Shown one piece after another: positions 1-64,000 of a stretch of 64,000 nucleotides of DNA; position 1 is the first letter of the stretch; every line of letters begins with the position of its first letter. The DNA lies in NCBI RefSeq assembly GCF_044647545.1, contig NZ_CP172818.1; one strand, given 5' to 3'. The notes below the pieces were generated by a model. That model did not search any database and had not been told where the DNA came from. It saw only the letters and a list, made by a program, of their open reading frames with translations. The stretch is from Escherichia coli. GTDB taxonomy: Bacteria > Pseudomonadota > Gammaproteobacteria > Enterobacterales > Enterobacteriaceae. The translations under genes were made by a program, and so were the position numbers.

Positions 1-1163
<1,163 letters not shown>

Positions 1164-1268
1164 TCACAACCCGAAGATGTTTCTTTCGACTCATCATCGT
1201 GTTGCGAAAATTTGAGAGACTCACGAACAACTTTCGTTGTTCAGTGTTTCAATTTTCAGCTTGATCCA

Positions 1269-1284
1269 GATTTTTAAAGAGCAA
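1269..1284 (-). promoter_or_regulatory. boxA-like antitermination element in the 16S-23S spacer
   Basis: Reverse complement reads TGCTCTTTAAAAATCT, matching the rrn spacer boxA consensus. Confidence 0.6.
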
Positions 1285-1356
1285 ATATCTCAAACATCAC
1301 CCGAAGATGAGCTTTGAGATATTAAGGCAGGTGACTTTCACTCACAAACCAGCAAG

Positions 1357-1432
1357 TGGCGTCCCCTAGGGGATTCGAACCCCTGTTACCGCCGTGAAAG
1401 GGCGGTGTCCTGGGCCTCTAGACGAAGGGGAC
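1357..1432 (-). tRNA. gltW: tRNA-Glu (UUC) in the 16S-23S spacer
   Basis: Reverse complement is GTCCCCTTCGTCTAGAGGCCCAGGACACCGCCCTTTCACGGCGGTAACAGGGGTTCGAATCCCCTAGGGGACGCCA, 76 nt, the E. coli tRNA-Glu sequence. Confidence 0.95.
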
Positions 1433-1507
1433 GTGTCGCAAGACGCCTTGCTTTTCACTTTCTATCAGACAATCTGTGTGAGCACTTCAAAGTACGCTTC
1501 TTTAAGG

Positions 1508-3049
<1,542 letters not shown>

Positions 3050-3180
3050 AAAAGTTTGATGCTCAAAGAATTAAACTTCGTAATGAATTACGTGTTCACT
3101 CTTGAGACTTGGTATTCATTTTTCGTCTTGCGACGTTAAGAATCCGTATCTTCGAGTGCCCACACAGATTGTCTGATAAA

Positions 3181-3193
3181 TTGTTAAAGAGCA
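3181..3193 (-). promoter_or_regulatory. rrn leader boxA antiterminator, downstream of the rrn P1/P2 promoter region (about 3200-3450)
   Basis: Reverse complement reads TGCTCTTTAACAA, the boxA consensus; position is upstream of the 16S 5' end. Confidence 0.7.
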
Positions 3194-3457
3194 GTGCCGC
3201 TTCGCTTTTTCTCAGCGGCGCGGGGTGTGCATAATACGCTTTCCCGCTACAGAGTCAAGCATTTATTTTTGCTTTCTCTGCCGGAGTTCTCAGGAGAACC
3301 CCGCTGACCCGGCGGCGTGCTTGCCGTTGTTCCGTGTCAGTGGTGGCGCATTATAGGGAGTTATTCCGGCCTGACAAGAGGAAAATATAAAAACTTTATC
3401 GTTCGCTCATTTTTCAGGCAAAACATCTTAAATATAGTCTTTCCCGTCTAACTTATA

Positions 3458-3490
3458 GACAAAAACGAGCCCCGAAGGGCTCGTTTTATC
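3458..3490 (-). terminator. Rho-independent terminator after clpB
   Basis: GC-rich inverted repeat AAAACGAGCCC-GAA-GGGCTCGTTTT with flanking A/T runs, immediately 3' of the clpB stop. Confidence 0.75.
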
Positions 3491-3492
3491 AT

Positions 3493-6066
3493 TTACTGGA
3501 CGGCGACAATCCGGTCTTCATTAACTTCCAGGCGAATCACTTTACCCGGAACCAATTCACCAGACAGTATTTGCTGTGCCAGCGGGTTTTCGATCTGCTG
3601 CTGAATTGCACGTTTCAGAGGACGTGCACCATAGACCGGATCGTAACCGTTCTCGCTCAGCAGTTTCAGCGCCTCGTCAGAAATGTGGATTTCATAACCA
3701 CGTTCTTCCAGACGTTTATACAGACGTTTCAACTGAATCTGCGCAATCGACGCAATGTGCTGTTCACCCAGCGGATGGAAGACCACCACTTCATCGATAC
3801 GGTTAATGAATTCCGGACGGAAGTTATGGCTTACCACACCGAGCACCAGCTCTTTCATGTGCGCATAATCCAGTTCACCGAAGCGTTCCTGAATCAAATC
3901 GGAACCGAGGTTAGAGGTCATAATGACAACCGTATTACGGAAGTCGACCGTTCTCCCCTGCCCGTCAGTCAGACGCCCATCATCCAATACCTGCAACAGA
4001 ATGTTGAAGACATCCGGATGCGCTTTTTCCACTTCATCCAGCAGGATGACGGAATACGGACGACGACGCACCGCTTCGGTCAGGTAGCCACCTTCTTCAT
4101 AACCGACATATCCCGGAGGCGCACCAACCAGACGAGACACCGAGTGTTTCTCCATAAACTCGGACATATCGATACGGACCATCGCCTCGTCGCTATCAAA
4201 CATAAAGTTCGCCAGCGCCTTACAAAGCTCAGTTTTCCCCACACCCGTTGGGCCGAGGAACAGGAATGAACCAATCGGGCGATTTGGATCCGCCAGCCCC
4301 GCACGGCTACGACGAATAGCGTTAGATACCGCATCAACCGCTTCGTTCTGACCAATAACGCGATGGTGCAGTTCTTGCTCCATACGCAGCAGTTTTTCGC
4401 GCTCGCTTTCCATCATGCGAGAAACCGGAATCCCCGTCCAACGCGCCAGCACTTCAGCAATTTCGGCATCGGTCACTTTATTACGCAACAGACGCATAGT
4501 TTTGCCTTCGAGCTGCGTTGCGGCTTCCAGTTGCTTTTCCAGTTCCGGGATTTTGCCGTATTGCAGTTCAGACATCCGCGCCAGGTCACCCACACGGCGA
4601 GCCTGTTCAATAGCGATTTTCGCCTGTTCCAGTTCCGCTTTAATGGTCTGCGTACCAGAAAGCGATGCTTTCTCTGCTTTCCACTCTTCTTCTAACTCGG
4701 AGTACTGACGTTCTTTGTCGCTCAGTTCTTCGTTGAGCATATCCAGACGTTTTTTACTGGCTTCATCAGACTCTTTCATTAACGCCTGTTGTTCCAGTTT
4801 GAGCTGGATGATACGGCGATCGAGTCGGTCGAGTTCTTCTGGTTTTGAGTCAATCTGCATACGAATGCTGGATGCTGCCTCATCGATCAGGTCGATGGCT
4901 TTATCTGGCAGCTGGCGGTCAGCAATGTAGCGATGAGACAACGTCGCCGCTGCAACAATTGCCGGGTCAGTAATTTGCACATGGTGGTGCAGCTCGTAAC
5001 GTTCTTTCAGGCCACGTAGAATCGCAATGGTATCTTCAACAGAAGGCTCGGCAACAAACACTTTCTGGAAACGACGTTCCAGCGCAGCATCTTTTTCGAT
5101 GTACTGGCGATATTCGTCAAGCGTCGTGGCACCTACGCAGTGCAATTCACCACGCGCCAGCGCCGGTTTCAGCATGTTTCCGGCGTCCATTGCGCCATCG
5201 GCTTTACCCGCGCCGACCATGGTATGTAATTCGTCGATAAACAGGATGACGTTGCCTTCCTGTTTGGCAAGATCGTTAAGTACGCCTTTTAAACGTTCTT
5301 CAAACTCACCGCGATATTTCGCCCCAGCCACCAGCGCGCCCATATCCAGCGCCAGTACGCGGCGGCCTTTCAACCCTTCGGGCACTTCGCCGTTGATAAT
5401 ACGCTGCGCCAGACCTTCAACGATGGCAGTCTTACCGACGCCTGGTTCACCAATCAGTACCGGGTTATTTTTAGTACGACGTTGCAGCACCTGAATGGTA
5501 CGGCGAATTTCTTCATCACGACCAATCACCGGATCGAGTTTACCCTGTTCGGCTCGTTCGGTAAGGTCGATGGTATATTTTTTCAAAGCCTGACGTTGGT
5601 CTTCAGCACCTTGATCGTTCACGCTTTCACCTCCACGCATTTGTTCAATCGCTTGAGTAATGTTGGCGGTGGTCGCCCCTGCTGCTTTCAGGATGTCGGC
5701 CAGCGTGCCGCGAGACTCAAGTGCCGCCAGAACGAACAGTTCTGACGAGATAAAGTTATCACCACGTTTTTGCGCCAGCTTGTCGCAAAGATTAAGAACG
5801 CGCACCAGATCCTGTGATGGCTGGACATCACCACCAGTACCTTCAACCTGCGGTAAACGATTTAATGCCTGATTGATATCTGTGCGCAACTGGCCAGCAT
5901 TTATGCCAGCGGATGTTAATAAAGGACTAACCGAACCCCCTTCCTGATTCAGCAGGGCGCTCATTAAATGAAGTGGTTCGATGAATTGGTTGTCGTGCCC
6001 GAGTGCAAGTGATTGGGCATCGGCAAGAGCAAGCTGGAATTTATTAGTAAGACGATCCAGACGCAT
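3493..6066 (-). CDS. clpB: ClpB disaggregase chaperone (AAA+ Hsp100), 857 aa
   Basis: ORF 3493-6078; translation begins [18 protein letters not shown] at the second Met; two Walker A sites ([16 protein letters not shown]). Confidence 0.97.
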
Positions 6067-6103
6067 AACTCCTCCCATAACGGATCAAAGTTGCTACTGG
6101 AGA

Positions 6104-6134
6104 TTAAATGAGGTCATCCCTCAATTATTCAAGG
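6104..6134 (-). promoter_or_regulatory. sigma-32 heat-shock promoter of clpB
   Basis: Minus-strand reading CTTGAA - 14 nt - CCTCATTTA resembles the sigma-32 -35 CTTGAA and -10 CCCCATNT consensus. Confidence 0.55.
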
Positions 6135-6195
6135 TTATTGACCAGATTAATGTGAAAAGAAAATCACGCGTACCGGATCGTCTTGATTCTTTAGG

Positions 6196-6927
6196 TTATA
6201 TCAGCCAAATGAAACTTGCCATACGACCGGTGGTCTTGTCGCGACGATAAGAGAAGAAAGTCTCATTTTCCGTATATGTACAACGGTCGCCGCCGAAAAT
6301 TTGTTCAACACCAACGCTCGCCAGACGCTGCCGGGCAAGCTGATAAATGTCCGCCAGATACTTATCACCATGCTGAATGAAAGCTGTACTCGCTTCGGCG
6401 TCTACTGCCATAAACGCCTCGCGAACCTCCGCCCCCACTTCAAACGCGCGTGGACCAATTGCCGGCCCTAACCAGGCGAGAATATTTTCTGGATTATCAG
6501 CAAAACAGGAAACTGTCTCTTCCAGCACGCCTGCGCACAGTCCACGCCAGCCAGCATGAGCGGCGGCGACTTCCGTTCCCGCTCGATTGCAAAACAGCAC
6601 AGGGAGGCAGTCGGCAGTCATCACTGCGCAAACCGTGCCGGGCGTATTGCTATAAGAGGCATCTGCTCGTTTTGAGGCATAAGGTTCGCCAGTAAGCTTA
6701 AGCACATCTTTGCCGTGTACCTGCTCAAGCCAGACCGGTTTAGAAGGCAAATTGCCCGCAGCAAAAAGTCGCTTGCGATTCTCCTCAACGTGATCCGGGT
6801 TATCGCCACAATGGGCACCGAGGTTGAGCGAGTCATACGGGGGCAAGCTCACGCCGCCGATACGAGTAGAGCTACAGGCCGCAACACCTTTTGGCAGCGG
6901 CCACTGCGGGACAATCAGCTTACTCAT
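6196..6927 (-). CDS. yfiH: YfiH/PgeF family purine nucleoside phosphorylase / polyphenol oxidase-like protein, 243 aa
   Basis: ORF track; conserved position between clpB and rluD; overlaps rluD stop by 4 nt. Confidence 0.9.
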   Translation of the reverse strand: MSKLIVPQWPLPKGVAACSSTRIGGVSLPPYDSLNLGAHCGDNPDHVEENRKRLFAAGNLPSKPVWLEQVHGKDVLKLTGEPYASKRADASYSNTPGTVCAVMTADCLPVLFCNRAGTEVAAAHAGWRGLCAGVLEETVSCFADNPENILAWLGPAIGPRAFEVGAEVREAFMAVDAEASTAFIQHGDKYLADIYQLARQRLASVGVEQIFGGDRCTYTENETFFSYRRDKTTGRMASFIWLI

Positions 6928-7904
6928 AACCAGTCCACTTCATCTTTATGCTCTTCGAAATCGGCGCGCATCACCTCAATCAGCTCCACCATATCTTGTG
7001 GAATAGGCGCATGCCATTCCATTTCGATACCGGAGATCGGGTGATAAAGACGCAGCATGGTTGCATGAAGCGCCTGGCGGTCAAATTTACGCAGCGTGGA
7101 GATAAACGCTTCCGAAGCACCTTTTGGCGGACGCGGACGGCCACCATAAACCGGATCGCCCACCAGCGGATGAGTGATATGGGCCATATGCACGCGGATC
7201 TGGTGCGTACGTCCAGTTTCCAGACGCAACCGCAGACGCGTGTGCACACGGAAGTGTTCCATGATGCGATAGTGAGTCACCGCTGGTTTGCCCATCGGAT
7301 GCACCGCCATATGGGTACGTTTGGTCGGGTGGCGGCTGATTGGTTCATCTACTGTACCGCCAGCGGTCATATGACCAATTGCCACCGCTTCATACTCACG
7401 AGTCATTTCACGCCTTTGCAAAGATTCGACTAAACGCGTCTGAGCCGGAACGGTTTTTGCCACAACCATCAGGCCAGTGGTGTCTTTATCCAGACGATGG
7501 ACGATGCCTGCACGCGGTACATCGGCAATGGGCGGATAATAATGAAGCAATGCATTCAGTACCGTGCCATCCGGGTTACCCGCGCCAGGATGTACCACCA
7601 GGTCGCGCGGTTTATTAATGACGATGATATCGTCATCTTCATAGACGATATCCAGCGGGATATCCTGCGGTTCAAAACGCGCTTCTTCTTCAATCTCAGC
7701 GTTGATGGCCACCTGCTCGCCACCCAATACTTTTTCTTTCGGCTTATCACAAACTTTGCCGTTAACCAGCACGCGCTGGTCGAGGATCCATTCTTTTATC
7801 CGCGAACGTGAATAATCCGGGAACATTTCGGCCAAAGCCTGATCTAAGCGTTGACCGAGTTGGTTTTCGGACACCGTTGCAGTGAGCTGTACTCGTTGTG
7901 CCAT
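6924..7904 (-). CDS. rluD: 23S rRNA pseudouridine synthase RluD, 326 aa
   Basis: ORF track; translation MAQRVQLTATVSE...; S4 domain plus pseudouridine synthase core (HRLDKDTTGL motif). Confidence 0.95.
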   Translation of the reverse strand: MAQRVQLTATVSENQLGQRLDQALAEMFPDYSRSRIKEWILDQRVLVNGKVCDKPKEKVLGGEQVAINAEIEEEARFEPQDIPLDIVYEDDDIIVINKPRDLVVHPGAGNPDGTVLNALLHYYPPIADVPRAGIVHRLDKDTTGLMVVAKTVPAQTRLVESLQRREMTREYEAVAIGHMTAGGTVDEPISRHPTKRTHMAVHPMGKPAVTHYRIMEHFRVHTRLRLRLETGRTHQIRVHMAHITHPLVGDPVYGGRPRPPKGASEAFISTLRKFDRQALHATMLRLYHPISGIEMEWHAPIPQDMVELIEVMRADFEEHKDEVDWL

Positions 7905-8038
7905 ATATACTGCTTCTTCGTTTATCGTTGGGGTTTTACGGCTTTGCCGTTTAATATAGTGTGCTATTGTAGCTGGTCTTAACCGGGAGCAGGAACAGAG
8001 AATCTCCCGTATTACATTTTGAGGAAAGTCAAAACGTC

Positions 8039-8776
8039 ATGACGCGCATGAAATATCTGGTGGCAGCCGCCACACTAAGCCTGTTTTTGGCGGGTTGCTC
8101 GGGGTCAAAGGAAGAAGTACCTGATAATCCGCCAAATGAAATTTACGCGACTGCACAACAAAAGCTGCAGGACGGTAACTGGAGACAGGCAATAACGCAA
8201 CTGGAAGCGTTAGATAATCGCTATCCGTTTGGTCCGTATTCGCAGCAGGTGCAGCTGGATCTCATCTACGCCTACTATAAAAACGCCGATCTGCCGTTAG
8301 CACAGGCTGCCATCGATCGTTTTATTCGCCTCAACCCGACCCATCCGAATATCGATTATGTCATGTACATGCGTGGCCTGACCAATATGGCGCTGGATGA
8401 CAGTGCGCTGCAAGGGTTCTTTGGCGTTGACCGTAGCGATCGCGATCCTCAACATGCTCGAGCTGCGTTTAGTGACTTTTCCAAACTGGTGCGCGGCTAT
8501 CCAAACAGCCAATACACCACTGATGCAACCAAACGTCTGGTGTTCCTGAAAGATCGTCTGGCGAAATATGAATACTCCGTTGCAGAGTACTACACCGAAC
8601 GTGGCGCATGGGTTGCCGTCGTCAACCGCGTCGAAGGCATGCTGCGTGACTACCCGGATACCCAAGCTACGCGTGATGCGCTGCCGCTGATGGAAAATGC
8701 TTACCGCCAGATGCAGATGAACGCTCAGGCTGAAAAAGTCGCAAAAATTATTGCCGCTAACAGCAGCAACACTTAA
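8039..8776 (+). CDS. bamD: Outer membrane assembly lipoprotein BamD, 245 aa
   Basis: ORF track; lipoprotein signal peptide [22 protein letters not shown]; divergent from rluD. Confidence 0.95.
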
Positions 8777-8792
8777 CAGGTGTTATAAACGC

Positions 8793-8826
8793 AAAACGGC
8801 AGCCCTTGAGCTGCCGTTTTTTTATT
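8793..8826 (+). terminator. Rho-independent terminator after bamD
   Basis: AAACGGCAGCCCTTGAGCTGCCGTTTTTTTATT hairpin plus T-tract. Confidence 0.8.
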
Positions 8827-8992
8827 CTGTTAGTTGTGAAACTGAAGCGATTTAGTCACTATCGATCTCATCAAATATGGCTCGCTTTGAGATATTCCTC
8901 AAGTAAAAAAACACCTCTTCCTGCGATTTCTCACAAAAAAGATTCGTTGACAAAAAGTGACAAAATTATGAGATTTCCATCACACATTTTGA

Positions 8993-9388
<396 letters not shown>

Positions 9389-9412
9389 TCCTTTATATTG
9401 AGTGTATCGCCA

Positions 9413-9436
9413 ACGCGCCTTCGGGCGCGTTTTTTG
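9413..9436 (+). terminator. Rho-independent terminator after raiA
   Basis: ACGCGCCTTCGGGCGCGTTTTTT hairpin plus T-tract. Confidence 0.8.
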
Positions 9437-9491
9437 TTGACAGCGTGAAAACAGTACGGGTACTGTACTAAAGTCACTTAAGGAAACAAAC

Positions 9492-9539
9492 ATGAAACAC
9501 ACACCGTTTTTCTTCGCATTCTTTTTTACCTTCCCCTGA
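9492..9539 (+). CDS. pheL: pheA leader peptide (Phe-rich, 15 aa)
   Basis: ATG at 9492 encodes MKHTPFFFAFFFTFP-stop, with 7 Phe codons; preceded by AGGA RBS. Confidence 0.9.
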   Translation: MKHTPFFFAFFFTFP

Positions 9540-9586
9540 ATGGGAGGCGTTTCGTCGTGTGAAACAGAATGCGAAGACGAACAATA

Positions 9587-9616
9587 AGGCCTCCCAAATC
9601 GGGGGGCCTTTTTTAT
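9587..9616 (+). terminator. pheA attenuator terminator
   Basis: AAGGCCTCCCAAATCGGGGGGCCTTTTTTATT hairpin plus U-tract between pheL and pheA. Confidence 0.85.
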
Positions 9617-9637
9617 TGATAACAAAAAGGCAACACT

Positions 9638-10798
9638 ATGACATCGGAAAACCCGTTACTGGCGCTGCGAGAGAAAATCAGCGCGCTGGATGAAAAATTA
9701 TTAGCATTACTGGCAGAGCGACGCGAACTGGCCGTCGAGGTGGGAAAAGCCAAACTGCTCTCGCATCGCCCGGTACGTGATATTGATCGTGAACGCGATT
9801 TGCTGGAAAGATTAATTACGCTCGGTAAAGCGCACCATCTGGACGCCCATTACATTACTCGCCTGTTCCAGCTCATCATTGAAGATTCCGTATTAACTCA
9901 GCAGGCTTTGCTCCAGCAACATCTCAATAAAATTAATCCGCACTCAGCACGCATCGCTTTTCTCGGCCCCAAAGGTTCTTATTCCCATCTTGCGGCGCGC
10001 CAGTATGCTGCCCGTCACTTTGAGCAATTCATTGAAAGTGGCTGCGCCAAATTTGCCGATATTTTTAATCAGGTGGAAACCGGCCAGGCCGACTATGCCG
10101 TCGTACCGATTGAAAATACCAGCTCCGGTGCCATAAATGACGTTTACGATCTGCTGCAACATACCAGTTTGTCGATTGTTGGCGAGATGACGTTAACTAT
10201 CGACCATTGTTTGTTGGTCTCCGGCACTACTGATTTATCCACCATCAATACGGTCTACAGCCATCCGCAGCCATTCCAGCAATGCAGCAAATTCCTTAAT
10301 CGTTATCCGCAATGGAAGATTGAATATACCGAAAGTACGTCTGCGGCAATGGAAAAGGTTGCACAGGCAAAATCACCGCATGTTGCTGCGTTGGGAAGCG
10401 AAGCTGGCGGCACTTTGTACGGTTTGCAGGTACTGGAGCGTATTGAAGCGAATCAGCGACAAAACTTCACCCGATTTGTGGTGTTGGCACGTAAAGCCAT
10501 TAACGTGTCTGACCAGGTTCCAGCGAAAACGACGTTGTTAATGGCGACCGGGCAACAAGCTGGTGCGCTGGTTGAAGCGTTGCTGGTACTGCGCAACCAC
10601 AATCTGATTATGACCCGTCTGGAGTCACGCCCGATTCACGGTAATCCATGGGAAGAGATGTTTTATCTGGATATTCAGGCCAATCTTGAATCAGCGGAAA
10701 TGCAAAAAGCATTGAAAGAGTTAGGGGACATCACCCGTTCGATGAAGGTATTGGGCTGTTACCCAAGTGAGAACGTAGTGCCTGTTGATCCAACCTGA
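9638..10798 (+). CDS. pheA: Chorismate mutase / prephenate dehydratase (P-protein), 386 aa
   Basis: ORF track; translation [32 protein letters not shown]... Confidence 0.97.
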
Positions 10799-10803
10799 TG
10801 AAA

Positions 10804-10834
10804 AGGTGCCGGATGATGTGAATCACCCGGCACT
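10804..10834. terminator. Bidirectional terminator between convergent pheA and tyrA
   Basis: Inverted repeat GGTGCCGG...CCGGCACT between the two stop codons. Confidence 0.6.
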
Positions 10835-10840
10835 GGATTA

Positions 10841-11962
10841 TTAGTGACGGTTGTCATTCGCCTGACGCAATAACACGCGGCTTTCACTCTGAAAACGCTG
10901 TGCGTAATCGCCGAACCAGTGCTCCACCTTGCGGAAACTGTCAATAAACGCCTGCTTATCGCCCTGCTCCAGCAACTCAATCGCCTCGCCGAAACGCTTA
11001 TAGTAACGTTTGATTAACGCCAGATTACGCTCTGACGACATAATAATGTCGGCATAAAGCTGCGGATCCTGAGCAAACAGTCGCCCAACCATCGCCAGTT
11101 CAAGGCGGTAAATCGGCGAAGAGAGCGCCAGAAGTTGCTCAAGCTGAACATTTTCTTCTGCCAGGTGCAGCCCATAAGCAAAAGTAGCAAAGTGGCGCAG
11201 AGCCTGAATAAACGCCATATTCTGATCGTGCTCGACAGCGCTAATACGATGCAGCCGAGCGCCCCAGACCTGAATTTGCTCCAGAAACCATTGGTATGCT
11301 TCCGGCTTACGTCCATCACACCAGACCACAACTTGCTTTGCCAGGCTACCGCTGTCCGGGCCGAACATCGGGTGTACCCCCAGCACCGGACCATCATGCG
11401 CCGCCAGCATGGCCTGTAATGGTCCATTTTTCACCGATGCCAGATCGACCAGAATACAATCTTTCGGTAAAGGCGGTAATTTGCCGATAACTTGCTCAGT
11501 AACGTGGATTGGCACACTAACAATCACCATTCCGGCATCGGCAACAATATCAGCCGCTCGATCCCAGTCATGTTGCTCCAGAATCCGCACCTGATAACCC
11601 GATAGTGTCAGCATCTTCTCGAACAGGCGTCCCATCTGACCGCCACCGCCGACGATAACCACCGGACGCAGTGACGGACAAAGCGTTTTAAATCCTTTGT
11701 CGTTTTCACTGGAGTAAGATTCACGCATCACCCGACGCAAAACATCCTCAATCAGATCTGGCGGTACACCCAGAGCTTCCGCCTCTGCACGCCGCGAGGC
11801 CAGCATAGATGCCTCGCGCTCCGGAACATAAATAGGCAGTCCAAAGCGGCTTTTCACCTCGCCAACTTCAGCAACCAGTTCCAGACGCTTCGCTAATAAA
11901 TTCAGCAGCGCTTTATCGACTTCATCAATTTGATCGCGTAATGCGGTCAATTCAGCAACCAT
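10841..11962 (-). CDS. tyrA: Chorismate mutase / prephenate dehydrogenase (T-protein), 373 aa
   Basis: ORF track; translation [30 protein letters not shown]... Confidence 0.97.
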
Positions 11963-11972
11963 AATAAACCTC

Positions 11973-13043
11973 TTAAGCCACGCGAGCCGTCAGCTGCCCG
12001 TTCAGATCCTGATGAATTTCACGCAGCAAGGCATCGGTCATTTCCCAACTAATGCAGGCATCGGTGACGGATACACCGTATTTCATTTCACTGCGCGGTT
12101 GCTCGGAAGACTGATTGCCCTCGTGGATATTACTTTCAATCATCAGACCAATAATTGAGCGATTGCCATCTTTGATTTGAGCAACCACGGATTCTGCCAC
12201 CGCAGGCTGACGGCGATAATCTTTATTGGAATTACCGTGGCTGCAATCTACCATCAGAGACGGGCGCAGTCCCGCCTGTTCCATCTCTTTTTCACATTGC
12301 GCAACATCCGCAGGGCTATAGTTCGGCGCTTTACCACCGCGCAGGATCACATGCCCGTCCGGATTCCCCTGAGTTTGTAGCAACGCCACCTGCCCTGCCT
12401 GGTTAATGCCAACAAAACGGTGCGGCTGGGCGGCGGCACGCATAGCGTTAATAGCCGTTGCAAGGCTGCCGTCGGTGCCGTTTTTAAAACCAACCGGCAT
12501 GGAAAGCCCGGAGGCCATTTCACGGTGTGTTTGCGATTCCGTTGTACGAGCACCAATTGCTGACCAGCTAAACAGATCGCCCAGGTATTGCGGGCTATTC
12601 GGATCTAACGCTTCCGTCGCCAGTGGCAGTCCCATATTCACCAGCTCAAGCAGCAATTTACGCGCGATCTGCAGCCCGGCTTCTACATCAAAAGAGCCAT
12701 CCATATGGGGATCGTTAATCAACCCTTTCCAACCGACAGTGGTACGGGGTTTTTCAAAATAGACGCGCATTACCAGATAGAGGCTATCGCTGACCTCTGC
12801 GGCAAGGGCTTTAAATCGACGAGCATATTCCAGAGCAGTTTCCGGATCATGAATGGAACAAGGACCACAGACTACCAACAGACGAGGATCGCGCCCGGCG
12901 ATAATATCTGAAATGGTTTTACGCGAGTCAGCAATCTGGGCTTCCTGTTGCAGGCTTAATGGAAAAGCGGCCTTCAGTTGTTCCGGAGTCATTAAAACTT
13001 GTTCGTCGGTAATATGTACGTTATTCAGCGCGTCTTTTTGCAT
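11973..13043 (-). CDS. aroF: DAHP synthase, Tyr-sensitive, 356 aa
   Basis: ORF 11973-13112; start taken at the internal Met giving [24 protein letters not shown]... Confidence 0.93.
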
Positions 13044-13189
13044 GATGGCGATCCTGTTTATGCTCGTTTGCGATAGTTGATCCTCAGCGAGGATGACGTA
13101 ACGATAACACATAAAGTAAAGTTTTCAATCCATATTTCGTACATTTTTCTTTACACAAGCAATTTATTCGCGCTTTTAACCCTTGTTTA

Positions 13190-13207
13190 TGTATAAATAA
13201 ATTTACA
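13190..13207. promoter_or_regulatory. TyrR box in the aroF promoter region
   Basis: TGTATAAATAAATTTACA matches the palindromic TyrR box TGTAAA-N6-TTTACA in the half-site positions. Confidence 0.6.
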
Positions 13208-13252
13208 CCACCTTTGAAAACAATCCGCTATGCTTTGAAAAAGGAGAAAGAA

Positions 13253-13618
13253 ATGATGAAAAAGTTTATTGCCCCCTTGTTGGCTTTACTGGTTAGCGGA
13301 TGTCAGATTGATCCTTATACTCACGCGCCAACCTTGACCAGCACCGACTGGTATGATGTCGGTATGGAAGATGCGATATCGGGCAGCACCATAAAAGATG
13401 ACGATGCATTTAGCGATTCACAGGCGGATCGCGGTCTATACCTTAAAGGATATGCCGAAGGACAAAAGAAAACTTGCCAGACCGATTTTACTTATGCCCG
13501 GGGACTTTCCGGTAAAAGCTTTCCTGCCAGCTGCAACAATGTTGAAAATGCCAGCCAACTGCATGAAGTATGGCAAAAAGGGGCTGATGAAAATGCCAGC
13601 ACAATACGATTAAATTAA
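13253..13618 (+). CDS. yfiL: Lipoprotein YfiL, 121 aa
   Basis: ORF 13214-13618; start taken at ATG 13253, 6 nt after AAGGAG; lipobox LVSGC. Confidence 0.8.
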   Translation: MMKKFIAPLLALLVSGCQIDPYTHAPTLTSTDWYDVGMEDAISGSTIKDDDAFSDSQADRGLYLKGYAEGQKKTCQTDFTYARGLSGKSFPASCNNVENASQLHEVWQKGADENASTIRLN

Positions 13619-13767
13619 TTAAACCCCCACAAATAAATTAAACATGAGATTCTACTCATTGTGTTTTATTTCTCACATTGATGACGACCGCATGAAAGAA
13701 TGATATTTTAATGAGCATTCTGAAAAAATATCGATGCATTTCGAGCGAAGATGGTGAGGATCCCTGA

Positions 13768-14286
13768 ATGCGTTTTTCTCACCGACTGTTCTTACTGCTG
13801 ATTCTCCTGCTGACGGGAGCACCAATACTCGCTCAGGAACCTTCTGACGTTGCGAAAAACGTGCGTATGATGGTTTCCGGTATTGTCAGTTACACCCGCT
13901 GGCCTGCGCTATCAGGGCCACCAAAGTTATGTATCTTTTCATCTTCACATTTTAGTAACGCCCTACAAGAGAATGGCACGACATCTTTGCCTTATCTACC
14001 TGTCATCATTCACACTCAACAAGAGGCGATGATTTCAGGCTGCAATGGTTTTTATTTTGGCAACGAGTCACCGACATTCCAGATGGAATTAACCGAACAA
14101 TATCCGTCAAAGGCGTTATTATTAATTGCCGAACAAAATACCGAGTGCATTATTGGTAGCGCCTTTTGTCTAATCATCCACAATAATGACGTCAGATTTG
14201 CCGTAAACCTGGATGCCTTATCGCGTAGCGGTGTAAAGGTCAACCCGGATGTCTTAATGCTCGCACGGAAGAAAAATGATGGATAA
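13768..14286 (+). CDS. yfiR: Periplasmic repressor of diguanylate cyclase DgcN, 172 aa
   Basis: ORF track; signal peptide; stop overlaps dgcN start. Confidence 0.9.
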
Positions 14287-15502
14287 CGATAATTCTCTTC
14301 ATAAGCGCCCCACGTTTAAAAGAGCATTACGCAACATCAGCATGACCAGCATATTTATCACTATGATGCTGATCTGGCTGCTGCTTTCCGTGACGTCAGT
14401 GCTAACCCTGAAACAGTACGCGCAAAAAAACCTGGCACTGACAGCAGCAACAATGACTTACAGTCTGGAAGCAGCTGTCGTTTTTGCCGATGGCCCTGCA
14501 GCAACTGAAACACTGGCAGCGCTGGGGCAGCAAGGCCAATTTTCAACTGCAGAAGTGCGTGATAAGCAGCAAAATATTCTGGCATCCTGGCATTACACCC
14601 ATAAGGAACCAGGCGATACTTTCAGCAATTTCATAAGCCACTGGCTCTTCCCTGCCCCCATCATTCAGCCGATTCGTCACAATGGTGAAACCATTGGCGA
14701 AGTACGCTTAACTGCTCGCGACAGTTCAATCAGCCATTTTATCTGGTTTTCGCTCGCTGTCCTGACCGGTTGTATTCTGCTGGCATCAGGCATCGCAATT
14801 ACCCTCACCCGCCATTTGCACAATGGCCTGGTTGAAGCGTTAAAAAACATCACCGATGTCGTACATGATGTGCGTTCCAACCGCAATTTTTCCCGACGAG
14901 TTTCGGAAGAACGTATCGCAGAGTTTCACCGCTTCGCTCTCGACTTCAACAGTCTGCTGGATGAAATGGAAGAGTGGCAGCTTCGTTTACAGGCCAAAAA
15001 TGCGCAGCTTCTACGTACCGCGCTACATGACCCATTAACCGGGCTGGCTAACCGCGCAGCGTTTCGTAGCGGCATCAACACGTTGATGAACAATTCCGAT
15101 GCCCGAAAAACGTCGGCGTTACTATTTCTTGATGGCGATAATTTCAAATATATCAATGATACCTGGGGTCATGCGACGGGCGATAGAGTCTTGATTGAAA
15201 TAGCAAAACGGTTAACTGAATTTGGCGGGCTGCGACATAAAGCATACCGACTGGGCGGCGATGAATTCGCTATGGTGCTCTATGATGTACAATCGGAATC
15301 TGAAGTGCAGCAGATATGCTCAGCACTGACACAAATTTTTAATCTCCCGTTTGATCTTCATAATGGCCATCAGACTACCATGACATTAAGCATTGGTTAC
15401 GCGATGACCATTGAGCACGCCTCTGCGGAAAATTTACAAGAGCTTGCCGATCACAATATGTATCAGGCCAAACACCAGCGTGCCGAAAAGCTGGTGAGAT
15501 AA
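14276..15502 (+). CDS. dgcN: Diguanylate cyclase DgcN (YfiN), membrane-bound GGDEF protein, 408 aa
   Basis: ORF track; two TM segments and a GGDEF domain with the active-site variant RLGGDEF. Confidence 0.93.
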
Positions 15503-15517
15503 CAAGGATATATCGAT

Positions 15518-16000
15518 ATGATAAAGCACCTGGTAGCACCCCTGATTTTCACCTCACTAATACTGACTGGCTGCCAGTCCCCTCAGGGAAAGTTTACTCC
15601 TGAGCAAGTCGCCGCTATGCAATCTTATGGATTTACTGAATCCGCCGGCGACTGGTCGCTGGGCTTATCAGATGCCATTCTGTTCGCAAAAAATGACTAC
15701 AAATTGCTCCCGGAAAGCCAGCAACAGATCCAAACCATGGCAGCCAAATTGGCCTCGACAGGGCTAACGCATGCCCGTATGGATGGACACACCGACAACT
15801 ATGGTGAAGACAGTTACAACGAAGCCTTATCATTGAAACGGGCGAATGTCGTGGCCGATGCATGGGCTATGGGTGGACAAATTCCGCGCAGCAATCTCAC
15901 CACACAAGGTTTAGGAAAAAAATATCCCATAGCCAGTAACAAGACCGCCCAGGGCCGCGCCGAGAACCGCCGCGTCGCAGTGGTGATTACAACCCCTTAA
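15518..16000 (+). CDS. yfiB: OmpA-family outer membrane lipoprotein YfiB, 160 aa
   Basis: ORF track; lipobox LTGC; OmpA-like C-terminal motif NRRV. Confidence 0.93.
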   Translation: MIKHLVAPLIFTSLILTGCQSPQGKFTPEQVAAMQSYGFTESAGDWSLGLSDAILFAKNDYKLLPESQQQIQTMAAKLASTGLTHARMDGHTDNYGEDSYNEALSLKRANVVADAWAMGGQIPRSNLTTQGLGKKYPIASNKTAQGRAENRRVAVVITTP

Positions 16001-16076
16001 AACACGAGCAAACAGATAAAAAAAGGGCCAGCCAATTGGCCAGCCCTTCTTAACAGGATGTCGCTTAAGCGAAATC

Positions 16077-16427
<351 letters not shown>

Positions 16428-16465
16428 TTAATCTCTTATCCTGGGTAAACTGATATCTCGGGGGC

Positions 16466-17233
16466 TTACGCCATCCCATCATGTTTATGTTGCTGTTGTG
16501 CGTGTTCCGTTTTGAACTCCGCCAGCAACCTTGCTTGCTCTTCAGTCAGAGCCAGGTTTTCCAGAAGTTCAGGTCTTCTAAGCCAGGTACGGCCCAGCGA
16601 CTGTTTCAAACGCCAGCGACGTATCTCGGCATGGTTGCCCGACAGTAACACTGGCGGAACTTCCATCCCTTCTAACACCTCAGGCCGCGTATAGTGCGGG
16701 CAATCCAGCAATCCTTCAGCAAAGGAATCTTCCGTTGCCGAGGCCTCATGTCCCAGTACTCCCGGAATAAACCGGGAAACGGAGTCAATCAGCGTCATTG
16801 CTGGTAACTCACCACCACTGAGAACGTAATCGCCGATTGACCATTCTTCGTCAATTTCGGTTTGGATCACGCGCTCATCTATACCTTCGTAGCGACCGCA
16901 CACCAGAATCAATTTTTGATTCGTTGCCAGTTCGCTGACGCCCGCTTGATCAAGCTTGCGTCCCTGTGGTGACAGATAAATCACCTTTGCGCCTTCACCC
17001 GCCGCGGCTTTTGCTGCATGAATGGCGTCCCGCAAGGGTTGCACCATCATTAACATCCCCGGTCCGCCGCCGTAAGGACGATCGTCCACGGTACGGTGCC
17101 GGTCATGCGTGAAGTCGCGAGGACTCCAGCTCTGGATGCTCAGCAGGCCATTTTTAACTGCCCGGCCAGTTACCCCGTAATCGGTAATTGCGCGGAACAT
17201 TTCAGGAAACAGGCTAATTATGCCAATCCACAT
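16466..17233 (-). CDS. trmD: tRNA (guanine37-N1)-methyltransferase, 255 aa
   Basis: ORF track; translation [29 protein letters not shown]... Confidence 0.97.
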
Positions 17234-17263
17234 AGCGCCGTCTTTTACCGTTTATCCGGTGGT

Positions 17264-17812
17264 TTAAAAACCAGGATCCCAATCTACTTCGATTGAACGA
17301 GTAGTGAGATCGACTTTCTTGATAACCTGCCCATCGAGGAACGGTACGAGACGTTCCTTGATACCAAACGCATCTTTCAGGTTTGCCTTAATGACGAGAA
17401 CGTCATTAGATCCGGTTTCCATCATATCGACGACTTTACCGAGATCGTAGCCTTCAGTGGTTACTACCTGGCAGCCCATCAGGTCTTTCCAGTAGTAGTC
17501 ACCCTCTTCAAGCTGAGGCAACTGCGATGAATCCACGACAATTTCACAATTCGTCAGCAGGTTCGCCGCATCACGATCGTCAACGCCTTTCAGCTTGATG
17601 ATCATGTCCTGATTGTGGTGCTTCCAGCTTTCCAGCTGGACTTGCTGCCACTGACCCGCCTTCTGGATAAACCAGGGCTGATAGTCAAAAATGCTTTCGG
17701 CGTCTTCGGTGGAAGAAAACACTCTGAGCCACCCACGAATACCGTAAGACGAACCCATTTTTCCCAAAACGATGGGATCAACAGGTGCTTGCGCGGTGAG
17801 TTGTTTGCTCAT
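17264..17812 (-). CDS. rimM: Ribosome maturation factor RimM, 182 aa
   Basis: ORF 17264-17821; start taken at the Met giving [31 protein letters not shown]. Confidence 0.93.
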
Positions 17813-17830
17813 CATGACCACCGTGACAGA

Positions 17831-18157
<327 letters not shown>

Positions 18158-18213
18158 TTACTGATTTCTGGAGAAAATGCAATCAGCAGTTAATAACTCT
18201 GTCGCATAAGGTT

Positions 18214-19575
18214 TTAGCGACCAGGAAATCCCGGCGGCATCATCCCCTTCATGCTTCTCATCATCTTCGCCATTCCGCCCTTCTTCATTTTCTTCATCAT
18301 GCGCTGCATGTCGTCGAACTGTTTCAGAAGACGGTTAACGTCCTGCACCTGCATACCGCAACCGGCGGCGATACGACGCTTACGCGAACCTTTGATGATT
18401 TCTGGCTTAGCGCGCTCTTTCATCGTCATCGAGTTGATGATGGCTTCCATACGCACCAGCACTTTATCGTCCATCTGCGACTTGACGTTATCCGGGATCT
18501 GCCCCATGCCCGGCAGTTTGCCCATCAGGCTGGCCATGCCGCCCATATTTTTCATCTGGCGCAGTTGCTCAAGGAAGTCATTGAGATCGAAGCCGTCGCC
18601 TTTTTTCAGCTTGCTGGCTAATTTCTCAGCTTGCGCGCGGTCAACTTTGCTTTCGATATCTTCGATCAGCGACAGTACGTCGCCCATGCCGAGAATACGG
18701 GAAGCGATGCGGTCCGGATGGAACGGCTCCAGCGCCTCGGTTTTCTCGCCAACACCGAGGAACTTGATCGGTTTGCCAGTGATGTGACGAATAGAGAGCG
18801 CCGCACCGCCACGAGCATCGCCGTCGACTTTAGTCAGTACCACACCGGTCAGCGGTAACGCTTCATTGAATGCTTTTGCCGTATTGGCCGCATCCTGACC
18901 AGTCATGGCATCAACCACAAACAGGGTTTCAACCGGATTAATCGACGCATGGACTTGTTTGATCTCGTCCATCATCGCTTCGTCAACGTGCAGACGACCG
19001 GCGGTATCCACCAGCAGCACGTCGTAGAATTTCAGTTTGGCTTCTTTCAGCGCCGCGTTAACGATATCTACCGGCTTCTGACCAACATCAGAAGGGAAGA
19101 AATCAACGCCCACCTGCTCTGCCAGCGTCTCAAGCTGTTTGATTGCCGCCGGACGATAAACGTCGGCAGAAACCACCAGCACTTTCTTCTTGTGCTTCTC
19201 GCGCAGGAACTTACCGAGTTTACCAACGCTGGTTGTTTTACCGGCACCTTGCAGGCCCGCCATCAGCACGACCGCAGGCGGTTGCGCAGCCAGGTTCAGG
19301 GTCTGGTTCTCTTCGCCCATCGCCGCAACCAGTTCGTTACGGACAATTTTGACGAACTCCTGCCCCGGCGTCAGGCTCTTATTAACTTCATGACCAACCG
19401 CTTTCTCTTTTACGCGATTGATAAACTCACGCACTACCGGCAGGGCGACGTCCGCCTCCAGCAGCGCCATGCGCACTTCGCGCAGCGTATCTTTTACGTT
19501 GTCTTCAGTGAGGCGTCCACGGCCACTGATATTGCGCAGCGTGCGCGACAAACGATCGGTTAAATTATCAAACAT
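18214..19575 (-). CDS. ffh: Signal recognition particle protein Ffh, 453 aa
   Basis: ORF track; GTPase motifs (GLQGAGKTT); Met-rich C-terminal M domain. Confidence 0.97.
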   Translation of the reverse strand: MFDNLTDRLSRTLRNISGRGRLTEDNVKDTLREVRMALLEADVALPVVREFINRVKEKAVGHEVNKSLTPGQEFVKIVRNELVAAMGEENQTLNLAAQPPAVVLMAGLQGAGKTTSVGKLGKFLREKHKKKVLVVSADVYRPAAIKQLETLAEQVGVDFFPSDVGQKPVDIVNAALKEAKLKFYDVLLVDTAGRLHVDEAMMDEIKQVHASINPVETLFVVDAMTGQDAANTAKAFNEALPLTGVVLTKVDGDARGGAALSIRHITGKPIKFLGVGEKTEALEPFHPDRIASRILGMGDVLSLIEDIESKVDRAQAEKLASKLKKGDGFDLNDFLEQLRQMKNMGGMASLMGKLPGMGQIPDNVKSQMDDKVLVRMEAIINSMTMKERAKPEIIKGSRKRRIAAGCGMQVQDVNRLLKQFDDMQRMMKKMKKGGMAKMMRSMKGMMPPGFPGR

Positions 19576-19741
19576 TGTCTCTCGCCTGGGGTGGAAACGG
19601 TTGGCCGCAATCGCGACACATCATCAGTATTTTGCCGCAGTATAACATGAAGGCGTCTTTGTTGTTATGCAACGGTTGGAGCAGCGTTCACCTGACGCTA
19701 TACTGCTTCTCTTTCTTATTGCTCAAACTGTCGACATTACT

Positions 19742-20533
19742 ATGCCCGTTTTTGCTCTGCTCGCGCTTGTCGCCTACTCCGTCAGTCTTGCGCTGATTGT
19801 ACCCGGTCTGCTGCAAAAAAACGGCGGCTGGCGGCGCATGGCTATTATTTCTGCGGTCATTGCGCTGGTCTGCCACGCAATCGCTCTGGAAGCCCGCATC
19901 CTGCCCGACGGTGATAGCGGACAAAACCTCAGCCTGCTGAACGTTGGTTCATTGGTCAGTTTGATGATCTGTACGGTAATGACCATTGTGGCTTCTCGCA
20001 ATCGTGGCTGGTTGCTGCTACCCATTGTCTATGCCTTTGCGCTTATCAACCTGGCGCTGGCGACCTTCATGCCCAATGAATACATAACCCATCTGGAAGC
20101 AACGCCTGGGATGCTGGTGCACATTGGCTTATCGCTCTTTTCCTATGCCACGCTAATTATCGCCGCCCTGTACGCGCTGCAACTGGCGTGGATTGATTAC
20201 CAACTGAAGAACAAGAAACTAGCGTTTAACCAGGAAATGCCGCCATTGATGAGTATCGAGCGTAAAATGTTCCACATCACGCAGATTGGCGTGGTGCTGC
20301 TAACGCTCACGCTTTGCACTGGCCTGTTCTACATGCACAACTTATTTAGCATGGAAAATATCGACAAGGCCGTGCTCTCTATCGTGGCGTGGTTTGTCTA
20401 TATTGTGCTGCTGTGGGGACATTATCATGAAGGATGGCGTGGACGCCGCGTCGTCTGGTTTAACGTTGCGGGTGCAGTCATTCTGACACTGGCCTACTTC
20501 GGCAGCCGAATTGTCCAGCAGTTAATCAGCTAA
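19742..20533 (+). CDS. ypjD: Inner membrane protein YpjD (cytochrome c assembly-like family), 263 aa
   Basis: ORF 19667-20533; start taken at the internal Met giving MPVFALLALVAYSVSLALIV; multiple TM helices. Confidence 0.85.
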   Translation: MPVFALLALVAYSVSLALIVPGLLQKNGGWRRMAIISAVIALVCHAIALEARILPDGDSGQNLSLLNVGSLVSLMICTVMTIVASRNRGWLLLPIVYAFALINLALATFMPNEYITHLEATPGMLVHIGLSLFSYATLIIAALYALQLAWIDYQLKNKKLAFNQEMPPLMSIERKMFHITQIGVVLLTLTLCTGLFYMHNLFSMENIDKAVLSIVAWFVYIVLLWGHYHEGWRGRRVVWFNVAGAVILTLAYFGSRIVQQLIS

Positions 20534-20577
20534 ACCCAGAAAAGGAGTTTCCCCTGGAACACATTTCTACTACTACG

Positions 20578-21840
20578 TTGATCATTATTCTGATCATCAT
20601 GGTGGTCATTTCAGCCTATTTTTCCGGGTCCGAAACCGGAATGATGACCCTCAACCGCTATCGTCTGCGACATATGGCGAAACAGGGTAATCGCTCGGCC
20701 AAACGCGTCGAAAAATTGCTGCGTAAGCCAGACCGCCTGATTAGCCTGGTGTTAATCGGCAATAACCTGGTCAATATTCTTGCCTCCGCGCTCGGCACTA
20801 TTGTTGGGATGCGTTTGTACGGCGATGCGGGCGTGGCAATTGCGACTGGTGTGCTGACTTTTGTCGTACTGGTTTTTGCTGAGGTATTGCCGAAAACCAT
20901 TGCCGCGCTGTACCCGGAAAAAGTCGCTTATCCGAGTAGTTTTCTGCTGGCTCCGCTGCAAATTTTGATGATGCCGCTGGTCTGGTTGCTGAATGCTATT
21001 ACCCGCATGTTAATGCGCATGATGGGCATCAAAACCGATATCGTGGTTAGCGGCTCTTTGAGCAAAGAAGAGTTGCGCACCATCGTGCACGAATCGCGCT
21101 CACAAATTTCCCGTCGCAATCAGGATATGCTGCTGTCGGTGCTCGATCTGGAAAAAATGACCGTTGATGACATCATGGTGCCGCGCAGTGAAATTATCGG
21201 TATTGATATCAACGATGACTGGAAATCGATTCTGCGCCAACTCTCCCACTCACCTCACGGGCGCATCGTGCTCTACCGTGATTCGCTGGACGACGCCATC
21301 AGTATGCTGCGTGTGCGTGAAGCCTGGCGACTCATGTCGGAGAAAAAAGAGTTCACCAAAGAAACCATGCTACGCGCCGCGGACGAGATCTATTTTGTCC
21401 CGGAAGGTACGCCGCTCAGCACGCAGTTGGTGAAGTTTCAGCGCAACAAAAAGAAAGTCGGCCTGGTCGTCAACGAGTATGGAGACATTCAGGGGCTGGT
21501 GACGGTTGAAGATATTCTGGAAGAGATTGTCGGCGATTTCACTACCTCGATGTCGCCAACACTTGCCGAAGAGGTCACGCCGCAAAACGACGGTTCGGTG
21601 ATTATCGATGGCACCGCCAACGTGCGAGAAATCAACAAAGCCTTTAACTGGCATCTACCTGAAGACGATGCCCGCACGGTTAATGGCGTCATTCTTGAAG
21701 CTCTGGAAGAGATCCCTGTCGCTGGCACCCGCGTGCGTATTGGCGAGTACGATATCGATATTCTCGACGTACAGGATAATATGATTAAGCAGGTAAAAGT
21801 TTTTCCTGTGAAACCGCTGCGCGAGAGTGTGGCGGAGTAA
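20578..21840 (+). CDS. yfjD: CNNM/CorC-family membrane protein with CBS and transporter-associated domains (YfjD), about 420 aa
   Basis: ORF track (TTG start at 20578; true start uncertain); N-terminal TM region followed by a cytoplasmic domain. Confidence 0.85.
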   Translation: MIIILIIMVVISAYFSGSETGMMTLNRYRLRHMAKQGNRSAKRVEKLLRKPDRLISLVLIGNNLVNILASALGTIVGMRLYGDAGVAIATGVLTFVVLVFAEVLPKTIAALYPEKVAYPSSFLLAPLQILMMPLVWLLNAITRMLMRMMGIKTDIVVSGSLSKEELRTIVHESRSQISRRNQDMLLSVLDLEKMTVDDIMVPRSEIIGIDINDDWKSILRQLSHSPHGRIVLYRDSLDDAISMLRVREAWRLMSEKKEFTKETMLRAADEIYFVPEGTPLSTQLVKFQRNKKKVGLVVNEYGDIQGLVTVEDILEEIVGDFTTSMSPTLAEEVTPQNDGSVIIDGTANVREINKAFNWHLPEDDARTVNGVILEALEEIPVAGTRVRIGEYDIDILDVQDNMIKQVKVFPVKPLRESVAE

Positions 21841-21880
21841 AAAAACGGCCCGGCATTCGCATGCTGGGCCGTGATTTATT
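21841..21880. terminator. Bidirectional terminator between yfjD and grpE
   Basis: ACGGCCCGGCAT-TCGC-ATGCTGGGCCGT hairpin flanked by A-run and T-rich tail. Confidence 0.75.
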
Positions 21881-21893
21881 ACGAAAGCAGAAA

Positions 21894-22520
<627 letters not shown>

Positions 22521-22522
22521 CT

Positions 22523-22556
22523 AACTTCGCTTATTATGGGGATCAGTTTCAGGGTT
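22523..22556 (-). promoter_or_regulatory. sigma-32 heat-shock promoter of grpE
   Basis: Minus-strand reading CCCTTGAAA - 14 nt - CCCCATAAT matches the sigma-32 -35/-10 consensus. Confidence 0.7.
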
Positions 22557-22609
22557 TCAAGGGAAGCACTCACATTGTCATCAATCTTCGCAACAAGGAC
22601 CTCGGAAAA

Positions 22610-23488
22610 ATGAATAATCATTTCAAGTGTATTGGCATTGTGGGACACCCACGGCACCCCACTGCACTGACAACACATGAAATGCTCTACCGCTGGCTGT
22701 GCGCAAAAGGTTACGAGGTCATCGTTGAGCAACAAATCGCTCACGAACTGCAACTGAAGAATGTGAAAACTGGCACGCTCGCGGAGATTGGGCAACTGGC
22801 AGATCTCGCGGTAGTTGTTGGTGGCGACGGTAATATGCTGGGCGCGGCGCGCACGCTCGCCCGCTACGATATTAAAGTTATTGGAATCAACCGTGGCAAC
22901 CTGGGTTTCCTGACTGACCTTGATCCCGATAACGCCCAGCAACAATTAGCCGATGTGCTGGAAGGCCACTACATCAGCGAGAAACGTTTTTTGCTGGAAG
23001 CGCAAGTCTGTCAGCAAGATTGCCAGAAACGCATCAGCACGGCGATTAACGAAGTGGTACTTCATCCTGGCAAAGTGGCGCATATGATTGAGTTCGAAGT
23101 GTATATCGACGAGATCTTTGCGTTTTCGCAGCGTTCCGATGGACTGATTATTTCGACGCCAACAGGCTCCACCGCCTATTCCCTCTCTGCGGGCGGTCCT
23201 ATTCTGACACCCTCTCTGGATGCGATTACCCTGGTGCCCATGTTCCCGCATACGTTGTCAGCACGACCACTGGTCATAAACAGCAGCAGCACGATCCGTC
23301 TGCGTTTTTCGCATCGCCGTAACGACCTGGAAATCAGTTGCGACAGCCAGATAGCACTGCCGATTCAGGAAGGTGAAGATGTCCTGATTCGTCGCTGTGA
23401 TTACCATCTGAATCTTATTCATCCGAAAGATTACAGTTATTTCAATACATTAAGCACCAAGCTCGGCTGGTCAAAAAAATTATTCTAA
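22610..23488 (+). CDS. nadK: NAD kinase, 292 aa
   Basis: ORF track; GGDGN motif ([14 protein letters not shown]). Confidence 0.95.
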
Positions 23489-23507
23489 TTTTACGCCAGC
23501 CTCTTTA

Positions 23508-23545
23508 CTGTATATAAAACCAGTTTATACTGTACACAATAACAG
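23508..23545 (+). promoter_or_regulatory. Two tandem LexA operators (SOS boxes) in the recN promoter
   Basis: CTGTATATAAAACCAG (23508-23523) and CTGTACACAATAACAG (23530-23545), both CTGT-N8-ACAG. Confidence 0.9.
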
Positions 23546-23573
23546 TAATGGTTTTTCATACAGGAAAACAACT

Positions 23574-25235
23574 ATGTTGGCACAACTGACCATCAGCAAC
23601 TTTGCTATCGTTCGTGAGCTTGAGATTGATTTTCATAGCGGCATGACCGTAATAACTGGCGAGACCGGCGCGGGTAAATCTATTGCAATAGATGCCCTCT
23701 GTCTTTGTCTCGGTGGTCGCGCTGAAGCCGACATGGTGCGTACCGGCGCTGCTCGCGCTGACCTGTGCGCCCGTTTTTCTCTGAAAGATACGCCAGCGGC
23801 CCTGCGCTGGCTGGAAGAAAACCAGCTTGAAGACGGGCATGAATGTTTGCTTCGTCGCGTAATCAGCAGCGATGGTCGCTCCCGTGGTTTTATCAACGGT
23901 ACAGCGGTTCCTCTTTCACAACTGCGCGAACTGGGTCAGTTGCTGATTCAGATCCATGGTCAGCACGCTCATCAGTTACTCACCAAACCCGAGCACCAAA
24001 AATTCCTGCTTGATGGCTATGCCAATGAAACCTCTCTACTCCAGGAAATGACCGCACGTTATCAGTTGTGGCATCAAAGCTGCCGTGACCTCGCGCATCA
24101 TCAACAGTTAAGTCAGGAACGCGCCGCCCGTGCAGAACTGCTGCAATACCAATTAAAAGAACTTAACGAATTTAATCCGCAGCCCGGAGAGTTTGAGCAA
24201 ATCGACGAAGAGTACAAACGTCTGGCGAACAGCGGTCAATTGCTGACTACTAGCCAGAATGCATTGGCAGTAATGGCCGACGGTGAAGACGCAAACCTGC
24301 AAAGTCAGCTTTACACGGCTAAACAACTGGTGAGCGAATTGATTGGCATGGACAGCAAACTGTCCGGCGTACTTGATATGCTGGAAGAAGCTACCATCCA
24401 GATTGCTGAAGCCAGCGATGAACTGCGCCACTACTGCGATCGTCTGGATCTCGATCCCAACCGACTGTTTGAACTTGAACAGCGCATCTCAAGACAGATT
24501 TCGCTGGCACGTAAACATCACGTCAGCCCTGAGGCATTGCCACAGTATTACCAGTCGCTACTGGAAGAACAGCAGCAACTGGACGATCAGGCCGACTCAC
24601 AAGAAACGCTCGCGCTGGCGGTAACGAAACATCATCAGCAGGCACTGGAAACGGCGCGCGCGTTACACCAGCAACGCCAGCACTATGCAGAAGAACTTGC
24701 ACAGCTGATCACCGACAGTATGCATGCACTCTCTATGCCGCATGGGCAGTTTACGATCGATGTTAAATTTGACGAGCATCACCTGGGCGCTGACGGCGCT
24801 GATCGTATTGAGTTTCGGGTAACCACCAACCCAGGTCAGCCAATGCAGCCTATTGCCAAAGTCGCATCCGGTGGTGAGTTGTCCCGCATCGCATTGGCAA
24901 TTCAGGTCATCACGGCGCGTAAAATGGAAACCCCGGCACTGATTTTTGATGAAGTGGATGTAGGGATTAGCGGCCCAACAGCGGCAGTTGTCGGCAAACT
25001 GCTGCGTCAACTTGGCGAATCAACTCAGGTGATGTGTGTTACCCACCTGCCACAAGTCGCGGGATGTGGTCATCAACACTATTTTGTCAGCAAAGAAACC
25101 GATGGTGCGATGACAGAAACGCACATGCAATCCCTGGATAAAAAAGCGCGGTTACAAGAGCTGGCACGCCTGCTTGGTGGCAGTGAAGTCACACGTAACA
25201 CACTGGCGAATGCGAAAGAACTACTTGCGGCGTAA
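23574..25235 (+). CDS. recN: DNA repair protein RecN (SMC-like ATPase), 553 aa
   Basis: ORF track; Walker A GETGAGKS; coiled-coil middle region. Confidence 0.97.
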
Positions 25236-25383
25236 ACTTTTTTCCTGCTTCACGGTCAGAGTAAACAGCAAAACGCCGTAGGACCGGAAAGCAAAAGGTT
25301 TTAAAGTGATGAAAGGTCTATTATCATCGGCATATTACAGATGAGCCACGTACTGCTCGGGCCCGAAAAGGAATCAAATCACT

Positions 25384-25725
25384 ATGCGCTGTAAAACGCT
25401 GACTGCTGCAGCAGCAGTACTATTGATGTTGACCGCAGGCTGTTCCACTCTGGAGCGAGTGGTTTACCGTCCTGACATCAACCAGGGGAATTATCTGACC
25501 GCTAACGACGTATCCAAAATACGTGTTGGCATGACGCAACAACAAGTTGCGTACGCATTGGGTACACCGCTGATGTCCGACCCATTTGGTACAAATACCT
25601 GGTTCTATGTCTTCCGCCAGCAACCTGGTCATGAAGGTGTAACGCAGCAAACGCTGACGCTGACCTTTAACAGTAGCGGTGTGTTGACCAACATTGATAA
25701 CAAACCTGCGCTGAGTGGTAACTAA
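25384..25725 (+). CDS. bamE: Outer membrane assembly lipoprotein BamE (SmpA), 113 aa
   Basis: ORF track; lipobox LTAGC. Confidence 0.95.
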
Positions 25726-25750
25726 TAATAAAGTTGCTCTCAAAGAGGTT

Positions 25751-25780
25751 AAAAAAGGTGCTCAATGAGCACCTTTTTTC
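25751..25780. terminator. Bidirectional terminator between bamE and ratB
   Basis: AAAAAAGGTGCTC-AAT-GAGCACCTTTTTT perfect hairpin flanked by A and T runs. Confidence 0.85.
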
Positions 25781-25786
25781 TGTCTG

Positions 25787-26077
25787 TTATTTATTCGCTG
25801 ATTTTTCTGCTCGTTGCCTGCGAAGCTCTTTCGGATCGGCAATGAGAGGACGATAAATCTCCACCCGATCGCCATCATGCACCGTATCGCTCAGTTTGGC
25901 CGGACGGCTGTAAATGCCGACTTTGTTTTTAGTTAAATCGATATCGGTACGCAATTCCAGCAAGCCACTGGCACGAATAGCTTCTTCAACCGTCGCACCC
26001 TCCTGCAGCGTCACGCGCTGCAGGTACTGCTTCTCAGGTAGCGCATAAGCCACCTCAACGGCAATTTTACCTGGCAC
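25787..26077 (-). CDS. ratB: RatB / YfjF (UPF0125) protein, 96 aa
   Basis: ORF 25787-26161; start taken at the GTG giving (M)[21 protein letters not shown], by recollection of the K-12 protein; overlaps ratA stop. Confidence 0.75.
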
Positions 26078-26543
26078 TGTAAACCTCTTTCGCACGAACC
26101 GTAAAAGCCTGGACCATATTAGCCGCCAGCTCTTTAAACACGCGACCAAAGGCGAGTTCAATCAACTTATTGGTAAACTCAAAGTCGAGATGAAACTCGA
26201 TACGACACGCCTCCTGGCTCAGCGGCGTAAACTTCCATCCACCGATCAATTTCTTGAACGGCCCATCCACCAGATTCATAAGAATACTTTGGTTACTGGT
26301 CAACTGGTTGCGGGTAGTAAACGTTTTGCTGATCCCAGCCTTAGAGACATCTACCGCCGCAGTCATCTGCCCAGGAGTGGACTCCAGAATCCGACTTCCG
26401 GTACAACCCGGCAAAAACTGAGGATAAGACTGAACGTCATTCACTAACTGATACATTTGCTCCGCGCTGTAGGGTACCAGTGCGGTCCGGCTAATCTGAG
26501 GCATAACAATTTCCATCAACAAAAATCCAACAAATAATATCAT
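26067..26543 (-). CDS. ratA: Ribosome association toxin RatA (YfjG, SRPBCC/polyketide-cyclase fold), 145-158 aa
   Basis: ORF track; alternative start at 26504 ([10 protein letters not shown]...). Confidence 0.88.
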
Positions 26544-26674
26544 TTATCCTGCTGTAAAAAAAACGCTATCCCGGCGCTGGGTAACATCGGGTTCATGCTA
26601 AGATAGAGCCTTGTCCCCCGCAGGATTGATATGGGGTGTTTTCGATTTCAGATTACCGATGATTCACGACGCTT

Positions 26675-27157
26675 ATGACGAAGAAAAAAGCACATAAACC
26701 TGGTTCAGCGACCATCGCGCTTAACAAGCGCGCCCGGCACGAATACTTTATCGAAGAAGAGTTCGAGGCGGGACTTGCCCTGCAAGGCTGGGAGGTTAAA
26801 TCCCTGCGCGCAGGAAAAGCCAATATCAGCGACAGCTACGTCCTTCTGCGTGACGGAGAGGCATTTCTGTTTGGCGCTAACATCACGCCAATGGCTGTGG
26901 CCTCCACGCATGTGGTGTGCGATCCTACCCGTACCCGCAAGTTACTTCTCAACCAGCGCGAACTGGACTCATTGTACGGTCGCGTCAATCGAGAAGGCTA
27001 TACCGTAGTGGCGCTCTCCCTGTACTGGAAAAATGCCTGGTGCAAAGTGAAAATCGGCGTCGCCAAAGGTAAGAAACAGCATGATAAACGTTCAGATATC
27101 AAAGAACGCGAATGGCAGGTGGATAAAGCGCGTATCATGAAAAACGCCCACCGTTAA
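26675..27157 (+). CDS. smpB: SsrA-binding protein SmpB, 160 aa
   Basis: ORF track; translation [33 protein letters not shown]... Confidence 0.97.
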
Positions 27158-27371
27158 ACCTGCACTGCAATTATTGATCCGCTCCTCACCGCGCCTCCCT
27201 CTCCGGCGGCGCGAATGCACATCTTATTGGCTATCACATCCGACCCAAATGTTGCCATCCCATTGCTTAATCGAATAAAAATCAGGCTACATGGGTGCTA
27301 AATCTTTAACGATAACGCCATTGAGGCTGGTCATGGCACTCATGAATCTGGTATACTTACCGTTACACATT

Positions 27372-27734
27372 GGGGCTGATTCTGGATTCGACGGGATTTG
27401 CGAAACCCAAGGTGCATGCCGAGGGGCGGTTGGCCTCGTAAAAAGCCGCAAAAAATAGTCGCAAACGACGAAAACTACGCTTTAGCAGCTTAATAACCTG
27501 CTTAGAGCCCTCTCTCCCTAGCCTCCGCTCTTAGGACGGGGATCAAGAGAGGTCAAACCCAAAAGAGATCGCGTGGAAGCCCTGCCTGGGGTTGAAGCGT
27601 TAAAACTTAATCAGGCTAGTTTGTTAGTGGCGTGTCCGTCCGCAGCTGGCAAGCGAATGTAAAGACTGACTAAGCATGTAGTACCGAGGACGTAGGAATT
27701 TCGGACGCGGGTTCAACTCCCGCCAGCTCCACCA
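27372..27734 (+). ncRNA. ssrA: tmRNA (transfer-messenger RNA)
   Basis: Begins GGGGCTGATTCTGGATTCGACGGG, contains the tag-reading frame GCAAACGACGAAAACTACGCTTTAGCAGCTTAA (ANDENYALAA-stop), ends GGTTCAACTCCCGCCAGCTCCACCA. Confidence 0.97.
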
Positions 27735-27735
27735 A
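27712..27735. repeat. attL: 24-bp direct repeat TTCAACTCCCGCCAGCTCCACCAA (3' end of ssrA)
   Basis: Exact copy found at 49741-49764. Confidence 0.9.
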
Positions 27736-27937
27736 AATTCTCCATCGGTGATTACCAGAGTCATCCGATGAAGTCCTAAGAGCCCGCACGGCGCAAGCCC
27801 TGCGGGCTTTTTTGTGCCCTCAATTTGTCCCGCGAAGTCCGAAGAGAACTAATTAAATCCGAACCTTTTAGGCCCATTGATAGGCCCAACGAAAAGCTCT
27901 ATTGTTTACGTTGGGCCTAAACGCAGGGAGACTCCCC

Positions 27938-29179
27938 ATGGCAAGAAAAACCAAGCCGTTAACTGATACGGAAATCAAAGCCGCCAAACCTAAAGATGCC
28001 GATTACCAGCTTTATGACGGTGACGGGCTTACTCTGTTAATCAAGTCCAGTGGCAGTAAGCTTTGGCAATTCCGTTACTATCGGCCTTTGACCAAGCAGC
28101 GAACCAAACAGAGCTTCGGTGCCTATCCTGCCGTCTCGCTTTCTGATGCACGTAAACTCAGAGCCGAATCTAAAGTTTTATTGGCGAAAGACATTGATCC
28201 TCAGGAACATCAGAAAGAACAGGTGAGGAATTCTCAAGAGGCCAAAACCAATACCTTCTTGTTAGTTGCCGAGCGTTGGTGGAATGTGAAGAAAACCAGC
28301 GTAACAGAGGACTATGCCGACGATATCTGGCGCTCGCTTGAGAGAGATATTTTCCCGGCAATCGGTGATATCAGTATCACTGAGATTAAGGCTCATACTC
28401 TGGTTAAAGCAGTTCAGCCGGTTCAGGCCAGAGGTGCATTAGAGACTGTTCGCCGCCTTTGTCAGCGTATTAACGAAGTCATGATTTATGCGCAGAACAC
28501 AGGCCTGATTGATGCTGTTCCTAGTGTAAATATCGGAAAAGCTTTCGAGAAACCGCAAAAGAAAAACATGCCAAGCATCCGGCCGGATCAACTTCCGCAG
28601 CTAATGCACACCATGCGTACGGCAAGTATCAGCATGTCCACAAGATGCCTGTTCATGTGGCAACTTCTAACCATCACCCGCCCTGCCGAAGCTGCTGAGG
28701 CTCGATGGGATGAGATCGATTTCAATGCTAGCGAATGGAAAATTCCTGCAGCTCGAATGAAGATGAACCGGGACCATACGGTTCCACTATCTGATGGGGC
28801 TCTTGCTATTCTGGAAATGATGAAGCCTCTCAGTGGTGGCCGAGAATTTATCTTTCCTAGCCGTATCAAGCCCAACCAACCAATGAATAGCCAAACAGTG
28901 AATGCAGCACTCAAGCGTGCTGGCTTAGGAGGTGTACTTGTTTCACACGGCTTGCGTTCTATCGCCAGTACGGCACTCAATGAGGAAGGATTTCCACCTG
29001 ATGTCATTGAAGCAGCGCTTGCTCATGTAGACAAAAATGAGGTGCGTCGCGCTTATAACCGCAGTGATTATCTTGAGCAACGTCGTCCGATGATGCAATG
29101 GTGGGCTGATCTCGTAAAAGCAGCAGATAGTGGTAGCATCGTTTTAACTCATTTGAGCAAAATTCGTCTTGTCGGATAA
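27938..29179 (+). CDS. intA: P4-type tyrosine integrase, 413 aa
   Basis: ORF 27902-29179; start taken at MARKTKPLTDTEIKAAKP; C-terminal catalytic region (HGLRSIAST...AHVDKNEVRRAYNRSDYLEQRR). Confidence 0.93.
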   Translation: MARKTKPLTDTEIKAAKPKDADYQLYDGDGLTLLIKSSGSKLWQFRYYRPLTKQRTKQSFGAYPAVSLSDARKLRAESKVLLAKDIDPQEHQKEQVRNSQEAKTNTFLLVAERWWNVKKTSVTEDYADDIWRSLERDIFPAIGDISITEIKAHTLVKAVQPVQARGALETVRRLCQRINEVMIYAQNTGLIDAVPSVNIGKAFEKPQKKNMPSIRPDQLPQLMHTMRTASISMSTRCLFMWQLLTITRPAEAAEARWDEIDFNASEWKIPAARMKMNRDHTVPLSDGALAILEMMKPLSGGREFIFPSRIKPNQPMNSQTVNAALKRAGLGGVLVSHGLRSIASTALNEEGFPPDVIEAALAHVDKNEVRRAYNRSDYLEQRRPMMQWWADLVKAADSGSIVLTHLSKIRLVG

Positions 29180-29422
29180 AATATTTATCAGCCCAGCTCT
29201 CTGGGCTGATATTTCTAAAAGATCGCACTAAATAGCTACGCGGAATAGTGCTCTACTTTCGTTTAGCCCTTTCAGAGGTAAGACATTAGGGCAATTTCAC
29301 TGTATGACTGCGCAGTCATCGAGTCTGTGGGGTGTTGCTCCTTTTGCAACGTATCACTTGTCAATAAATAGAAAGTGTAGATGTATTAGGCGCAGCTATT
29401 TAGTCTATATGGCAAGTAGTAA

Positions 29423-30379
29423 TTATTTACTTCTTTTTTTTCTACGAACAGCGCTATCGAAAGCTTGTTTTACATCTTCATTTTTTAAAGACCATTGATT
29501 TAAAATAGTATCAACCAAAGCATCTTGACTCATTGTTGCTACACGATATTTTTTATTTTGATTATTTATCTCAAACTCTGACATTTGAATAAAATCCCAT
29601 AGCGGTTCGATAAGTTCATTAACTGCTACAACCTTATTTTTCCACCCATCATTCGGAACAGAGTCATTAATTAGCTCAACCAACTTCAGTTGAATGATAT
29701 GGTACACTTCCGCTTTGCTTTTGCCACCCTTCTTTCCTGCACTCCGCCTGACTTCTGATAATTTTTTTTGATTACAAACAGAGATGTTAAACCAAGTCAT
29801 ACCTATGCACTTATCAAATAACTCCGCAGCCCGATGAAATGCTTTAAAGGCAACGTTTTCATTTTCAGACATGATAGATTTTCCCCAGAAAAAAGAGATT
29901 GAGGCGAACATAAGGTGTGCCTTGAAAATGTCATTAATGGAAAATGGCTCGATAACAAGAGGTAAAAACGTTTCCTTGGTAAGGTTTGAACTTAGATTTT
30001 TCCAGCATTCTTGAGCTGGATCATATAATTCAGTGTATTCTTCCTTTATCTCCAGTTGCCCATTCACTGTATGGTGCCTTGTTTCCCATGGTACATCGCA
30101 GGAATATAACCTCACACGAGTACCTATTTTCTCAGAGCTCCAGAATTGCTCTCGCATTCTGCCTAGCTCAATCCGTATTTCCGGATGATCTTCCTCTAGA
30201 ACATCAGTATCCACCGCCCATTCGCATTCGGACATGTGATAGGCGAGATCACGTCGTTTTCTACAAATTTGTTCATAAAAATCATTCAGAGAAATCATAA
30301 AACCACCATAAATCAATGTATTAGAGGTTGTAAAAATTGTATTTTTGGTACATGGGTTTTTTGCCTTAAAGATACCCAT
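29423..30379 (-). CDS. yfjH: Hypothetical protein YfjH, 318 aa, AT-rich, no recognisable motif
   Basis: ORF 29423-30499; start taken at the Met (MGIFKAK...) that avoids overlap with alpA; divergent from alpA. Confidence 0.8.
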   Translation of the reverse strand: MGIFKAKNPCTKNTIFTTSNTLIYGGFMISLNDFYEQICRKRRDLAYHMSECEWAVDTDVLEEDHPEIRIELGRMREQFWSSEKIGTRVRLYSCDVPWETRHHTVNGQLEIKEEYTELYDPAQECWKNLSSNLTKETFLPLVIEPFSINDIFKAHLMFASISFFWGKSIMSENENVAFKAFHRAAELFDKCIGMTWFNISVCNQKKLSEVRRSAGKKGGKSKAEVYHIIQLKLVELINDSVPNDGWKNKVVAVNELIEPLWDFIQMSEFEINNQNKKYRVATMSQDALVDTILNQWSLKNEDVKQAFDSAVRRKKRSK

Positions 30380-30422
30380 TAATCTCTCTGCAACCAAAGT
30401 GAACCAATGAGAGGCAACAAGA

Positions 30423-30635
30423 ATGAACAATCGATCGGCCGTTAGAATACTACGGTTACCAGCGGTTATCCAAAAAACAGGTATGGCACGGGCCACCATC
30501 TATGACTGGTTGAACCCCAAATCACCACGATACGATGCCACCTTTCCCAAAAAGCGAATGCTCGGCGTGAAATCTGTCGGATGGATTGAGGCCGAGATTG
30601 ATGAGTGGTTATCACAACGCTGTAAACTTATTTGA
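30423..30635 (+). CDS. alpA: AlpA-family prophage transcriptional regulator (excisionase-like HTH), 70 aa
   Basis: ORF track; translation MNNRSAVRILRLPAVIQKTGMARATIYDWLN... Confidence 0.92.
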   Translation: MNNRSAVRILRLPAVIQKTGMARATIYDWLNPKSPRYDATFPKKRMLGVKSVGWIEAEIDEWLSQRCKLI

Positions 30636-30763
30636 GGGTGTTACATGAATTCATACTCAATTGCTGTCATCGGAGTGTAAACATCCTGCTATTTCCGCCA
30701 TTAATAGCGGAATAGCCATATTTGCTAAACAATTTCTTAATTTAATTAAATAAGAGGCATTGC

Positions 30764-32173
30764 ATGTTCAATGGTCGTCCTTTCCCTGTAGATGCATTTC
30801 CTAAAATTATCAGGAATGCAATTTATGAAGTGGAACAGCATACGCAGGCCCCTCAAGGTTTGATTGCTGCTTCTGCTCTTGGGGTAATTTCTCTTGCCTG
30901 TCAGAACCGGATTGATGTTTGCCGATTGAATAATCTACGTGGCCCGGTATCACTTTTCTTAATGACTCTGGCTGAATCAGGTGAACGTAAGAGTACGGTT
31001 GATAAACTGCTGATGAAGCCATTATATCAACTGGAAGAGGATTTATTTGAAAAATACACCCACGATCTTACCGCATGGAGAAATGATGAAGCAATTTTTA
31101 ATATTGAAAAAAAAGCACTGATGTCAAAACTTAAATCAGATATTCGACGTAACAAAGATCACTTGGCAACAAATGAAAGACTTAAAGAACTACTTACGAC
31201 AAACCCGAAAGCTCCAGTGAGATTCAAATTTTTATTTAACGATGCCACACCTGCAGCTATTAAAGCTCATCTCTGTGGGCACTGGCGATCAGTCGGCATC
31301 ATGTCTGATGAAGCTGGGATCATTTTTAATGGTTACACACTTAACGAGCTGCCGTTTATCAATAAGATGTGGGATGGTTCAATATTTACGGTGGAAAGGA
31401 AAAACGAGCCCGAGAAATTAATTAGAGATGCAAGAATAACACTGTCGCTGATGGTCCAGCCTAATGTTTTTAAGGGTTATATCGACAGGAAAGGAGATAT
31501 GGCAAAGGGGATTGGATTTTTTGCACGGTGCCTCATGTGCCAGCCTGCTTCAACACAAGGTAACAGAAAAATTTCCAACCCAATTTTTTCAAATGAACAT
31601 TTGCCGGTATTTCACCAACGTCTTATGGAAATTGTTAATGAGAGCATCATTAAAATTAATGAAAATAATCGCATCTGCCTCCGATTCTCTGCAGAAGCAG
31701 AAAGACATTGGATCGAATTCTACAACCAGGTCGAGTCAGAAATGAGAATGATTGGCCTTCTTTATGATTTTAAGGATTATGCTTCTAAAATGGCGGAGAA
31801 CATGGCGAGGCTTGCTGCCTTACTTCATTACTTCAGCGGTGATGGAGGCGATATATCTGTTACCGCAGTAAAAGCAGCAGTGGAGATAGTGGCTTGGTAT
31901 ATTGAAGAATACATCCGCTTGTTCTCTAAAAAAGAAGAGTTTTCTTTAGATGTTTCAGAAGCAGATGAGCTTTATTGTTGGATAAAAGATTACTGCACGC
32001 AAAAATTTTCTTCCTGCATCAAGAAAAATATTATCTTACAATTTGGGCCAAATAAATTTAGAAATCGTGACAAGGCAAATGAATTAATTAGAATCTTAAT
32101 TTCACAAAACAAAATATTTATATCTTCATGGGGTAAAACAAAAATAATAAACATAACTCATTGTGTTTTTTGA
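30764..32173 (+). CDS. yfjI: YfjI, DUF3987-type protein (primase-associated family in integrative elements), 469 aa
   Basis: ORF track; length and order match the K-12 island; family assignment by recollection. Confidence 0.85.
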   Translation: MFNGRPFPVDAFPKIIRNAIYEVEQHTQAPQGLIAASALGVISLACQNRIDVCRLNNLRGPVSLFLMTLAESGERKSTVDKLLMKPLYQLEEDLFEKYTHDLTAWRNDEAIFNIEKKALMSKLKSDIRRNKDHLATNERLKELLTTNPKAPVRFKFLFNDATPAAIKAHLCGHWRSVGIMSDEAGIIFNGYTLNELPFINKMWDGSIFTVERKNEPEKLIRDARITLSLMVQPNVFKGYIDRKGDMAKGIGFFARCLMCQPASTQGNRKISNPIFSNEHLPVFHQRLMEIVNESIIKINENNRICLRFSAEAERHWIEFYNQVESEMRMIGLLYDFKDYASKMAENMARLAALLHYFSGDGGDISVTAVKAAVEIVAWYIEEYIRLFSKKEEFSLDVSEADELYCWIKDYCTQKFSSCIKKNIILQFGPNKFRNRDKANELIRILISQNKIFISSWGKTKIINITHCVF

Positions 32174-32325
32174 TTTTAATGACAATCTAAAAGGACTTAA
32201 TTTAAGAGTAAAAACAAACTCTAAACCCAGTTCGGATAAAAGCTTGTCATCTTGATAGGTAATATATAGGTACATAGACACATCAGAACGATCACTTACT
32301 CCAATATCATTGGCCAGGATACTAT

Positions 32326-32952
32326 ATGACATACGATAGTGAATTCGGATCACATGTATCCCTATATCGGGATAGAATCAAACAGGTTATTGATGACTCC
32401 CTAAACGAACATCTTAACTCAATGATTCTACGTGTTGATCTGCATGACCCAATTGATACAGAAAATATGGATAACCCATTCTTTCAACCCAGGGTTGACT
32501 CTGGTGCTATATCTCGCTTTACCAGTGCGTTAAAAGCAAAGCTTAAACATGATAAGCATATTAAAACTCAACGGAAAGACTGGCCTGATAGTCGACATTC
32601 CACTTTACGTTACGCATGGGTCAGAGAATATACCAAAAATAGAAAGCGGCATTACCATTTGATACTGTGTTTCAATCAGGATGCTTATTATCATTTAGGT
32701 GATTACGACTTAAACCGTAACACGTTACGTACAATGATAACGACAGCTTGGTACAGTGCACTTGGCATCCCTATAGATAGCTCGGGGAAGTTAGTTAATT
32801 ACCCGCCAAATGGCAAATACCTTCTCAATCGTAAAAGGGACAACTTTGAGCAGACTTATAGCGATTTGATGAATAGGGTGGATTACATGACCAAAGTAAG
32901 GACTAAAATAGTCGGTGACGGAGACCGTAATTTCGGCTGCAGTCGCGGGTAA
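32326..32952 (+). CDS. yfjJ: YfjJ, YagK/YfjJ family (inovirus Gp2-like replication-initiator family), 208 aa
   Basis: ORF track; family assignment by recollection. Confidence 0.8.
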   Translation: MTYDSEFGSHVSLYRDRIKQVIDDSLNEHLNSMILRVDLHDPIDTENMDNPFFQPRVDSGAISRFTSALKAKLKHDKHIKTQRKDWPDSRHSTLRYAWVREYTKNRKRHYHLILCFNQDAYYHLGDYDLNRNTLRTMITTAWYSALGIPIDSSGKLVNYPPNGKYLLNRKRDNFEQTYSDLMNRVDYMTKVRTKIVGDGDRNFGCSRG

Positions 32953-33129
32953 TTTATTTTTTACAACAATGGCCTTTCTTATGGCTGGAAAGGCCTGATT
33001 TGTTTGTATTAAGATATCGGTAATCTTTTGATGGTTGGAAGCCCGTCCTGGTAGACGACCTAGCCTACCGAAGATGTGAGTTATTCAAAAATGTCGCTTT
33101 CCCGCGTTCCGTAGACAAACGTACCTAAA

Positions 33130-35319
33130 TCAATGTCGTCTAATACCGAGCGCGCGCCTGATAAACATCTGATCAACGTACCCAATCGATCTACTCCAAA
33201 TGTCCTGAGTATCCCGAAGATACTGGCTCAACTCATCCACATCAGCCTCGTCGGAAAATTCCAGCAAGTCTACCAGTCGGTGTAACGTCTGAATGGGAAT
33301 GCCAATCTCTTCTAAGGCATTGACACCTGGTGGTAGATGGAAACTTTCGAACGCCAATTTGACATGTGTGTAATCGACTTTGCTGCGTATACCACGCTTT
33401 ACAGCGTGGTGTTTAACTACATCCTCCATCAAGCTGAGCACCTTAGGTAGGGTATAGCCGAAGGTATTGGTTATGAGCTTCAAATCATTGTTGAGGGCAA
33501 TGGAAAGAGTACGTTTCTCCCCTTCAGAAATCCACTGTCGTGCATAATCGATCTGATTTTTCAGATATTCCGAATAACTTTCAGCACTTAAATAGCCGGC
33601 AAGTTTTGCGATCATGACATCCGTAGGCTTAACAGGGACCCCATTGCGACTGAACGTATGGGGAACCAGTCTGGCAATGATCTTTGCAAAGGTCTTGAGG
33701 AAGTTTGTCGCGGGAGTCCAGTGAAACACTAACGAGGAAAATTCGTTATCGTCCATCATCTCGAACATGCTTTGCAGCATTTCGAACTGCTCGACACGGA
33801 AGTACGAATGCTTCTTCACAAGGTCGATGGAAACACGGTCGTTTATGAAAACCTCATCAAAGCGATCCTGTGAAAACTCGGACAAGTGGTCTGGTTGAAC
33901 GCTGGCTAACAGGTTGATTGGGGTATCAATGCCCTGAATACCGAGCGGAATATCCACCTCTTGATTGAGATTGTCTTCCGGGATTTCCTCCAGGCAAAAG
34001 ATTTTGCCGACGAAGTGAACGCCCATGCGCCCGGCGCGACCTTTGATGTTCCCATGGGTGAATTTGTCAATGCTGCGAGTTCCATCGCGGTTGTCGTAGA
34101 TCACAACGTTCTTAGCGATAGTGTTGACTCCTTCAATGATCGTGGAGGTGCAGAGCAAAAAGCGCAGTTTTCCAGCATTGAATTGGTCGGCAGTGTATTG
34201 CTGCAGTGCCCTCGGTAGCGCGCCAAAATGCAAGCCAATACCGTTTCTAAGGGCGACTGTGTAATCCCAGTCGGCATCGAACTCTTCGCTGACCCAGTCG
34301 ACATGGGGATTCTCAGTCGGAGTGCCATGCCCAAGCCTGATCAGCTCGCGCGCCACCAGGCCCGCAACAGTTGGTGACTTGCAATAAATGATCGTTGCGT
34401 CGACACATGCGTGCGCGATTTCCCCCAGCGCTTTGAGCTTGGCTTTGTCGTCATTCGCTTTGATGCCGAACGTCTTAACATCTAGCGCGACTGTATTGAA
34501 GTCGGTAGAAACGAAAGTATGCGGATATCCAAGTTTTTCGAGACCGCGAATGCTGTTAACGAACGGTCCCGTCAGGTAAAACTGCCTGGAGACCTTAAGC
34601 AGTTTGCTTAACGCAATGTTGAGCTCGATGACTCGTTCGTCTTGATGATCAATGTCCCCGCTTTTCAGTTGTCGGAACGCCAACTTGTAAAACTCGTCAA
34701 TGACGAAGAGGTCAATGTCGACGATGTCGTCACGCTCGTTCACTCGCTCCTGAGTTAACACATAAACAGCCTGATCGGAATGGCACACTTGGGAACTGTG
34801 GTGGATGATCTGATATCGGTCACCGAATCGCTCTTGCAGTCGGCGACGGGTTTCGTCGGCAAGAGCCACGGTTGGAACAACCAGAACAAGCCGTTTCAAA
34901 GTTCCCATGCCGAGCAATGAATCGACGATTGCACTTTTGCCCATGCTTGTAGGTGCACTCAGCACCACGTTTTGACCAGACTTGAGCAGATCGAATATGT
35001 GGAACTGCATTGAGTGGAAAACATAACCATCCGAGAATGGCGTCCGGTATAGCTCAAGCACCCTCAGGTCATCCGGTGTCAGGCTGGTGAACTCCTTTTT
35101 GAGATACGGGAACAAACCTGATTTTCTCACCATATTTTTCAAAATTGTGGTGTGCTCGGAAAACCGCTCGCGCGAATCGAGAGCTCGCACGATCAAGTCC
35201 CGTCCCAAGTCATACGAAACAGGGTTAGACAACAGCTTGTTAACCGCAAACAGATAATTGAACGATGAGAAGTCCTCACCCTGCAGGCTATGTTTCGCCT
35301 GTTCATAGATCTCTGTCAT
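33130..35319 (-). CDS. yfjK: SF2 DEAD/DEAH-box helicase YfjK, 729 aa
   Basis: ORF track; Walker A APTSMGKS, motif II VIDEFY, motif VI GRAGRMG visible in the translation; start overlaps yfjL stop (ATGA). Confidence 0.92.
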   Translation of the reverse strand: MTEIYEQAKHSLQGEDFSSFNYLFAVNKLLSNPVSYDLGRDLIVRALDSRERFSEHTTILKNMVRKSGLFPYLKKEFTSLTPDDLRVLELYRTPFSDGYVFHSMQFHIFDLLKSGQNVVLSAPTSMGKSAIVDSLLGMGTLKRLVLVVPTVALADETRRRLQERFGDRYQIIHHSSQVCHSDQAVYVLTQERVNERDDIVDIDLFVIDEFYKLAFRQLKSGDIDHQDERVIELNIALSKLLKVSRQFYLTGPFVNSIRGLEKLGYPHTFVSTDFNTVALDVKTFGIKANDDKAKLKALGEIAHACVDATIIYCKSPTVAGLVARELIRLGHGTPTENPHVDWVSEEFDADWDYTVALRNGIGLHFGALPRALQQYTADQFNAGKLRFLLCTSTIIEGVNTIAKNVVIYDNRDGTRSIDKFTHGNIKGRAGRMGVHFVGKIFCLEEIPEDNLNQEVDIPLGIQGIDTPINLLASVQPDHLSEFSQDRFDEVFINDRVSIDLVKKHSYFRVEQFEMLQSMFEMMDDNEFSSLVFHWTPATNFLKTFAKIIARLVPHTFSRNGVPVKPTDVMIAKLAGYLSAESYSEYLKNQIDYARQWISEGEKRTLSIALNNDLKLITNTFGYTLPKVLSLMEDVVKHHAVKRGIRSKVDYTHVKLAFESFHLPPGVNALEEIGIPIQTLHRLVDLLEFSDEADVDELSQYLRDTQDIWSRSIGYVDQMFIRRALGIRRH

Positions 35320-36932
35320 ACGACCTCTCTCACCTTCTCATCAACTAATTGGGTTAACCGCTCAAGACTCGGGGCTGGATAAATGAATACGTGGATGCAA
35401 AGATTCGCAAACGGCGAATCCTCGATGAGGTCAGCCGCGAATTTTTCGAACAGCACCGCTGTTTCTTTCTCCAGGTCATCCTCGAACCCCGGCGTTTCAG
35501 GCTCGGTTAGTAGATTAGAGTCGTAGCCCACGAACAGAACAAACGTGAAACGATCGAGGTGAGCATCGAAAGGTTGGCTGCCATCAAGAATTTCGTCAAT
35601 GTCGTGGCGAAGCAGGTAGTTATCGTCTTTAATGTCGAGGATTTTTTTGCGCGCGGTATCGATGCAATCCGAAATGTCCTCGTACAACTGATCCCGTATC
35701 TCCGGCAATCTGACGGCAATGTTAATATCAGTCACCAACTCGCTGAAGCCAATCCAAAGCTGATCACCTTCTGGATCGCGGCGAACGATATGCACGTTTT
35801 CAAGAATTTTTTCGGCCCCTGCTTTTTCCACGTATAGCATGCAAGGAATAGGCTGGCTTTCGTGGTGCTGCCGGATCGTTGCGTGCAACAGCACTCGACC
35901 CAAAAATTCGCTGACGTCATGGAGCGATTTGAAGACGGAATTCTTTAGTCGTTCTCGCTTTTCAATGAATGTCAGTTTATGAATATCAGACATTTCTTTT
36001 GGTCGGAGAAAAACCTCATCCAACCATTGACAGACGTTATCCGCGATGTGCTTGTAGCGGTATTTCTTAAGTGAGTACTGCTGATGTAGAACCTGGCCTT
36101 TACGCTTAGCGCAGACCGAAGCCATAGGCGCTCTAAATGGCGTAAGGATGTGGGGTAAGTCCCGTTTGACGTAGATTTTGCGGCCTGACCGAGATTGGTC
36201 ATCTTCGACACGCTGCTTGAACCACTCAAGTAGGTCTGGTCGTAAGTAGGACTTGTCATCAGCACTGTGAATGCGTCGAGAATGCTCGCCCTTGCGCGTC
36301 ACAGTATCAAGGATGCGGCACCAAATGTCTTCGGCGACGGTTTCGGAACTGAGAATGACCCCATGTAGATCTTGGGAGGCCAGCCGTATGTTCTTGATCC
36401 CTAGAAGTTCCAGTTCGCGCAGGGATGAAAACACTTCCCATGTAGCCGCATCGATCCAATCTGAAACGCTTATACCTGAGTCTGTTAAAAAATTGTCTGT
36501 GCGTTTGTTGAGGTCATCGATGAGTTCCTGTCGACCTGGCTTATCTAGTCGGGCGTTTGGGCTGATCGTCAAGTACTCAAGGGTTTTGTTGACCTTTTCC
36601 TCTGTGACGATGGAGTACCTACGTCCAAGGGACAGGTCAGACTCACACTGCATTGATTTGTGCAAAATTGAACTGCAGGGGATCGTCTTTTTATCAGCAC
36701 CTTTTGAATTCTGAACGATGTCCGAAATGTTCCAACGTGTTTTGCCGGTGCTTTTTACCTGAACGAAGTCGATGTATCCATCAGATACAATGTCGATATC
36801 GTCTGTGACCTCGCAGCGCACACTGCGGATAGTCTTGTCACGAAGCATTCGGGTGACATGGTAAGCGGCTACGCAGTCCTGAAATAAGAAACCGTGCTTG
36901 GCGGCTACTCCGCCTGAATCGTTCGACTCCAT
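35316..36932 (-). CDS. yfjL: YfjL, 538 aa, putative nuclease-like N-terminal domain plus large C-terminal domain of unknown function
   Basis: ORF track; N-terminal GFLFQD...EVTDDIDIV...DFVQVKS resembles a PD-(D/E)xK/QxK core; translationally coupled to yfjK. Confidence 0.88.
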   Translation of the reverse strand: MESNDSGGVAAKHGFLFQDCVAAYHVTRMLRDKTIRSVRCEVTDDIDIVSDGYIDFVQVKSTGKTRWNISDIVQNSKGADKKTIPCSSILHKSMQCESDLSLGRRYSIVTEEKVNKTLEYLTISPNARLDKPGRQELIDDLNKRTDNFLTDSGISVSDWIDAATWEVFSSLRELELLGIKNIRLASQDLHGVILSSETVAEDIWCRILDTVTRKGEHSRRIHSADDKSYLRPDLLEWFKQRVEDDQSRSGRKIYVKRDLPHILTPFRAPMASVCAKRKGQVLHQQYSLKKYRYKHIADNVCQWLDEVFLRPKEMSDIHKLTFIEKRERLKNSVFKSLHDVSEFLGRVLLHATIRQHHESQPIPCMLYVEKAGAEKILENVHIVRRDPEGDQLWIGFSELVTDINIAVRLPEIRDQLYEDISDCIDTARKKILDIKDDNYLLRHDIDEILDGSQPFDAHLDRFTFVLFVGYDSNLLTEPETPGFEDDLEKETAVLFEKFAADLIEDSPFANLCIHVFIYPAPSLERLTQLVDEKVREVV

Positions 36933-37190
36933 TTAGACATCCGTGACAATTTTGCGAAAATTAAGGAGATGTTATGACACAGTCCAATCGGATCACTGCA
37001 TCATCACCAGTGATCTAAATACTTCACAGCCATTCTCGGTCGCAGGTATCAAGCTTTTCAGGATTCCACAAATATTGTAACCCTGACGTCTAATTTGGTT
37101 ATATAACATACTGCCCCAACTAACGTAAGGTAGGCACAGCCTTAATCAAGGTTTTGGTTTTCAAATAGTTCAGAGCTGAGACCGCCAACC

Positions 37191-37242
37191 GCACTATGGC
37201 ACTATGGCACTATGGCACTATGGCACTATGGCACTATGGCAC
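37191..37242. repeat. Octanucleotide tandem repeat (GCACTATG) x6.5 flanked by ACCGCCA
   Basis: Read directly: gcactatg repeated six times plus gcac; 7-bp ACCGCCA on both sides; lies between yfjM stop and yfjL start. Confidence 0.95.
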
Positions 37243-37291
37243 CGCCAGCGATTGTAATCACACTTGATATTATAAAACACAGTTGCACGCA

Positions 37292-37555
37292 TTATTTCCT
37301 GGTTGGTAGGGTCATATCTCGATGCTCTTTGAGCAATGTCAACATCGCGTGTTCATGGCTTTCTATATTGTTGATGCCTTGCCCATCCGGACCCCACTCC
37401 TTATAGCTCATCATGATGGCTTGTTTTGGGCTCTCTGCTCGTTCTGTTTCGACGTAGAATTTTTTCTTGTCTGCTGGCGAATAATTACTAAGTATCGAGT
37501 TGCTGCTTGGTGAGATCAGGAAGAGGTTACCGAAACGATGGACATCATCCCCCAT
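37292..37555 (-). CDS. yfjM: Hypothetical protein YfjM, 87 aa
   Basis: ORF track; divergent from rnlA. Confidence 0.7.
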
Positions 37556-37696
37556 TTTGTGGACTGCCCCCCCGGTAGACGATCCTGCCCTATAGTTGGA
37601 GTGCCCCCTATTCAGGTGGCTAAATTTAGCAAATCAATACACTTCAGGGGGGTATTATTGTAGAGTTTCCCCATATGTTTCTATGGGATCCAGGAA

Positions 37697-38770
37697 ATGA
37701 CAATCAGGAGTTACAAAAACTTAAATCTGGTCAGGGCAAATATCGAGACTGAATCCAGACAATTCATTGAAAATAAAAACTATTCAATCCAATCAATTGG
37801 TCCTATGCCAGGGTCAAGGGCTGGGCTTCGGGTCGTATTTACCAGACCAGGGGTTAACTTGGCAACTGTGGACATTTTTTATAACGGGGACGGTTCGACT
37901 ACAATTCAATATCTCACTGGAGCCAATCGTTCTCTGGGCCAAGAGTTAGCGGATCATCTTTTTGAAACCATCAATCCTGCTGAATTTGAGCAGGTAAATA
38001 TGGTACTGCAAGGATTTGTAGAGACAAGCGTTCTACCTGTACTTGAGCTATCAGCAGATGAATCGCATATAGAGTTCAGAGAACACTCTCGTAACGCTCA
38101 TACCGTAGTGTGGAAAATTATTTCCACCAGCTATCAGGACGAATTGACTGTGAGCCTGCATATCACAACAGGTAAGCTCCAGATTCAGGGCCGACCGCTG
38201 TCATGTTACAGAGTTTTCACGTTTAACTTGGCAGCCCTGCTTGATTTACAGGGTTTGGAGAAAGTGCTAATCCGCCAGGAGGATGGTAAAGCTAATATTG
38301 TTCAACAGGAGGTTGCCCGCACTTACTTGCAGACTGTAATGGCCGATGCTTACCCGCATCTCCACGTGACTGCCGAAAAATTGCTCGTTTCAGGGCTATG
38401 TGTTAAACTCGCCGCCCCTGATTTGCCTGACTACTGTATGTTACTTTATCCTGAACTACGCACCATTGAAGGTGTCTTAAAAAGTAAGATGAGTGGGTTA
38501 GGCATGCCAGTACAGCAGCCGGCAGGTTTTGGAACTTACTTTGATAAACCTGCTGCTCATTACATTCTGAAACCGCAATTTGCAGCTACTCTTAGACCGG
38601 AACAGATTAACATCATCAGCACAGCCTATACTTTTTTTAATGTGGAACGTCATTCTCTGTTCCACATGGAAACTGTGGTCGATGCCAGCCGTATGATTTC
38701 TGATATGGCCCGGTTGATGGGTAAAGCCACTAGAGCGTGGGGAATAATCAAGGACTTATATATTGTTTGA
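37697..38770 (+). CDS. rnlA: RnlA toxin (RNase LS endoribonuclease), 357 aa
   Basis: ORF track; translation MTIRSYKNLNLVRANIETESRQFIENKNY... recognised as RnlA. Confidence 0.92.
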   Translation: MTIRSYKNLNLVRANIETESRQFIENKNYSIQSIGPMPGSRAGLRVVFTRPGVNLATVDIFYNGDGSTTIQYLTGANRSLGQELADHLFETINPAEFEQVNMVLQGFVETSVLPVLELSADESHIEFREHSRNAHTVVWKIISTSYQDELTVSLHITTGKLQIQGRPLSCYRVFTFNLAALLDLQGLEKVLIRQEDGKANIVQQEVARTYLQTVMADAYPHLHVTAEKLLVSGLCVKLAAPDLPDYCMLLYPELRTIEGVLKSKMSGLGMPVQQPAGFGTYFDKPAAHYILKPQFAATLRPEQINIISTAYTFFNVERHSLFHMETVVDASRMISDMARLMGKATRAWGIIKDLYIV

Positions 38771-39134
38771 AATCACCGGAATTAACGTCTCAGGGGCTCT
38801 AAAAGCTGTCGTTATGGCGACCGGCTTCGAGAACCCTTTGTCCTCAGTTAATGAAATTGAGACGAAACTTTCTGCCCTACTGGGTAGTGAGACCACTGGT
38901 GAAATCCTTTTTGACCTCTTGTGCGCTAACGGTCCAGAGTGGAACCGCTTCGTTACGCTGGAAATGAAATATGGCCGGATCATGCTGGATACGGCCAAAA
39001 TTATTGATGAGCAGGACGTTCCGACACATATCCTGAGCAAACTGACTTTTACTTTACGTAATCATCCTGAGTACCTAGAAGCCTCTGTTTTGTCTCCCGA
39101 TGATGTACGCCAAGTCCTGTCAATGGATTTTTGA
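38763..39134 (+). CDS. rnlB: RnlB antitoxin, 123 aa
   Basis: ORF track (TTG start overlapping rnlA 3' end by 8 nt); translation (M)FEITGINVSGALKAVVMATGFENPL... Confidence 0.88.
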   Translation: MFEITGINVSGALKAVVMATGFENPLSSVNEIETKLSALLGSETTGEILFDLLCANGPEWNRFVTLEMKYGRIMLDTAKIIDEQDVPTHILSKLTFTLRNHPEYLEASVLSPDDVRQVLSMDF

Positions 39135-39488
39135 AACTCTTCTTTCTAAACGAACCAGTATAGAATTCGCCCTTTTGGCATGATATTAACTTGTCCAATA
39201 TGATCAAATAGCATTAACCCCCCCTCACAACGTCCTGCATAGGGAACACGTTTTCCCCTGTGCACCCACGACTAAATTTCCCCCCCTTTAAACTTCTCAA
39301 TAATGTCACCAATTTTCTGGAAATCCTATGATGCCTTTCCCGGTAAATGGTGCTGTGAGTTCAGAAAGATTCTGCAATCTATGTGCATTGAAAAAATCTT
39401 CAGATAGATATCATTCTCCTGAACAATCCGATGAACGGCAGAACCTCGCGGTTCTGCCGTTTTTGTTTTACTTTTCAGAGGAGTGGTG

Positions 39489-40352
39489 ATGAAAAATTTT
39501 GAAGTTCTGCAGCCACTACAGAACTCCCTTTCCGGTCTACCGCTATGGGTATCTGAACGTATATTGCAGCAGATAAATCAGTTAACCCACTACGAGCCAG
39601 TGATCGGCATCATGGGTAAAACTGGGGCGGGAAAGAGTAGCCTTTGCAATGCCCTGTTTGCCGGTGAAGTATCGCCGGTCAGCGATGTAGCGGCCTGTAC
39701 ACGTGATCCTTTACGCTTTCGCCTGCAGATTGGAGAACACTTTATGACCATCGTGGATCTGCCCGGCGTGGGCGAAAGTGGCGTTCGCGATACCGAGTAT
39801 GCTGCGCTGTACCGCGAACAACTTCCCCGGCTCGACCTGATTCTGTGGCTGATTAAGGCTGATGATCGGGCACTGGCGACTGATGAGCATTTTTACCGTC
39901 AGGTGATTGGCGAAGCATACCGGCATAAGATGCTGTTTGTTATCAGCCAGTCAGACAAAGCTGAACCCACCAGCGGTGGAAATATCCTTTCCACAGAGCA
40001 GAAACAAAATATCAGCCGCAAAATCTGCCTGCTGCATGAGCTATTCCAGCCCGTGCATCCGGTGTGTGCCGTGTCGGTTCGCCTGCAGTGGGGACTAAGG
40101 GTGATGGCAGAGCGGATGATTAAGTGTCTGCCGCGTGAGGCCAGCAGCCCGGTAGTAGCGCTACTGCAACATCCCTTTCGAACAACGGTAGCCCGGGAGC
40201 AGGCACGTGACGATTTCGGTGAAACCGTAGGTGCCATACTCGATACGGTAAGCACCTTTCCCCTTATTCCCGCCCCGGTGCGGACCATTATTCAGGCCGT
40301 GCGTTCCTCGGTGGTGTCAGTGGCCCGCGCTGTCTGGGATTTCTTCTTCTGA
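39489..40352 (+). CDS. yfjP: YfjP, prophage P-loop GTPase (YeeP/YkfA family), 287 aa
   Basis: ORF 39483-40352; ATG at 39489 five nt after GAGGAG; G1 motif GKTGAGKSS, DLPG G3 motif. Confidence 0.88.
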   Translation: MKNFEVLQPLQNSLSGLPLWVSERILQQINQLTHYEPVIGIMGKTGAGKSSLCNALFAGEVSPVSDVAACTRDPLRFRLQIGEHFMTIVDLPGVGESGVRDTEYAALYREQLPRLDLILWLIKADDRALATDEHFYRQVIGEAYRHKMLFVISQSDKAEPTSGGNILSTEQKQNISRKICLLHELFQPVHPVCAVSVRLQWGLRVMAERMIKCLPREASSPVVALLQHPFRTTVAREQARDDFGETVGAILDTVSTFPLIPAPVRTIIQAVRSSVVSVARAVWDFFF

Positions 40353-40380
40353 GTGTTTAATTCTGCCCTATTATTCTCCG

Positions 40381-40412
40381 AGCCCTGTCGCAAGTGCGGC
40401 AGGGCTTTCTTT
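40381..40412 (+). terminator. Rho-independent terminator after yfjP
   Basis: AGCCCTG-TCGCAAGTGCGG-CAGGGCT followed by TTCTTTATTT. Confidence 0.7.
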
Positions 40413-40443
40413 ATTTGTTTTACCCATACTGAGGAGTCTGCTT

Positions 40444-41263
40444 ATGACCCGTCTGGCTTCGCGCTTTGGCGCTGCAAACCAGATACGCCGTGACCGTCCG
40501 CTGACACATGAAGAACTGATACGCCATGTACCCAGTATTTTTGGGGAAGACCGGCACATCCCGCAGTGAACGGTATGCGTACATTCCCACCATTACCGTC
40601 CTGGAAAATCTGCAGCGGGAAGGCTTTCAGCCGTTCTTCGCCTGCCAGACCCGTGTGCGCGACCCGGGCCGCCGGGGATACACAAAACACATGCTGCGTC
40701 TGCGGCGGGCCGGAGAGATAAACGGAGAACATGTCCCTGAAATTATTCTGCTCAACTCTCATGACGGTACCTCCAGCTACCAGATGCTGCCGGGTTACTT
40801 CAGGTTCGTCTGCCAGAACGGGTGCGTCTGTGGCCAGTCTCTGGGGGAAGTGCGTGTTCCACACCGGGGAAATGTAGTGGAGAAAGTTATCGAAGGGGCT
40901 TACGAGGTGGTGGGCGTGTTTGACCGGATAGAGGAGAAGCGTGATGCCATGCAGTCGCTGGTCCTGCCGCCACCGGCACGCCAGGCGCTGGCACAGGCGG
41001 CACTGACTTACCGTTATGGTGACGAACATCAGCCCGTCACCACCGCCGACATTCTGACGCCGCGACGCCGGGAGGATTACGGTAAGGACCTGTGGAGCGC
41101 ATATCAGACCATCCAGGAGAATATGCTGAAAGGCGGGATTTCCGGTCGCAGTGCCAGAGGAAAACGTATCCATACCCGGGCCATTCACAGCATTGATACC
41201 GACATTAAGCTCAATCGCGCATTGTGGGTGATGGCAGAAACACTGCTCACGCAACTGCAGTAG
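40444..41263 (+). pseudogene. yfjQ: yfjQ (DUF932 family), apparently disrupted: 41-codon N-terminal frame ends at 40567, remaining 245 codons are in the +1 frame from 40526
   Basis: ATG 40444 with GAGGAG RBS encodes MTRLASRFGAANQIRRDRPLTHEELIRHVPSIFGEDRHIPQ-stop; the long ORF 40526-41263 is in a different frame; the total span (820 nt) is not a multiple of 3. Confidence 0.6.
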
Positions 41264-41479
41264 ACGTTTCATGTTGCCACGTTGTTAATATCGGACACCA
41301 CCTGTCCGCATCGCTATGTGCTCGTGTGCCTCAATCCCCCGGTTATAGCTTTTAACCCCCGTTACATCTGGCTTTTGCAGAAATAAAAAATAGTTTCTGC
41401 GTTGTCCATACCCTGTCCGCCCCCCTCTTTAAAGTAATCACATCATTTTCAGTCAGTTAACTTTCCTGGAGAATCTCTC

Positions 41480-42181
41480 ATGACACAGGCAGAACGCCGC
41501 CATGACCGGCTGGCTGTCAGGCTGTCACTGATAATCAGCCGTCTGGTTGCGGGTGAAACGTTGAGCGTGCGCAAACTGGCGGCTGAGTTTGGCGTGTCAG
41601 TGCGCACGCTGCGGCGTGATTTTCGTGAACGACTGATGTATCTGGACCTGGAGTATCAGTCCGGATACTGCCGCTTACGCACTGCTGGCAGTGAGATGCA
41701 GATGGTGCCCGACGTGCTTATCTTTGCCCACCGCAGCGGGCTGGCCGGGCTTTTTCCCGGCCTTGACCGCCGTCTGGTGAATGCACTGCTGATGTGCGAT
41801 GAGTCTCCCTGCGTGATAGCACCAGCCAATCCGGTTCCTTCGCCTTCAGGAGCATTGTCTTTCTGGAGACTGATTCAGGCCATTACCGGGCGCAGGCGGG
41901 TGACGCTGATTGCAGAGGGGCGACGCTGTGAGCGCCTAGCTCCCTGCCGGTTACTCATCCACCAGCAGACCTGGTATCTGGTGGCTGAACACGAAGGGCA
42001 TATCGCCGTATTCACACTTGATGAAATCCATCTGATTCAGCCTTTGCAGGAGACTTTTCGCCGCAATGACAGTCTGTGTCGCCTGGTTGAAGACCCGGTC
42101 TTCATTCAGGCCTTACCCCATTTTCGCTTTATCCAGCATTCACTGCTTACGTTTGTTCCGGCCGACAGCCCACCGGAATAG
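41480..42181 (+). CDS. yfjR: YfjR, putative transcriptional regulator with N-terminal HTH (DeoR-like), 233 aa
   Basis: ORF track; translation [48 protein letters not shown]... Confidence 0.85.
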
Positions 42182-42221
42182 CGCAGGCGTTGTTATCAAC
42201 CCGGCAACATGGAGGAGCCCA

Positions 42222-42458
42222 GTGCCCGTTATTGCCATTATCGCCATTGTTATCATCGTCATCATTCTGAACAAAACCGGAGTGTCCGACAGCCTCACGG
42301 CCCTGACACTTGCAACCGTTGCCGCACTACTGACGGGAGGTGGTGCAGCCGGTGCTGCCAGTGTCGCGCTGACGCCGTTCGTCGGCGTGCCGGTGGGTAT
42401 TTTTGTGGGAATTTATGTCTTTGCCAAAGTGGTTCGTCTGATTTCAGGGAAAAAATAA
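42222..42458 (+). CDS. ypjK: YpjK, small hydrophobic membrane protein (about 78 aa)
   Basis: GTG at 42222 six nt after GGAGG; translation VPVIAIIAIVIIVIILNK...; stop overlaps yfjS ATG by 1 nt. Confidence 0.65.
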   Translation: MPVIAIIAIVIIVIILNKTGVSDSLTALTLATVAALLTGGGAAGAASVALTPFVGVPVGIFVGIYVFAKVVRLISGKK

Positions 42459-42901
42459 TGAAACGTAAAACACTACCTCTGCTGGCGCTGGTTGCCACCT
42501 CTCTGTTTCTGAGCGCCTGCGATGACAGGAGTGATGACCTCAAAGCTATCAGTAAATTTAAGGACCTCACGCCCCCGCGCTTCAGCGATGTGGTCAGCCG
42601 TCAGGATGATGTCAGCGAAGAATGGTCACAGGTTGGCTTCTCATCCGGTCTCACCCTGCAGGTCTTACGTACCCGTGAGTCGCCCGATGGTTGCGAGGGT
42701 GGCAGTTACTACTATCTGGTAGATATGGAGGAGAAAACCGTCCAGCCGCTGATGAATGCGCTTTGTATTGCCGACAATATCAAACTGGAATACCACGAAG
42801 TTACGGACCCGTATACGAAAGAAAAATACTTCGAATATTCCCATGACGGCAAACTGATGGGACGGCTGCTGATACCGTCAAACCCTGATAACCGGGAATA
42901 A
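42458..42901 (+). CDS. yfjS: Lipoprotein YfjS, 147 aa
   Basis: In-frame Met within ORF 42209-42901; signal peptide MKRKTLPLLALVATSLFLSAC with lipobox. Confidence 0.8.
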   Translation: MKRKTLPLLALVATSLFLSACDDRSDDLKAISKFKDLTPPRFSDVVSRQDDVSEEWSQVGFSSGLTLQVLRTRESPDGCEGGSYYYLVDMEEKTVQPLMNALCIADNIKLEYHEVTDPYTKEKYFEYSHDGKLMGRLLIPSNPDNRE

Positions 42902-42924
42902 AAACAACGAGAAAGGAGACATAA

Positions 42925-43392
42925 ATGAAAATACGTTCACTAAGCCGGTTTGTACTGGCAAGTACAATGTTCGCCAGCTTTACAGCCTCTGCGGTCCCCG
43001 GACTCTGGCAACAGGGGTACGGTCAGGGCAATGCGGAATACAGTGTGACGGATGCCAGCGGAAAGATGTTTACCATCAACTGCACGGGAAATCCGGACCA
43101 GAACGGTATTTACCAGCACTCGGTTTTTCTGATCCTCGCCGGGGATAAAACGGTCAGCTCGCATGATGACAGTACCGGCATCACAGTGGTGATGGACCAT
43201 AAGCAATATGCCATTCCCTCAACCCTTGGCTGGCGTAACGGAGATAATGCCTGGTTCAGCTTCATCATGGATATCCGTAAGGCCCGGCAGTTCGACGTCT
43301 ACGTCAATGACCAGAAAGTTGGATCGTTTAACCCTGATGTTCGGAATGCACAAAAGGTCCTGCCAACATTAGCGGACTGCACTAACGACTGA
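42925..43392 (+). CDS. yfjT: Secreted protein YfjT, 155 aa
   Basis: ORF track; cleavable signal peptide MKIRSLSRFVLASTMFASFTASA; AGGAGA RBS. Confidence 0.8.
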   Translation: MKIRSLSRFVLASTMFASFTASAVPGLWQQGYGQGNAEYSVTDASGKMFTINCTGNPDQNGIYQHSVFLILAGDKTVSSHDDSTGITVVMDHKQYAIPSTLGWRNGDNAWFSFIMDIRKARQFDVYVNDQKVGSFNPDVRNAQKVLPTLADCTND

Positions 43393-43784
43393 CGGCTGCG
43401 CCTTCCCTACCATAACAACCCTGATTGCCTCCGGCGGTCGGGGGTTTCTTTTTTCTCCTTAATCTCCAGAGGTAGGCCACGTACTTTCGAACGATGAGCG
43501 CAGTGGTCAGTTTTTTTCAGATATATTTATCTTTTTTTGGCTGTAAGCTCCGCTGTGAGCGCAGGCTGTGTGAAAACTCCTGATCACTTCTTGGTCTAAG
43601 CGATGGTTTCATATGATCAACCATTCTTGATAAACCCATGCGACGAACTGACTTTTTCATTAAAATTAGAAATATACGAATGAATACTGCGGATACCGAC
43701 ATGGCCAATCACATTCAAGGACAAGGCAGGCACCAGGTGACATTACTCCCTGATGCACTGGATGATTTTGTCACTGAAGATAAC

Positions 43785-43931
43785 TTAAGTAAGTTTAATC
43801 AGTTCATCACGGGTCGGTGGCATATCGAGATAATTAATTATTGTCGGTTCGTTGCCGTTGTTATGAAGCATCTCCAGCGTGTTGCGTGAGGTGCCACAGG
43901 CCGGGTTGTGATAGATGGTAATGTTGCTCAT
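43785..43931 (-). pseudogene. yfjU: Arsenate reductase ArsC N-terminal fragment (48 codons)
   Basis: Minus-strand translation MSNITIYHNPACGTSRNTLEMLHNNGNEPTIINYLDMPPTRDELIKLT-stop, the ArsC N-terminus with the catalytic Cys, truncated. Confidence 0.8.
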
Positions 43932-43943
43932 ATCAGTATCTAA

Positions 43944-44935
43944 TTACAAAGTGACAGAGAGCCGCCACGCCAGCGCGGCCAGAGTGACAAACAGCACCGG
44001 CACAGTCATGACAATGCCGGTACGGAAGTAATATCCCCAAGTGATTGTCATATTTTTCTGGGCAAGCACATGCAGCCACAGCAGAGTTGCCAGACTGCCA
44101 ATCGGGGTGATTTTCGGGCCTAAATCACAGCCAATCACATTGGCATAAATCATTGCCTCTTTGACGACGCCAGTCGCCGTACTCCCGTCAATCGACAGCG
44201 CACCAATCAGCACCGTCGGCATATTGTTCATCACTGATGAGAGAAATGCCGTCAAGAAGCCGGTGCCGAACGTCGCTGCCCATAACCCCTTGTCTGCCAG
44301 CAGATTCAGCACGCCAGACAGGTACTCCGTGAACCCTGCATTGCGCAGGCCATAGACCACGATGTACATGCCCAGTGAGAAAATAACGATCTGCCATGGC
44401 GCACCGCGCAGGACTTTTCCGGTGTTGATCGAATGACCTCTTTTCGCCACCACAAACAGCACTGCTGCGCCAGCGGCCGCTATCGCACTGACCAGGATTC
44501 CCTGCGGCTCCAGAAAGAAGAAACCGACAAGCAGCAATAACAGGACAATCCAGCCCGCCCTGAAGGTTGCCAGATCCTTGATCGCACTGGCAGGCGTCTT
44601 CAGCAGCGAAACTTAATACGTTGCCGGAATAACTCTGCGAAAGAAGAGATACAGCATAATCAGCGTGGCCGCAATCGCTGCCGCATCCACGGAGATCATA
44701 ACGGAGGCGTACTGCGCAAAGCTCAGACCGAAGAAGTCCGCCGAGACGATATTCACCAGGTTAGAAACAATGAGCGGCAGGCTGGCCGTATCTGCAATAA
44801 ATCCTGCAGCCATGACAAAGGCCAGTGTCGTGCCCTGGCTGAACCCAGTGCGATCAGCATCGCAATCACAATCGGCGTCAGGATCAGCGCGGCGCCGTCA
44901 TTGGCAAACAACGCATCAACAGCGGCACCGAGCAA
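43944..44935 (-). pseudogene. yfjV: Arsenite efflux pump ArsB remnant, frameshifted and 5'-truncated
   Basis: ORF 43944-44537 encodes an ArsB-like C-terminal membrane region; ORFs 44613-44813 and 44753-44935 in other frames carry ArsB-like N-terminal segments. Confidence 0.75.
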
Positions 44936-45094
44936 GACTTTCCAGGTGAACAGCGCTCTAGGTAGGAACTTTGTCGTTGATAGAGTCTTCAGCCATCAAC
45001 ACTGTATCGAGTAATGAAATTGGTTGCTAGAAAGTCGATGATTTGTTGCGTATGATTAAAAATCAACCTTAAAGGCTTTATACATGGATTTGCT

Positions 45095-46798
45095 ATGGCT
45101 TTTGTATCAGAAAGAGAAATTGTAAGAAAGATATTTAGCAAAAAAATTGACTTTACGATCTTGGCATTTTTCTATATTTCCTCTATTTTTTTTCTTCTTT
45201 GTAGTGGCGTTCTCTTTCAATATTTTACCGCTGCCTTCACAAAAGGTAATTGTTATGAATGCTCAATGAAACTTGATTACATAAAACAATTTTATTTTTC
45301 ACTGGAAACCGCATGGTACCTCATATCTGCTGTTGCAGTATTTATTGCATCTGTTTTTATACAGCATAGAATTAAAGCTTATTTAACATTATTAGCTATT
45401 ACATGGATTGTACTAACAATAACAGATGTGGCGTTAATACACGCCTTAGACAATATAGCCATGAATAATATTTTGTTAAATATACTATATAATCTTTTTG
45501 GGGCGATTTTATTGTCACTGTTTATGTGTTTATCAAATTCCCTCCTTTTCCACCTTAATAAGATAAAACATATTCCAATGATTTTATCGGCAATGATTCC
45601 ATTAGTTTCCGCAATAATAATAGCCATACTCATAACCGCTGTTATATATTTATTGTTTGCCCGGCAGGCGGTAGAGATTGAGATGGATATATCTGAAGGT
45701 TCAGACATCGCATATGTAGGTGTAAAAGATAATGAGGAATCATTTGGGTTTTTAAATGATAAAAAAACAGACACACCAACGTATCTGGATGTAATCAAAA
45801 ATGGTAGTTTGATATATAATGATACACAGGGTTTAAGTGGTGCTGATATTTATATTGTCTCCGGTTGTTATGCCCTTCCAGATTTACTTCGCAATGTACC
45901 GCTTGATGCTAAAAAATCTTTTCTGAATGTAAAAAAGCTAGAAATCACACAGAAACTTCCAATGATGGGGTTCATACAAGGTGAATCCGCTGATGTGATG
46001 CCTAAAGCAGCATCCAGGTTAAGTTTGAGCAAGCAAGATGATAAATTTATGCTAGCCTCAAGTGTTACTGACTCTCAAATAAAATTTAAATCAAACAATG
46101 CACAATTGATGGTTGCTTTCGCATTTATGCCAATAACAACGAATGGTATTTTACATGATTATACATACGATATAATAATAAATGATAAAAAATATAAAAT
46201 TGAAAATCATGTTGCACCTCTATCTAGGCTTGATAAAAATAAGAAGATGAAGTGTGAATACCAGCAAATATCGGATTTAACAAATACGTATAACATTAAT
46301 GCAAATTACTTAACGGGTTTTTTACTTGTCCTAAAACCAGATGATATTATTAATTACAACAATAGCCCTTCCGTACTACTCAAGACTGATTTTGCGTTCT
46401 ATAAAAAAACATACCAGAAGCTTGATAAAATATATGATGACATAAGCAATGGAAAATTATCTTCACTGAGAGCAACAGGTATCTCCCAGTTTAGTATCAA
46501 CGGGAAACATTTGTCGTTAAGGCCAGAATCGGAGATTATTATTTCTGAAGGGAGTTTGTATGGACTAGTTAATAAAAGCAAAAAAATCAAAATATATGGC
46601 ACAGCAGATCTTGTTTTTGTTGATAACAAGATAATGAACCTTCGTAAAATAACTTATTTGCAATCTAAGCTAGAAATTTTTGGTTCTTCTATTATGGATA
46701 TATTAAAGTATATATTTGGTTTAGGTCTGCTAGCAATTTCTATAAAATTCATTCATTCTTACTTTAAGAATGATGTGAATGAAAATTTATTCTTGTAA
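45095..46798 (+). CDS. yfjW: YfjW, 567 aa, N-terminal polytopic membrane domain plus large C-terminal domain of unknown function; strongly AT-rich
   Basis: ORF track; about five hydrophobic helices in the first ~190 residues; A/T-rich codon usage unlike the core genome. Confidence 0.85.
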   Translation: MAFVSEREIVRKIFSKKIDFTILAFFYISSIFFLLCSGVLFQYFTAAFTKGNCYECSMKLDYIKQFYFSLETAWYLISAVAVFIASVFIQHRIKAYLTLLAITWIVLTITDVALIHALDNIAMNNILLNILYNLFGAILLSLFMCLSNSLLFHLNKIKHIPMILSAMIPLVSAIIIAILITAVIYLLFARQAVEIEMDISEGSDIAYVGVKDNEESFGFLNDKKTDTPTYLDVIKNGSLIYNDTQGLSGADIYIVSGCYALPDLLRNVPLDAKKSFLNVKKLEITQKLPMMGFIQGESADVMPKAASRLSLSKQDDKFMLASSVTDSQIKFKSNNAQLMVAFAFMPITTNGILHDYTYDIIINDKKYKIENHVAPLSRLDKNKKMKCEYQQISDLTNTYNINANYLTGFLLVLKPDDIINYNNSPSVLLKTDFAFYKKTYQKLDKIYDDISNGKLSSLRATGISQFSINGKHLSLRPESEIIISEGSLYGLVNKSKKIKIYGTADLVFVDNKIMNLRKITYLQSKLEIFGSSIMDILKYIFGLGLLAISIKFIHSYFKNDVNENLFL

Positions 46799-46805
46799 CG
46801 CATTT

Positions 46806-46826
46806 GGCTCCAATTGGAGCCTTTTT
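46806..46826 (+). terminator. Rho-independent terminator after yfjW
   Basis: GGCTCCAATTGGAGCC hairpin followed by TTTTT. Confidence 0.8.
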
Positions 46827-47227
46827 ATGACTATTTATTAAAATATCCTAAGTTAAGCCTGTTTTTAAAGCAGGCTTGAGCGTGAAGCGGACACTCATAC
46901 CTGCTTTAAAGTGGCGTTTTTGTCGTTACCCATACCTATATTTTCTGTTGTTTAACTGCCAGAACTGAGCGGTTGAAAAGCCAGAAATATGCCGAGCCAG
47001 CGGCATGGAAGCGCCAGCAGCTGTTGAATGGAGTACTGTAGGCAAATGGTGCCGTAACCGGCTTTCGTACTGAAAGGTTCTGTCTATCCCATCCCTTCTC
47101 TTGTATCTAACATTTAGTTGTGAATAGCTACTGTAAATGCCCCTACAAAATGAACCATTATTTTTAGAGGGCGTCTGGCACTCCAACTTCCGCTTTTGGC
47201 ACAGAACGGCCTATCAGCAATATAAAA

Positions 47228-47345
47228 GCATTCAGATATATATCATTTCTACAAACATACCCGATTAACGGCAGAATCTCAGGATTCTGCCGCTTTTTTA
47301 TTATTTTTCAGGGGAGTAGTAATGAGCAACTCTGAAGGTTGGTAG
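47228..47345 (+). other. Remnant of a second yfjP-like GTPase gene: conserved 5' leader with hairpin plus a truncated 7-codon ORF
   Basis: 47228-47321 is about 80 percent identical to the yfjP leader 39405-39488, including the CGGCAGAA...TTCTGCCG hairpin and the RBS; ATG 47322 encodes MSNSEGW-stop. Confidence 0.7.
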
Positions 47346-47695
47346 TCATTTTAGCAAACGCTTTCTGGTCTGCCGCAGTGGGCATCGGCTGATTGCGTAG
47401 CAGGGCCACTGGTATCTGCCGGTATCACCGACATTAACATTGAAGACGACCAGGGCATTCACGTCCGCCTGATAGTTCGTGATGCCGAAGGTCGGATGGT
47501 TGGCGGGCATGGAACTTTGAACCGGACGCCGGTGAAGGTTTTAACCGCTATATCCACAGGTCAGGCATCCGCACCGACACCTTCCCCCGCTGACTCCGAA
47601 TCATTTACCAGCAACATTTCACCTTCCCAAACGCGCTTTATTACCTCATACGCCAGCCATCGCCGCTGGCGTTTTTTATTCACGGAGACATACCC

Positions 47696-48154
47696 ATGAC
47701 AACACAGACACAGTACGACCTCGTACCCGCTAACGGATCCGAATTTGAGTTGAGCGTAACGCAGGTACCCGATGAACAGCATATCCGCTTCTGGCCGCAG
47801 CACTTTGGCACCATCCCGCAGTGGATAACGCTGGAACCGCGCATTTTCGCCTGGATGGACCGCTTCTGTGATGAGTACTGCGGGGGTATCTGGTCCTTTT
47901 ACACGCTCAGCAATGGCGGAGCGTTTATGGCTCCTGATGCTGACGGTGACGATAAATGGCATTTGCTCAACGGCATGAATGGCAATGGTGCGGAAATGAG
48001 CGCGGAAGCCGCAGGTATCGCTGTCTGCCTGATTGAATATAGCCATCACGCCTGCCTCACCGAATGCGATGCCATGACGGAGCACTATTACCGCCTGCGG
48101 GATTACGCTCTGCAGCACCCTGAATCCAGCGCCATTATGCGCATTATTGATTAA
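47696..48154 (+). CDS. yfjX: YfjX, antirestriction protein (ArdB/KlcA family), 152 aa
   Basis: ORF track; translation MTTQTQYDLVPANGSEFELSVTQVPDEQHIRFWPQHFGTIPQWITLEPRIFAWMDRFCDEY... Confidence 0.88.
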   Translation: MTTQTQYDLVPANGSEFELSVTQVPDEQHIRFWPQHFGTIPQWITLEPRIFAWMDRFCDEYCGGIWSFYTLSNGGAFMAPDADGDDKWHLLNGMNGNGAEMSAEAAGIAVCLIEYSHHACLTECDAMTEHYYRLRDYALQHPESSAIMRIID

Positions 48155-48162
48155 GGATACTC

Positions 48163-48645
48163 ATGATGGAACAGTCACTCATCCCACAGACACCGGTACT
48201 TCCACTGACCGCACAACGCACGGTAAAACGCGCCTTAACGCTGCTTGACCGACACCTGCGCGAAACAGGCGTGGCATTCACCTCCACTCAGGCTGCTCGT
48301 GACTGGCTGAAGCTGAAAATGGCGGGGCTGGAGCGTGAAGAATTTATGATGCTGTATCTGAACCAGCAGAACCAGTTGATTGCCCACGAAACCCTGTTTG
48401 CCGGTTCTATTAGCAGTACCGAGGTACATCCCCGTGAGGTGGTCAAACGCGCCCTGTATTTCAATGCAGCAGCAGTGATACTGGCGCATAACCACCCCTC
48501 CGGCGACACTACTCCCAGCCAGGCAGATAAGACTATAACGCAGCGTCTGGTGCAGGCGCTTCAGCTCGTTGATATCCGTGTCCCTGACCATCTGATTGTT
48601 GGTGGCAGGCAAATCTATTCGTTCGCAGAACACGGTCTGCTTTGA
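48163..48645 (+). CDS. yfjY: YfjY, RadC-like JAB/MPN domain protein, 160 aa
   Basis: ORF track; JAMM-like motif HNHPSGDTTPSQAD. Confidence 0.88.
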   Translation: MMEQSLIPQTPVLPLTAQRTVKRALTLLDRHLRETGVAFTSTQAARDWLKLKMAGLEREEFMMLYLNQQNQLIAHETLFAGSISSTEVHPREVVKRALYFNAAAVILAHNHPSGDTTPSQADKTITQRLVQALQLVDIRVPDHLIVGGRQIYSFAEHGLL

Positions 48646-48653
48646 GGTATTAC

Positions 48654-48854
48654 ATGAGAATTATCAGTAAACGCCGGGCAATGACGATATACCGCCAGCA
48701 TCCTGAGTCCCGAATCTTTCGCTACTGCACCGGAAAATATCAGTGGCACGGTAGCGTCTGTCATTACACCGGCAGGGATGTTCCGGATATCACAGGAGTC
48801 CTGGCTGTGTACGCCGAACGCCGCAGGACCGCAGCGGACCGTATGCTTGACTGA
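48654..48854 (+). CDS. ypjJ: YpjJ, DUF987 protein (YeeT paralog), 66 aa
   Basis: ORF 48642-48854; ATG at 48654; translation MRIISKRRAMTIYRQHPESRIFRYCTGKYQWHG... Confidence 0.75.
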   Translation: MRIISKRRAMTIYRQHPESRIFRYCTGKYQWHGSVCHYTGRDVPDITGVLAVYAERRRTAADRMLD

Positions 48855-48891
48855 TGAGTATCACCCTGAACTGACAATAAAGAGGTTATGA

Positions 48892-49209
48892 ATGAGCAAC
48901 ACCACATGGGGCCTGCAGCGAGATATCACGCCGCGCCTGGGAGCACGTCTGGTGCAGGAGGGCAACCAGCTGCACTATCTGGCTGACCGGGCCAGTATCA
49001 CCGGTAAGTTTAGTGACGCCGAATGTCCTAAGCTGGATGTGGTATTTCCACATTTTATCAGCCAGATAGAGTCGATGCTGACCACTGGTGAACTGAATCC
49101 CCGCCATGCCCAATGCGTCACCCTGTACCACAACGGTTTTACCTGCGAAGCCGATACTCTTGGTAGTTGCGGCTACGTATACATCGCTGTTTACCCCACT
49201 CAACGCTAA
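48892..49209 (+). CDS. yfjZ: YfjZ, CbeA-family type IV antitoxin, 105 aa
   Basis: ORF track; translation [58 protein letters not shown]... Confidence 0.88.
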
Positions 49210-49229
49210 CTAATTTCACGAGAGCAAGC

Positions 49230-49559
49230 ATGAACACTCTACCTGCTACAATTTCGCAGGCGGCGAAGCCCTGCCTGTCGCCAGTGGCTGTCTGGCAAAT
49301 GCTACTGACACGCCTGCTGGAACAACACTATGGCCTGACACTGAACGACACGCCGTTCAGTGATGAAACTGTTATTAAGGAACATATCGATGCTGGTATC
49401 ACTCTGGCCGATGCAGTCAATTTTCTGGTGGAAAAGTACGAACTGGTACGTATCGATCACAGAGGATTTTCGTGGCAACAACAGTCTCCATATATTTCCG
49501 TAGTAGATATTCTGCGAGCAAGGCGCTCTACCGGCTTGCTAAAAACTAATGTGAAATAA
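49230..49559 (+). CDS. ypjF: YpjF, CbtA-family type IV toxin (cytoskeleton-targeting), 109 aa
   Basis: In-frame ATG 49230 within ORF 49167-49559; translation [57 protein letters not shown]... Confidence 0.85.
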
Positions 49560-49740
49560 ACGCTTAAATACAGAGCAGACTGAAGGAAAGCAAAATGCTA
49601 ATCTCATAGACGAAGAGACTCCCGCTGTAACCTCCCCTCCCCCGAAAAAACCTGACATTTTCTTTTAGGACCAACAATGGGACCAAAATGAAAATTGAAC
49701 TGAAGATTACAATCAATTTAACAACAAGTTACACAACCAA

Positions 49741-49764
49741 TTCAACTCCCGCCAGCTCCACCAA
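49741..49764. repeat. attR: 24-bp direct repeat identical to the ssrA 3' end
   Basis: TTCAACTCCCGCCAGCTCCACCAA, exact match to 27712-27735. Confidence 0.9.
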
Positions 49765-49923
49765 TCATGATTGGACGGTGTAAGGACAACACCAATAAAA
49801 ACAGGAAGTTAGCAGTCTCAGCAGGACACCGACCAGACGGTGAGGAGACAAAAAAGGATACGCAAAGGAGCCGCGGCCCCTGGTGATATGAAAGCCCACA
49901 GATGTGGGCTTTTTCGTTGATGG

Positions 49924-52900
49924 TCAGAACGACCAGTTCACACCAGCCACTGCGTTCCACGGGGATTCCACACCGGCACCATGGCTATACCCCACCCCGA
50001 GATGCCCGCTTAACGAACTGCTGAATGAGGCTTTAATACCTGCCTGGTATATTCCACGTCTGCCCGACAAATCATTGACAAAATTACCGTCATTATTCAC
50101 TTTCACCCGGTTATCATCGACAAATTCTTTGCGCACAGCCGCCTTCAGCCACGGCTCAACTTCCATGCCGTTCCCCAGACGCATGTTGTAACTCAGCGTT
50201 GCGCCCAGTTCACGATATATACTGCGGGTATCGACTGATTTCGATTCCATGCCATTGGATAAATGATATTCGGGGTTATCAGCGGTGAACCCCGTTAACG
50301 ATGCATACGGCGTCAGGTTCCAGTTACCATCGGTAAATCGCATCCCGGTTTCAATGTGACCACCCAGCCCGTTGCTGCGATAACTGCCGTTGGCGGCTCC
50401 ACCGCTGCTCATTTTACCGGCTACGTTACTTTCAAAGCGGTTCAGCTTCACGATACCGTCCAGATAGAAACCACTTTCATGTTCCCAGCTGGCATAGCCC
50501 CCCAGAGAATAACTGCCCACACTGCCATGTCCTCCACGATCAAAACCGATATGTGAATGGGAATAACCCATAAAAGCGCCCAGCGTCGCAATCCCCTCAG
50601 GAATATCATTACGGCTATCGATCCCCACCGTCATTCCGGTCAGCGTCTGCTCAAACCCGGCACCCGCATCGGTGGTGACATTATTACGGGTGTTATACGT
50701 CGTCCCCCAGACATTATTGTTGTGTGGACTCGCTTTCATTATGTTCAACCGCTCGCGAATACTGTTTAGCTCAGCATCAAAGACCAACGGTAATGTTGCT
50801 GCCATATTGAGTACGGCTGCCGTAGAAGGCGTGATGCGTTTCTCCGGGACGGGTGTCGGCGTTGGATCGGGAGTCGGGTCTGGTTTCGGATCCGGTTTTG
50901 GGTCTGGTTTTGGATCCGGCTTCGGATTTGGGTTGGGGTCCGGGTTGGGTTTGACATCATTGGTCAGGTTCCAGTTGCTGTTGCCGTCGCTTTTCAGGAC
51001 ATACTCATAGGTCCCAAGATCAACGAAACCGCCGGTATTACCCAGCGTAAACGAAGCATCCCCTCCCCCTGTTTTCACCAGCGTCATCGCGTCGTCAGAC
51101 TGAGGGCTGACGCCGGTATCCTGAACAAAGATTTTAAAATTACCAGTGGCGTTGTTGTTGACGACCAGTTGATCGCCCCGGGAGCCTGCAACGTTGGTAT
51201 GCAGGTAGAAATTACCGCTGCCGGAAAGTTCACTGGTTGTCAGCGTATTGTAGATACCGTTAGTTGTGGCAGGCGCTGCTGTTTGTGCTGATAAATAAAC
51301 ATCACCGTCGTTGAGGAGCAAACTGTTTACTCTATATTCGCAGTTGCTGGTACCTGCACAGGAATTATTGCTGTTAAGCCAGACACTGCCCCGGCTGGCA
51401 GCCGTCAGGTCGGTAAGCGTCGTATCGACGCCATTTCCGATAGTTAATGTCGCGCTATCGGTAATCCGGATCGCCCCTTCGAGTTTAACTGGCGTAACAT
51501 TATCCCGTGGCGTCATTAACGACAGGCTTCCTGTCGCGCCACTGACCGATGCATCCGCCAGCGTACCTGCATAGACGATTGCCGTCCCGCCAGCGACCTG
51601 GAGATCTTCTGCCCGGGCCAGAGCCTGAAACTCATCTTTTGACCGCCCAAGGGTATATTGCCCGCCAGAGTTAACCTTTGTGGCGGAGTCCTGACCCAGG
51701 TTTTGCATTGCACCACCCTTGCCAACCTTGGAGTCACGGGCTTCGGTACCTGCTAATACCAATAAATTACCGCCATTTTCCAGCAACATATTGGTCGCTA
51801 AATTGCCGGCAATGGAAAAGGTACCGTACTGGTGAGTACCGCTGATTTCAATACCGTTAGCCGTGCTCGTATGGAGAGCGGCACCGCTGTTCTGGATGAT
51901 ATCTGTCGCTTTGCCATTATCGTTGACTGTCAGCGTACCGCCTTCATTAATCGTTGTTTTTACTGCCTCACCGTTAGCCGAAACTGTTTGTATTCCGCCG
52001 TCGTTAATCGTTGTCTCATTCGCCACCCCCTCGACGATTTGTTCGCCGCCGGTGAGCGTCGTGCCTGTCGCAGTGGCTTTTGTTTTGACGATCTCCCGCC
52101 CGCCCGCATTGACCTGTGTTTTGGCGGAAGTGGTGTCTGACTCCACGGTTAACACGCCGCCATTTGCCAGCAGGATATTGTTCGCCGCACCCTGCTCGAT
52201 GCTGAACGCGACGCCATCAGCGCGTGTCCCTGTGACCCGCGTCGCTCTGGTGGTTGCAACCAACGCGCCCTGGCTACTTTGCTGTATCCCCGTTGCGCTG
52301 CCTTTCTCCCGCACATCGAGAGTGCCGCCGTCATTAAGCACCGAGTTTTCAGCCAGACCGCCCTCATTAACTACCTGTGAACCGCCATTAATAATGGAAC
52401 CTTCCGCTGTCCCGTTTACCATAATTTGTTGTAGGCCAGAGACGATATCGGTATTGATCGCCTTACCATAATTCTGAACGGTTTGCGTGCCGCCTTTGAT
52501 GTGCGTTTTATCTGTTGACCCACCATCAACAATTTGTTCACCACTTTCGATATTTGCCTCAGTGGCTAAACCATATACCGTTTGCTTGCCACCTTTGATA
52601 TTTGCTTTTTCAGAAGTGGCACTGGCATATATTGTTTGGGTACCCGCACTATTAAGTACAGTACCAACATCTTTTCCATAAACATCCATTTTGCCGTTGG
52701 CATTAATAATCGTGTCAACTGCCCGGGAACCAGTGACGACTGTTAATGAGCCAGCGTTTTCCAGCACTACATTTTTAGCTTCTGAATTCCTGATGTAGAA
52801 AGCATCACCATAACTGTTGGTTCCTTCGATAAGTGTTCCGGAGGTCGTGGAAGCAATTAATGCGCCGCCGGATTGTTGCTCAACATGCTTAGCCTCACCA

Positions 52901-54501
52901 CCGTCCTGAACCTCCAGAACGCCGCCATTATTAAGTCTGGTGCTATCTGTTTTAGCCTCCTTCTGGACAATCAGCTTACCGCCAGCATCAATGGTAGTAT
53001 TTTTCGCCGAGGTTTTAGCCACTACCGTCAGTTCGCCGGTATTTTCCAGCACAACATAATTAGCCTCCCCTCCGATAATAGTGAAGCGAGAGAGCTTGTT
53101 GTATCCTTCGATATCAGTCCCTGCGCCCGTGTTGGCAACTAAAGCACTGCCCGTCTCCTGGTTAACCCCATGTGCAATACCGCCGGTATAGACAATCAGC
53201 GAGCCTCCAGCGCTAATATTGCTGCCAGTTGCCGTACCATCTTTCTCAACAATCTGCCGGCTCCCGGAGGATATATTTGTCGTGTCAGCTTTCCCGCCGC
53301 TCTTGATATTTTGCGTTCCACTGTTGATATTGGTGCCAGTGGCAATACCATGATTATTAATATTCTGTGTACCACCATTGATTATGGTATTGGTCGCGTT
53401 TCCGGCGACATCCATAACCCCGCCATTATCTATTCGGGTCGCATCAGCTTTAGCATTCGTTAAAACTGACATTGTTCCTTTATCTTTAATTATCGTCCTG
53501 GTTGCCGAACCATATACGTCTAAATGACCACCATTTTCCAGCAACACATTGTCTGCCACGTTATTGTGGATGGAGAATGCCCCTTCACTATTCGTACCGC
53601 TCACCGTCAAATCGTAAGTCGTTACTTTTAAAGCGGCTCCATCGTGCTGAGTAACATTTGTTGCCATACCACCTCTAACATCAAGCACGCCACCGGAATA
53701 AATTTCAATAACATCCGAGGTGCTGGTGTAATCAACAATTTGCGTACCACCAGAATAGATCTGCGTATTTTTTGCCGTTGAATTACTATTCAGAGACTGA
53801 GTTCCGCCTTCAATCGTAGTGTCCAGCGCACGGCTCTCATATACTCTTTGCTCACCGCCATTTTTGATGGTGGTTGTTTCTACTGTGCTCTGTTCAACAT
53901 ACTGTCGACCACCATTTATGGTTGTGTTCGTTGCCAGACTTCCTTGTACTACGTCCTGAGAGCCAGACTTATTTATCGTTGTACTGTCGACATGCCCCTG
54001 AGTTGTTACTCGTTGGCTGCCACCATCAATGATTGTTCCATTCGCAGTCCCCCCACTTATGTGTGAATTACCCCCCTTAATTGTCGTTCCATTGCTGATA
54101 CCACCTGTATAAACGTCCTGATTGCCACTCTCGATTATTGTACCTGTGGAAATACCCCCGTCATGAATTGTCTGTCTGCCCCCGTTAATGGTTGTATTAT
54201 TAGCCTGCCCCACATAATTGTTATGACGTCCTATATCTTGATATCCACCAGATTCAATAAGACTTTCATTAGATATCCCACCATAAACATTCTGCTGGCC
54301 ATGGTTGATAATATGAGTGTTATTTGTTGTACCTCGTTCATCTACTTTTTGGCTGCCATCTACAGTCTCATCGTTTACCACACCAATAACATCAGGAGTG
54401 AAGGCCGCCATCCCGGGCGGGGCATATATCAAGGCAGATATCAATAAGGAAAGTACTGAGCGGCGACAATAATGGAGATTGGTCCTGTTCATAAATTTCA
54501 T
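49924..54501 (-). CDS. ypjA: YpjA, AIDA/adhesin-like autotransporter (about 1520 aa; start ambiguous among 54492, 54501, 54621)
   Basis: ORF 49924-54621; extended signal peptide, long repetitive beta-helix-like passenger (GG/NxT-rich repeats), Pro-rich PDPK linker, C-terminal beta-barrel ending in an aromatic residue (WSF). Confidence 0.9.
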   Translation of the reverse strand: MKFMNRTNLHYCRRSVLSLLISALIYAPPGMAAFTPDVIGVVNDETVDGSQKVDERGTTNNTHIINHGQQNVYGGISNESLIESGGYQDIGRHNNYVGQANNTTINGGRQTIHDGGISTGTIIESGNQDVYTGGISNGTTIKGGNSHISGGTANGTIIDGGSQRVTTQGHVDSTTINKSGSQDVVQGSLATNTTINGGRQYVEQSTVETTTIKNGGEQRVYESRALDTTIEGGTQSLNSNSTAKNTQIYSGGTQIVDYTSTSDVIEIYSGGVLDVRGGMATNVTQHDGAALKVTTYDLTVSGTNSEGAFSIHNNVADNVLLENGGHLDVYGSATRTIIKDKGTMSVLTNAKADATRIDNGGVMDVAGNATNTIINGGTQNINNHGIATGTNINSGTQNIKSGGKADTTNISSGSRQIVEKDGTATGSNISAGGSLIVYTGGIAHGVNQETGSALVANTGAGTDIEGYNKLSRFTIIGGEANYVVLENTGELTVVAKTSAKNTTIDAGGKLIVQKEAKTDSTRLNNGGVLEVQDGGEAKHVEQQSGGALIASTTSGTLIEGTNSYGDAFYIRNSEAKNVVLENAGSLTVVTGSRAVDTIINANGKMDVYGKDVGTVLNSAGTQTIYASATSEKANIKGGKQTVYGLATEANIESGEQIVDGGSTDKTHIKGGTQTVQNYGKAINTDIVSGLQQIMVNGTAEGSIINGGSQVVNEGGLAENSVLNDGGTLDVREKGSATGIQQSSQGALVATTRATRVTGTRADGVAFSIEQGAANNILLANGGVLTVESDTTSAKTQVNAGGREIVKTKATATGTTLTGGEQIVEGVANETTINDGGIQTVSANGEAVKTTINEGGTLTVNDNGKATDIIQNSGAALHTSTANGIEISGTHQYGTFSIAGNLATNMLLENGGNLLVLAGTEARDSKVGKGGAMQNLGQDSATKVNSGGQYTLGRSKDEFQALARAEDLQVAGGTAIVYAGTLADASVSGATGSLSLMTPRDNVTPVKLEGAIRITDSATLTIGNGVDTTLTDLTAASRGSVWLNSNNSCAGTSNCEYRVNSLLLNDGDVYLSAQTAAPATTNGIYNTLTTSELSGSGNFYLHTNVAGSRGDQLVVNNNATGNFKIFVQDTGVSPQSDDAMTLVKTGGGDASFTLGNTGGFVDLGTYEYVLKSDGNSNWNLTNDVKPNPDPNPNPKPDPKPDPKPDPKPDPTPDPTPTPVPEKRITPSTAAVLNMAATLPLVFDAELNSIRERLNIMKASPHNNNVWGTTYNTRNNVTTDAGAGFEQTLTGMTVGIDSRNDIPEGIATLGAFMGYSHSHIGFDRGGHGSVGSYSLGGYASWEHESGFYLDGIVKLNRFESNVAGKMSSGGAANGSYRSNGLGGHIETGMRFTDGNWNLTPYASLTGFTADNPEYHLSNGMESKSVDTRSIYRELGATLSYNMRLGNGMEVEPWLKAAVRKEFVDDNRVKVNNDGNFVNDLSGRRGIYQAGIKASFSSSLSGHLGVGYSHGAGVESPWNAVAGVNWSF

Positions 54502-54830
54502 CCTCTGAAAAGTGAATACTGAGTAGCGTTTAAGCGACCTTAGCTTTGCTGCAACATCAGCCCACAGGCACCAGACCAGGGGATTCATCCTGAAGAGACA
54601 GCGCAAGTGTATTGTGTTCACCGCTCATCAAAGACATCATGATGAAATGATGATATTCCGCATAAGAATGAGGCATTTTTTAAACGCAGTGCGCTGAAGT
54701 GTGGTTGGATAAAAAAGTCAATCTATTCAGGAAACACGGACGTATTCTTTTCTTTCGACAATCAGGCAGTCGGCAAAATAAAATGATTTACATAATCGTT
54801 TCTGATGAATATCTTCTGCTCACATAAAAA

Positions 54831-55097
54831 TCACACAATAACTCTGAGATCGCAGATTGTTTTACTTTTACAGCTTCCGTCCCCCCATTGTTGGGCAAAT
54901 ATAGATTGGGCCAGAGCACGAAAGTTAATACCACGTTTGCACAGCTCCTCCAACAGCACGACAAGATGCCACATACTGCGCCCCAGTCGGTTCAGTTTAC
55001 AGACTAGCAGTGCGTCCCCTACCGATAATGTCCTGAGCCGTTTGTTCTGTCCGGGCCTGCTGCCACGGTTATGCGCTGCAGTGGTAACTCTAAGCAC
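54831..55097 (-). pseudogene. pinH: Serine invertase (Pin/Hin family) fragment
   Basis: 88-aa ORF with ...GDALLVCKLNRLGRSMWHLVVLLEELCKRGINFRAL..., resembling the middle of Pin-type recombinases; lacks the N-terminal catalytic Ser region and the C-terminal HTH. Confidence 0.7.
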
Positions 55098-55426
55098 GCA
55101 GTTATTCAGTCAGGCGTGGTGCACCGTAACGCTGGTATTGCTGGGTAAGATCAAAAAACTTTCAAGCAGCTAAGGAAAGTTGAACCAGACATTAGATGAA
55201 ATATTTCAACCAATTACAGCACCAGTTCAGACACCGCCAACTCATCAAATAAATCAAGGGGTTACGTGAAAGCGCAGCCCCTTTTACTTTGGTAGTGGCA
55301 GCAAAAGGGTTGTAGTGTAAAGGATAATTCCGTTTAATCAGCCAACAATATATATTATTTCAATCTACGTTATTATCTCTTTTAAAAATAGCCATTTATT
55401 TATCATTGAAAACTGCTTTTAGAACT

Positions 55427-56865
55427 TTATACAAGGGGACTATTCTCCACGGGATCATCCTTAGTGGAAGGATCATCAAAGTCATCATCCATAAATAAAA
55501 TATCATCGAATGGTGCCACGCCCGTGATGAGTTTTATTTTTTTATTACGATCAGACAAGACTCCACTTAAACCGTTTTCGCTGACGCGTTCTAATGATTT
55601 TTCATAACTCTCATTGTTAGCAGGCGTATTAAAAATACACGGAGTATCAACATCAAACAATGACGTCCCCCAGTTCACATATTTAATATCATAGTTACTG
55701 AAGTTCTGTCCAGAAAAGAAGCACCCCTTAAAGTCCAATCCACCTAAATTGTATAAACAACCCTCTTCTTTTGGGAGAGTAATTTTAATTCTGGCTATCT
55801 CCCAGACAAAATTGCCATTTTTGTATTTGAATACCGTTTCAAGATCTCCTCCAGACAGCTTGACTTCTGGAAATAATTTGAAATTAAACCCTACATTATT
55901 ATGTGTCAACGTAGATGAACAAAAGATGGAAAAAGCTTGCAGTGCTGAATTATAGCTATCGATTTTATCTTGAGGCTGCGCTCTTGGTAAAAACTTATAG
56001 CAACACTCATAAAAATTAAGTAGAAACTCTGATGACCTTCCATTTTTATCAAATAATACCCGCTGAAAATGCTGCACAAACTTATTCGTTTTTTCTTGAA
56101 TATCTACGGTGTGTTCCTTTGACTCTGACAAAGATGGAGCCTGTTGAAGTGCATTGCTCATCTGGTTAATGAACATGTGCATTTCTTTAAATTTATCTCC
56201 ATAGTGACCTTTAACTTGCTGCGAGTTTTTAGCTACAGGTGAAATCTTATCTATTTGGTTGTCATATAAATTATGTGATTCCATACAGTCATTTGGCGGC
56301 GTTTCTGAAATAACACTACGTGTTCTACCTGGCTGAAGTGAAGCAACATGAAAATCACTTTTTATTATATTATCGAAAAGGGCCTGTTCATTTTTTTAGC
56401 GGATTGAACATACTGATCAATATTATTTTCTCTCGATAATTTGTTATTTTCAGAAAACACATTTTCTTTAATCTCCGGTTTTAATTTAATGAGAAGATTT
56501 TCCCACTCCTGCTTGCTTAAACATACTACGTCAGGCTCACCATCAGTAACTAACTCTTCATTATTATCAAAGTGTACGTTGAATACTTTTAAGTTATTTT
56601 CATCAACATCATATTTAATACGTTTTAATTGTTCTCCAGCTCCCATAATGACAAAGGCGTTGCCTTCTTGATATATACATTCAGACATTATTTTTTGTAA
56701 AGTTTCAAGAGCACCGCGATACATCCCTGAGGCAGCTTCCTTACAAATTAAATTTATAATACTATAAGCTAGTAGCTCCATGGGGTTGGAAGAATTGTTT
56801 TCATTACAACTTCCACTACCCAAAACTGTATTAACGTTATGACCATTACTTTTACTAACTAACAT
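55427..56865 (-). pseudogene. ypjC: AT-rich hypothetical gene split by a frameshift into 166-aa and 285-aa ORFs (ypjC-like; symbol uncertain)
   Basis: ORFs 56365-56865 and 55427-56284 are collinear on the minus strand in different frames, separated by about 80 nt containing a T7 homopolymer (56391-56397). Confidence 0.65.
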
Positions 56866-57621
56866 TGTCTATTCCTCAGTTAATGTCTACATGGCTATGT
56901 TTAACGTTATTACTGTTTGTCATTATAAAAAACCGCTCATTTGAGACAATTGCTGACATTAACTGTTTCACTTGCTACGCATGGACTTTTTAATTAAATT
57001 AGCACAAGAATGTTAAATTTAATAAACAAAAAGTTATTTCGCTGTATGATAAAAACCAACCGTTATGATTTATTAGTGGAATTCGTTTTTCGAGTGTTAG
57101 AAATTTATATCTAAATAGCGTTAATTAATGAGCAAAGCCAGACTCCTGTAACGCTCATAAGACTCATCTGCCTGCGACGGGTGGTCTGGTCAGTAGTAGA
57201 TGTTTAAGGCGTGGCAGAGACATTTCATCCTTACTCTACGGCATTGGTCCACATACAAATCGTGGTTGTGACACTTCACTTATCATCAGTGAGCGAACAG
57301 AGAATAGTTCAGTGATTTGAGTAATTAACCTGATTAAATGAAAAGGCATGATAAATGATAATACTCTGGCTTTATCGTTAATTACTTAATTCCACATGTA
57401 AGCAATTTGCCCGCTTGGCATAGCGGGCATTTTTTCCAGGTACTTTTGAATGAGTACTGATGGATAAATACATTGCAGTGGCGTGCCACGTACCAAAACA
57501 CCAGCCCTCATTCGAAACCACCTACCGCACTGCTTCTTTAAAATGGCGTTAGTCGTGAAATATTGACCGCCATCGAGTCCCCCTTGTAACCTTAACTCTT
57601 CCTGATACATGAATGATGATT

Positions 57622-64000: not shown

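Follow-up and report, generated by a model that had tools for sequence, protein, structure and literature searches.

A split yfjQ reading frame in an Escherichia coli chromosome lies in a CP4-57 island that is very probably a product of reference-guided assembly

Here we describe a split DUF932 gene in a 64,000-nucleotide stretch of a chromosome deposited as Escherichia coli (hereafter the window; features are collected in Table 1). The gene is found downstream of rnlA, rnlB and yfjP and upstream of yfjR, which is the position of yfjQ in the cryptic prophage CP4-57 of K-12. The K-12 yfjQ gene is 822 bp in length, corresponding to 273 codons, and all of its E. coli homologues are single ORFs of 272-273 codons, whereas in the window yfjQ is divided into frames of 41 and 245 codons. 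The first frame opens at ATG 40444, with the sequence GAGGAG 7 nt upstream, and is terminated by an in-frame TGA at 40567-40569. The second lies in the + 1 register: it opens behind a TGA at 40517-40519, its first ATG is that at 40526, and it ends with a TAG at 41261-41263. Both frames stay open only from 40520 to 40566, and addition of two bases regains a frame of 273 codons. The 245-residue product of ORF2 matched the Pfam family PF06067 (DUF932) over profile positions 4-227 of 227 with an E value of 1.4e-51, its score of 175.9 bits standing well above the cut-off of 23.

The split of the yfjQ frame is thereby confirmed as a feature of the sequence. A first-pass annotation of the window had described a short frame of 41 codons behind a good ribosome-binding site and the remaining 245 codons of a DUF932-like protein in the + 1 frame from 40526, and both descriptions were borne out, by direct reading and by the Pfam match. 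It had also proposed that an indel of about 2 bp within the overlap would restore roughly 273 codons, given there as the length of intact YfjQ; this length agrees with the K-12 gene, and the reference alleles all have two more bases at 40557/40558. The alignment to K-12 and other alleles that it had suggested placed a 2-bp gap exactly where predicted (CCGGCACATCCCGCAGTGA). No reference allele combines the identical sequence with an intact protein starting at 40526.

Table 1. Positions of the features at the yfjQ locus and at the boundaries of its island, in coordinates of the window.
Feature	Position	Strand	Remarks
tmRNA gene (ssrA)	27372-27734		
23-bp direct repeat, 3' end of ssrA, left island boundary	27713..27735	+	
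CP4-57 cryptic prophage	27736..49740	.	22,005 bp; identical to K-12 MG1655 except for two patches
Shine-Dalgarno GAGGAG of yfjQ	40431..40436	+	Read directly; identical to K-12
ORF1, N-terminal part of the DUF932 gene up to the frameshift	40444..40569	+	41 codons and TGA
Paralogue-derived block overwriting K-12 yfjQ	40471..41241	+	231/231 diagnostic sites of donor type
ORF2, + 1 frame, entire Pfam DUF932 domain	40526..41263	+	245 codons and TAG
Frameshift site CACATCCCGC, 2 bases short	40555..40564	+	From alignments; K-12 CACGAATCCCGC; ST648-type paralogue CACATCTCCCGC
Codons at the frameshift site			K-12 CAC GAA TCC CGC; donor CAC ATC TCC CGC; window CACATCCCGC
Second patch, 16 SNPs relative to K-12	43565..43789	.	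Matches an IS1182-family region
23-bp direct repeat, right island boundary, where ST648-type sequence resumes	49742..49764	+	

Comparison with MG1655 revealed that the interior of the broken gene is not that of K-12 yfjQ. About 230 differences are packed into positions 40479-41222, and the nucleotide identity to the K-12 allele (b2633, WP_000197391.1) is 71.7% overall, far from the near-identity of a K-12 yfjQ allele. A simple indel in K-12 yfjQ is therefore ruled out by the roughly 30% divergence of the interior. Among the three readings offered in the first-pass annotation, an indel error in the sequence comes closest, while the picture of a standard K-12-type yfjQ that has suffered slight damage fails, the interior being about 70% identical to the K-12 gene. 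Only the ends of the gene are of K-12 type (40444-40470 and 41242-41263), so that ORF1 itself begins in K-12-type sequence and is paralogue-type from 40479.

The source of the interior could be traced to another DUF932 gene. Positions 40471-41247 are 99.5% identical to the gene for WP_001234504.1 of strains 144 and CLSC36 (the donor gene), which is found in 144, SMS-3-5, Ecol_881, CLSC36 and many other strains, in a different, CP4-44-like island. There its neighbourhood comprises genes for a patatin-like protein, a hypothetical protein, the DUF932 protein and an antirestriction protein, followed by yeeS, yeeT and cbeA, with cbtA also nearby. K-12's own CP4-44 was searched for a DUF932 gene, and none was found. 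The first diagnostic site is at 40479 and the last at 41222; the block junctions fall within the shared stretches GCTGCAAA and TGTGGGTGATGGCAGAAAC, the left one in an 8-bp match (GCTGCAAA) and the right one in a 19-bp match, which is the length of the longest exact match that the donor gene and K-12 yfjQ share. When the donor gene is aligned to K-12 yfjQ by blastn, the maximal local alignment spans exactly this block, at 70.0% identity. Substitutions relative to K-12 are distributed 147/49/29 over codon positions 3/1/2, a bias which argues for a long-diverged, selected paralogue and against sequencing noise.

Within the 744-bp block, the frameshift site is the sole position that is not of donor type. 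Here the window's CACATCCCGC equals K-12 CACGAATCCCGC without GA or, equivalently, donor CACATCTCCCGC without TC. A 101-nt query spanning the site matched 2,345 E. coli records, and the 2-bp deletion was found in none of them: every full-length match is 103 nt long, two more than in the window. The donor allele type is present at an identity of at least 95% in more than 1,300 of these records, and on the strength of this search of 2,345 records the deletion was rejected as a natural polymorphism of the donor allele. At the protein level, the exact 245-residue and 41-residue products each occur on one NCBI contig, of 4,499,902 bp. Both repaired, intact forms of the chimeric protein were absent from about 15 billion proteins in an exact look-up; with these look-ups empty and a best homology hit of 97% identity at 99% query coverage, the existence of an intact chimeric allele in nature was rejected.

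The island in which the gene resides is itself out of place in its surroundings. The window joins an ST648-type core to a K-12 CP4-57 island, and apart from two patches, which match ST648-type sequence of other loci, the island is that of K-12 throughout. The 23-bp repeat TCAACTCCCGCCAGCTCCACCAA, which is the 3' end of the tmRNA gene, is present at 27713 and again at 49742, and these ssrA-end repeats at both bounds indicate that the interval between them is exactly CP4-57. Over its length the island shows 247 differences from K-12, all in the two patches and none outside them; in the 10 kb around yfjQ, everything is identical to MG1655 except the yfjQ interior and 16 SNPs at 43572-43789. The second patch is of the same nature as the first: over the 220 bp at 43565-43784 it matches, with 100% identity, part of an IS1182-family transposase region that ST648-type genomes, including that of a strain named ST648, have at another locus, and 43565-43789 is a second paralogue overlay.

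Outside the island the picture is entirely different. The core at 1-27,700 and 49,745-64,000 differs by about 2% from K-12, while 8800-27735 and 49741-64000 are 99.98% identical to CLSC36, so a K-12 identity for the window is ruled out. The segment 19000-27300 is 100.0% identical to Ecol_881, MS6198, ECONIH1, CLSC36, WP5-S18-ESBL-08 and others. In CLSC36, ssrA abuts ypjA and the island is absent. The CP4-57 interior was present in 361 of 5,426 complete genomes, and all 24 of those sampled evenly down the ranking were K-12-lineage strains or laboratory derivatives with 100% identity; the next best match had 44% coverage and 78% identity. A conjugational hybrid between K-12 and a wild strain was also considered and rejected: the sequence type switches no more than 45 bp from one end of the island and no more than 4 bp from the other, and the patches would be left unexplained.

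Several smaller features of the window were noted in the course of these comparisons. The right att repeat at 49742-49764 reproduces the 3' end of ssrA without a mismatch, while K-12 differs from it at 49745-49748 and by a 1-bp indel; this perfect repeat implies that ST648-type sequence starts as soon as bases can be aligned, just as in the yfjQ block. Between bamD and raiA, CLSC36 carries an IS4 insertion (8372-9799 of its locus) that the window, at 8800-8813, does not have, and this insertion may be specific to CLSC36 or may be one that the assembly method could not represent. At 59476 and 60392 the window has a C, as in K-12, and CLSC36 has 1-base gaps; the genes concerned, an alpha-amylase family gene and a DUF5507 gene, are annotated as frameshifted in CLSC36, and the gaps are probably lesions or errors of that genome. 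Finally, clustered differences from both K-12 and CLSC36 are seen in the rRNA operon and its spacer (1130-1440 and 2028-2043), with a 10-base gap near 1435, and these may represent a blended consensus of the multicopy rRNA operons.

Related assemblies provided a context for this arrangement. BS-01 (NZ_CP172816, 4,493,816 bp), BS-04 (NZ_CP172819, 4,519,539 bp) and HS-01 (NZ_CP172817, 4,512,954 bp) are RefSeq "complete genomes" from a single Indonesian farm project, and CP4-57 with K-12-identical proteins is found in all three. In BS-01 and BS-04, the two assemblies whose flanks were compared with K-12, the core beside the island differs from the K-12 sequence and the island shows 0 differences outside yfjQ (in both) and yfjX-ypjJ (in BS-01). 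The paralogue patches are not the same in BS-01 and BS-04. The changes in BS-01 give rise to proteins found in that assembly alone (WP_400168315 to WP_400168317), and in BS-04 yfjQ (3065-3886 of its locus) is annotated with an internal stop, which is a hybrid TAG codon with its first base from donor TAC and its third from K-12 GAG.

Also, a second mis-sized indel is present in the window at 18212, in the ffh-rpsP spacer, where two bases of the CLSC36 sequence are missing beside a 114-bp K-12-specific segment. The window reads AAGGTT--TTAGCG in place of the natural AAGGTCATTTAGCG, and among 3,858 genomes the same form was found only in BS-01, with HS-01 one base off and the 3,855 others at full length. 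An otherwise unseen mis-sized indel shared by different lineages, at a site where reference and sample differ, points to a shared method rather than to shared ancestry. The chromosome from which the window comes is 4.50 Mb, which is K-12-sized, against 5.0-5.3 Mb for the genomes that match the window core. From this size, the shared idiosyncrasies and the closest similarity, we infer that the source of the window belongs to the same series as BS-01, BS-04 and HS-01, and these three appear to be K-12-guided assemblies. A literature search for a paper describing the BS and HS assemblies returned nothing relevant.

Taken together, these findings make it very probable that the locus is a chimera, generated when a wild ST648-type isolate was assembled or polished on the K-12 MG1655 reference, a pipeline whose nature we deduce from its products. 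Several features expected of such a chimera are found: a segment of about 21 kb without a single difference from the reference, set in flanks diverged by about 2%; nearest natural relatives that do not have the segment, as in CLSC36, where ssrA adjoins ypjA and the flanks are 99.98% identical; and deviations from the reference that match other loci of the sample lineage, at 99.5% for the DUF932 gene and 100% for the IS1182-family region, in the same strains. In the proposed sequence of events, the sample would have contributed nothing for CP4-57, and the K-12 bases would have been left unchanged. At two stretches the sample would have possessed paralogues, namely the DUF932 gene of the CP4-44-like island and the IS1182-family element, and these would have replaced the reference bases over the full length of each stretch that could be aligned. 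Most likely the 2-bp frameshift arose as a by-product of this overlay. The change from GAA to ATC can be written as "delete GA, insert TC" three bases on, and the window has the deletion half alone, as would result if a consensus step had applied one of two adjacent indel calls and so left a 2-bp gap. Most likely, then, there is no real frameshifted yfjQ gene, and probably there is no yfjQ locus at all in the sequenced organism.

The exact route to such a chimera was not of the simplest kind. At indels of 105-114 bp the window agrees with the sample, and these, with the overlay of a paralogue at 70% identity, imply something other than plain short-read SNP substitution; ordinary short-read mappers would not lay a 70%-identical paralogue over yfjQ, which counts against the proposed route. 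A simple best-hit overlay also fits poorly. The donor gene is slightly closer to K-12 yafZ (72.0%) than to yfjQ (70.0%), and the donor-side antirestriction/yeeS segment, 72% identical to yfjX-yfjY, was not overlaid in the window, although it was in BS-01.

A more restricted question concerns the deletion itself. It also corresponds to the loss of one TC from the donor ATCTCC, and could be a genuine private mutation, which is a point against its origin as a by-product. The locus would then still be chimeric, and the strain's own DUF932 gene in its CP4-44-like island would have lost TC before being copied onto yfjQ. In support of this, CACATCCCGC is exactly donor CACATCTCCCGC less TC, lost inside a short TCTC repeat, and over its remaining 744 bp the block reproduces the donor faultlessly, so that the consensus there is otherwise accurate. 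Set against it are the absence of the deletion from all of the more than 1,300 donor-type records (at least 95% identity), the coincidence of the site with a 3-base difference between K-12 and donor that can be written as paired 2-bp indels, and the occurrence in the same assembly series of other hybrid errors between reference and sample, including another 2-bp loss. A private deletion combined with the chimera is thus an unlikely account of the locus as a whole, though one of some weight; given the chimera, a real deletion has roughly one chance in four.

Far less probable is a wholly natural origin, in which an ST648-type strain gained a K-12-type CP4-57 at ssrA, yfjQ and a remnant were converted by resident DUF932 and IS1182-family copies, and a 2-bp deletion then produced a recent pseudogene. 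The perfect 23-bp direct repeats at the bounds are those that site-specific integration leaves, paralogous genes of cryptic prophages are in principle recombinable, and the codon-position pattern of 147/49/29 at positions 3, 1 and 2 marks the core as a real, selected allele. Such a history is difficult to reconcile, however, with the absence of any difference from a laboratory strain over about 21 kb inside a chromosome diverged by about 2%, with an island otherwise seen only in apparent K-12 derivatives, and with the empty site in the closest relatives. Conversion at 70% identity would moreover require junctions in matches of 8 bp and 19 bp. RecA-dependent recombination needs identity over roughly 25 bp or more, and the junctions, at 8 bp on the left and 19 bp on the right, fall short of this. 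At both patches the tract takes in all that can be aligned, the chromosome measures 4.50 Mb, and the same island recurs in three other isolates of one project, all of which speak against natural acquisition. Were it true, the natural reading would document a case in which paralogues of cryptic prophages recombined despite being highly diverged. The least credible proposal, with almost nothing to commend it, is that the split gene is functional, either through programmed + 1 ribosomal frameshifting or through a shorter DUF932 protein initiated at Met 40526, the latter having been raised in the first-pass annotation. A complete Pfam DUF932 domain is indeed retained in ORF2 (4-227 of 227), but the homologues are all single ORFs of 272-273 codons, the frameshift is conserved in 0 of the 2,345 matching records, where a programmed event would be expected to recur, and there is no recognizable slippery site ahead of the TGA. 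The ATG at 40526 is the out-of-frame CAT-GTA of every intact allele, with no Shine-Dalgarno sequence upstream, and the shorter product is further disfavoured by the deletion being a singleton.

Several known systems resemble the locus in part. Like reference-guided assemblies, in which reference bases without coverage are kept, the window preserves a reference-specific island to the last base amid diverged sequence, takes up sample sequence only where the sample offers something to align, and has hybrid reference/sample codons and mis-sized indels at complex variant sites; unlike the products of reference-guided SNP substitution, it takes sample indels of 105-114 bp and a paralogue overlay of only 70% identity. 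The gene shares with K-12 yfjQ its place between yfjP and yfjR, and the two are identical in the region upstream, in the Shine-Dalgarno sequence, in the first 9 codons and in the last 7; it departs from the K-12 gene, at 71.7% nucleotide identity, in having a different allele inside and a broken frame. Conversely, its core is 99.5% identical to the WP_001234504.1 gene of the CP4-44-like island (ST648-type strains, 144, SMS-3-5), with which it agrees at 231 of 231 diagnostic sites, while the neighbourhood and the 5' and 3' ends are not those of that gene, which is an intact ORF of 273 codons. A broken frame in a defective prophage also recalls cryptic-prophage pseudogenes such as the arsenic transporter remnant of CP4-57 and the DUF905 fragment. 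The lesions of those CP4-57 pseudogenes are common to K-12 genomes, however, whereas the yfjQ lesion is a singleton at a junction site of reference and sample.

The findings from this analysis add no new biology of yfjQ or of the DUF932 family, and their value is that of a warning about records. The window appears to come from a chromosome that was deposited as a complete genome but built on a K-12 reference. Records of the BS-01, BS-04 and HS-01 type contain phantom K-12 islands, chimeric genes that exist in no organism (WP_400168315-317) and artificial pseudogenes. Pseudogene counts, prophage content, inventories of defence systems (rnlAB, abpAB) and inferences of recombination drawn from such records would be wrong.

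Follow-up and report, generated by a model that had tools for sequence, protein, structure and literature searches.

A possible WYL-regulated envelope-protection operon, yfjR-ypjK-yfjS-yfjT, on the Escherichia coli K-12 island CP4-57

Gene organisation and coding status

The window (i.e. the whole 64 kb stretch of DNA that was analysed) is E. coli K-12 CP4-57 sequence, and the region around ypjK, yfjS and yfjT (Table 1) is 100% identical to that of K-12 strains carrying these annotations. The gene names used in a preliminary description of this DNA were therefore right, and its account of starts, stops, overlap and spacing agrees with the sequence base by base. The genes themselves are already known as annotated E. 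coli K-12 genes; they belong to the y-ome and are listed as uncharacterised (PMC11551758), no phenotype is attached to them, and a literature search found no functional study of any of the three.

Table 1. Features of the yfjR-ypjK-yfjS-yfjT region, with positions in the window
Feature	Position	Strand	Remarks
Candidate YfjR operator 1	41292..41308	+	CGGACA-N5-TGTCCG, a perfect inverted repeat 5' of yfjR; lies within a block conserved among 9 islands
Candidate YfjR operator 2	41403..41418	+	Direct repeat TGTCC-N6-TGTCC; invariant in 9 of 9 aligned islands
yfjR	41480..42181	+	HTH and WYL-domain regulator (Pfam, PADLOC); first operon gene
ypjK Shine-Dalgarno	42211..42215	+	GGAGG, 6 nt 5' of GTG; GGGAGG in other islands
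ypjK	42222..42458	+	GTG start at 42222, TAA at 42456-42458; 78 aa, predicted polytopic inner-membrane protein
yfjS	42458..42901	+	147 aa, stop at 42899-42901; predicted lipoprotein
Degenerate sigma-28 -10 element	42770..42777	+	GCCGACAA, inside yfjS; counterpart in yafY is GCCGATAA
yfjT Shine-Dalgarno	42913..42918	+	AAGGAG, 6 nt 5' of ATG; kept in 5 islands
yfjT	42925..43392	+	155 aa, predicted secreted periplasmic protein; signal peptide residues 1-23
Intrinsic terminator-like hairpin and T-run	43419..43453	+	Operon end; 11-pair stem with 7 GC pairs, then GTTTCTTTTT

Judging from the transcription signals, yfjR heads a four-gene operon in which ypjK, yfjS and yfjT come last: the 40-nt gap between yfjR and ypjK is free of promoter-like sites, as are the junctions between the three distal genes, and a terminator follows yfjT. 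The A at 42458 is common to the ypjK stop codon and the yfjS start codon (TAATG), which supports the translational coupling of the two genes that had been proposed, while yfjS and yfjT are separated by 23 nt that include a strong Shine-Dalgarno sequence.

Among five diverged islands, the pN/pS of ypjK is 0.10 in the annotated frame, compared to 2.65 and 2.06 in the two alternative frames, and the start position, Shine-Dalgarno sequence and TAATG overlap are retained in four of the five (the start codon being ATG in most other islands, and GTG here). Because purifying selection is confined to the annotated frame, and because start, Shine-Dalgarno sequence and overlap are kept in most islands, the open reading frame is more than a chance one, and on this comparative evidence ypjK is truly coding. 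With dN/dS values of 0.07-0.13 for yfjR, 0.07-0.21 for yfjS and 0.12-0.22 for yfjT, purifying selection acts on all four genes of the operon, a pattern of substitution by which all of them are shown to be real coding genes.

The regulator and its candidate operators

YfjR scores above the cut-offs of the Pfam families HTH_DeoR (25.9 bits) and WYL (25 bits), and it matches the PADLOC WYL model over its full length (5e-34), which places it among the WYL regulators. In other regulators the WYL domain is a sensor of nucleic-acid or damage signals. Upstream of yfjR lie two candidate operators that have CCTGTCCGC in common. The inverted repeat of the first is unique in the 64 kb window, although at least one such site turned up in 13 of 100 shuffles; the second is kept even in the most diverged of the aligned islands (L016). 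It therefore seems plausible that YfjR binds at these repeats and that the operon is autoregulated there. In a gSELEX survey the yfjR operon is the sole YfjR target listed (PMC8249747), whereas ChIP-exo did not find YfjR binding in vivo (PMC8464067).

Predicted properties of the envelope proteins

YpjK is extremely hydrophobic (GRAVY 1.57) and comprises three hydrophobic segments, i.e. an Ile/Val run at residues 2-16, a Gly/Ala-rich stretch at 24-47 and a segment with GxxxGxxxG at 50-70, followed by the basic C-terminal tail KVVRLISGKK. By the positive-inside rule its N-terminus would lie outside and its C-terminus inside. With 78 aa and three such segments it is larger than a typical type I toxin. 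It has no family match in Pfam or PHROGs.

The small size and hydrophobicity of YpjK, its glycine zipper and its charged C-terminal tail are as in holins and pore-forming peptides, and ypjK is translationally coupled to yfjS, all of which would fit a membrane toxin with partners: a holin-like or pore-forming YpjK kept in check by YfjS and/or YfjT, serving as an island addiction module or as an abortive-infection effector set free once YfjR is triggered. That WYL regulators head defence operons, and that YfjR matches the PADLOC WYL model, points in the same direction. We nevertheless regard a toxin as rather unlikely, since holin, toxin and defence families are all unmatched (no holin family in Pfam or PHROGs for YpjK, and no muralytic Pfam domain in its neighbours), a 64% YpjK homologue was found without YfjS, and several of the related loci discussed below lack a small membrane protein altogether. 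Nothing points to a type I system either: Rfam gives no match, a conserved antisense promoter was not found, and the single promoter-like site on the antisense strand (42427..42399) is no more than chance would give and varies between islands at synonymous sites. A type I toxin-antitoxin or antisense RNA arrangement was rejected on these grounds, i.e. the antisense site is not conserved and an Rfam match is absent.

YfjS carries a lipobox (LSAC, with Cys21, in the context LFLSAC21-DD as read from the sequence) that is nearly invariant in the family alignment. Asp residues follow at +2/+3, of which the one at +2 is the Lol-avoidance signal of lipoproteins retained in the inner membrane, and YfjS is therefore predicted to stay there. 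Its paralogue YafY, about 90% identical to YfjS, has been reported as an inner-membrane lipoprotein, the experimental localisation being for YafY only (PMC6538781, PMC2850352). The C-terminal YfjS_YafY domain (Pfam PF20494) covers residues 35-147 and the whole profile at 228.6 bits versus a cut-off of 27, and Cys79 and Cys103 are conserved in the family alignment; the only PHROG to match YfjS (5248, at 4e-5) is of unknown function.

Overproduction of YafY activates the Cpx response, as it does for only two of 90 lipoproteins (PMC6538781, PMC6593411), an effect which shows that YafY engages the inner-membrane or periplasmic interface (PMC6538781). This could mean that the products, and the lipoprotein in particular, tune host Cpx signalling for the benefit of the island rather than block an outside agent. 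Such a modulator is quite unlikely in our estimate: deletion of yafY had no effect in lipoprotein-trafficking stress tests (PMC6538781), the overproduction effect may be mere membrane perturbation, and the interchangeable proteins found at related loci as well as the wider YfjT family would be left unexplained.

The N-terminus of YfjT is MKIRSLSRFVLASTMFASFTASA|VPG, with predicted signal peptide cleavage after residue 23. The mature protein is mainly beta-stranded, and the AlphaFold model (pLDDT 72 overall, 80-93 in the core) has no significant solved relative; PDB sequence and profile searches gave nothing credible for YfjT, YfjS, YpjK or YfjR. The family comprises 183 clusters at 50% identity. 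In the family alignment only Trp28, Cys53 and Cys152 are invariant, and a residue of catalytic type is absent. YfjT is placed in Pfam PF27224 ('YfjT') by precomputed annotation of a 99%-identical cluster and of all 120 homologues listed, a direct Pfam scan of YfjT itself giving no match; a Pfam scan of 69 family members gave nothing consistent, and DUF2939 is the sole domain fusion found among the relatives. PHROG 3429, which matches YfjT at 7e-15, is again of unknown function.

A CRISPRi imaging preprint places yfjT among the genes whose knock-down impairs growth (10.1101/2025.06.10.658525), which would fit the loss of a neutralising partner while a toxic YpjK is still made. The same list contains many known dispensable genes, and loss of the entire island is tolerated. 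Because of this, the yfjT phenotype may be off-target. Four Kluyvera-type loci, moreover, have a frameshifted yfjT next to intact ypjK and yfjS; these natural frameshifts argue against YfjT as an obligatory antidote, and against the toxin reading in general.

Island context and the variable slot

The module had been described as encoded by a prophage, which is not supported. Neither YfjS nor YfjT is encoded in any of 50,697 phage genomes (tblastn), all 19 IMG/VR matches carry the same island backbone, and further copies lie on conjugative IncHI plasmids; a phage origin was rejected accordingly. CP4-57 is a mobile island and not a true phage, and the module is part of the backbone shared by CP4-57, CP4-6 and related integrase-borne genomic islands, with copies on IncHI plasmids. 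The island is rich in defence genes, abpAB and rnlAB being nearby. Of the complete E. coli genomes searched, about one in ten has the block, K-12 laboratory strains making up many of these, and it is also present in many other Enterobacterales.

Gene order and gene sizes superficially resemble those of a phage lysis cassette, of which YpjK (holin), YfjS (spanin-like lipoprotein) and YfjT (secreted endolysin) could be a remnant. This is very improbable, since YfjT has no muralytic domain, conserved acidic catalytic residues or fold match, the Asp at +2 predicts inner-membrane retention of YfjS, unlike an outer-membrane-sorted o-spanin, YfjS and YfjT are missing from all phage genomes searched, and the genes are under purifying selection within a non-phage island.

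In a set of 43 loci, each from a different species, the YfjT genes of Enterobacterales belong to the island backbone, and almost every one is found downstream of the WYL regulator, a linkage that holds across genera. At least 11 unrelated protein families occupy the slot between the regulator and YfjT, all of them with an envelope signal (signal peptide, lipobox or transmembrane segments), and several variants are without any small membrane protein. The slot thus looks like a dedicated, shuffled envelope cassette, which is the usual pattern of exclusion and immunity genes. Homology of YfjS to other slot proteins, considered for a shared Cys-x-Gly-Gly-aromatic motif, was not supported (hhalign probability of at most 27%). 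Between islands, the nucleotide identity of yfjR-ypjK-yfjS (90-97%) is higher than that of its neighbours (71-87%), including yfjT (72-87%), which marks yfjR-ypjK-yfjS as a recently exchanged block.

Of the envelope-targeted trio as first described, the targeting stands for all three proteins as a prediction, but the trio is not one fixed unit: yfjT is divergent and members are found apart. YfjS occurs without YpjK in two loci (L024 and L025), and YfjT has quite different partners elsewhere. The surroundings of the more distant YfjT relatives are accessory or rich in defence genes, some relatives forming tandem pairs, and no consistent partner was found for them; one relative lies directly upstream of vgrG-DUF4123-VasX_N, a type VI secretion neighbourhood (a single case among about 10 distant contexts).

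The genes may accordingly have no joint mechanism at all, i.e. they could encode unrelated accessory envelope proteins (adhesion or biofilm factors, for example, or the products of orphan immunity genes, each with its own target) linked by nothing but a common transcript. In favour of this are the different neighbours of each of the three, the far deeper divergence of yfjT compared to yfjR-ypjK-yfjS, the stand-alone YfjT homologues of Aeromonas and Zobellella, and a review table in which the yfjR operon is labelled 'biofilm formation' (PMC8249747). The conservation of the TAATG coupling, the 4-nt overlap of the YfjS-like and YfjT-like genes in L024 and the WYL-YfjT linkage across genera nonetheless suggest otherwise, and the biofilm link was not validated (PMC8464067), so that independent functions are rather unlikely.

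Proposed function

The reading that we prefer, as a possibility held with low confidence, is that of a regulator-gated envelope-protection cassette acting by binding. The conserved TGTCC repeats in front of yfjR are most likely bound by YfjR, which would keep operon expression low as long as a releasing signal is absent. On release, three non-enzymatic proteins would be put in the envelope: YpjK as a small three-segment inner-membrane protein, YfjS as an inner-membrane-anchored lipoprotein made in step with YpjK, and YfjT as a soluble, disulfide-bonded periplasmic beta-protein. They would shield the inner membrane or the periplasm from an agent arriving from outside, such as the apparatus by which a phage or conjugative element enters, or a competitor's toxin acting on the periplasm or membrane. 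Binding rather than catalysis is proposed for all three. Any physical YpjK-YfjS-YfjT complex, like the protective function itself, is inferred.

Counted in favour of protection were the operon anatomy, the conserved operator-like repeats and the gSELEX listing, purifying selection, the variable slot and the recent block exchange, as well as the YfjT family's invariant Trp and Cys without catalytic-type residues, the placement of YfjT relatives and the Cpx effect of YafY overproduction. Counted against it were the absence of a phenotype, the occurrence of YpjK, YfjS and YfjT each without one of the others, the negative ChIP-exo result for YfjR, the type VI neighbourhood being just one case, and the absence of matches to known exclusion, immunity and defence families.

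As to the latter, searches of Pfam, NCBIfam, PHROGs and PADLOC gave the trio no match to an annotated family of exclusion, entry-exclusion, immunity, toxin or defence proteins. For superinfection or entry exclusion, Pfam gives nothing and PHROGs only the two families mentioned above; among anti-phage defence models, PADLOC returned none for YpjK or YfjT and for YfjS just a stray WYL-model match (E 0.029) that is not credible, leaving YfjR as the only match.

A wider proposition, rather improbable as it stands, is that the yfjR operon is one allele of an unrecognised class of WYL-gated, cassette-swapping envelope systems on integrative islands and IncHI plasmids, in which a conserved periplasmic YfjT and interchangeable partners (lipoproteins, secreted or membrane proteins) exclude a specific incoming agent (phage, conjugative element or interbacterial toxin).

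Comparison with known systems

The K-12 CP4-6 module (YafY, YkfB and a YpjK paralogue, with YkfB about 75% identical to YfjT) shares its three families and their order with the CP4-57 module, and likewise the TAATG junction and the island backbone. It differs in a deletion that joins the yfjR paralogue, at its codon 62, to ypjK, with loss of the ypjK start, and in the intact sigma-28 promoter for ykfB within yafY, where GCCGATAA is the FliA promoter element (PMC4183435). In yfjS of CP4-57 and 14 of 18 related loci this -10 element has a C in place of a T, and the idea that FliA controls yfjT, as it does ykfB from within yafY, was rejected because the element is degenerate here and in the majority of islands.

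PliC/MliC, PhiA and the type VI secretion immunity protein BtaiB were also compared, as small beta-barrel inhibitors or immunity proteins of the periplasm, and YfjT has no significant fold or profile similarity to lysozyme inhibitors of the MliC/PliC type. The C-terminal transmembrane segment and basic tail of YpjK are like those of VraH, a small membrane protein of Staphylococcus aureus, with a weak profile match. This match reaches 26 bits versus a curated cut-off of 40 (NCBIfam NF033835) and spans just 23 residues of hydrophobic segment (46-68), Pfam flags PF28153 (VraH) as 'weak' on YpjK homologues, and an ABC transporter is not adjacent.

Imm and Sp, the superinfection-exclusion pair of phage T4, work by binding, and between them they block the tail lysozyme and the entry of DNA. 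The module recalls this pair, as a small polytopic inner-membrane protein with a periplasm-exposed one, in an analogy of working only: there is no sequence or profile match to an exclusion family in PHROGs or Pfam, the module is not phage-borne, and it includes a third component and stands under a WYL regulator.

Another comparison is with the WYL-regulated defence operons of the BrxR/CapW type, to which the likeness lies in an HTH-WYL regulator immediately upstream of, and co-directional with, its presumed targets on a defence-rich mobile island. The genes after yfjR, however, match no PADLOC model and encode envelope proteins rather than nucleic-acid-targeting enzymes, and ChIP-exo was negative for YfjR (PMC8464067). 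What is added here is a WYL-regulated operon tail with a defined candidate operator, fixed in a widespread island backbone that is also found on IncHI resistance plasmids, and in which the position between regulator and YfjT is a swap-slot for envelope proteins. Were the cassette to have no phenotype, it would remain ordinary island cargo; were it protective, a function would be assigned to a conserved block, and an envelope-acting output would be added to the repertoire of WYL regulators.

Gene structure and coding evidence

The region is 100% identical to that of E. coli K-12 strains, where the three open reading frames carry the names ypjK, yfjS and yfjT and form part of the CP4-57 element, 3' of yfjP, yfjQ and yfjR. 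The trio consists of already annotated genes of known families with no function assigned, all three being listed as uncharacterised (PMC11551758). The sequence details of the preliminary description were all correct: ypjK (78 aa) starts with a GTG 6 nt from its GGAGG, the final base of its stop codon is the A of the yfjS ATG, and yfjS is separated from yfjT by 23 nt containing AAGGAG.

Judging from substitution patterns in five islands (10-25% apart at the DNA level), ypjK is a real gene, with a non-synonymous/synonymous ratio of 0.10 in the annotated frame versus 2.65 and 2.06 in the other two. Its start position and Shine-Dalgarno sequence are conserved (most relatives start with ATG rather than GTG), the TAATG junction is retained in four of the five islands, and yfjR, yfjS and yfjT are likewise under purifying selection (ratios of 0.07-0.22). 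The longer form of yfjS used by some public entries (e.g. P0123, 231 aa) is a mis-annotation, because the extension lacks coding-type conservation.

Coordinates of features in the window and at related loci
Feature	Position	Remark
yfjP/yfjQ flank	39483-41280	71-87% identical between islands
yfjR-ypjK-yfjS and upstream region	41283-42780	90-97% identical between islands (sliding comparison)
Operator-like perfect inverted repeat CGGACAccaccTGTCCG (CGGACA-N5-TGTCCG)	41292-41308	in an invariant block; unique in the 64 kb window
Operator-like direct repeat TGTCCataccCTGTCC (TGTCC-N6-TGTCC)	41403-41418	in the other invariant block, 5' of yfjR
yfjR	41480-42181	
230-aa ORF	42209-42901	rejected: spurious 5' extension of yfjS across ypjK, in another frame and unconserved
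GGAGG of ypjK	42211-42215	
ypjK	42222-42458	GTG at 42222; TAA at 42456-42458
yfjS	42458-42901	
Sigma-28 -10 element	42770-42777	GCCGACAA in yfjS
yfjT	42925-43392	72-87% identical between islands
Terminator-like hairpin and T-run	43419-43453	strong; directly 3' of yfjT
arsC/arsB fragments and yfjW	43680-44860, 45095-46798	K-12 insert
CP4-6/F128 copy (L064)	about 4250-4535	75-aa 'YpjK' annotated
E. ludwigii plasmid array (L007)	3626-9130	
Distant YfjT homologue locus (L051)	4607-10468	

Operon and regulation

The gap between yfjR and ypjK is 40 nt, no promoter-like site was seen between the operon genes, and a terminator-like hairpin closes the unit. YfjR consists of HTH and WYL domains (with a full-length match to the PADLOC WYL model), and alignment of nine diverged islands revealed two invariant blocks 5' of its gene, each containing TGTCC repeats. 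In a gSELEX survey the single target of YfjR was the 'yfjR operon' (PMC8249747), and no YfjR binding was detected in vivo by ChIP-exo (PMC8464067); autoregulation via these repeats, as candidate operators, is therefore a reasonable inference rather than a demonstrated fact. A sigma-28 promoter within the paralogue yafY drives ykfB (PMC4183435). Of 18 related loci, 14 share with the window a degenerate form of this promoter's -10 element (GCCGATAA in yafY), and only the other four retain the consensus, via a synonymous Asp codon.

Properties of the three proteins

YpjK is very hydrophobic (GRAVY 1.57): residues 2-16, 24-47 and 50-70 each form a hydrophobic stretch, with GxxxGxxxG in the third and a basic tail after it. 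The positive-inside rule suggests a periplasmic N-terminus and a cytoplasmic C-terminus, and the match to the VraH small-membrane-protein family was sub-threshold only.

YfjS belongs to Pfam YfjS_YafY, and two of its cysteines are conserved; at pLDDT 58.7 the structure model is of low quality, and fold matches were uninformative. Its lipobox (LSAC, Cys21) is followed by Asp-Asp, the classical inner-membrane retention signal. The paralogue YafY is an inner-membrane lipoprotein which, together with NlpE alone among 90 lipoproteins, activates Cpx upon overproduction, and deletion of yafY gave no trafficking-stress phenotype (PMC6538781). That the trio serves to modulate envelope stress, on which these YafY results bear, seems quite improbable.

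YfjT (Pfam PF27224, 'YfjT') has a typical signal peptide ending in ASA|VPG. An exhaustive profile search gave 183 family clusters at 50% identity, nearly all of secreted proteins of about 150 aa, with few tandem or fused members and DUF2939 as the sole fused domain identified. Invariance across the family is limited to Trp28, Cys53 and Cys152, with Gly35 and Trp110 close to it. This amounts to a presumed disulfide plus aromatics, without any residue of catalytic type, a pattern suggestive of a binding protein.

The carrier element

The premise that the trio is encoded by a prophage found no support. Searching 50,697 phage genomes (tblastn) with YfjT and YfjS gave no match, and the 19 matches among the 2.9 million contigs of IMG/VR all had the same island backbone; in practice the carrier cannot be called a phage, and the idea that the trio is the remnant of a lysis cassette is barely credible. 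The backbone runs from a GTPase (YfjP), DUF932 (YfjQ) and the WYL regulator (YfjR), through a variable slot, to YfjT, followed by DUF905, an antirestriction protein, a RadC-like protein, DUF987 and CbeA/CbtA, and is also found inserted in conjugative IncHI plasmids. The complete E. coli genomes searched carry the module in ~10% of cases, many being K-12 derivatives. A few kb upstream are the defence genes abpAB and rnlAB. In other islands DUF905 is directly 3' of yfjT; in K-12 the DUF905 remnant is separated from yfjT by an insert made up of degenerate arsC/arsB fragments, on the minus strand, and of yfjW, a gene for a large membrane protein.

K-12 carries a second copy in CP4-6 (yafY-ykfB), in which codon 62 of the yfjR paralogue has been fused out of frame to ypjK by a deletion that took away the ypjK start; RefSeq still annotates a 'YpjK' there, from an ATT.

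A variable slot next to a conserved gene

In Enterobacterales the gene for YfjT is part of the island backbone, and in nearly all loci it is found 3' of the WYL regulator. Among 43 loci from different species, the slot between them held ypjK and yfjS (K-12 type) in 12 and a ~150-aa Cys-rich secreted protein in another 12. Other slot types consisted of a secreted protein of 154 aa, a different one of 215 aa, a lipoprotein of 209 aa, a lipoprotein of 88 aa with a 103-aa membrane protein (and a DUF4234 membrane protein after YfjT), and a GYF-domain membrane protein. All credible slot products carry a signal peptide, lipobox or transmembrane segments, while profile comparison showed no kinship of the other families to YfjS (probabilities ≤27%).

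The three genes can be found apart. Two loci (L024 and L025) have YfjS but no YpjK (in L024 YfjS overlaps the YfjT-like gene by 4 nt), a Pectobacterium-like locus has a 64% YpjK homologue after YfjT without YfjS, and ypjK is truncated at two loci with yfjS and yfjT intact. In four Kluyvera-type loci (L033, L034, L078 and L079) yfjT is frameshifted with ypjK and yfjS intact; the frameshift, near codon 91, is the same in four independent records. That ypjK, yfjS and yfjT share no joint mechanism is unlikely but worth keeping in mind. A membrane toxin held in check by partners is equally doubtful; the natural yfjT frameshifts speak against it, as does the occurrence of YpjK without YfjS. On this reading bears a CRISPRi imaging preprint (bioRxiv 10.1101/2025.06.10.658525), in which yfjT, with a slow-growth phenotype, is one of the 'essential genes of unknown function', an odd call for a gene in a dispensable island. 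Since the whole element is dispensable and the list holds many dispensable genes, this is a soft lead; possible causes of the effect are that a neutralising partner is lost, that the knock-down acts off target or that operon expression is unbalanced.

Synonymous divergence between islands is 0.2-0.35 for yfjR-ypjK-yfjS versus about 1.0 for yfjT. Together with the identity contrast (see table), this indicates that yfjR-ypjK-yfjS is one recently exchanged block, spread by recombination, and that the YfjT alleles are older.

Proposed role and likeness to known systems

Of the readings considered, the one best backed by the evidence is that the trio forms a regulator-gated envelope cassette, with products that would work through binding, both at the inner membrane and in the periplasm. 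Protection against an incoming agent is, tentatively, the likeliest role of the cassette, because of the dedicated, shuffled envelope slot, the mobile and defence-rich setting, the WYL regulator and the apparently non-catalytic YfjT; the superinfection exclusion proposed in the preliminary description is one sub-case of such protection. Three points are new and useful: the assignment of an operon with candidate operators, the placing of the trio in an island that is not a phage, and the link between a variable envelope slot and a conserved YfjT. Jointly they make the function of the trio directly testable.

No credible match for any of the three proteins was found in PADLOC, nor any match to an annotated function in PHROG. 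Distant YfjT homologues occur in accessory neighbourhoods with no constant partner, e.g. in tandem pairs, adjoining a RES-Xre toxin-antitoxin pair and, once (L051), directly 5' of a type VI secretion vgrG-DUF4123-VasX_N effector cluster; this last homologue also adjoins a NERD-helicase gene. On an Enterobacter ludwigii plasmid, a YfjT-like gene lies in an array of small secreted Cys-containing proteins. Ahead of this gene are four cytoplasmic proteins that are paralogues of one another, and the motif GW..V...G.QLLF.AD ends three of them; the layout looks like a poly-immunity or paralogue array. Eight strands and a single main helix make up the YfjT model (pLDDT 72 overall, 80-93 in the core), and its weak fold matches are mostly small beta-barrels, among which the possible likeness to the PliC/MliC/PhiA lysozyme inhibitors and to a type VI secretion immunity protein is no more than a lead.

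Follow-up and report, generated by a model that had tools for sequence, protein, structure and literature searches.

In Escherichia coli K-12, the segment of CP4-57 from yfjT to yfjW contains the genes yfjU, ypjL, yfjV and ypjM, in this order (PMC10652928), and yfjV' has been chosen as a pseudogene landing site (PMC3467084). The PGAP annotation of K-12 describes arsC' (yfjU') as the pseudogene of a glutaredoxin domain-containing protein, incomplete and with its C-terminus missing, and arsB' (yfjV', formerly also ypjL/ypjM) as an arsenic transporter pseudogene, frameshifted, with an internal stop and no N-terminus. The same locus is present in the window, that is, the whole stretch of 64,000 nucleotides of E. 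coli DNA analyzed here. Between 43790 and 44954 the DNA is 100% identical to the K-12 CP4-57 pseudogenes yfjU'/yfjV', and the breakpoints, the internal TAA, the frameshift and the neighbors yfjT and yfjW are all common to both. Because these pseudogenes are annotated in K-12 and yfjV' has been used as a landing site, the locus was already known; the initial annotation of the window correctly recognized ars remnants in it, but overlooked their identity with the K-12 pseudogenes.

The island as a whole is of the CP4-57 type and linked to ssrA. The tmRNA gene was found at 27372-27734, and the DNA downstream of it is collinear with the CP4-57 island of K-12 (97.8% overall), including the block DUF905-antirestriction-RadC/JAB-DUF987-yfjZ-ypjF. 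Over 27692-49744 the island equals that of K-12 except in two patches, at 40479-41222 and 43572-43789, whereas the core-genome flanks of the window are 1-2% diverged from K-12.

Extent and lesions of the ars remnant

The ars-derived segment (43783/43790-44954, minus strand) has its origin in an arsRBC-type operon, of which it retains the first ~47-50 of 141 arsC codons, a 12-nt spacer and, of the 1,290 nt of arsB, the final 1,012. The mechanical ORF list gives four reading frames, all on the minus strand: 43785-43931 (48 aa), 43944-44537, 44613-44813 and 44753-44935. The second and third share one frame, and the fourth lies in a different one. The intact ArsC, ArsB, ArsR and ArsH proteins of a Leclercia plasmid were used as tblastn queries against the 64-kb window. 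ArsR and ArsH gave no match anywhere in it, in agreement with the absence of arsR stated in the initial annotation. For ArsC and ArsB, the tblastn, Pfam, NCBIfam and PDB matches are far beyond chance, and the one outcome named at the outset as fatal to an ars assignment, ORFs unrelated to ArsB/ArsC, did not occur. The alignment to intact operons proposed at the same time was run against plasmid p16005813A and mapped both breakpoints.

The arsC remnant (K-12 yfjU'; 43785..43931, minus strand) is a 48-codon ORF in which ArsC residues 1-47 are kept and the C-terminal ~91 codons are gone; in the alignment with p16005813A, this corresponds to a 3' loss of 274 nt and a retained 5' end of ~150 nt. 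The tblastn search with the intact protein recovered residues 1-47 at 89% identity (E=1.2e-24), and the 48-aa ORF covers positions 1-47 of the 141 positions of NCBIfam NF007456, glutaredoxin-dependent arsenate reductase (E=4.4e-25). Its score of 88.6 bits is well under the cut-off of 242 for full-length members (NF007456 / TIGR00014, ~141 aa), and arsC' is, as judged from its sequence, a descendant of a member of this family and not a functional member. An exact look-up of the 48-aa fragment returned no record.

The catalytic Cys12 of ArsC sits in the N-terminal loop HNPxCxTSR, a role established for R773 ArsC, in which Arg60, Arg94 and Arg107 form the anion-binding triad. The remnant aligns to residues 1-47 of the R773-type arsenate reductase structures PDB 1I9D/1JZW (140/141 residues). 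It reads MSNITIYHNPACGTSRNT, with the cysteine at position 12 within HNPACGTSR, so that the Cys12 loop is preserved. The homology ends at about residue 47-50, and the region of the Arg60/Arg94/Arg107 triad is deleted. The TAA that closes arsC' after 48 codons (43785-43787) is specific to the window: K-12 has G at 43786, and its yfjU frame reads on to 104 aa. The truncation of ArsC after 48 codons reported initially therefore holds for this DNA, as an N-terminal fragment and a 48-codon ORF, but not for the K-12 copy.

Gene order and the arsB-arsC intergenic spacer (43932..43943, minus strand) are as in clusters of the p16005813A type; the spacer measures 12 nt, a length equal to that in intact operons (in p16005813A piece L002, arsB ends at 4155 and arsC starts at 4142). 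The arsB remnant proper extends over 43944..44954 on the minus strand and represents the last 1,012 of the 1,290 nt of the gene, with 1,011 arsB bases present in the window owing to a 1-bp deletion. Three lesions were identified. The first is a 5' truncation at 44954, with the loss of 278 nt and of codons 1-93 (the break lies in codon 93). The second is a -1 frameshift at 44844-44846, where a C run is shortened by the 1-bp deletion from CCCC to CCC (C4 to C3). The third is an in-frame TAA at 44613-44615, in a position where intact genes read GAC and which differs from it by two substitutions. The frameshift and the missing N-terminus had been described correctly in the initial annotation, and the in-frame TAA had been overlooked. 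The end of the ars DNA also had to be moved from 44935, a position that just marks the earliest TTG in a mechanically called ORF, to 44954.

The identity of the fragment as arsB is supported on both sides of the frameshift. Residues 130-429 of the intact Leclercia plasmid protein were recovered by tblastn at 94% identity (E=6.7e-167), and residues 92-134 in the shifted frame (E=1.5e-13). Along the 423 positions of Pfam ArsB (PF02040), three pieces matched: 231-419 (E=9.2e-69), 139-204 (E=3e-19) and 98-129 (E=2e-08). Homology to the family was thus found (PF02040, TIGR00935, NF011980), while the single uninterrupted ORF of ~429 aa is lacking and the best piece scored 314.5 bits against a curated cut-off of 415. 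One arsB' fragment aligns to residues 233-427 of the 449 residues of an arsenical pump protein (PDB 10tp).

What is left does not amount to an ars operon, since arsR and the operator-promoter region upstream of arsB are absent and the homology stops inside arsB at 44954. The remnant cannot work, because arsC is without the Arg60/Arg94/Arg107 region, arsB is truncated and interrupted twice, and arsR is deleted together with the promoter region. With high confidence we regard the region, on the strength of its sequence, as an inert remnant of a horizontally acquired arsRBC-type cluster in the variable slot of CP4-57.

The pattern of substitutions fits relaxed constraint. In an unrooted three-taxon split, in which the remnant branch includes the time when the genes were still functional, we assigned 20 nonsynonymous changes and 17 synonymous ones to this branch, versus 10 and 32 for the two intact lineages (Fisher p=0.01). 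It could still be argued that the fragments function in a reduced form, as a 197-aa C-terminal half of ArsB or as a thioredoxin-fold peptide from the N-terminus of ArsC: the 197-aa reading frame at 43944-44537 is still open, and in a strain otherwise 1-2% diverged from K-12 the remnant has kept 100% identity. However, this identity spans the island (27692-49744) and thus reflects recent shared ancestry, not selection. The 197-aa ORF moreover starts at a TTG within a transmembrane protein, with arsR and the operon promoter region gone, the arsC' frame differs between K-12 (104 aa) and the window (48 aa), and the nonsynonymous-to-synonymous ratio is raised. We consider such residual function very improbable, and retain the inert remnant as the reading of this region.

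Origin of the ars-derived DNA

The closest intact relatives of the segment are clusters of arsH and arsR-arsB-arsC on plasmids of Leclercia and Enterobacter, with up to 95.0% nucleotide identity; 199 plasmids carry an ars relative at 90-95% identity. E. coli B379 has an intact cluster of the arsH/arsRBC type in its chromosome, with 94% identity. The cluster of the Leclercia plasmid p16005813A (NZ_MK036891.1) is intact, with an arsC of 426 nt, an arsB of 1,290 nt, a regulator gene of 321 nt and a divergent arsH of 699 nt. Window positions 43780-44954 align with it (L002 3991-5166) at 94.8% nucleotide identity over 1,176 columns, with 60 mismatches and one gap. Compared with clusters of this type, 274 nt are missing from arsC and 278 nt from arsB in the window, and arsR and arsH are missing entirely.

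Resident chromosomal arsB/arsC genes of E. coli belong to the same gene families and have the same order, but they occupy a separate locus outside the island. An arsBC relative was found in 5,423 of 5,426 complete E. coli genomes at 77-78% nucleotide identity, and in K-12 genomes it is met in two places. This near-universal presence speaks for deriving the remnant from a duplication of the resident arsRBC operon, followed by decay. We rejected this origin, and hold it to be practically excluded, as the resident genes are only 77-78% identical to the remnant versus 95% for the Enterobacter/Leclercia plasmid clusters. For the same reason, the remnant is a second, horizontally acquired ars locus. 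It comes from a cluster of the Enterobacter/Leclercia-plasmid type, with arsH/arsRBC as its probable composition.

Operons of the R773 type (arsRDABC) differ in also having arsD and arsA, neither of which is traceable in the window. Such an operon was seen in H99, whose cluster was considered as a resident operon and rejected in this role, being arsRDABC.

On p16005813A, beside the intact ars cluster, L002 1751-2826 contains a DUF932-like stretch (70% identical to window 40559-40786) and a DUF5983 gene. This arrangement hints that ars clusters and modules of the island backbone also associate on plasmids.

The variable cargo slot and its junctions

The remnant lies in a stretch of the island (43562..47183) between yfjT and a DUF905 remnant, which holds an IS fragment, arsC', arsB' and yfjW. 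The yfjP-yfjT backbone is common to two other ssrA islands that occupy the corresponding chromosomal site in strains I4 (up to 43561) and PCP06171 (up to 43514), and the block DUF905-antirestriction-JAB-DUF987-yfjZ-ypjF-ypjA resumes at 47184 in I4 and at 47185 in PCP06171. In between, I4 contains ~7.5 kb including three HNH-endonuclease genes, and PCP06171 two hypothetical genes. As these sister islands carry unrelated genes there, 43562-47183 is a variable cargo slot, and the suggestion made initially that the yfjW side is a cargo site is supported by the shared backbone and the differing content. A search for terminal repeats flanking yfjW or the slot gave nothing beyond short, chance-level matches. 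A direct repeat of ~155 bp (74.5% identity) has one copy at 39399-39553, closely upstream of yfjP, and the other at 47231-47386, at the very start of the right-hand backbone and upstream of the DUF905 remnant. Islands of this family may share it as a regulatory element or as a module boundary.

At the left end of the slot, the junction at 43561/43562 reads GAGCGC, followed across the boundary by AGGCTGTG. Positions 43562..43784 (plus strand) are the left end of an IS1182-family member, 223 bp in length, consisting of the inverted repeat AGGCTGTGTGAAAACTC, the leader and 28 transposase codons, with the transposase ATG at 43701. An intact element in E. coli ECONIH1 begins with the same 223 bp (L004 3001-3223; 100% identity) and encodes a transposase of 480 aa with PF05598, PF13751 and PF01609; the intact element matching the fragment is present in 82 complete E. 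coli genomes. A full IS1182-family element has two inverted repeats and a DDE transposase (DUF772 and DDE_Tnp_1), and here one repeat and 28 codons were found; on this sequence basis, 43562-43784 is considered a fragment of a family member and not an element. Homology to island I4, the only sister island whose similarity extends this far, ends at 43561, which coincides with the IS terminus. The backbone immediately to the left (43549-43561, CCGCTGTGAGCGC) resembles the reverse complement of the flank of the ECONIH1 element at its right end (L004 4757-4769) in 12 of 13 bases. This resemblance suggests that the target preference of the IS could be sequence-specific or palindromic.

It is this IS fragment that forms the arsC-side junction, a feature missed by the initial annotation, which was right about the arsC truncation itself. 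The arsC breakpoint lies within 43780-43784, and the microhomology there is 3 bp long (ATA). The K-12 version of the join has GAAGATA followed by TCTGAAATAAG, to which the IS contributes GAAGATAAC and ars contributes CCCATATCTG, with ATA common to both. A microhomology join inside the IS points to a deletion by illegitimate recombination and not to an end made by transposase. In an exact-pattern scan with a pattern degenerate for both variants of the IS/arsC junction, no match was obtained in species-representative genomes. The variant of the window is absent from complete E. coli genomes, where the best match reached 99.1%.

On the arsB side, ars homology stops after the bases GTGAACAGC at 44954. 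The remnants had been said to abut yfjW, and they are indeed adjacent to it, 140 bp (44955..45094, 37% GC) separating the start codon of yfjW from the break in arsB. This stretch is the right-hand deletion/recombination junction. Similarity and repeat searches detected no repeats in it and no matches elsewhere, and the sequence to the right of the arsB break had no exact-pattern match in species-representative genomes. A scan of 43000-47600 against Rfam gave no match near any gathering score.

The gene yfjW (45095..46798, plus strand) is an intact ORF of 567 aa with 31% GC, and belongs to the same lineage-specific cargo segment as the ars remnant. It has no Pfam or NCBIfam match. It was found in 362 of 5,426 complete E. 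coli genomes, and among the matches listed all also overlap the ars remnant; all contexts recovered for the exact YfjW protein are of the K-12 type, none with intact ars. The only other relative found is on the Enterobacter kobei plasmid pSG.H2a_1 (87%, residues 71-567, unannotated), where it adjoins a tyrosine recombinase gene. No ars genes lie near this relative, which gives no sign of a joint transfer of ars and yfjW. A very high H-NS occupancy has been reported for yfjW, as the strongest H-NS-bound chromosomal site, which fits xenogeneic AT-rich DNA. The yfjW stop codon is overlapped by a stem-loop (46782-46826) that resembles the histone 3' stem-loop family of Rfam weakly and below threshold; probably this is no more than a simple hairpin, possibly the yfjW terminator.

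Differences from K-12 and history of the locus

The island departs from K-12 in two patches. At 40479-41222 (yfjQ, DUF932) we counted 218 differences from K-12 in an otherwise identical island, and this patch is 99.5% identical to DUF932 paralogs that many E. coli genomes carry in other islands (median of 3 copies per genome). The second patch consists of 16 substitutions clustered at 43572-43789, in the IS fragment and the junction, within an otherwise 100% identical block of ~8.5 kb (41223-49744). The version of the IS fragment in the window is that of the common intact IS, whereas for that of K-12 no intact copy in E. coli genomes or plasmids came closer than 93.8% identity. These comparisons suggest that dispersed paralogs converted both patches, the apparent donor for 43572-43789 being an intact IS located elsewhere in the source genome.

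The end of this second patch has an unusual structure. Three substitutions at 43783, 43786 and 43789, spaced 3 nt apart, replace the K-12 bases T, G and A (the ars consensus) by A, T and G. The A at 43783 is the IS base, and those at 43786 and 43789 agree with neither source, IS or ars consensus. Together these changes create the TAA that ends arsC' at 48 codons, as well as a perfect 8-bp palindrome, ACTTAAGT. We propose, tentatively and as the less probable option, that the IS1182-family stub might still be an active substrate for recombination and that the three substitutions might mark the end of an error-prone or template-switch conversion tract.

For the locus as a whole, a history in several steps can be envisaged. 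An IS1182-family element would have inserted at the arsC side, its left terminus lying where the homology to I4 ends. Illegitimate recombination would then have deleted the 3' end of arsC together with the greater part of the IS. Through another break, inside arsB, the 5' end of this gene, arsR and whatever followed would have been lost, and the rest joined to the AT-rich DNA upstream of yfjW; the point lesions would have accumulated afterwards under relaxed selection. Among the relatives recovered, none carries in this slot an ars cluster that is intact or less decayed, and it is for this reason that we infer, rather than observe, insertion in situ followed by deletion.

The ars operon may, on the other hand, never have been intact in the island, the block IS'-arsC'-arsB'-yfjW having been imported already truncated, with a plasmid or a different island as a conceivable source. 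Every recovered YfjW context indeed shows the same arrangement of the K-12 type, and the homology to I4 stops at the IS terminus. The IS fragment of K-12 (93.8% identity at best with an intact IS) and the ars DNA (~5% from its closest relatives) would also fit an old foreign block that traveled together. But this block was not found outside the K-12-type island, the yfjW relative of pSG.H2a_1 (87%) has no ars nearby, and the same data are equally compatible with decay in situ. We regard the import of a truncated block as a possible but less likely alternative, and decay in situ of an acquired cluster remains the history that we propose.

The biological weight of the locus is small, as it corresponds to annotated K-12 pseudogenes that already serve as neutral integration sites. 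The present analysis fixes the exact breakpoints and lesions, the foreign type of the ars cluster, the IS1182-family stub at the arsC junction and the variable slot. If the stub is indeed recombinationally active, dead IS stubs would go on remodeling the cargo slot of the island.

Follow-up and report, generated by a model that had tools for sequence, protein, structure and literature searches.

Two copies of one leader

The 64,000-nt stretch of Escherichia coli DNA analysed here (contig NZ_CP172818.1; the window) contains two similar leader-like regions, one directly upstream of the GTPase gene yfjP and another upstream of the genes yfjX-ypjF, which raises the question of what these regions are and whether they control the genes that follow. 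A sequence-only reading had described them as paralogous leaders of about 80% identity, and in its coordinates 67 of the 84 yfjP-side bases do match (80%); a blastn search within the window aligned 47231–47386 with 39399–39553 over 157 nt, with 74.5% identity (E 1.5e-21). That reading placed the start of the conserved block ~20 nt too far downstream; it lies at a −35-like hexamer (at 39388 in copy 1 and at 47220 in copy 2), and the alignment of the two copies extends the homology past the ATG by ~65 nt more, to about 47386–47410. The stable hairpin and subsequent U-run, also reported there, were found in both copies. Both leader copies are identical to the K-12 sequence; this does not make the window K-12 DNA, as its yfjQ allele is only ~73% identical to K-12 yfjQ and contains a 2-bp frameshift. 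The comparisons given below indicate that both regions are copies of one conserved 5′ control cassette of ~115 nt, belonging to island GTPase genes, and that the cassette, which lacks annotation, is an element of an ordinary kind. The features of copy 1 are the following:

39388–39414, plus strand: promoter-like box, with TTGAAA at 39388–39393, a 15-nt spacer containing TTCAGATAGA, and TATCAT at 39409–39414
39415–39424, plus strand: post-box segment TCTCCTGAAC, anti-SD, paired with 39474–39488 in the MFE fold
39433–39462, plus strand: hairpin of 13 pairs with tail TTGTTTTACT, of the intrinsic-terminator type (from folding and conservation)
39436–39459, plus strand: hairpin core CGGCAGAACC / GGTTCTGCCG, with loop TCGC
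39460–39488, plus strand: U-rich tract extending through the SD region
39474–39483, plus strand: pre-SD TTCAG (39474–39478) and SD AGGAG (39479–39483), followed by the yfjP ATG at 39489
39489–40352, plus strand: yfjP, small GTPase (MMR_HSR1 / dynamin-N type)

With its 15-nt spacer and weak −35, the box would be a poor σ70 promoter. A genomic SELEX survey listed TTGAAA-15-TATCAT as an RNAP-σ70 site for yfjPQ; the SELEX peak is of low resolution, and the hexamers were picked from the sequence by the authors of that paper (PMC3946193). A start site is predicted at ~39421, solely from the usual 7-nt distance from the −10. Two start-site supplements list no transcript start sites at these loci, the genes being probably poorly expressed. 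The possibility that the box forms an RNA hairpin, or a perfect palindrome in the DNA (TTCAGA...TCTGAA), was rejected, since the arms show no covariation in an alignment inspected by eye. The promoter-like box does not appear in the sequence-only reading.

Distribution and conservation of the cassette

The order of elements from 5′ to 3′ is a box TTnnAA-15-TATCAT, a segment rich in pyrimidines that ends in UGAA, a GC-rich hairpin, a U-run, and the SD with the ATG. At least 12 genera, as well as IncHI plasmids, have the cassette ahead of GTPase genes of the yfjP/ykfA type; the 41 copies come from Escherichia, Citrobacter, Kluyvera, Buttiauxella, Siccibacter, Cedecea, Mangrovibacter, other genera and plasmids. 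The module led by the GTPase gene continues with genes for DUF932 and a WYL regulator, then DUF905, antirestriction, RadC and DUF987 genes and a CbeA/CbtA-type pair, and it is carried by CP4-type integrative islands and some IncHI plasmids. YfjP homologues number 3360 proteins at E ≤1e-10 in a protein database clustered at 90% identity. All 120 close matches among the matches listed were at least 86% identical and included no distant relatives, which were supplied by a representative search. A pattern scan of viral contigs yielded 67 matches, of which 13 were true copies; the others arose by chance, the pattern being AT-rich. Within the window, the promoter-like box occurs nowhere else. K-12 yeeP, tried as a third copy, was discarded, being 5′-truncated and devoid of the leader.

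Among the 27 functional leaders, TATCAT is invariant (2.0 bits), and the 3′ part of the spacer reaches 1.68 bits versus 1.26 bits for the −35-like hexamer. Conservation stops at the latter hexamer, upstream of which the lineages have unrelated DNA. In 5 of the 10 annotated contexts, the neighbour on that side is either divergent or an IS element, and a local promoter is therefore needed; in L004, L088, L092 and L093, the box directly follows the end of a co-oriented ORF. Few accessory gene sets of E. coli and its relatives are as common as the GTPase-to-CbtA module, and a defined control region, consisting of the box, the covarying hairpin and the probable anti-SD, offers a handle on the timing of module expression; it would also explain the apparent silence of the module in standard transcriptome maps.

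A hairpin of the intrinsic-terminator type

Folding gave −22.8 kcal/mol for the hairpin of copy 1 (z −5.5 versus shuffles) and −17.5 kcal/mol for that of copy 2 (z −5.4), and a single compensatory change, C:G to U:A, distinguishes the two stems. In the leader alignment, 94.3% of the hairpin cells are paired, with double-sided changes at 8 of the 12 pairs, whereas slid controls have at most 56% paired; RNAalifold recovered the hairpin independently. Covariation, which the sequence-only reading had named as the check on its stem-loop, points to a selected structure with compensatory changes: the score is 0.324 versus 0.189 in shuffles, and none of the 500 shuffles reached it. These measures indicate that the hairpin is under selection for pairing.

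Both window copies have 10–13-pair stems, 4-nt loops and a U-run directly 3′, as intrinsic terminators do. All 31 close copies have a stem followed by 5–7 T in 8 nt, with a median stem energy of −14.9 kcal/mol; box and stem are 21–23 nt apart, typically 22, in 30/30 measurable cases, and 26–30 nt separate the hairpin from the ATG. In the distant GTPase homologues (37–57% identity), a hairpin lies between the box and the SD in five of the seven lineages, with completely different stems, and the U-run is adjacent in only two of these five. Because the U-run is non-adjacent in L099, L101 and L104, and the hairpin is absent altogether in the AT-rich lineages L098 and L103, termination is not universal to the cassette. 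At neither hairpin of the window does the Term-seq supplement of PMC7815308 list a 3′ end, a silence that is uninformative, given the probably poor expression of these genes.

The likeness to a terminator or attenuator, proposed from sequence earlier, can be kept as far as the anatomy just 5′ of the RBS is concerned, but no features of a sensor-attenuator were found. The RNAalifold consensus contains the hairpin only, with no alternative anti-terminator fold; the predicted start site is only ~15 nt from the stem, no conserved leader ORF was found among the aligned genomes, and Rfam 15 gave no match at gathering score (sub-threshold matches E 0.33 or worse). A sensor-type attenuator (riboswitch, leader peptide, T-box or RAT/antiterminator protein site) is not supported, since neither a competing fold nor a conserved leader ORF nor a known aptamer was found. 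The ORF 39328–39489 does cross the leader, but it was dismissed as a leader peptide, since the upstream DNA is unrelated elsewhere and 1-nt indels break the frame. Two further candidates were set aside: a short trans-acting sRNA spanning box to U-run, whose 5′ single-stranded part varies between lineages and has its complement nowhere else in the window above chance, and a promoter between the hairpin and the SD, where the gap is too narrow and the TATTAT of some lineages is missing from K-12-type yfjP.

Predicted pairing of the post-box segment with the Shine–Dalgarno region

In many lineages, though not all, the post-box segment is complementary to the lineage's own SD or pre-SD. The pairing variants include CUGAA/UUCAG, GUGAA/UUCAC, AAUGAA/UUCAUU and GUGAG/CUCAC, as well as AUCCUGAA/UUCAGGAU, UUCCUU/AAGGAA and CUCUUUG/CAAGGAG. 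The segment always abuts the hexamer, even where the distance to the hairpin varies, and in the MFE folds of most leaders the hairpin is nested inside the long-range helix. Cognate anti-SD duplexes are more stable than non-cognate ones (−7.24 versus −6.04 kcal/mol; permutation p = 3e-4); part of this signal may come from shared base composition, because one control segment also showed a small cognate advantage (p = 2.5e-3).

The predicted median probability of the SD being unpaired is 0.18 in read-through RNA versus 0.50 in RNA starting 7 nt past TATCAT. Compared with shuffled 5′ segments, SD masking is specific in ~15 of the 37 leaders and absent in ~12, K-12 ykfA being one of the latter. At a fixed register, the 31-sequence alignment showed no covariation of the anti-SD helix. 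This null result first led to the rejection of the helix, which was revived by the lineage-specific complementarity in distant relatives. The complementarity of the post-box segment to the SD is likewise absent from the sequence-only reading.

Proposed mode of action and related systems

The explanation that we tentatively prefer, and to which we would give slightly less than an even chance as a whole, is that the cassette insulates and attenuates by means of a terminator-type hairpin and an SD fold-back, copy 2 being a relic. The hairpin with its U-run would act as an intrinsic terminator halting most of the transcription that arrives from the variable upstream DNA, and would also attenuate the transcripts of the cassette's own promoter, so that the module is held low. 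Transcripts reading through would contain the segment following TATCAT, which would fold back on the SD and block translation, while own-promoter transcripts would begin inside the post-box segment, lack the fold-back helix and be translatable. Leaky termination is required in this scheme, because a terminator downstream of the proposed promoter would cut the cassette's own transcripts. If this ordinary reading alone is true, the cassette simply adds another to the attenuating leaders of mobile elements.

Davis, Simons and Kleckner in 1985 and Krebs and Reznikoff in 1986 are said to have described a fold-back that shields the transposase gene of IS10 and IS50 from external promoters. The cassette resembles these elements in that a mobile-element gene stands in an unpredictable upstream context, and a segment at or just upstream of its own predicted start is, in many lineages, complementary to the initiation region, so that read-through transcripts would be masked and own transcripts unmasked. 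It differs in that its gene is a GTPase gene heading an island module rather than a transposase gene, in the terminator-type hairpin nested inside the fold-back helix, and in that its start site is a predicted one and the masking is predicted in many lineages, not in all.

The left end of IS200 places a terminator and an SD-hiding structure before one mobile-element gene, as is proposed for the cassette; its expression is very low by design, with a terminator against impinging transcription and an SD-sequestering stem-loop (PMC4513863). The IS200 terminator (nt 12–34) is, however, upstream of the start (~nt 40), whereas the putative one of the cassette is downstream of the box and inside the long-range helix; the IS200 SD hairpin is a separate local stem-loop, unlike in the cassette, and there is no sequence similarity. 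The premature 3′ ends mapped by Term-seq in E. coli 5′ UTRs (PMC7815308) provide a further parallel, a terminator-like hairpin between promoter and start codon, but the cassette hairpin is not in that catalogue, and a sensor domain would not fit into so short a leader.

Alternative explanations

At the λ PR′-tR′ region, which has the same promoter–terminator layout, Q loads onto RNAP at the promoter and enables it to pass terminators, and AlpA of Pseudomonas aeruginosa works likewise. An unlikely alternative is a factor-dependent antitermination of this sort, where a protein would bind TTCAGAYAKA between the −35 and the −10, load onto RNAP at the promoter and enable it to pass the promoter-proximal terminator and the other hairpins of the module. 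The cassette has the Q/AlpA-type layout, as a layout only, with a conserved in-promoter element and a terminator before the first ORF; the conservation of the spacer beyond that of the −35 is not required of a plain promoter, and the terminator-like hairpin directly precedes the first ORF, ~22 nt from the box, as at alpB/tB of P. aeruginosa (PMC7969949). Like alpB/PA0807, with its −35/−10 element, terminator before the first ORF and more terminators in the operon (PMC7969949), the window has more same-strand terminator-like hairpins, at 40380, 43419 and 47650. Phage_AlpA genes adjoin the GTPase gene in the distant islands L099/L100 (directly upstream, same strand) and L104, and the island of the window encodes AlpA at 30423–30635; CP4-6, however, keeps the cassette with no AlpA-family gene within the 17 kb inspected. 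By sequence, the AlpA of E. coli matches none of the P. aeruginosa AlpA chains in the PDB and has no other detectable similarity to that protein, its only PDB match being another AlpA-family protein (E = 0.56), and the cassette motif is unrelated to the GGGACG-N5-GGTA of AlpA. A cognate antiterminator of the cassette is hypothetical, and its binding to the spacer element putative, in contrast to alpB/PA0807. The occurrence of the box at the two leaders only within the window also speaks against such a factor, and the conservation of the spacer would fit a repressor operator just as well, e.g., one for the module's WYL regulator YfjR; ChIP-exo found no YfjR binding sites (PMC8464067). A bolder and quite unlikely version is that the cassette is a portable self-insulating switch, in which an element-encoded factor at the invariant TTCAGAYAKATATCAT box would carry RNAP through the hairpins. 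If so, the module would be silent behind a promoter-proximal terminator and a masked SD until the factor engages the box. Candidates for the factor are an AlpA-family protein and the WYL regulator, and excision, transfer or phage attack might set it off. The GTPase, DUF932, antirestriction, RadC and CbtA genes would then make up a single inducible programme, with the AlpA-family proteins of E. coli serving as antiterminators.

Perhaps the hairpin does not terminate at all; it would then be a structural part of the mRNA leader, with purely translational control opened by temperature or a small RNA, and it may serve as a clamp for the anti-SD and SD strands, as a 5′-proximal RNase E stabiliser, or as an Hfq or S1 platform together with the U-run. 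We regard this as improbable, although L099, L101 and L104 keep the hairpin while their U-run adjoins the pre-SD strand instead, the nesting inside the long-range helix in most MFE folds suits a clamp, no 3′ ends are listed at the site in the Term-seq supplement, and in the tnpA leader of IS200 Hfq binds directly 5′ of the SD (PMC4513863). A GC-rich stem base abutting at least 5 U in 31/31 close sequences is hard to explain without termination. Relics, namely copy 2 of the window and L004 1986–2101, keep the hairpin and U-run after the decay of the box and ORF, and the relic of L004 lies directly after the stop codon of the upstream gene, where a terminator is useful. In a further, very unlikely reading, the hairpin is a mere terminator of the upstream gene with no role for the GTPase, and the likeness of the copies reflects shared ancestry. 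It agrees with the hairpin at 39433 being the only terminator-like site after rnlB in the window and with the co-oriented ORFs that end at the box in four lineages. However, the hairpin travels with the GTPase gene, while the upstream DNA is unrelated, and divergent or an IS element in half of the contexts; the box, the most conserved part of the cassette, sits between the upstream stop codon and the hairpin; and all GTPase expression must cross the hairpin, because the 26–30 nt up to the ATG leave no room for a promoter.

Copy 2 as a relic of a second GTPase gene

The features of copy 2 and of the region up to yfjX are the following:

47220–47246, plus strand: box with a degraded −35, ATATAA (47220–47225), a spacer containing TTCAGATATA, and TATCAT (47241–47246)
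47247–47256, plus strand: anti-SD remnant TTCTACAAAC, mutated; related copies have TCCTCTGAAC
47269–47292, plus strand: hairpin CGGCAGAATC / GATTCTGCCG, loop TCAG, 10 pairs, tail CTTTTTTATT
47293–47321, plus strand: U-rich tract and SD (GGGGAG, 47311–47316)
47322–47410, plus strand: remnant comprising the first ~27 codons of a second GTPase gene (alignment to the intact L034 and L091 genes and to the fusion copies)
47425–47593, plus strand: DUF905 pseudogene ypjI, in frame with the GTPase remnant
47650–47672, plus strand: separate terminator-like hairpin directly 5′ of the yfjX (lfgA) RBS

The short ORF described earlier at copy 2 is as stated (ATG 47322–47324, seven codons MSNSEGW, TAG 47343–47345). 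The accompanying claim, that the GTPase gene was deleted and its leader kept, holds for the deletion, but the first ~27 codons were kept too and are fused to the DUF905 gene. The remnant starts with the ATG at 47322 and contains two stops in the window, at 47343 and 47352; the ypjI part has a 1-nt frameshift common to the window and strain 0H24. The fusion junction is identical in the window, 0H24/L053 and L040/L051/L070, three diverged lineages, and in L053 the ORF is still open from the leader ATG into DUF905. L034 and L091 possess the upstream flank of copy 2, yet have an intact GTPase gene, and the canonical gene order of CP4-6 reveals the content of the deletion. Taken together, the alignments indicate that copy 2 is a relic, consisting of the leader and ~27 codons of a second GTPase gene left by an old deletion. 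The deletion, of ~4 kb, removed the region from codon ~27 of this gene to ~codon 20 of the DUF905 gene and joined the two parts in frame, the fusion decaying later. Thus, ypjI is a GTPase′-′DUF905 fusion pseudogene and not a simple truncated gene, which is useful for annotation, and the relic copies reveal the assembly of CP4-57-type islands from two partial modules.

It had been suggested that copy 2 may now drive or gate the yfjX-ypjF module. Slightly more likely than not, it is a functionless fossil under neutral drift that does neither: its −35 equivalent is degraded and its anti-SD segment mutated, the predicted SD masking is gone (0.38 native versus 0.39 shuffled), and its ORF is dead. 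In 0H24, an IS3 insertion cut the box away and the downstream genes are intact; the divergence of the leader between K-12-type sequences and 0H24 is about that of the adjacent pseudogene (86% overall), and the MqsA footprint of the lfg operon is downstream of copy 2, within ypjI, and does not involve copy 2 (PMC10846083). On the other hand, a SELEX σ70 RNAP site was reported in the yfjW-yfjX spacer (PMC3946193), the hairpin and U-run are unbroken in 3/3 fusion lineages, and a promoter for yfjX-ypjF is needed within 46822–47695, because yfjW has its own terminator at 46806.

The second terminator-like hairpin, 47650–47672, also stands between copy 2 and yfjX; this hairpin is conserved in CP4-6, between ykfF and yafX.

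Two leader copies in the island

In the window, ssrA (27372–27734) is followed by a CP4-57-type island, the genes of which were named by homology to E. coli K-12. The island contains two copies of a leader: copy 1 lies 5' of yfjP (box at 39388–39414, ATG at 39489) and copy 2 lies 5' of yfjX–ypjF (box at 47220–47246, ATG at 47322). A blastn comparison within the window aligned 47231–47386 with 39399–39553 (74.5% identity, 157 nt, E = 1.5e-21), the similarity extending about 65 nt 3' of the ATG; the sequence-only reading had put the leader similarity at about 80%, and 80% identity was indeed obtained over the segments that it compared. Both copies contain a hairpin followed by a U-run (13 pairs at 39433–39462 in copy 1, 10 pairs at 47269–47292 in copy 2), both have fold energies far below those of shuffled sequences (z about −5.4), and a single compensatory difference, C:G to U:A, distinguishes the stems.

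Distribution and conservation of the cassette

The leaders belong to a cassette of about 115 nt that heads GTPase genes and is composed of a promoter-like box (TTnnAA-15-TATCAT), a pyrimidine-rich segment, the hairpin, the U-run, the Shine–Dalgarno sequence (SD) and the ATG; the homology of its copies and its linkage to the GTPase gene are clear. Scanning one genome per species with the protein as guide located YfjP homologues at 15 loci in about ten genera; viral contigs, scanned with a pattern, contributed 13 more true copies, and E. coli genomes and plasmids contributed others. A profile search gave 41 true copies representing 31 distinct sequences. Conservation begins abruptly at the -35-like hexamer, and the DNA 5' of it is unrelated between lineages; five of ten annotated contexts have an IS element or a divergent neighbour upstream, and so does the IncHI1A plasmid pNDM-CIT. 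In 27 functional leaders, the information content is highest in TATCAT (2.0 bits), followed by TGAAC (1.91) and TTCAGAYAKA, which forms the 3' half of the spacer (1.68), and is lower in the hairpin arms (about 1.4), the RBS (1.31) and the -35-like hexamer (1.26). Genomic SELEX has located an RNAP-sigma70 site in the rnlB–yfjP spacer, where TTGAAA-15-TATCAT was named as the yfjPQ promoter, and a further site in the yfjW–yfjX spacer (PMC3946193).

On pNDM-CIT (locus L095, 3001–6092) the module comprises the leader, the GTPase, DUF932, a WYL regulator, ypjK and yfjS; this leader-to-yfjS module occurs on large conjugative IncHI plasmids of Citrobacter, Salmonella, Klebsiella, Enterobacter and Leclercia, and is adjoined there by a divergent gene pair encoding a nucleotidyltransferase and a ThiF-type adenylyltransferase. 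Uncharacterised ORFs of 300–390 aa end at the GTPase-leader box in three comparison loci (L004 1076–1996, L088 563–1489 and L093 328–1494); they have no Pfam or PADLOC match, share 20–23% identity and may represent an ancestral upstream neighbour.

Selection on the hairpin and its terminator anatomy

Selection acts on the hairpin as a structure. In the alignment of the 31 sequences, 94.3% of cells are paired and 8 of the 12 pairs vary in both partners; the covariation score (0.324 vs. 0.189 in shuffles) was reached by none of 500 shuffles, so the covariation analysis proposed for the leader stem did find stem-preserving changes. Shifting the partner by 1–3 columns lowers pairing to 29–56%, and the RNAalifold consensus contains the hairpin helix only. 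G.U cells outnumber A.C cells (20 vs. 10), which weakly favours RNA of the + strand as the relevant form.

In the close family the hairpin has the anatomy of a terminator, with 5–7 T within 8 nt 3' of the stem in every copy. The distance from TATCAT to the stem is 21–23 nt in 30 of 30 cases and that from the stem end to the ATG is 28–30 nt; there is no room for a promoter between the hairpin and the SD, and all GTPase expression must therefore traverse the hairpin. One published Term-seq supplement lists no 3' ends at the hairpin of either copy, and two published start-site supplements list no start sites for the two loci. No Rfam model matched at the gathering score; below it, generic sRNA-with-terminator models came closest (E 0.33 or worse).

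Distant relatives and the fold-back helix

A search of cluster representatives revealed full-length GTPase homologues with 37–57% identity, and seven of their loci were inspected. The box can be recognised in all seven (ATAT[C/T]A[T/C], five variable nt, TG[A/T]A), and five have a hairpin between the box and the SD; the hairpin is absent in two AT-rich lineages. The stems are wholly different (CCCCGCG, GGCCATCC, GCCGGA, CGGCAGC, TGCAGC), and only two of the five hairpins adjoin a U-run. A Phage_AlpA-family gene adjoins the GTPase gene (37–42% identity to YfjP) in loci L099/L100 (1095–1334) and L104 (45–254); in L099/L100 it is co-oriented with the GTPase gene and lies directly 5' of it, and a box-like ATATCAT...GTGAAC and a CCGGGG hairpin follow. 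In the window, alpA (30423–30635) lies 9 kb 5' of yfjP, with cargo genes between.

In the distant leaders, the segment just 3' of the hexamer is complementary to the SD or pre-SD of its own lineage (CUGAA/UUCAG, GUGAA/UUCAC, AAUGAA/UUCAUU, GUGAG/CUCAC, AUCCUGAA/UUCAGGAU, UUCCUU/AAGGAA, CUCUUUG/CAAGGAG), and this helix encloses the hairpin in most MFE folds, as it does in copy 1 of the window. Duplex energies were −7.24 kcal/mol with the own initiation region vs. −6.04 kcal/mol with those of other lineages (permutation p = 3e-4); a downstream control segment gave p = 0.28, and an upstream one, with far weaker energies, gave p = 2.5e-3, so the cognate advantage may be partly compositional. The median predicted accessibility of the SD is 0.18 in box-containing RNA vs. 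0.50 in RNA that begins 7 nt 3' of TATCAT, and 36 of 37 leaders have the higher value without the box; compared with shuffled 5' segments, about 15 of the 37 show specific predicted masking and about 12 show none. No covariation of the fold-back helix was found in the close family at fixed register. On these predictions, the putative fold-back layer is moderately supported and uneven across lineages.

Copy 2 as a deletion relic

The seven-codon ORF noticed earlier in copy 2 is present (ATG 47322, TAG 47343–47345), and the claim that the GTPase gene had been deleted and its leader kept is right in outline, except that GTPase homology continues for about 65 nt past the ATG and then gives way to DUF905. 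The translation reads MSNSEGW*SF*QTLSGLPQWASA... (YfjP counterpart: MKNFEVLQPLQNSLSGLPLWVSE...) and continues into ...ITDINIEDDQGIHVRLIVRDAEGRMV, which is DUF905. The identical junction is found in strain 0H24, viral contig L053 and comparison loci L040/L051/L070; in L053 an open frame leads from the ATG of the leader into DUF905, as far as a 1-nt frameshift that the window has too. The upstream flank of copy 2 (CTGGCACAGAACGGCCTATCAGCA...) is common to loci L034 and L091, both with intact GTPase genes. The canonical order is seen in CP4-6: ykfA (GTPase), yafZ (DUF932), a WYL pseudogene, ypjK, yafY, ykfB, ykfF (DUF905), yafX and onward. The simplest history would be one old deletion that removed about 4 kb between approximately codon 27 of a second GTPase gene and approximately codon 20 of DUF905, after which each lineage decayed independently. 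On this history the island contains two partial modules, yfjP to yfjT and the relic leader to ypjF, with ars pseudogenes and yfjW as cargo between them.

The anti-SD segment of copy 2 is mutated (UUCUACAAAC) and its predicted SD masking is lost. A further relic leader, more decayed than copy 2, is found in Kluyvera georgiana (L004, 1986–2101), 900 bp 5' of the working leader and directly 3' of the stop codon of an upstream ORF, with hairpin and U-run intact.

Other hairpins and sites in the module

Terminator-like hairpins elsewhere in the two partial modules
40380–40407, same strand as the module, between yfjP and yfjQ
43419–43443, same strand as the module, 3' of yfjT
47650–47672, directly 5' of the yfjX/lfgA RBS, ACGCCAGC...GCTGGCGT then TTTTTATTCA

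The first has a CP4-6 counterpart with compensatory differences (L018 13067–13046). The third is conserved in CP4-6 between ykfF and yafX (L018 10252–10230), is present in 0H24, and has the same layout as the GTPase leader, a hairpin with a U-run just 5' of the RBS.

The MqsA footprint for the lfg (yfjX–ypjF) operon was placed 245 bp 5' of the yfjX (lfgA) ATG, at ACAT-N2-ACAT, and no start site was reported there (PMC10846083). The site is ACATTAACAT at about 47443–47452, inside the ypjI pseudogene and downstream of copy 2; the regulator site of the downstream operon thus lies within dead coding sequence. In the flank common to copy 2, L034 and L091, TTGGCACAGAACGGCC (47197–47212) is similar to a sigma-54 -24/-12 element, except that its GC is displaced by one position; TTGGCA-19-TATAAA in this region was read in the SELEX study as a sigma-70 promoter for yfjX (PMC3946193).

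Proposed mode of action

The element is an unannotated member of an ordinary class, that of attenuating, insulating mobile-element leaders, with termination predicted from sequence; the selected stem and its terminator anatomy bear out the earlier structural reading, and the regulatory reading is plausible rather than proven. TATCAT would serve as the -10 element, with a start near 39421, the hairpin would terminate transcription, and the fold-back helix would block translation of read-through transcripts, from which transcripts of the cassette's own promoter would escape. In IS10 and IS50, read-through transcripts are masked by fold-back and own-promoter transcripts are not, and the logic proposed for the cassette is like theirs. 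It also resembles the left end of IS200, where a terminator against impinging transcription is combined with an SD-sequestering stem-loop (PMC4513863). Such insulation suits a module whose upstream neighbours shift with every rearrangement.

Since the terminator lies 3' of the proposed promoter, transcripts made from that promoter must leak through or be helped past it, which would accommodate a factor-dependent antitermination switch like that of Q or of P. aeruginosa AlpA. In the AlpA system an element lies between -35 and -10, with a terminator right before the first ORF and more terminators in the operon (PMC7969949); the cassette layout matches, with its conserved -35/-10 element, its predicted terminator before the first ORF and the hairpins at 40380, 43419 and 47650. 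No similarity was detectable, however, between the E. coli and P. aeruginosa AlpA sequences, and binding of a factor to the cassette is putative.

Relation of the island to K-12

The two leader copies match K-12 at 100% identity; the window as a whole is not K-12, and the ypjA region has diverged as well. Among the complete E. coli genomes of the collection, none matched 39300–41400 at 100%, the best being BS-04 (98.5%). The window yfjQ (DUF932, 40444–41263) is a divergent allele with about 73% identity to K-12 yfjQ from about 40480 on, and a 2-bp deletion/frameshift splits it into ORFs 40444–40569 and 40526–41263. Because the sequence on either side of it, both leader copies included, is identical to K-12, the divergent yfjQ suggests a recombination tract out of a paralogous island.

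Follow-up and report, generated by a model that had tools for sequence, protein, structure and literature searches.

Identity and layout of the gene block

The five tightly packed genes at 47696-49559 of the window, a 64,000-nucleotide stretch of Escherichia coli DNA, are in all likelihood the operon yfjX-yfjY-ypjJ-yfjZ-ypjF (lfgABCDE) in its K-12 sequence, placed at the attR end of a CP4-57 island integrated at ssrA; this high confidence covers the whole account, including the functions of the products and the roles that we propose for them. The locus is an already known and characterised K-12 operon, an ordinary one, and the preliminary description identified it correctly.

All five open reading frames lie on the + strand with spacers of 8, 8, 37 and 20 nt; the tight same-strand packing described earlier is upheld, and the gaps of 9-40 nt given with it are replaced by these values. 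A purine-rich Shine-Dalgarno-like stretch can be read from the sequence 5-10 nt before each of the five start codons. Pairwise comparison with copies on Citrobacter and Klebsiella plasmids gives dN/dS values of 0.07-0.22 for all five genes, which indicates that they are real protein-coding genes. Identity to K-12 MG1655 is 100% over 46799-49744, with zero differences in the five genes, the spacers and the 897 nt upstream, and the RefSeq names of the genes are lfgA, lfgB, ypjJ, yfjZ and ypjF. This identity, together with the Pfam and structure matches given below, confirms the five gene assignments first made.

The scan of 47696-49559 found neither a terminator-like nor a strong promoter-like site on the + strand. 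A search of 46500-50200 against Rfam at E <= 1 returned chance-level matches only (Histone3, mir-7918 and rsmX), far below gathering scores, which places no known RNA family within the block or next to it, and none of the five proteins matched a PADLOC defence model at E <= 0.01. Opposite yfjX, yfjY and yfjZ lie antisense ORFs of 185, 132 and 105 aa; none of them matches a Pfam family, and they were rejected as mirror artefacts.

Position at the right end of CP4-57

The tmRNA gene lies at 27372-27734, and a 24-nt direct repeat, TTCAACTCCCGCCAGCTCCACCAA, occurs at its 3' end (27712-27735, the attL core) and again at 49741-49764, 22,029 bp away. The second copy, found by repeat search, reproduces the ssrA 3' end perfectly and constitutes the attR core; it starts 181 nt after the ypjF stop, which bears out the right-end placement of the block. 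The right junction is sharp: identity to ST648-type chromosomes resumes exactly at 49741, and identity to K-12 stops at 49745. The island does not differ from that of K-12 over 27736-40478, where intA lies in K-12, in keeping with CP4-57 integrated at ssrA. Over about 21 kb the island has no substitutions relative to K-12, and two patches elsewhere in it differ.

The operon is nucleotide-identical to that of K-12 CP4-57, adjoins attR and is flanked by yfjW upstream and ypjA downstream in both strains, but the surroundings differ: the chromosome here is ST648-type, and its attR is perfect (24/24) where that of K-12 is degenerate. Sequenced relatives of this chromosome have an empty ssrA site. 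The combination of island and backbone was absent from the complete E. coli genomes searched, in which the right junction is matched at best at 99.6-99.7% and the variable middle at 98.9%.

The 181 nt from the ypjF stop to attR contain no significant fold and no terminator, and the 371-nt segment 49560-49930 gave z = -0.99. Beyond ypjF, a hairpin followed by a T-run is first met on the + strand at about 49892-49916, outside the island. A terminator-like hairpin at 27795-27809 is one that we take to be the ssrA terminator. This hairpin sits between the att core and intA and was the reason for rejecting the idea that, in the excised circle, intA is driven by read-through from the operon across attP.

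Properties of the five products

The first gene, yfjX (lfgA; 47696..48154, + strand), encodes a 152-aa antirestriction protein of the ArdB/KlcA family. It matches the Antirestrict profile (PF03230) at 6.9e-40 over positions 2-92 of 92, and among solved structures it matches ArdB of E. coli CFT073 (PDB 2WJ9) at 4.8e-72 and KlcA (2KMG) at 8.9e-23. The identical K-12 protein relieves restriction in vivo 6160-, 10-, 251- and 1650-fold for types IA, IB, IC and ID, leaves modification intact (anti-modification of about 1 against EcoKI) and does not inhibit EcoKI in vitro (PMC2836571). ArdB from pKM101, R64 and the CFT073 PAI-II and KlcA from IncP share the Pfam family and the fold of YfjX. YfjX differs in being carried by a chromosomal island and not by a plasmid, and R64 ArdB inhibits BlihIA in vitro (PMC12429846), unlike YfjX with EcoKI (PMC2836571).

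The product of yfjY (lfgB; 48163..48645, + strand) is a short RadC-like JAB/MPN protein of 160 aa that matches the RadC profile (PF04002) at 2e-46 and a RadC homolog of known structure (PDB 2QLC) at 1.4e-26, and that scores above the TIGR00608 cutoff. The metal-site motif HxHx7SxxD noted earlier is present as HNHPSGDTTPSQAD at residues 109-122 (nt 48487-48528). Against the full-length RadC equivalog model NF000642, YfjY scores 165.7, below the cutoff of 180, and aligns to profile positions 71-211 of 212 only, so that it lacks the N-terminal portion found in canonical RadC. Judged by sequence, YfjY is a short island-type RadC-like protein and not the housekeeping RadC/YicR equivalog. Under the name LfgB it is reported to degrade MqsA as a protease; this result comes from an overnight in vitro digest in one laboratory, in which contaminating proteases are possible (PMC10846083). 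An independent analysis has argued for nucleic acids or nucleotides as the substrates of RadC-type JAB domains (PMC5512222). The earlier statement that the function of the RadC-like member is not established is thus partly dated, although other proteases were not strictly excluded in the MqsA digest (PMC10846083).

The third gene, ypjJ (48654..48854, + strand), starts with the ATG at 48654 (the frame is open from a TTG at 48642 as well) and encodes a DUF987 protein of 66 aa, which matches PF06174 at 4.9e-41 over profile positions 1-65 of 65. Alignment of the DNA to a Citrobacter copy reveals that 1 nt has been deleted near 48823 and that the ancestral frame contains a TGA. The intact 73-aa frame of most DUF987 members is therefore lost, and the last nine residues of YpjJ lie outside the consensus frame. 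K-12 YkfH and YeeT are 73 aa long, and YpjJ, frameshifted at 66 aa, differs in this respect from these relatives in CP4-6 (YkfH) and CP4-44 (YeeT); many other members of the family are likewise frame-shifted at the C-terminus. The dN/dS of ypjJ is 0.14-0.18. Homologues of DUF987 are confined to the Enterobacterales and mostly exceed 65% identity, a family too narrow for a deep alignment. YpjJ has no relative among solved structures; an AlphaFold2 model built on a 28-sequence alignment reached pLDDT 65 and pTM 0.45, and a Foldseek search of the PDB returned nothing below E = 3.6, so these provide no usable fold assignment. In one published antirepressor test YpjJ failed.

The last two genes form an antitoxin-then-toxin pair separated by 20 nt: yfjZ (48892..49209, + strand) encodes a CbeA-family type IV antitoxin of 105 aa (CbeA_antitoxin, PF06154, 2.5e-52) and ypjF (49230..49559, + strand) a CbtA-family toxin of 109 aa (CbtA_toxin, PF06755, 2.6e-67). 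Two structures deposited as yfjZ (PDB 2EA9 and 2JN7) match residues 1-105 of YfjZ at about 3e-71. YpjF is toxic, blocks both elongation and division, produces lemon-shaped cells and targets the H6/H7 loop of FtsZ as well as the flat face of MreB (PMC5624674, PMC5371832). The F65S substitution abolishes its binding to FtsZ (PMC5624674), and F65 is present here, as is C15, the residue found in K-12 YpjF. In a two-plasmid system YfjZ counters YpjF, YkfI and CbtA; its neutralisation of YpjF is partial, and lemon-shape formation is stopped neither by YfjZ nor by the whole five-gene clone (PMC5371832). The three genes upstream of yfjZ-ypjF do not neutralise the toxin (PMC5371832). An antitoxin that forms no complex with its toxin and instead bundles filaments has been demonstrated for CbeA only (PMC5371832); by homology to CbeA, YfjZ probably bundles and stabilises FtsZ and MreB filaments instead of binding the toxin. 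In published work, antitoxin-gene deletion strains were viable enough for a biofilm assay.

The sequence upstream of yfjX

A terminator scan located a hairpin, ACGCCAGC-CATCGCC-GCTGGCGT, followed by a T-run, at 47650..47679 on the + strand. Its stem ends at 47672, 23 nt ahead of the yfjX ATG, and it folds with an energy of -16.8 kcal/mol (z = -4.25). Eight diverged copies share the core GCCAGC...GCTGGC and the T-run without change, even where the remaining spacer fails to align. Covariation support was sought in the same eight copies and the claim was dropped: positions are invariant or change in ways that break pairs, and none of the changes is compensatory, so the conservation is at the level of sequence and the structure is putative. 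The scan found no consensus promoter upstream of yfjX.

Further upstream lies a DUF905 pseudogene remnant (ypjI; 47433..47593, + strand), annotated in RefSeq as frameshifted and partial in the identical K-12 sequence; an intact DUF905 homologue in L002 aligns to it. A published MqsA-related motif, ACCGGACGCCGGT, falls inside the remnant at 47521-47533, and a motif ACATTAACAT at 47431-47440 spans the 5' end annotated for the remnant and can be aligned to coding sequence of DUF905. MqsA binds upstream of the operon, and an insertion in lfgA has a polar effect on lfgB (PMC10846083).

From this arrangement we propose that the five genes would be co-transcribed from upstream sequence, and that the path of RNA polymerase may run through the conserved terminator-like hairpin, which would keep basal expression low. 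If the findings of the one laboratory hold, YfjY would act as a zinc-site JAB enzyme that degrades MqsA, the antitoxin and repressor that binds upstream of the operon.

Relatives of the block

Diverged copies on plasmids of Citrobacter and Klebsiella keep the order ArdB-RadC-DUF987-CbeA-CbtA, and 5385 of 5426 complete E. coli genomes contain matches to parts of the 2.5-kb region 47400-49950; the earlier designation of the block as a conserved module holds on these grounds. The same order and families are found in CP4-6 (yafX-ykfG-ykfH-yafW-ykfI) and CP4-44 (yeeS-yeeT-cbeA-cbtA), the products of the three islands are 64-95% similar, and their antitoxins cross-neutralise the toxins (PMC5371832). 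CP4-44 and CP4-57 have only four of the five neighbouring genes in common, and the cbeA-cbtA spacer is 88 nt as against 20 nt for yfjZ-ypjF (PMC5371832). Fuller copies carry DUF932, WYL, YpjK, YfjS, YkfB and DUF905 upstream and DUF5983 and DUF957 downstream. The conserved block thus extends beyond the five genes, and it is truncated in this island, where the latter two genes are missing downstream. Homologues of CbtA occur in one of 50,697 phage records, and this near absence makes the term prophage a misnomer.

The anti-defence sets in the leading regions of conjugative plasmids likewise combine an antirestriction gene with small uncharacterised genes near one end of the element, and RadC domains are typical of proteins of conjugative elements (PMC5512222). 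An F-like type IV secretion system translocates 32 chromosomal proteins when these are fused to Cre, YfjX and YfjZ among them (PMC11288057). Unlike plasmid leading regions, the sequence beside the block showed no origin of transfer, relaxase, ssb or psiB. We know of no transfer route for CP4-57.

The role of the block

We infer that the block is what is left of a larger conserved gene set on islands of the P4-integrase type. Its ancestral role may have been twofold, with antirestriction aiding the element on entry and the toxin and its antidote aiding persistence, and the translocation of YfjX and YfjZ is counted as support for the role in entry. Weighing against the account are the incomplete action of YfjZ, the failure of the three upstream genes to neutralise the toxin, the viability of antitoxin-gene deletions, the doubts about the LfgB digest, the partial decay of the locus and the absence of PADLOC matches. 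"Establishment module" and "addiction system", the labels applied earlier, are likewise terms that we only infer for the CP4-57 block. In a stronger form of this proposal, the block from ArdB to CbtA is a working kit for entry and persistence of islands that are still moving between E. coli lineages, and the hairpin could gate it; the block might, for example, be off while the island is resident and be switched on by read-through on entry or stress. The absence of substitutions in CP4-57, the perfect att repeats, the empty site in ST648-type relatives and the secretion of YfjX and YfjZ all point in this direction, and we nevertheless regard the stronger form as a long shot.

A role for the block as a domesticated host stress module has some experimental support, and we consider it a minor, rather unlikely, possibility. 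Here LfgB would degrade MqsA, rpoS would be derepressed and the cell protected against peroxide, acid and heat, with antirestriction and the toxin-antitoxin pair secondary. An lfgB deletion raised death in 20 mM H2O2 to 91% from 14% in the wild type and was complemented, MqsA binds upstream, and purified LfgB degrades MqsA (PMC10846083); deletion of all three cbtA-family toxin genes is also reported to lower resistance to oxidative stress. Against this, the proteolysis comes from one laboratory and an overnight digest in which other proteases are not excluded (PMC10846083), and the block is conserved on plasmids and islands of Citrobacter and Klebsiella. Furthermore, the MqsA site is at and within the DUF905 remnant, a stretch that codes for protein in intact copies, and cannot therefore be an ancestral operator.

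The frameshift at the C-terminus of ypjJ and the DUF905 pseudogene indicate that the locus is partly decayed, and one may ask whether it is a largely silent remnant whose genes are intact by recent descent and have no current role in the host. The stop in the ancestral frame of ypjJ, the loss of the downstream DUF5983 and DUF957 genes, and the terminator-like hairpin just before yfjX with no consensus promoter found upstream are consistent with such silence. The dN/dS values, however, speak for long-term purifying selection in the family, the four ORFs other than ypjJ are full length, and deletion phenotypes and stress induction have been reported (PMC10846083); we hold this explanation to be unlikely.

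An integrated five-component system, in which YfjY and YpjJ partner the toxin-antitoxin pair, for instance by controlling the level of antitoxin or toxin, seems to us improbable: the RadC-DUF987-CbeA-CbtA order is strict, with gaps of 8-37 nt even where CbtA is only about 60% identical, DUF987 is restricted to the Enterobacterales and found in this block in every copy examined, and an antitoxin gene lies beside the gene of a JAB enzyme for which degradation of a different antitoxin is reported (PMC10846083), but the five-gene clones of CP4-6 and CP4-57 are as toxic as the toxin-antitoxin pairs alone (PMC5371832) and YpjJ, like many DUF987 members, is frameshifted.

The value of the locus as a discovery is small, with the antirestriction protein, the toxin and the antitoxin characterised and a recent function claimed for the RadC-like gene; the checks put forward in the preliminary description are all already published for these exact proteins (PMC10846083, PMC5371832, PMC2836571, PMC5624674). 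Returning to the entry and persistence role that we propose, the window supplies a natural example of an island acquired recently, a K-12 CP4-57 on an ST648-type chromosome, which is usable for testing whether the block serves in the establishment and persistence of its island.

Identity and coding content of the block

Our analysis identifies the five-gene block at 47696-49559 as a known, named and experimentally studied operon of E. coli K-12. Among 5,426 complete E. coli genomes searched with megablast, K-12 strains match and have the region annotated as lfgA, lfgB, ypjJ, yfjZ and ypjF; against MG1655 there are 0 differences in the five genes, their spacers and 897 nt of upstream sequence, the first differences appearing at 49745. 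ARAGORN places the tmRNA gene at 27372-27734, and the 24 nt at its 3' end are perfectly repeated 22,029 bp downstream, at 49741-49764, a position 181 nt past the ypjF stop codon. As the attL and attR cores of CP4-57, the P4-integrase-type island in ssrA, these two repeats put the block at the right end of the island, where the preliminary description had placed it. The interpretation offered there is essentially right and its gene calls are correct; the locus is nonetheless already known.

All five ORFs lie on the + strand, and each protein has a single strong Pfam match far above the curated cutoff: yfjX (lfgA; 47696-48154, 152 aa; Antirestrict, 6.9e-40), yfjY (lfgB; 48163-48645, 160 aa; RadC, 2e-46), ypjJ (48654-48854, 66 aa from ATG; DUF987, 4.9e-41), yfjZ (48892-49209, 105 aa; CbeA_antitoxin, 2.5e-52) and ypjF (49230-49559, 109 aa from ATG; CbtA_toxin, 2.6e-67). 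The packing is as tight as first described, but the spacers measure 8, 8, 37 and 20 nt rather than 9-40 nt. Inspection of the sequence finds a purine-rich ribosome-binding stretch 5' of all five start codons. Codon-level comparison with two diverged plasmid copies, from Citrobacter and Klebsiella, gives dN/dS values of 0.07-0.22 in all five genes, and all five, the tiny DUF987 ORF included, are therefore real coding genes; long opposite-strand ORFs across the block have no family match.

Structure-database searches agree with the ArdB/KlcA, RadC-like and CbeA assignments. YfjX matches ArdB of CFT073 (2WJ9, 4.8e-72) and KlcA (2KMG, 8.9e-23), YfjY matches the RadC homolog 2QLC (1.4e-26), and residues 1-105 of YfjZ match 2EA9 and 2JN7, both deposited as yfjZ; the same search returned no solved relative for YpjJ or YpjF. 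The JAB motif quoted for the second protein, HNHPSGDTTPSQAD, is present at residues 109-122. YfjY falls under the cutoff of the NCBIfam RadC equivalog and covers only profile positions 71-211 of 212, which shows that it is not the full-length housekeeping RadC. None of the five proteins (0/5) matches a PADLOC defence model.

Conservation and trimming of the module

The block had been described as a conserved module, and the comparative data bear this out. Parts of the 2.5 kb at 47400-49950 are matched in 5,385 of the 5,426 genomes, with a median of 2 matching places per genome and a maximum of 7, and the gene order is kept in plasmids of other genera. A Citrobacter plasmid carries, in order, genes for a GTPase, DUF932, WYL, YpjK, YfjS, YkfB, DUF905, antirestriction, RadC, DUF987, CbeA and CbtA, while a Klebsiella plasmid whose CbtA is ~60% identical carries antirestriction (with one small extra gene), RadC, DUF987, CbeA and CbtA, with DUF5983 and DUF957 next in line. 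The conserved unit thus extends beyond the five genes. Only 66 of 72,556 plasmids and 1 of 50,697 phage records contain a CbtA homologue, which makes this a module of chromosomal integrative islands rather than of phages.

Against these copies, that of CP4-57 is a trimmed version in three ways. Its DUF905 gene is a frameshifted remnant, annotated as a pseudogene at 47433-47593; DUF5983 and DUF957 are absent downstream; and in ypjJ the loss of 1 nt near 48823, together with a TGA in the ancestral frame, leaves 66 aa where 73 are usual. Many database members of the DUF987 family have C-termini that represent the same DNA in another frame, so that the last third of the protein is repeatedly frame-shifted, while the first ~45 residues are highly conserved.

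The conserved backbone seems also to hold cargo. The gene just upstream of the module, yfjW (45095-46798), has 29-36% G+C, against 52-55% in the five-gene block, and looks like a separately acquired insert. Between its terminator (46806-46821) and a second strong terminator-like hairpin on the + strand (47269-47292; 10 pairs and a T-run), ~440 nt within 46826-47292 are gene-free in the K-12 RefSeq annotation; ORFs of 86 aa (- strand) and 43 aa (+ strand) in this interval have no Pfam match. Elsewhere in the island, the 8-nt unit GCACTATG is repeated in tandem about six times (37183-37246), and no difference from K-12 was found there.

Transcription and regulation

Because a scan of 47696-49559 found no terminator-like or promoter-like site on the + strand, we infer that the block forms a single transcript, which would be driven from upstream. 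A strong terminator-like hairpin on the + strand (47650-47672, with a T-run to 47679; -16.8 kcal/mol, z = -4.25) stops 23 nt short of the yfjX ATG, too close for a promoter to fit between, so that transcription must start upstream of it. Eight diverged copies of the DUF905-antirestriction junction preserve the hairpin, T-run and ribosome-binding region almost unchanged, the remaining spacer being diverged or unalignable; no compensatory pair changes occur in the hairpin among these copies. We propose that it may be an intercistronic attenuator parting the genes on the DUF905 side from those running from ArdB to CbtA. No terminator was found inside the island between ypjF and attR; past ypjF, a + strand hairpin with a T-run first occurs at 49892-49916 (AAAGCCCACAGATGTGGGCTTTTT), outside the island and adjoining the ypjA stop codon.

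Both published MqsA-related motifs upstream of lfgA correspond to DUF905 coding sequence in intact copies. One, the ACCG-N5-CGGT palindrome ACCGGACGCCGGT (47521-47533), is within the DUF905 remnant; the other, the MqsA footprint motif ACATTAACAT (47431-47440), spans the remnant's annotated 5' end. Regulation by MqsA would therefore act through a site particular to the decayed copy and not ancestral.

Published functions of the block proteins

Published work on these same proteins already covers every test put forward in the preliminary description. Antirestriction was demonstrated by Serfiotis-Mitsa et al., who cloned K-12 yfjX, encoding the identical protein, and found type IA, IB, IC and ID restriction relieved 6160-, 10-, 251- and 1650-fold in vivo, with negligible effect on modification by types IA-IC, and a slight (18.6-fold) effect on type ID, while EcoKI was not inhibited in vitro (PMC2836571). 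The proposed toxin-antitoxin pairing holds in part: in the work of Wen et al., YpjF proved toxic, producing lemon-shaped cells, and was neutralised by YfjZ, YafW and CbeA in a two-plasmid system, but YfjZ in cis lowers the toxicity only slightly, and it remains in a clone with all five genes near attR (PMC5371832). YpjF binds the H6/H7 loop of FtsZ and MreB, F65S abolishing FtsZ binding (Heller et al., PMC5624674); F65 is present in the window copy. YfjX thus relieves type I restriction in vivo and YpjF blocks FtsZ and MreB, with YfjZ an incomplete counter that, by homology, would probably act like CbeA, bundling the target filaments rather than binding the toxin.

Wood and co-workers named the operon lfgABCDE and reported that it is induced under peroxide, that an lfgA insertion is polar on lfgB, that MqsA binds upstream, and that purified LfgB degrades MqsA, other proteases in the preparation being not strictly excluded by the authors (PMC10846083). 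LfgB would accordingly degrade MqsA and MqsA would repress the operon, each having been reported once. Iyer et al. argue that proteins are a less likely substrate of RadC-type JAB domains than nucleic acids or nucleotides (PMC5512222). An FsoA-like antirepressor role had been suggested for YpjJ, YeeT and YkfH, but the three left the dicB promoter unaffected (PMC10448788). The 32 chromosomal proteins that passed, when fused to Cre, through an F-like type IV secretion system include YfjX and YfjZ (PMC11288057).

The roles of 'establishment' and 'addiction' ascribed to the block are putative: antitoxin-gene deletion strains were viable enough for assay, and paralogous antitoxins cross-protect (PMC5371832).

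Probable recent acquisition of the island

The window does not come from a K-12 chromosome. Strain ST648 matches its flanks at 99.97% (8800-27735) and 100% (49741-64000) identity; in that strain ssrA directly adjoins ypjA and the attachment site is empty. In the right flank ARAGORN calls a tRNA-Met (anticodon CAT) at 57622-57697; in the corresponding region of K-12 and ST648 RefSeq annotates tRNA-Ile. This is probably ileY, whose CAT anticodon specifies Ile once modified to lysidine.

Between the flanks the island is identical to K-12 save for two patches. The first (40479-41222; 226 differences) covers most of yfjQ with a different yfjQ/DUF932 allele, as if replaced by a paralogous one; the second (43572-43789; 16 differences) lies between yfjT and the arsC-like pseudogene. 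The closest relatives come from poultry: isolates BS-04 (98.9%) and BS-01 (97.8%).

The sequence switches from ST648-type to K-12-type inside the att cores, between 27691 and 27736 at the left end and between 49741 and 49745 at the right; this is the signature of site-specific integration, not of homologous exchange of the flanks. The attR of K-12 is degenerate (TTCAGACTCCGCCAGCCCACCAA), that of the window a perfect 24/24 repeat, and the combination of a K-12-type island with ST648-type flanks is absent from the complete E. coli genomes in the collection. This copy adds no new handle on the long-recognised questions of the short RadC-like protein's true activity, of any DUF987 activity and of the block's role in island entry and persistence, save for the natural acquisition event itself. 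Unless it arose in the laboratory, the combination suggests that the supposedly cryptic CP4-57 has recently been acquired by site-specific integration.

Follow-up and report, generated by a model that had tools for sequence, protein, structure and literature searches.

The chromosomal ypjA (ehaD) autotransporter adhesin gene of Escherichia coli beside the CP4-57 attR junction: start codon, domain architecture and a proline-rich linker of varying length

TibA, the self-associating autotransporter of ETEC, is built, in order, of AIDA-type repeats, a junction, a separate proline-rich domain and a membrane-embedded domain (PMC3835316). The P.69 pertactin of Bordetella carries two regions of proline-containing repeats, R1 with (GGXXP)n and R2 with (PQP)n, and the copy number of these varies between strains (PMC3279416). 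YpjA is counted among the SAATs and has been connected with biofilm formation (PMC9289746; PMC3796261), YpjA/EhaD being associated with adhesion as well (PMC3796261, PMC4076661, PMC9289746). An autochaperone has been reported for EhaD (PMC5767081), and SignalP 6.0 assigns to K-12 YpjA a 29-aa signal peptide (PMC13101318), the same length as in the form described here.

The gene that concerns us lies in a 64,000-nucleotide stretch of E. coli DNA (NZ_CP172818.1), referred to below as the window. It is an intact chromosomal ypjA (ehaD in EHEC), encoding an already known type Va, AIDA-I/SAAT-like autotransporter adhesin. The initial annotation had called it autotransporter ypjA, and that identity is secured by 100% identity, with the same start and stop, to the annotated "adhesin-like autotransporter YpjA/EhaD" of FDAARGOS_497 (RefSeq) and by synteny, the full-length, highly similar gene keeping its position downstream of ssrA. 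The open frame extends over 49924..54621 on the minus strand and encodes 1522 aa when read from ATG 54492 and 1525 aa when read from ATG 54501, in agreement with the ~1520 aa proposed earlier. K-12 ypjA is 95.6% identical to it in DNA sequence. The features of the locus, in window coordinates, are these:

27712..27734, plus strand: attL core, the 3' end of ssrA (tmRNA gene 27372-27734, ARAGORN)
49741..49763, plus strand: attR core of CP4-57, an exact second copy of the 23 nt at the ssrA 3' end
49890..49913, strand not assigned: GC-rich hairpin between attR and the ypjA stop, with a U-run on the plus strand only; likely terminator
49924..54492, minus strand: ypjA/EhaD CDS, 1522 aa, TGA stop at 49924-49926 (open frame, identical PGAP-annotated gene, Pfam)
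49927..50715, minus strand: 12-stranded beta-barrel translocator (PF03797, E=7.9e-46)
50737..50829, minus strand: alpha-helix predicted to plug the barrel, residues 1222-1252 (AlphaFold helix 208-238 of the 508-aa C-terminal fragment)
50851..50949, minus strand: alternating Pro-X linker, residues 1182-1214, followed by VPEK (translation, AlphaFold, indels)
50864..50927, strand not assigned: imperfect 12/24-bp tandem repeat array in the linker coding region (TRF with shuffle control)
50962..51330, minus strand: pertactin-like junction/autochaperone, residues 1055-1177 (PF03212, E=5.2e-45)
51331..54405, minus strand: passenger, a predicted beta-helix of AIDA-type repeats (PF16168, E=1.6e-139, 10 stretches)
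54406..54492, minus strand: putative 29-aa Sec signal peptide, MNRTNLHYCRRSVLSLLISALIYAPPGMA followed by A, with basic n-region and hydrophobic core
54493..54621, minus strand: in-frame upstream extension (GTG 54621, ATG 54588, ATG 54501), judged to be non-coding leader
54501..54505, minus strand: Shine-Dalgarno GAGGA, 8-nt spacer to ATG 54492, its last A being the A of ATG 54501

The domains are those of a type Va autotransporter. By heuristic inspection the N-terminus has a basic n-region, a single hydrophobic core and a GMA/A junction; hydrophobic 11-mers occur only at residues 54-59 of the long open frame, which are residues 11-16 counted from ATG 54492, and the N-termini of YejO paralogues have the same length as the 29-aa form. 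The passenger had been described as long and repetitive, and so it is: besides its 10 Pfam AIDA-repeat stretches it contains five modules of ~65-80 aa (residues 282-357, 444-523, 539-604, 738-816 and 867-943). These are recovered only when searching with one module; self-BLASTP of the whole protein gives no off-diagonal HSPs at 1e-5. In the PDB, the passenger matches Ag43, TibA (4q1q, E=8.7e-27) and an adhesin of the AIDA-I family in sequence, placing the protein, together with PF16168 and PF03212, with the AIDA-I/SAAT-like adhesins, whose passengers consist of ~19-aa AIDA repeats, and residues 419-534 of P.69 pertactin (1dab) match the junction/autochaperone domain. An AlphaFold model of the last 508 aa (mean pLDDT 83) shows a beta-rich junction, 33 disordered residues, a 31-residue helix directly before the first barrel strand, and a barrel with ~12 long strands at high pLDDT. 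The pLDDT falls below 50 at fragment residues 169-201, which are residues 1183-1215 of the full-length protein and coincide with the linker. The barrel covers 1-254 of the 255 positions of the PF03797 profile and matches BrkA (3qq2) and Vag8 (7akv) in the PDB. A Trypan_PARP Pfam match on the linker (31 bits against a 100-bit cut-off) is compositional and was set aside. Protein searches with the C-terminal 508 aa return mostly fragments and paralogues (YejO, YcgV-type) instead of full-length YpjA clusters, and were used only for linker diversity, N-termini and structure alignment.

ATG 54492 is the most likely start, because it is the sole candidate with a well-spaced Shine-Dalgarno sequence, provides a 29-aa signal peptide and is PGAP's choice. 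Its GAGGA (54505-54501, 8-nt spacer), already singled out in the initial annotation as the only one suitably placed, forms a duplex of -5.8 kcal/mol with the 16S 3' end at gap 8. Two of the three in-frame Met codons listed there, 54501 and 54492, are indeed Met codons, but 54621 is GTG, and a fourth in-frame ATG, at 54588, was absent from the list. Translation from ATG 54501 (MKFMNRTN..., 32-aa signal peptide, 1525 aa) is improbable: this in-frame codon is shared by all alleles and by both paralogue loci, and the extra Lys that it supplies is compatible with a signal-peptide n-region, but the GAGG overlaps it and leaves no spacer, a poor arrangement for initiation, PGAP chooses 54492 instead in all annotated genomes seen, and the YejO paralogues match the 29-aa form in length. 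That GTG 54621 or ATG 54588 initiates a protein with a long extended signal peptide is barely credible. No stop interrupts the 43 codons upstream in any ypjA allele, and extended signal peptides do occur in this family (Ag43, 52 aa; PMC13101318); nevertheless, anti-SD duplex scoring finds no Shine-Dalgarno sequence for either codon, and the longest N-terminus matches no Pfam domain, ESPR (PF13018) included even at E<=10, and so does not resemble that of the ESPR autotransporters. Moreover, it is only the invariance of the leader DNA that keeps the upstream frame open: in the homologous leader of paralogue L008 a 7-bp frame-breaking indel introduces an in-frame stop with the gene still intact, which we count as support for 54492, and the leader differs from that of paralogue L004 by 4 nonsynonymous and 3 synonymous substitutions. 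Since the ypjA leader has no variable positions among the alleles examined, conservation is uninformative on the choice of start and cannot separate ATG 54501 from 54492; only paralogue L008 helped. The conservation of the leader was at one point considered unusual, an idea dropped when other 150-bp stretches within the gene proved equally invariant. An Rfam scan of 49500-55400 (E<=1) places no known RNA element in it; its only hit, RF01079 within the coding sequence, is sub-threshold (22.7 bits, with a gathering score of 50 bits) and due to chance. The RefSeq start codon of ypjA is confirmed as the most likely one.

At the other end of the gene, the window contains just two copies of TTCAACTCCCGCCAGCTCCACCA, at 27712-27734 and 49741-49763, where none would be expected by chance, and this exact 23-bp repeat of the ssrA 3' end bounds a CP4-57-like island. 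Over 23 kb, the DNA enclosed by the two copies shares 98.8% identity with K-12 CP4-57, and a K-12-like record annotates intA through ypjF in such an island. From attR to the ypjA stop codon is exactly 160 bp (about 160 had been the initial estimate). In island-free genomes it is ssrA itself that lies 160 bp from ypjA, with the alignment beginning exactly at the attR base; CP4-57 therefore inserted into ssrA, and ypjA is its ancestral neighbour. Thus the island does adjoin ypjA, as had been noted, but its target was the tmRNA gene rather than the adhesin locus itself. The ssrA/CP4-57 attR junction is located exactly where expected.

The linker peptide quoted in the initial annotation, PNPDPNPNPKPDPKPDPKPDPKPDPTPDPTPTP, is present exactly and is encoded at 50851-50949. 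The tandem repeats ascribed to it are also real, although the interval given for them, 50865-50960, was ~10 bp off. TRF reports a period of 12 with 4.5 copies at 50874-50927 (78% matches, score 59) and a period of 24 with 2.3 copies at 50864-50919 (score 77); a score of 59 is reached by one in 200 codon-shuffled versions of the gene. Among five alleles, three of the four indel blocks fall in the linker, that is, in 99 of 4569 bp; all are multiples of 6 and in frame, and those in the linker are perfect duplications of CCCAACCCAAAT or CCAGAC. The Pro-X linker can accordingly be documented as the indel hot spot of ypjA. It had been predicted to be a site of in-frame length variation, to be checked by comparing repeat number across strains, and that comparison bears the prediction out: in other genomes, the stretch covered by a 341-bp linker probe measures 341, 347 or 353 bp (0, +6 or +12 bp), so that length changes in 6- and 12-bp units inside the linker. 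These lengths were found in ~19, 31 and 8 of 60 evenly sampled genomes and in 17, 30 and 10 of a second 60; the classes are thus estimated from 2 x 60 sampled rows rather than from a full census. In the sampled genomes the length is 353 bp in every O157:H7-type allele, 341 bp in every window-type allele and 347 bp wherever identity to the K-12 allele is >=99.7%. The length classes track allele lineages; this is a slow slippage polymorphism. One K-12-type allele differs from K-12 solely by a perfect 6-bp duplication, and the single clearly recent indel (L007) sits in a ypjA pseudogene. No out-of-frame length was seen in the 2 x 60 sampled genomes, all differences being multiples of 6 bp. The notion of the linker as an on/off switch was rejected on the grounds of these in-frame lengths and lineage-tracking classes, and with lengths constant within identity classes the locus does not behave as a phase-variable one in these samples.

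A promoter scan upstream of the start found no sigma-70-like promoter on the ypjA strand, and the counts of both scans (promoters, 10 against 8.1 +/- 2.9 in shuffles; terminators, 10 against 5.3 +/- 2.5) are within, or not far above, the shuffle range. The hairpin at 49890..49913 was missed by the T-run rule of the scan and was folded separately (-20.8 kcal/mol, z=-2.7 on the plus strand; -15.9, z=-1.7 on the minus strand).

It is possible, though we doubt it, that ypjA is silent here and effectively cryptic, its polymorphism, linker included, being neutral drift. K-12 ypjA is reportedly poorly expressed under laboratory conditions, which we count in favour of such a state, as we do the failure of the upstream scan to find a clear promoter on the gene's strand; and ypjA has a coverage of >=80% in 2430 of 5426 complete genomes, being otherwise, in more than half, absent, truncated or IS-disrupted. 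Yet a 4.6-kb open frame has been kept intact across diverged alleles, with indels only in frame, and the literature ties ypjA, when expressed, to biofilm formation. Distinctly less likely is a fast contingency locus, changing frequently within clones and selected for adhesin projection or antibody escape. The strong concentration of indels in the linker would suit it, as would the K-12-type allele one perfect 6-bp duplication away from K-12; so would the (PN)n runs of the ycgV-locus paralogue, whose WNLT...RITPS segment has 66 aa in one strain and 102 in another and whose linker probe span differs between two ETEC strains, and pertactin, with its (PQP)n and (GGXXP)n regions, offers a precedent (PMC3279416). 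Against this, two samples of 60 genomes each show no length difference inside any identity class, the 95-99% identity band, in which alleles with a single indel would be expected, holds only 33 of ~1315 K-12-type carriers, the repeats match imperfectly (78%) and are short, and no sampled genome has an out-of-frame length. We consider it comparably unlikely that the linker is a length-tunable stalk under selection, with slippage serving as adaptive tuning rather than producing neutral noise. Were that so, the +0/+2/+4 aa of ypjA and the longer, variable (PN)n of the ycgV-locus paralogue might adjust reach through LPS O-antigen or capsule, and linker lengths matched to polysaccharide thickness would make a small example of repeat-mediated tuning of adhesin reach; alternatively, the linker might be a site of antigenic variation.

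The reading that we prefer, and hold with considerable confidence as a whole, is of a ypjA adhesin starting at 54492, with a Pro-X linker that has slippage alleles and with CP4-57 beside it. Translation would most likely begin at ATG 54492, and the 29-aa Sec signal peptide would direct its export through the inner membrane. The C-terminal barrel of 12 strands would insert in the outer membrane with the alpha-helix in its pore, displaying on the cell surface a passenger of ~1150 aa, presumably beta-helical, with its pertactin-like autochaperone cap; YpjA, when expressed, would contribute to adhesion and biofilm formation. Between autochaperone and pore helix, the 33-aa Pro-X segment may form an extended, non-globular stalk of ~10 nm, and its composition and low model confidence suggest that most likely it holds the passenger off the barrel mouth. 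With short, imperfect repeats of 6/12 bp as its coding sequence, the linker would occasionally gain or lose Pro-X dipeptides in frame, by slippage during replication or by unequal exchange; the result would be length alleles specific to lineages (0 in the window type, +2 aa in the K-12 type and +4 aa in the O157 type). Integration of CP4-57 into the 3' end of ssrA duplicated 23 bp and left attR abutting ypjA. The linker could serve as an in-frame length marker for typing ypjA alleles, and possibly as a site at which to insert or vary spacers in YpjA-based surface display; beyond annotation hygiene, these findings matter little.

Set beside its relatives, the window gene is an allelic variant. 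K-12 YpjA (b2647) and EhaD of EHEC O157:H7 have the same locus order (ssrA, ypjA, recombinase remnant, ypjCB) and the same domain order; the window protein has 1522 aa against 1526 in K-12 and 1528 in O157, its linker being shorter than theirs by 2 and 4 aa, respectively, and its passenger having a 2-aa deletion near 53520 relative to both. The paralogue at the ycgV locus (beside minCDE/ymgJ, and also named ypjA/EhaD by PGAP) shares leader, signal peptide, junction, barrel and linker position, with a linker that ends in PDPTPEPTPTPVPEK; it differs in its shorter passenger (1120-1156 aa in total) and in a long (PN)n run, in a segment of 66-102 aa, that is far more variable in length than the linker of ypjA. 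TibA has its domain order (repeats, junction, proline-rich, barrel) in common with YpjA, but is smaller (989 aa), has a proline-rich domain of ~50 aa and is glycosylated by TibC, whereas the genomes examined show no glycosyltransferase gene next to ypjA. Pertactin, whose C-terminal passenger domain is homologous to YpjA residues 1059-1178, likewise has short proline-containing repeats that vary between strains; these are immunodominant and belong to the folded passenger, either inside it or at its end, unlike the YpjA repeat, which is a Pro-X dipeptide linker between autochaperone and pore helix. The Glu-Pro/Lys-Pro spacer of TonB is also an alternating X-Pro run, thought to be extended and rod-like; TonB is an unrelated periplasmic protein, and the likeness to the YpjA linker would be one of possible working, not of family. 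In linker and in architecture, then, ypjA fits the precedents of TibA and pertactin and is ordinary.

A single long open reading frame runs on the minus strand over 49924..54621, and Pfam places in it ten AIDA-repeat stretches (E=1.6e-139), a Pertactin domain and a C-terminal Autotransporter beta-domain (E=7.9e-46). When window positions 49700-54800 are set against 5,426 complete E. coli genomes by megablast, at least 80% of the query is found in 2430 of them. The match in FDAARGOS_497 has 100% identity and is named there by RefSeq as "ypjA: adhesin-like autotransporter YpjA/EhaD"; K-12-type genomes match at 95.6%, and the two O157:H7 genomes among the matches listed at 92.6-95.9%. As in K-12, the gene is preceded by an annotated 39-aa ORF, a recombinase remnant and ypjCB, and followed by the CP4-57 genes yfjZ/ypjF. 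As judged from sequence, these identities and K-12-like neighbours settle the identity of the gene at this locus as ypjA. Many of the complete E. coli genomes have ypjA absent, truncated or IS-disrupted. Further upstream, an 88-aa ORF (54831-55097, minus strand) overlaps an internal fragment of a pinH-like recombinase-family pseudogene, as RefSeq annotates it elsewhere. At 57622-57697 (minus strand) ARAGORN predicts a tRNA-Met (anticodon CAT), a place whose K-12 equivalent we take to be that of an ileY-type tRNA-Ile2.

The downstream side of ypjA is the right-hand end of CP4-57, for which four landmarks matter.

27372-27734, ssrA, the tmRNA gene (ARAGORN)
49741-49763, attR, the sole recurrence of the last 23 nt of ssrA
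49890-49913, GC-rich hairpin between attR and the ypjA stop codon
49924-49926, stop codon of ypjA (minus strand)

The repeated 23 nt are TTCAACTCCCGCCAGCTCCACCA, for which the chance expectation is no recurrence. The distance from attR to ypjA, put at ~160 bp on first reading, is exactly 160 bp (49763 to 49924). The 3' end of ssrA is known as a hot spot of integration, and the 22 kb enclosed by the repeats form one continuous alignment with K-12 CP4-57 at 98.8% identity. In island-free genomes (loci L001 and L005) the alignment to the window begins exactly at base 49741 and it is ssrA itself that lies 160 bp from ypjA; O157-type genomes carry another island at the same ssrA site. By this comparison CP4-57 is integrated into the ssrA 3' end and ypjA is its ancestral right-hand neighbour. 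The initial annotation had the island inserted next to an adhesin locus: the adjacency stands, but the insertion target is the ssrA 3' end, as the ssrA-ypjA junction of island-free genomes shows. The hairpin folds at -20.8 kcal/mol on the plus strand, the only strand on which it has a U-run, and is presumably a terminator. The adhesin gene is more diverged from K-12 than the mobile element beside it (only 95.6% identity for ypjA, 49924-54492, versus 98.8% for the CP4-57 island, window 27001-49998).

Where translation of ypjA starts has several candidate answers. The ATG codons at 54501 and 54492 had been correctly placed, as had the GAGGA at 54505-54501 with its 8-nt spacer to 54492; the supposed Met at 54621 is a GTG, with no ATG there, and a further in-frame ATG lies at 54588. 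Pairing with the 16S rRNA 3' end is worth -5.8 kcal/mol, at the 8-nt gap, for ATG 54492 and only -1.9 kcal/mol for GTG 54621 and ATG 54588. Within the first 90 residues of the longest ORF, only SVLSLLISALIYA is strongly hydrophobic. Counted from ATG 54492, the signal peptide is MNRTNLHYCRRSVLSLLISALIYAPPGMA, of 29 residues, the length that SignalP 6.0 assigns to K-12 YpjA (PMC13101318); the N-terminus of YejO, a paralogue, is of matching length. All annotated genomes examined have the PGAP start at the equivalent of 54492. A Pfam scan of the longest possible N-terminus found neither an ESPR nor any other domain. Conservation among ypjA alleles does not separate the candidates, because the 150 bp upstream are invariant. 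What does bear on the far-upstream ones is a paralogous gene at the ycgV locus, which adjoins minCDE/ymgJ and is represented by two loci of other genomes.

L004, 3685-7155, ycgV-locus paralogue
L008, 2185-5547, ycgV-locus paralogue

In the homologous leader of L008, whose gene is intact, the upstream extension is interrupted by a stop codon owing to a 7-bp indel, and GTG 54621 and ATG 54588 are rejected on that account. Translation from ATG 54501 is a minor possibility, with the GAGG at zero spacing from it. The evidence of pairing and spacing, signal peptide and PGAP usage favours ATG 54492, the start originally preferred.

The leader DNA at 54523-54672 shows no variation among five ypjA alleles, a degree of constancy that other windows of the gene match. 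At 54557-54676 (minus strand), in another frame than the ypjA extension, RefSeq has a hypothetical protein of 39 aa, WP_001120794.1. It is unlikely to be a conserved protein, since all five codons that differ from the ycgV-locus paralogues are nonsynonymous and none is synonymous.

The linker, an alternating Pro-X segment of 33 residues, is encoded by 50851-50949, and its peptide had been quoted exactly. TRF finds two periodicities, 4.5 copies of 12 bp at 50874-50927 (78% matches) and 2.3 copies of 24 bp at 50864-50919; the lower score was attained by one of 200 codon-shuffled genes. In-frame length variation had been proposed here, and linker length does differ among strains. When a 341-bp probe with the linker at its centre is aligned to other genomes, it covers 341, 347 or 353 bp in about 19, 31 and 8, respectively, of 60 evenly spaced rows; a second sample, with the K-12 allele as query, gives 17, 30 and 10 of 60. 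Across about 5 kb, five aligned full alleles differ by only four indel blocks. Three of these (12, 6 and 6 bp) fall inside the linker; by our own arithmetic at least three of four indels would land within 99 of 4569 bp with a chance of about 4e-5. The fourth is a 6-bp block (2 aa) of the passenger near 53520 (minus strand), absent from the window allele and present in all four others compared. In the O157/KV7 allele CCCAACCCAAAT is perfectly duplicated, the NCCP14541 allele is without AACCAG, and the O9:H10 strain Res13-Lact-PEB20-37-A (L007) has a K-12-type allele whose sole difference from K-12 across the 347-bp probe is a perfect CCAGAC duplication. These gains and losses have the form of typical slippage products. 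(The L007 ypjA is annotated as a pseudogene with its N-terminus missing.) All sampled O157:H7-type genomes have 353 bp, all rows at least 99.7% identical to the K-12 allele 347 bp, and all window-type rows 341 bp. Two observations speak against a switch-like, phase-variable linker: every length difference seen is a multiple of 6 bp, and length is constant inside each identity class in both samples. The variation appears instead slow and clonal, an in-frame polymorphism at the level of lineages.

The last 508 residues as modelled by AlphaFold (25-sequence alignment, mean pLDDT 83.4) comprise, in order, a beta-rich junction, a low-pLDDT stretch, a helix and a barrel. The pLDDT is below 50 at fragment residues 169-201 (1183-1215 of the full length), coincident with the linker; the predicted helix has 31 residues (1222-1252) and the barrel about 12 long strands. 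PDB sequence matches fit this layout, with pertactin and IgA1 protease at the junction, BrkA and Vag8 at the helix and barrel. In type Va secretion the helix sits in the barrel lumen, so that the linker would exit at the barrel's outer mouth. The alternating Pro-X run would be expected to be extended, and its 33-37 residues, at about 0.3 nm each, would then reach roughly 10-11 nm.

Reviews credit YpjA/EhaD, when expressed, with adhesion and biofilm formation, group it with Ag43, AIDA-I and TibA, and report an unknown mechanism and no structure (PMC9289746, PMC3796261, PMC4076661, PMC12547504). The window contains nothing that contradicts this role. Inside ypjA lies an antisense ORF of 85 aa (52885-53142, plus strand), 'CDS87 / AS-ypjA', one of 17 putative new K-12 CDSs of a PIRT-Seq study (PMC12350097 supplement). 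The window's version differs from AS-ypjA by three amino acids and falls where the gene varies least (0-3 variable columns per 150 bp, 53178-52729).

On the whole, the initial observation is confirmed and its interpretation supported, with small corrections; the gene, the island junction and the kind of repeat polymorphism are all already known. TibA likewise has its proline-rich domain between the junction and the membrane domain (PMC3835316). Homologues at greater distance either have no Pro-X run or have one of up to 36 aa, and its composition varies. Autotransporter repeats that differ in copy number are classically known from pertactin, whose (GGXXP)n and (PQP)n regions set the precedent (PMC3279416). 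The ycgV-locus paralogue, which PGAP likewise names ypjA/EhaD, is shorter than ypjA. Its linker, a pure (PN)n, is much more variable than that of ypjA: two strains have linker segments of 102 and 66 aa, and the probe covers 497 bp in ETEC4075 as against 467 bp in ETEC4071.
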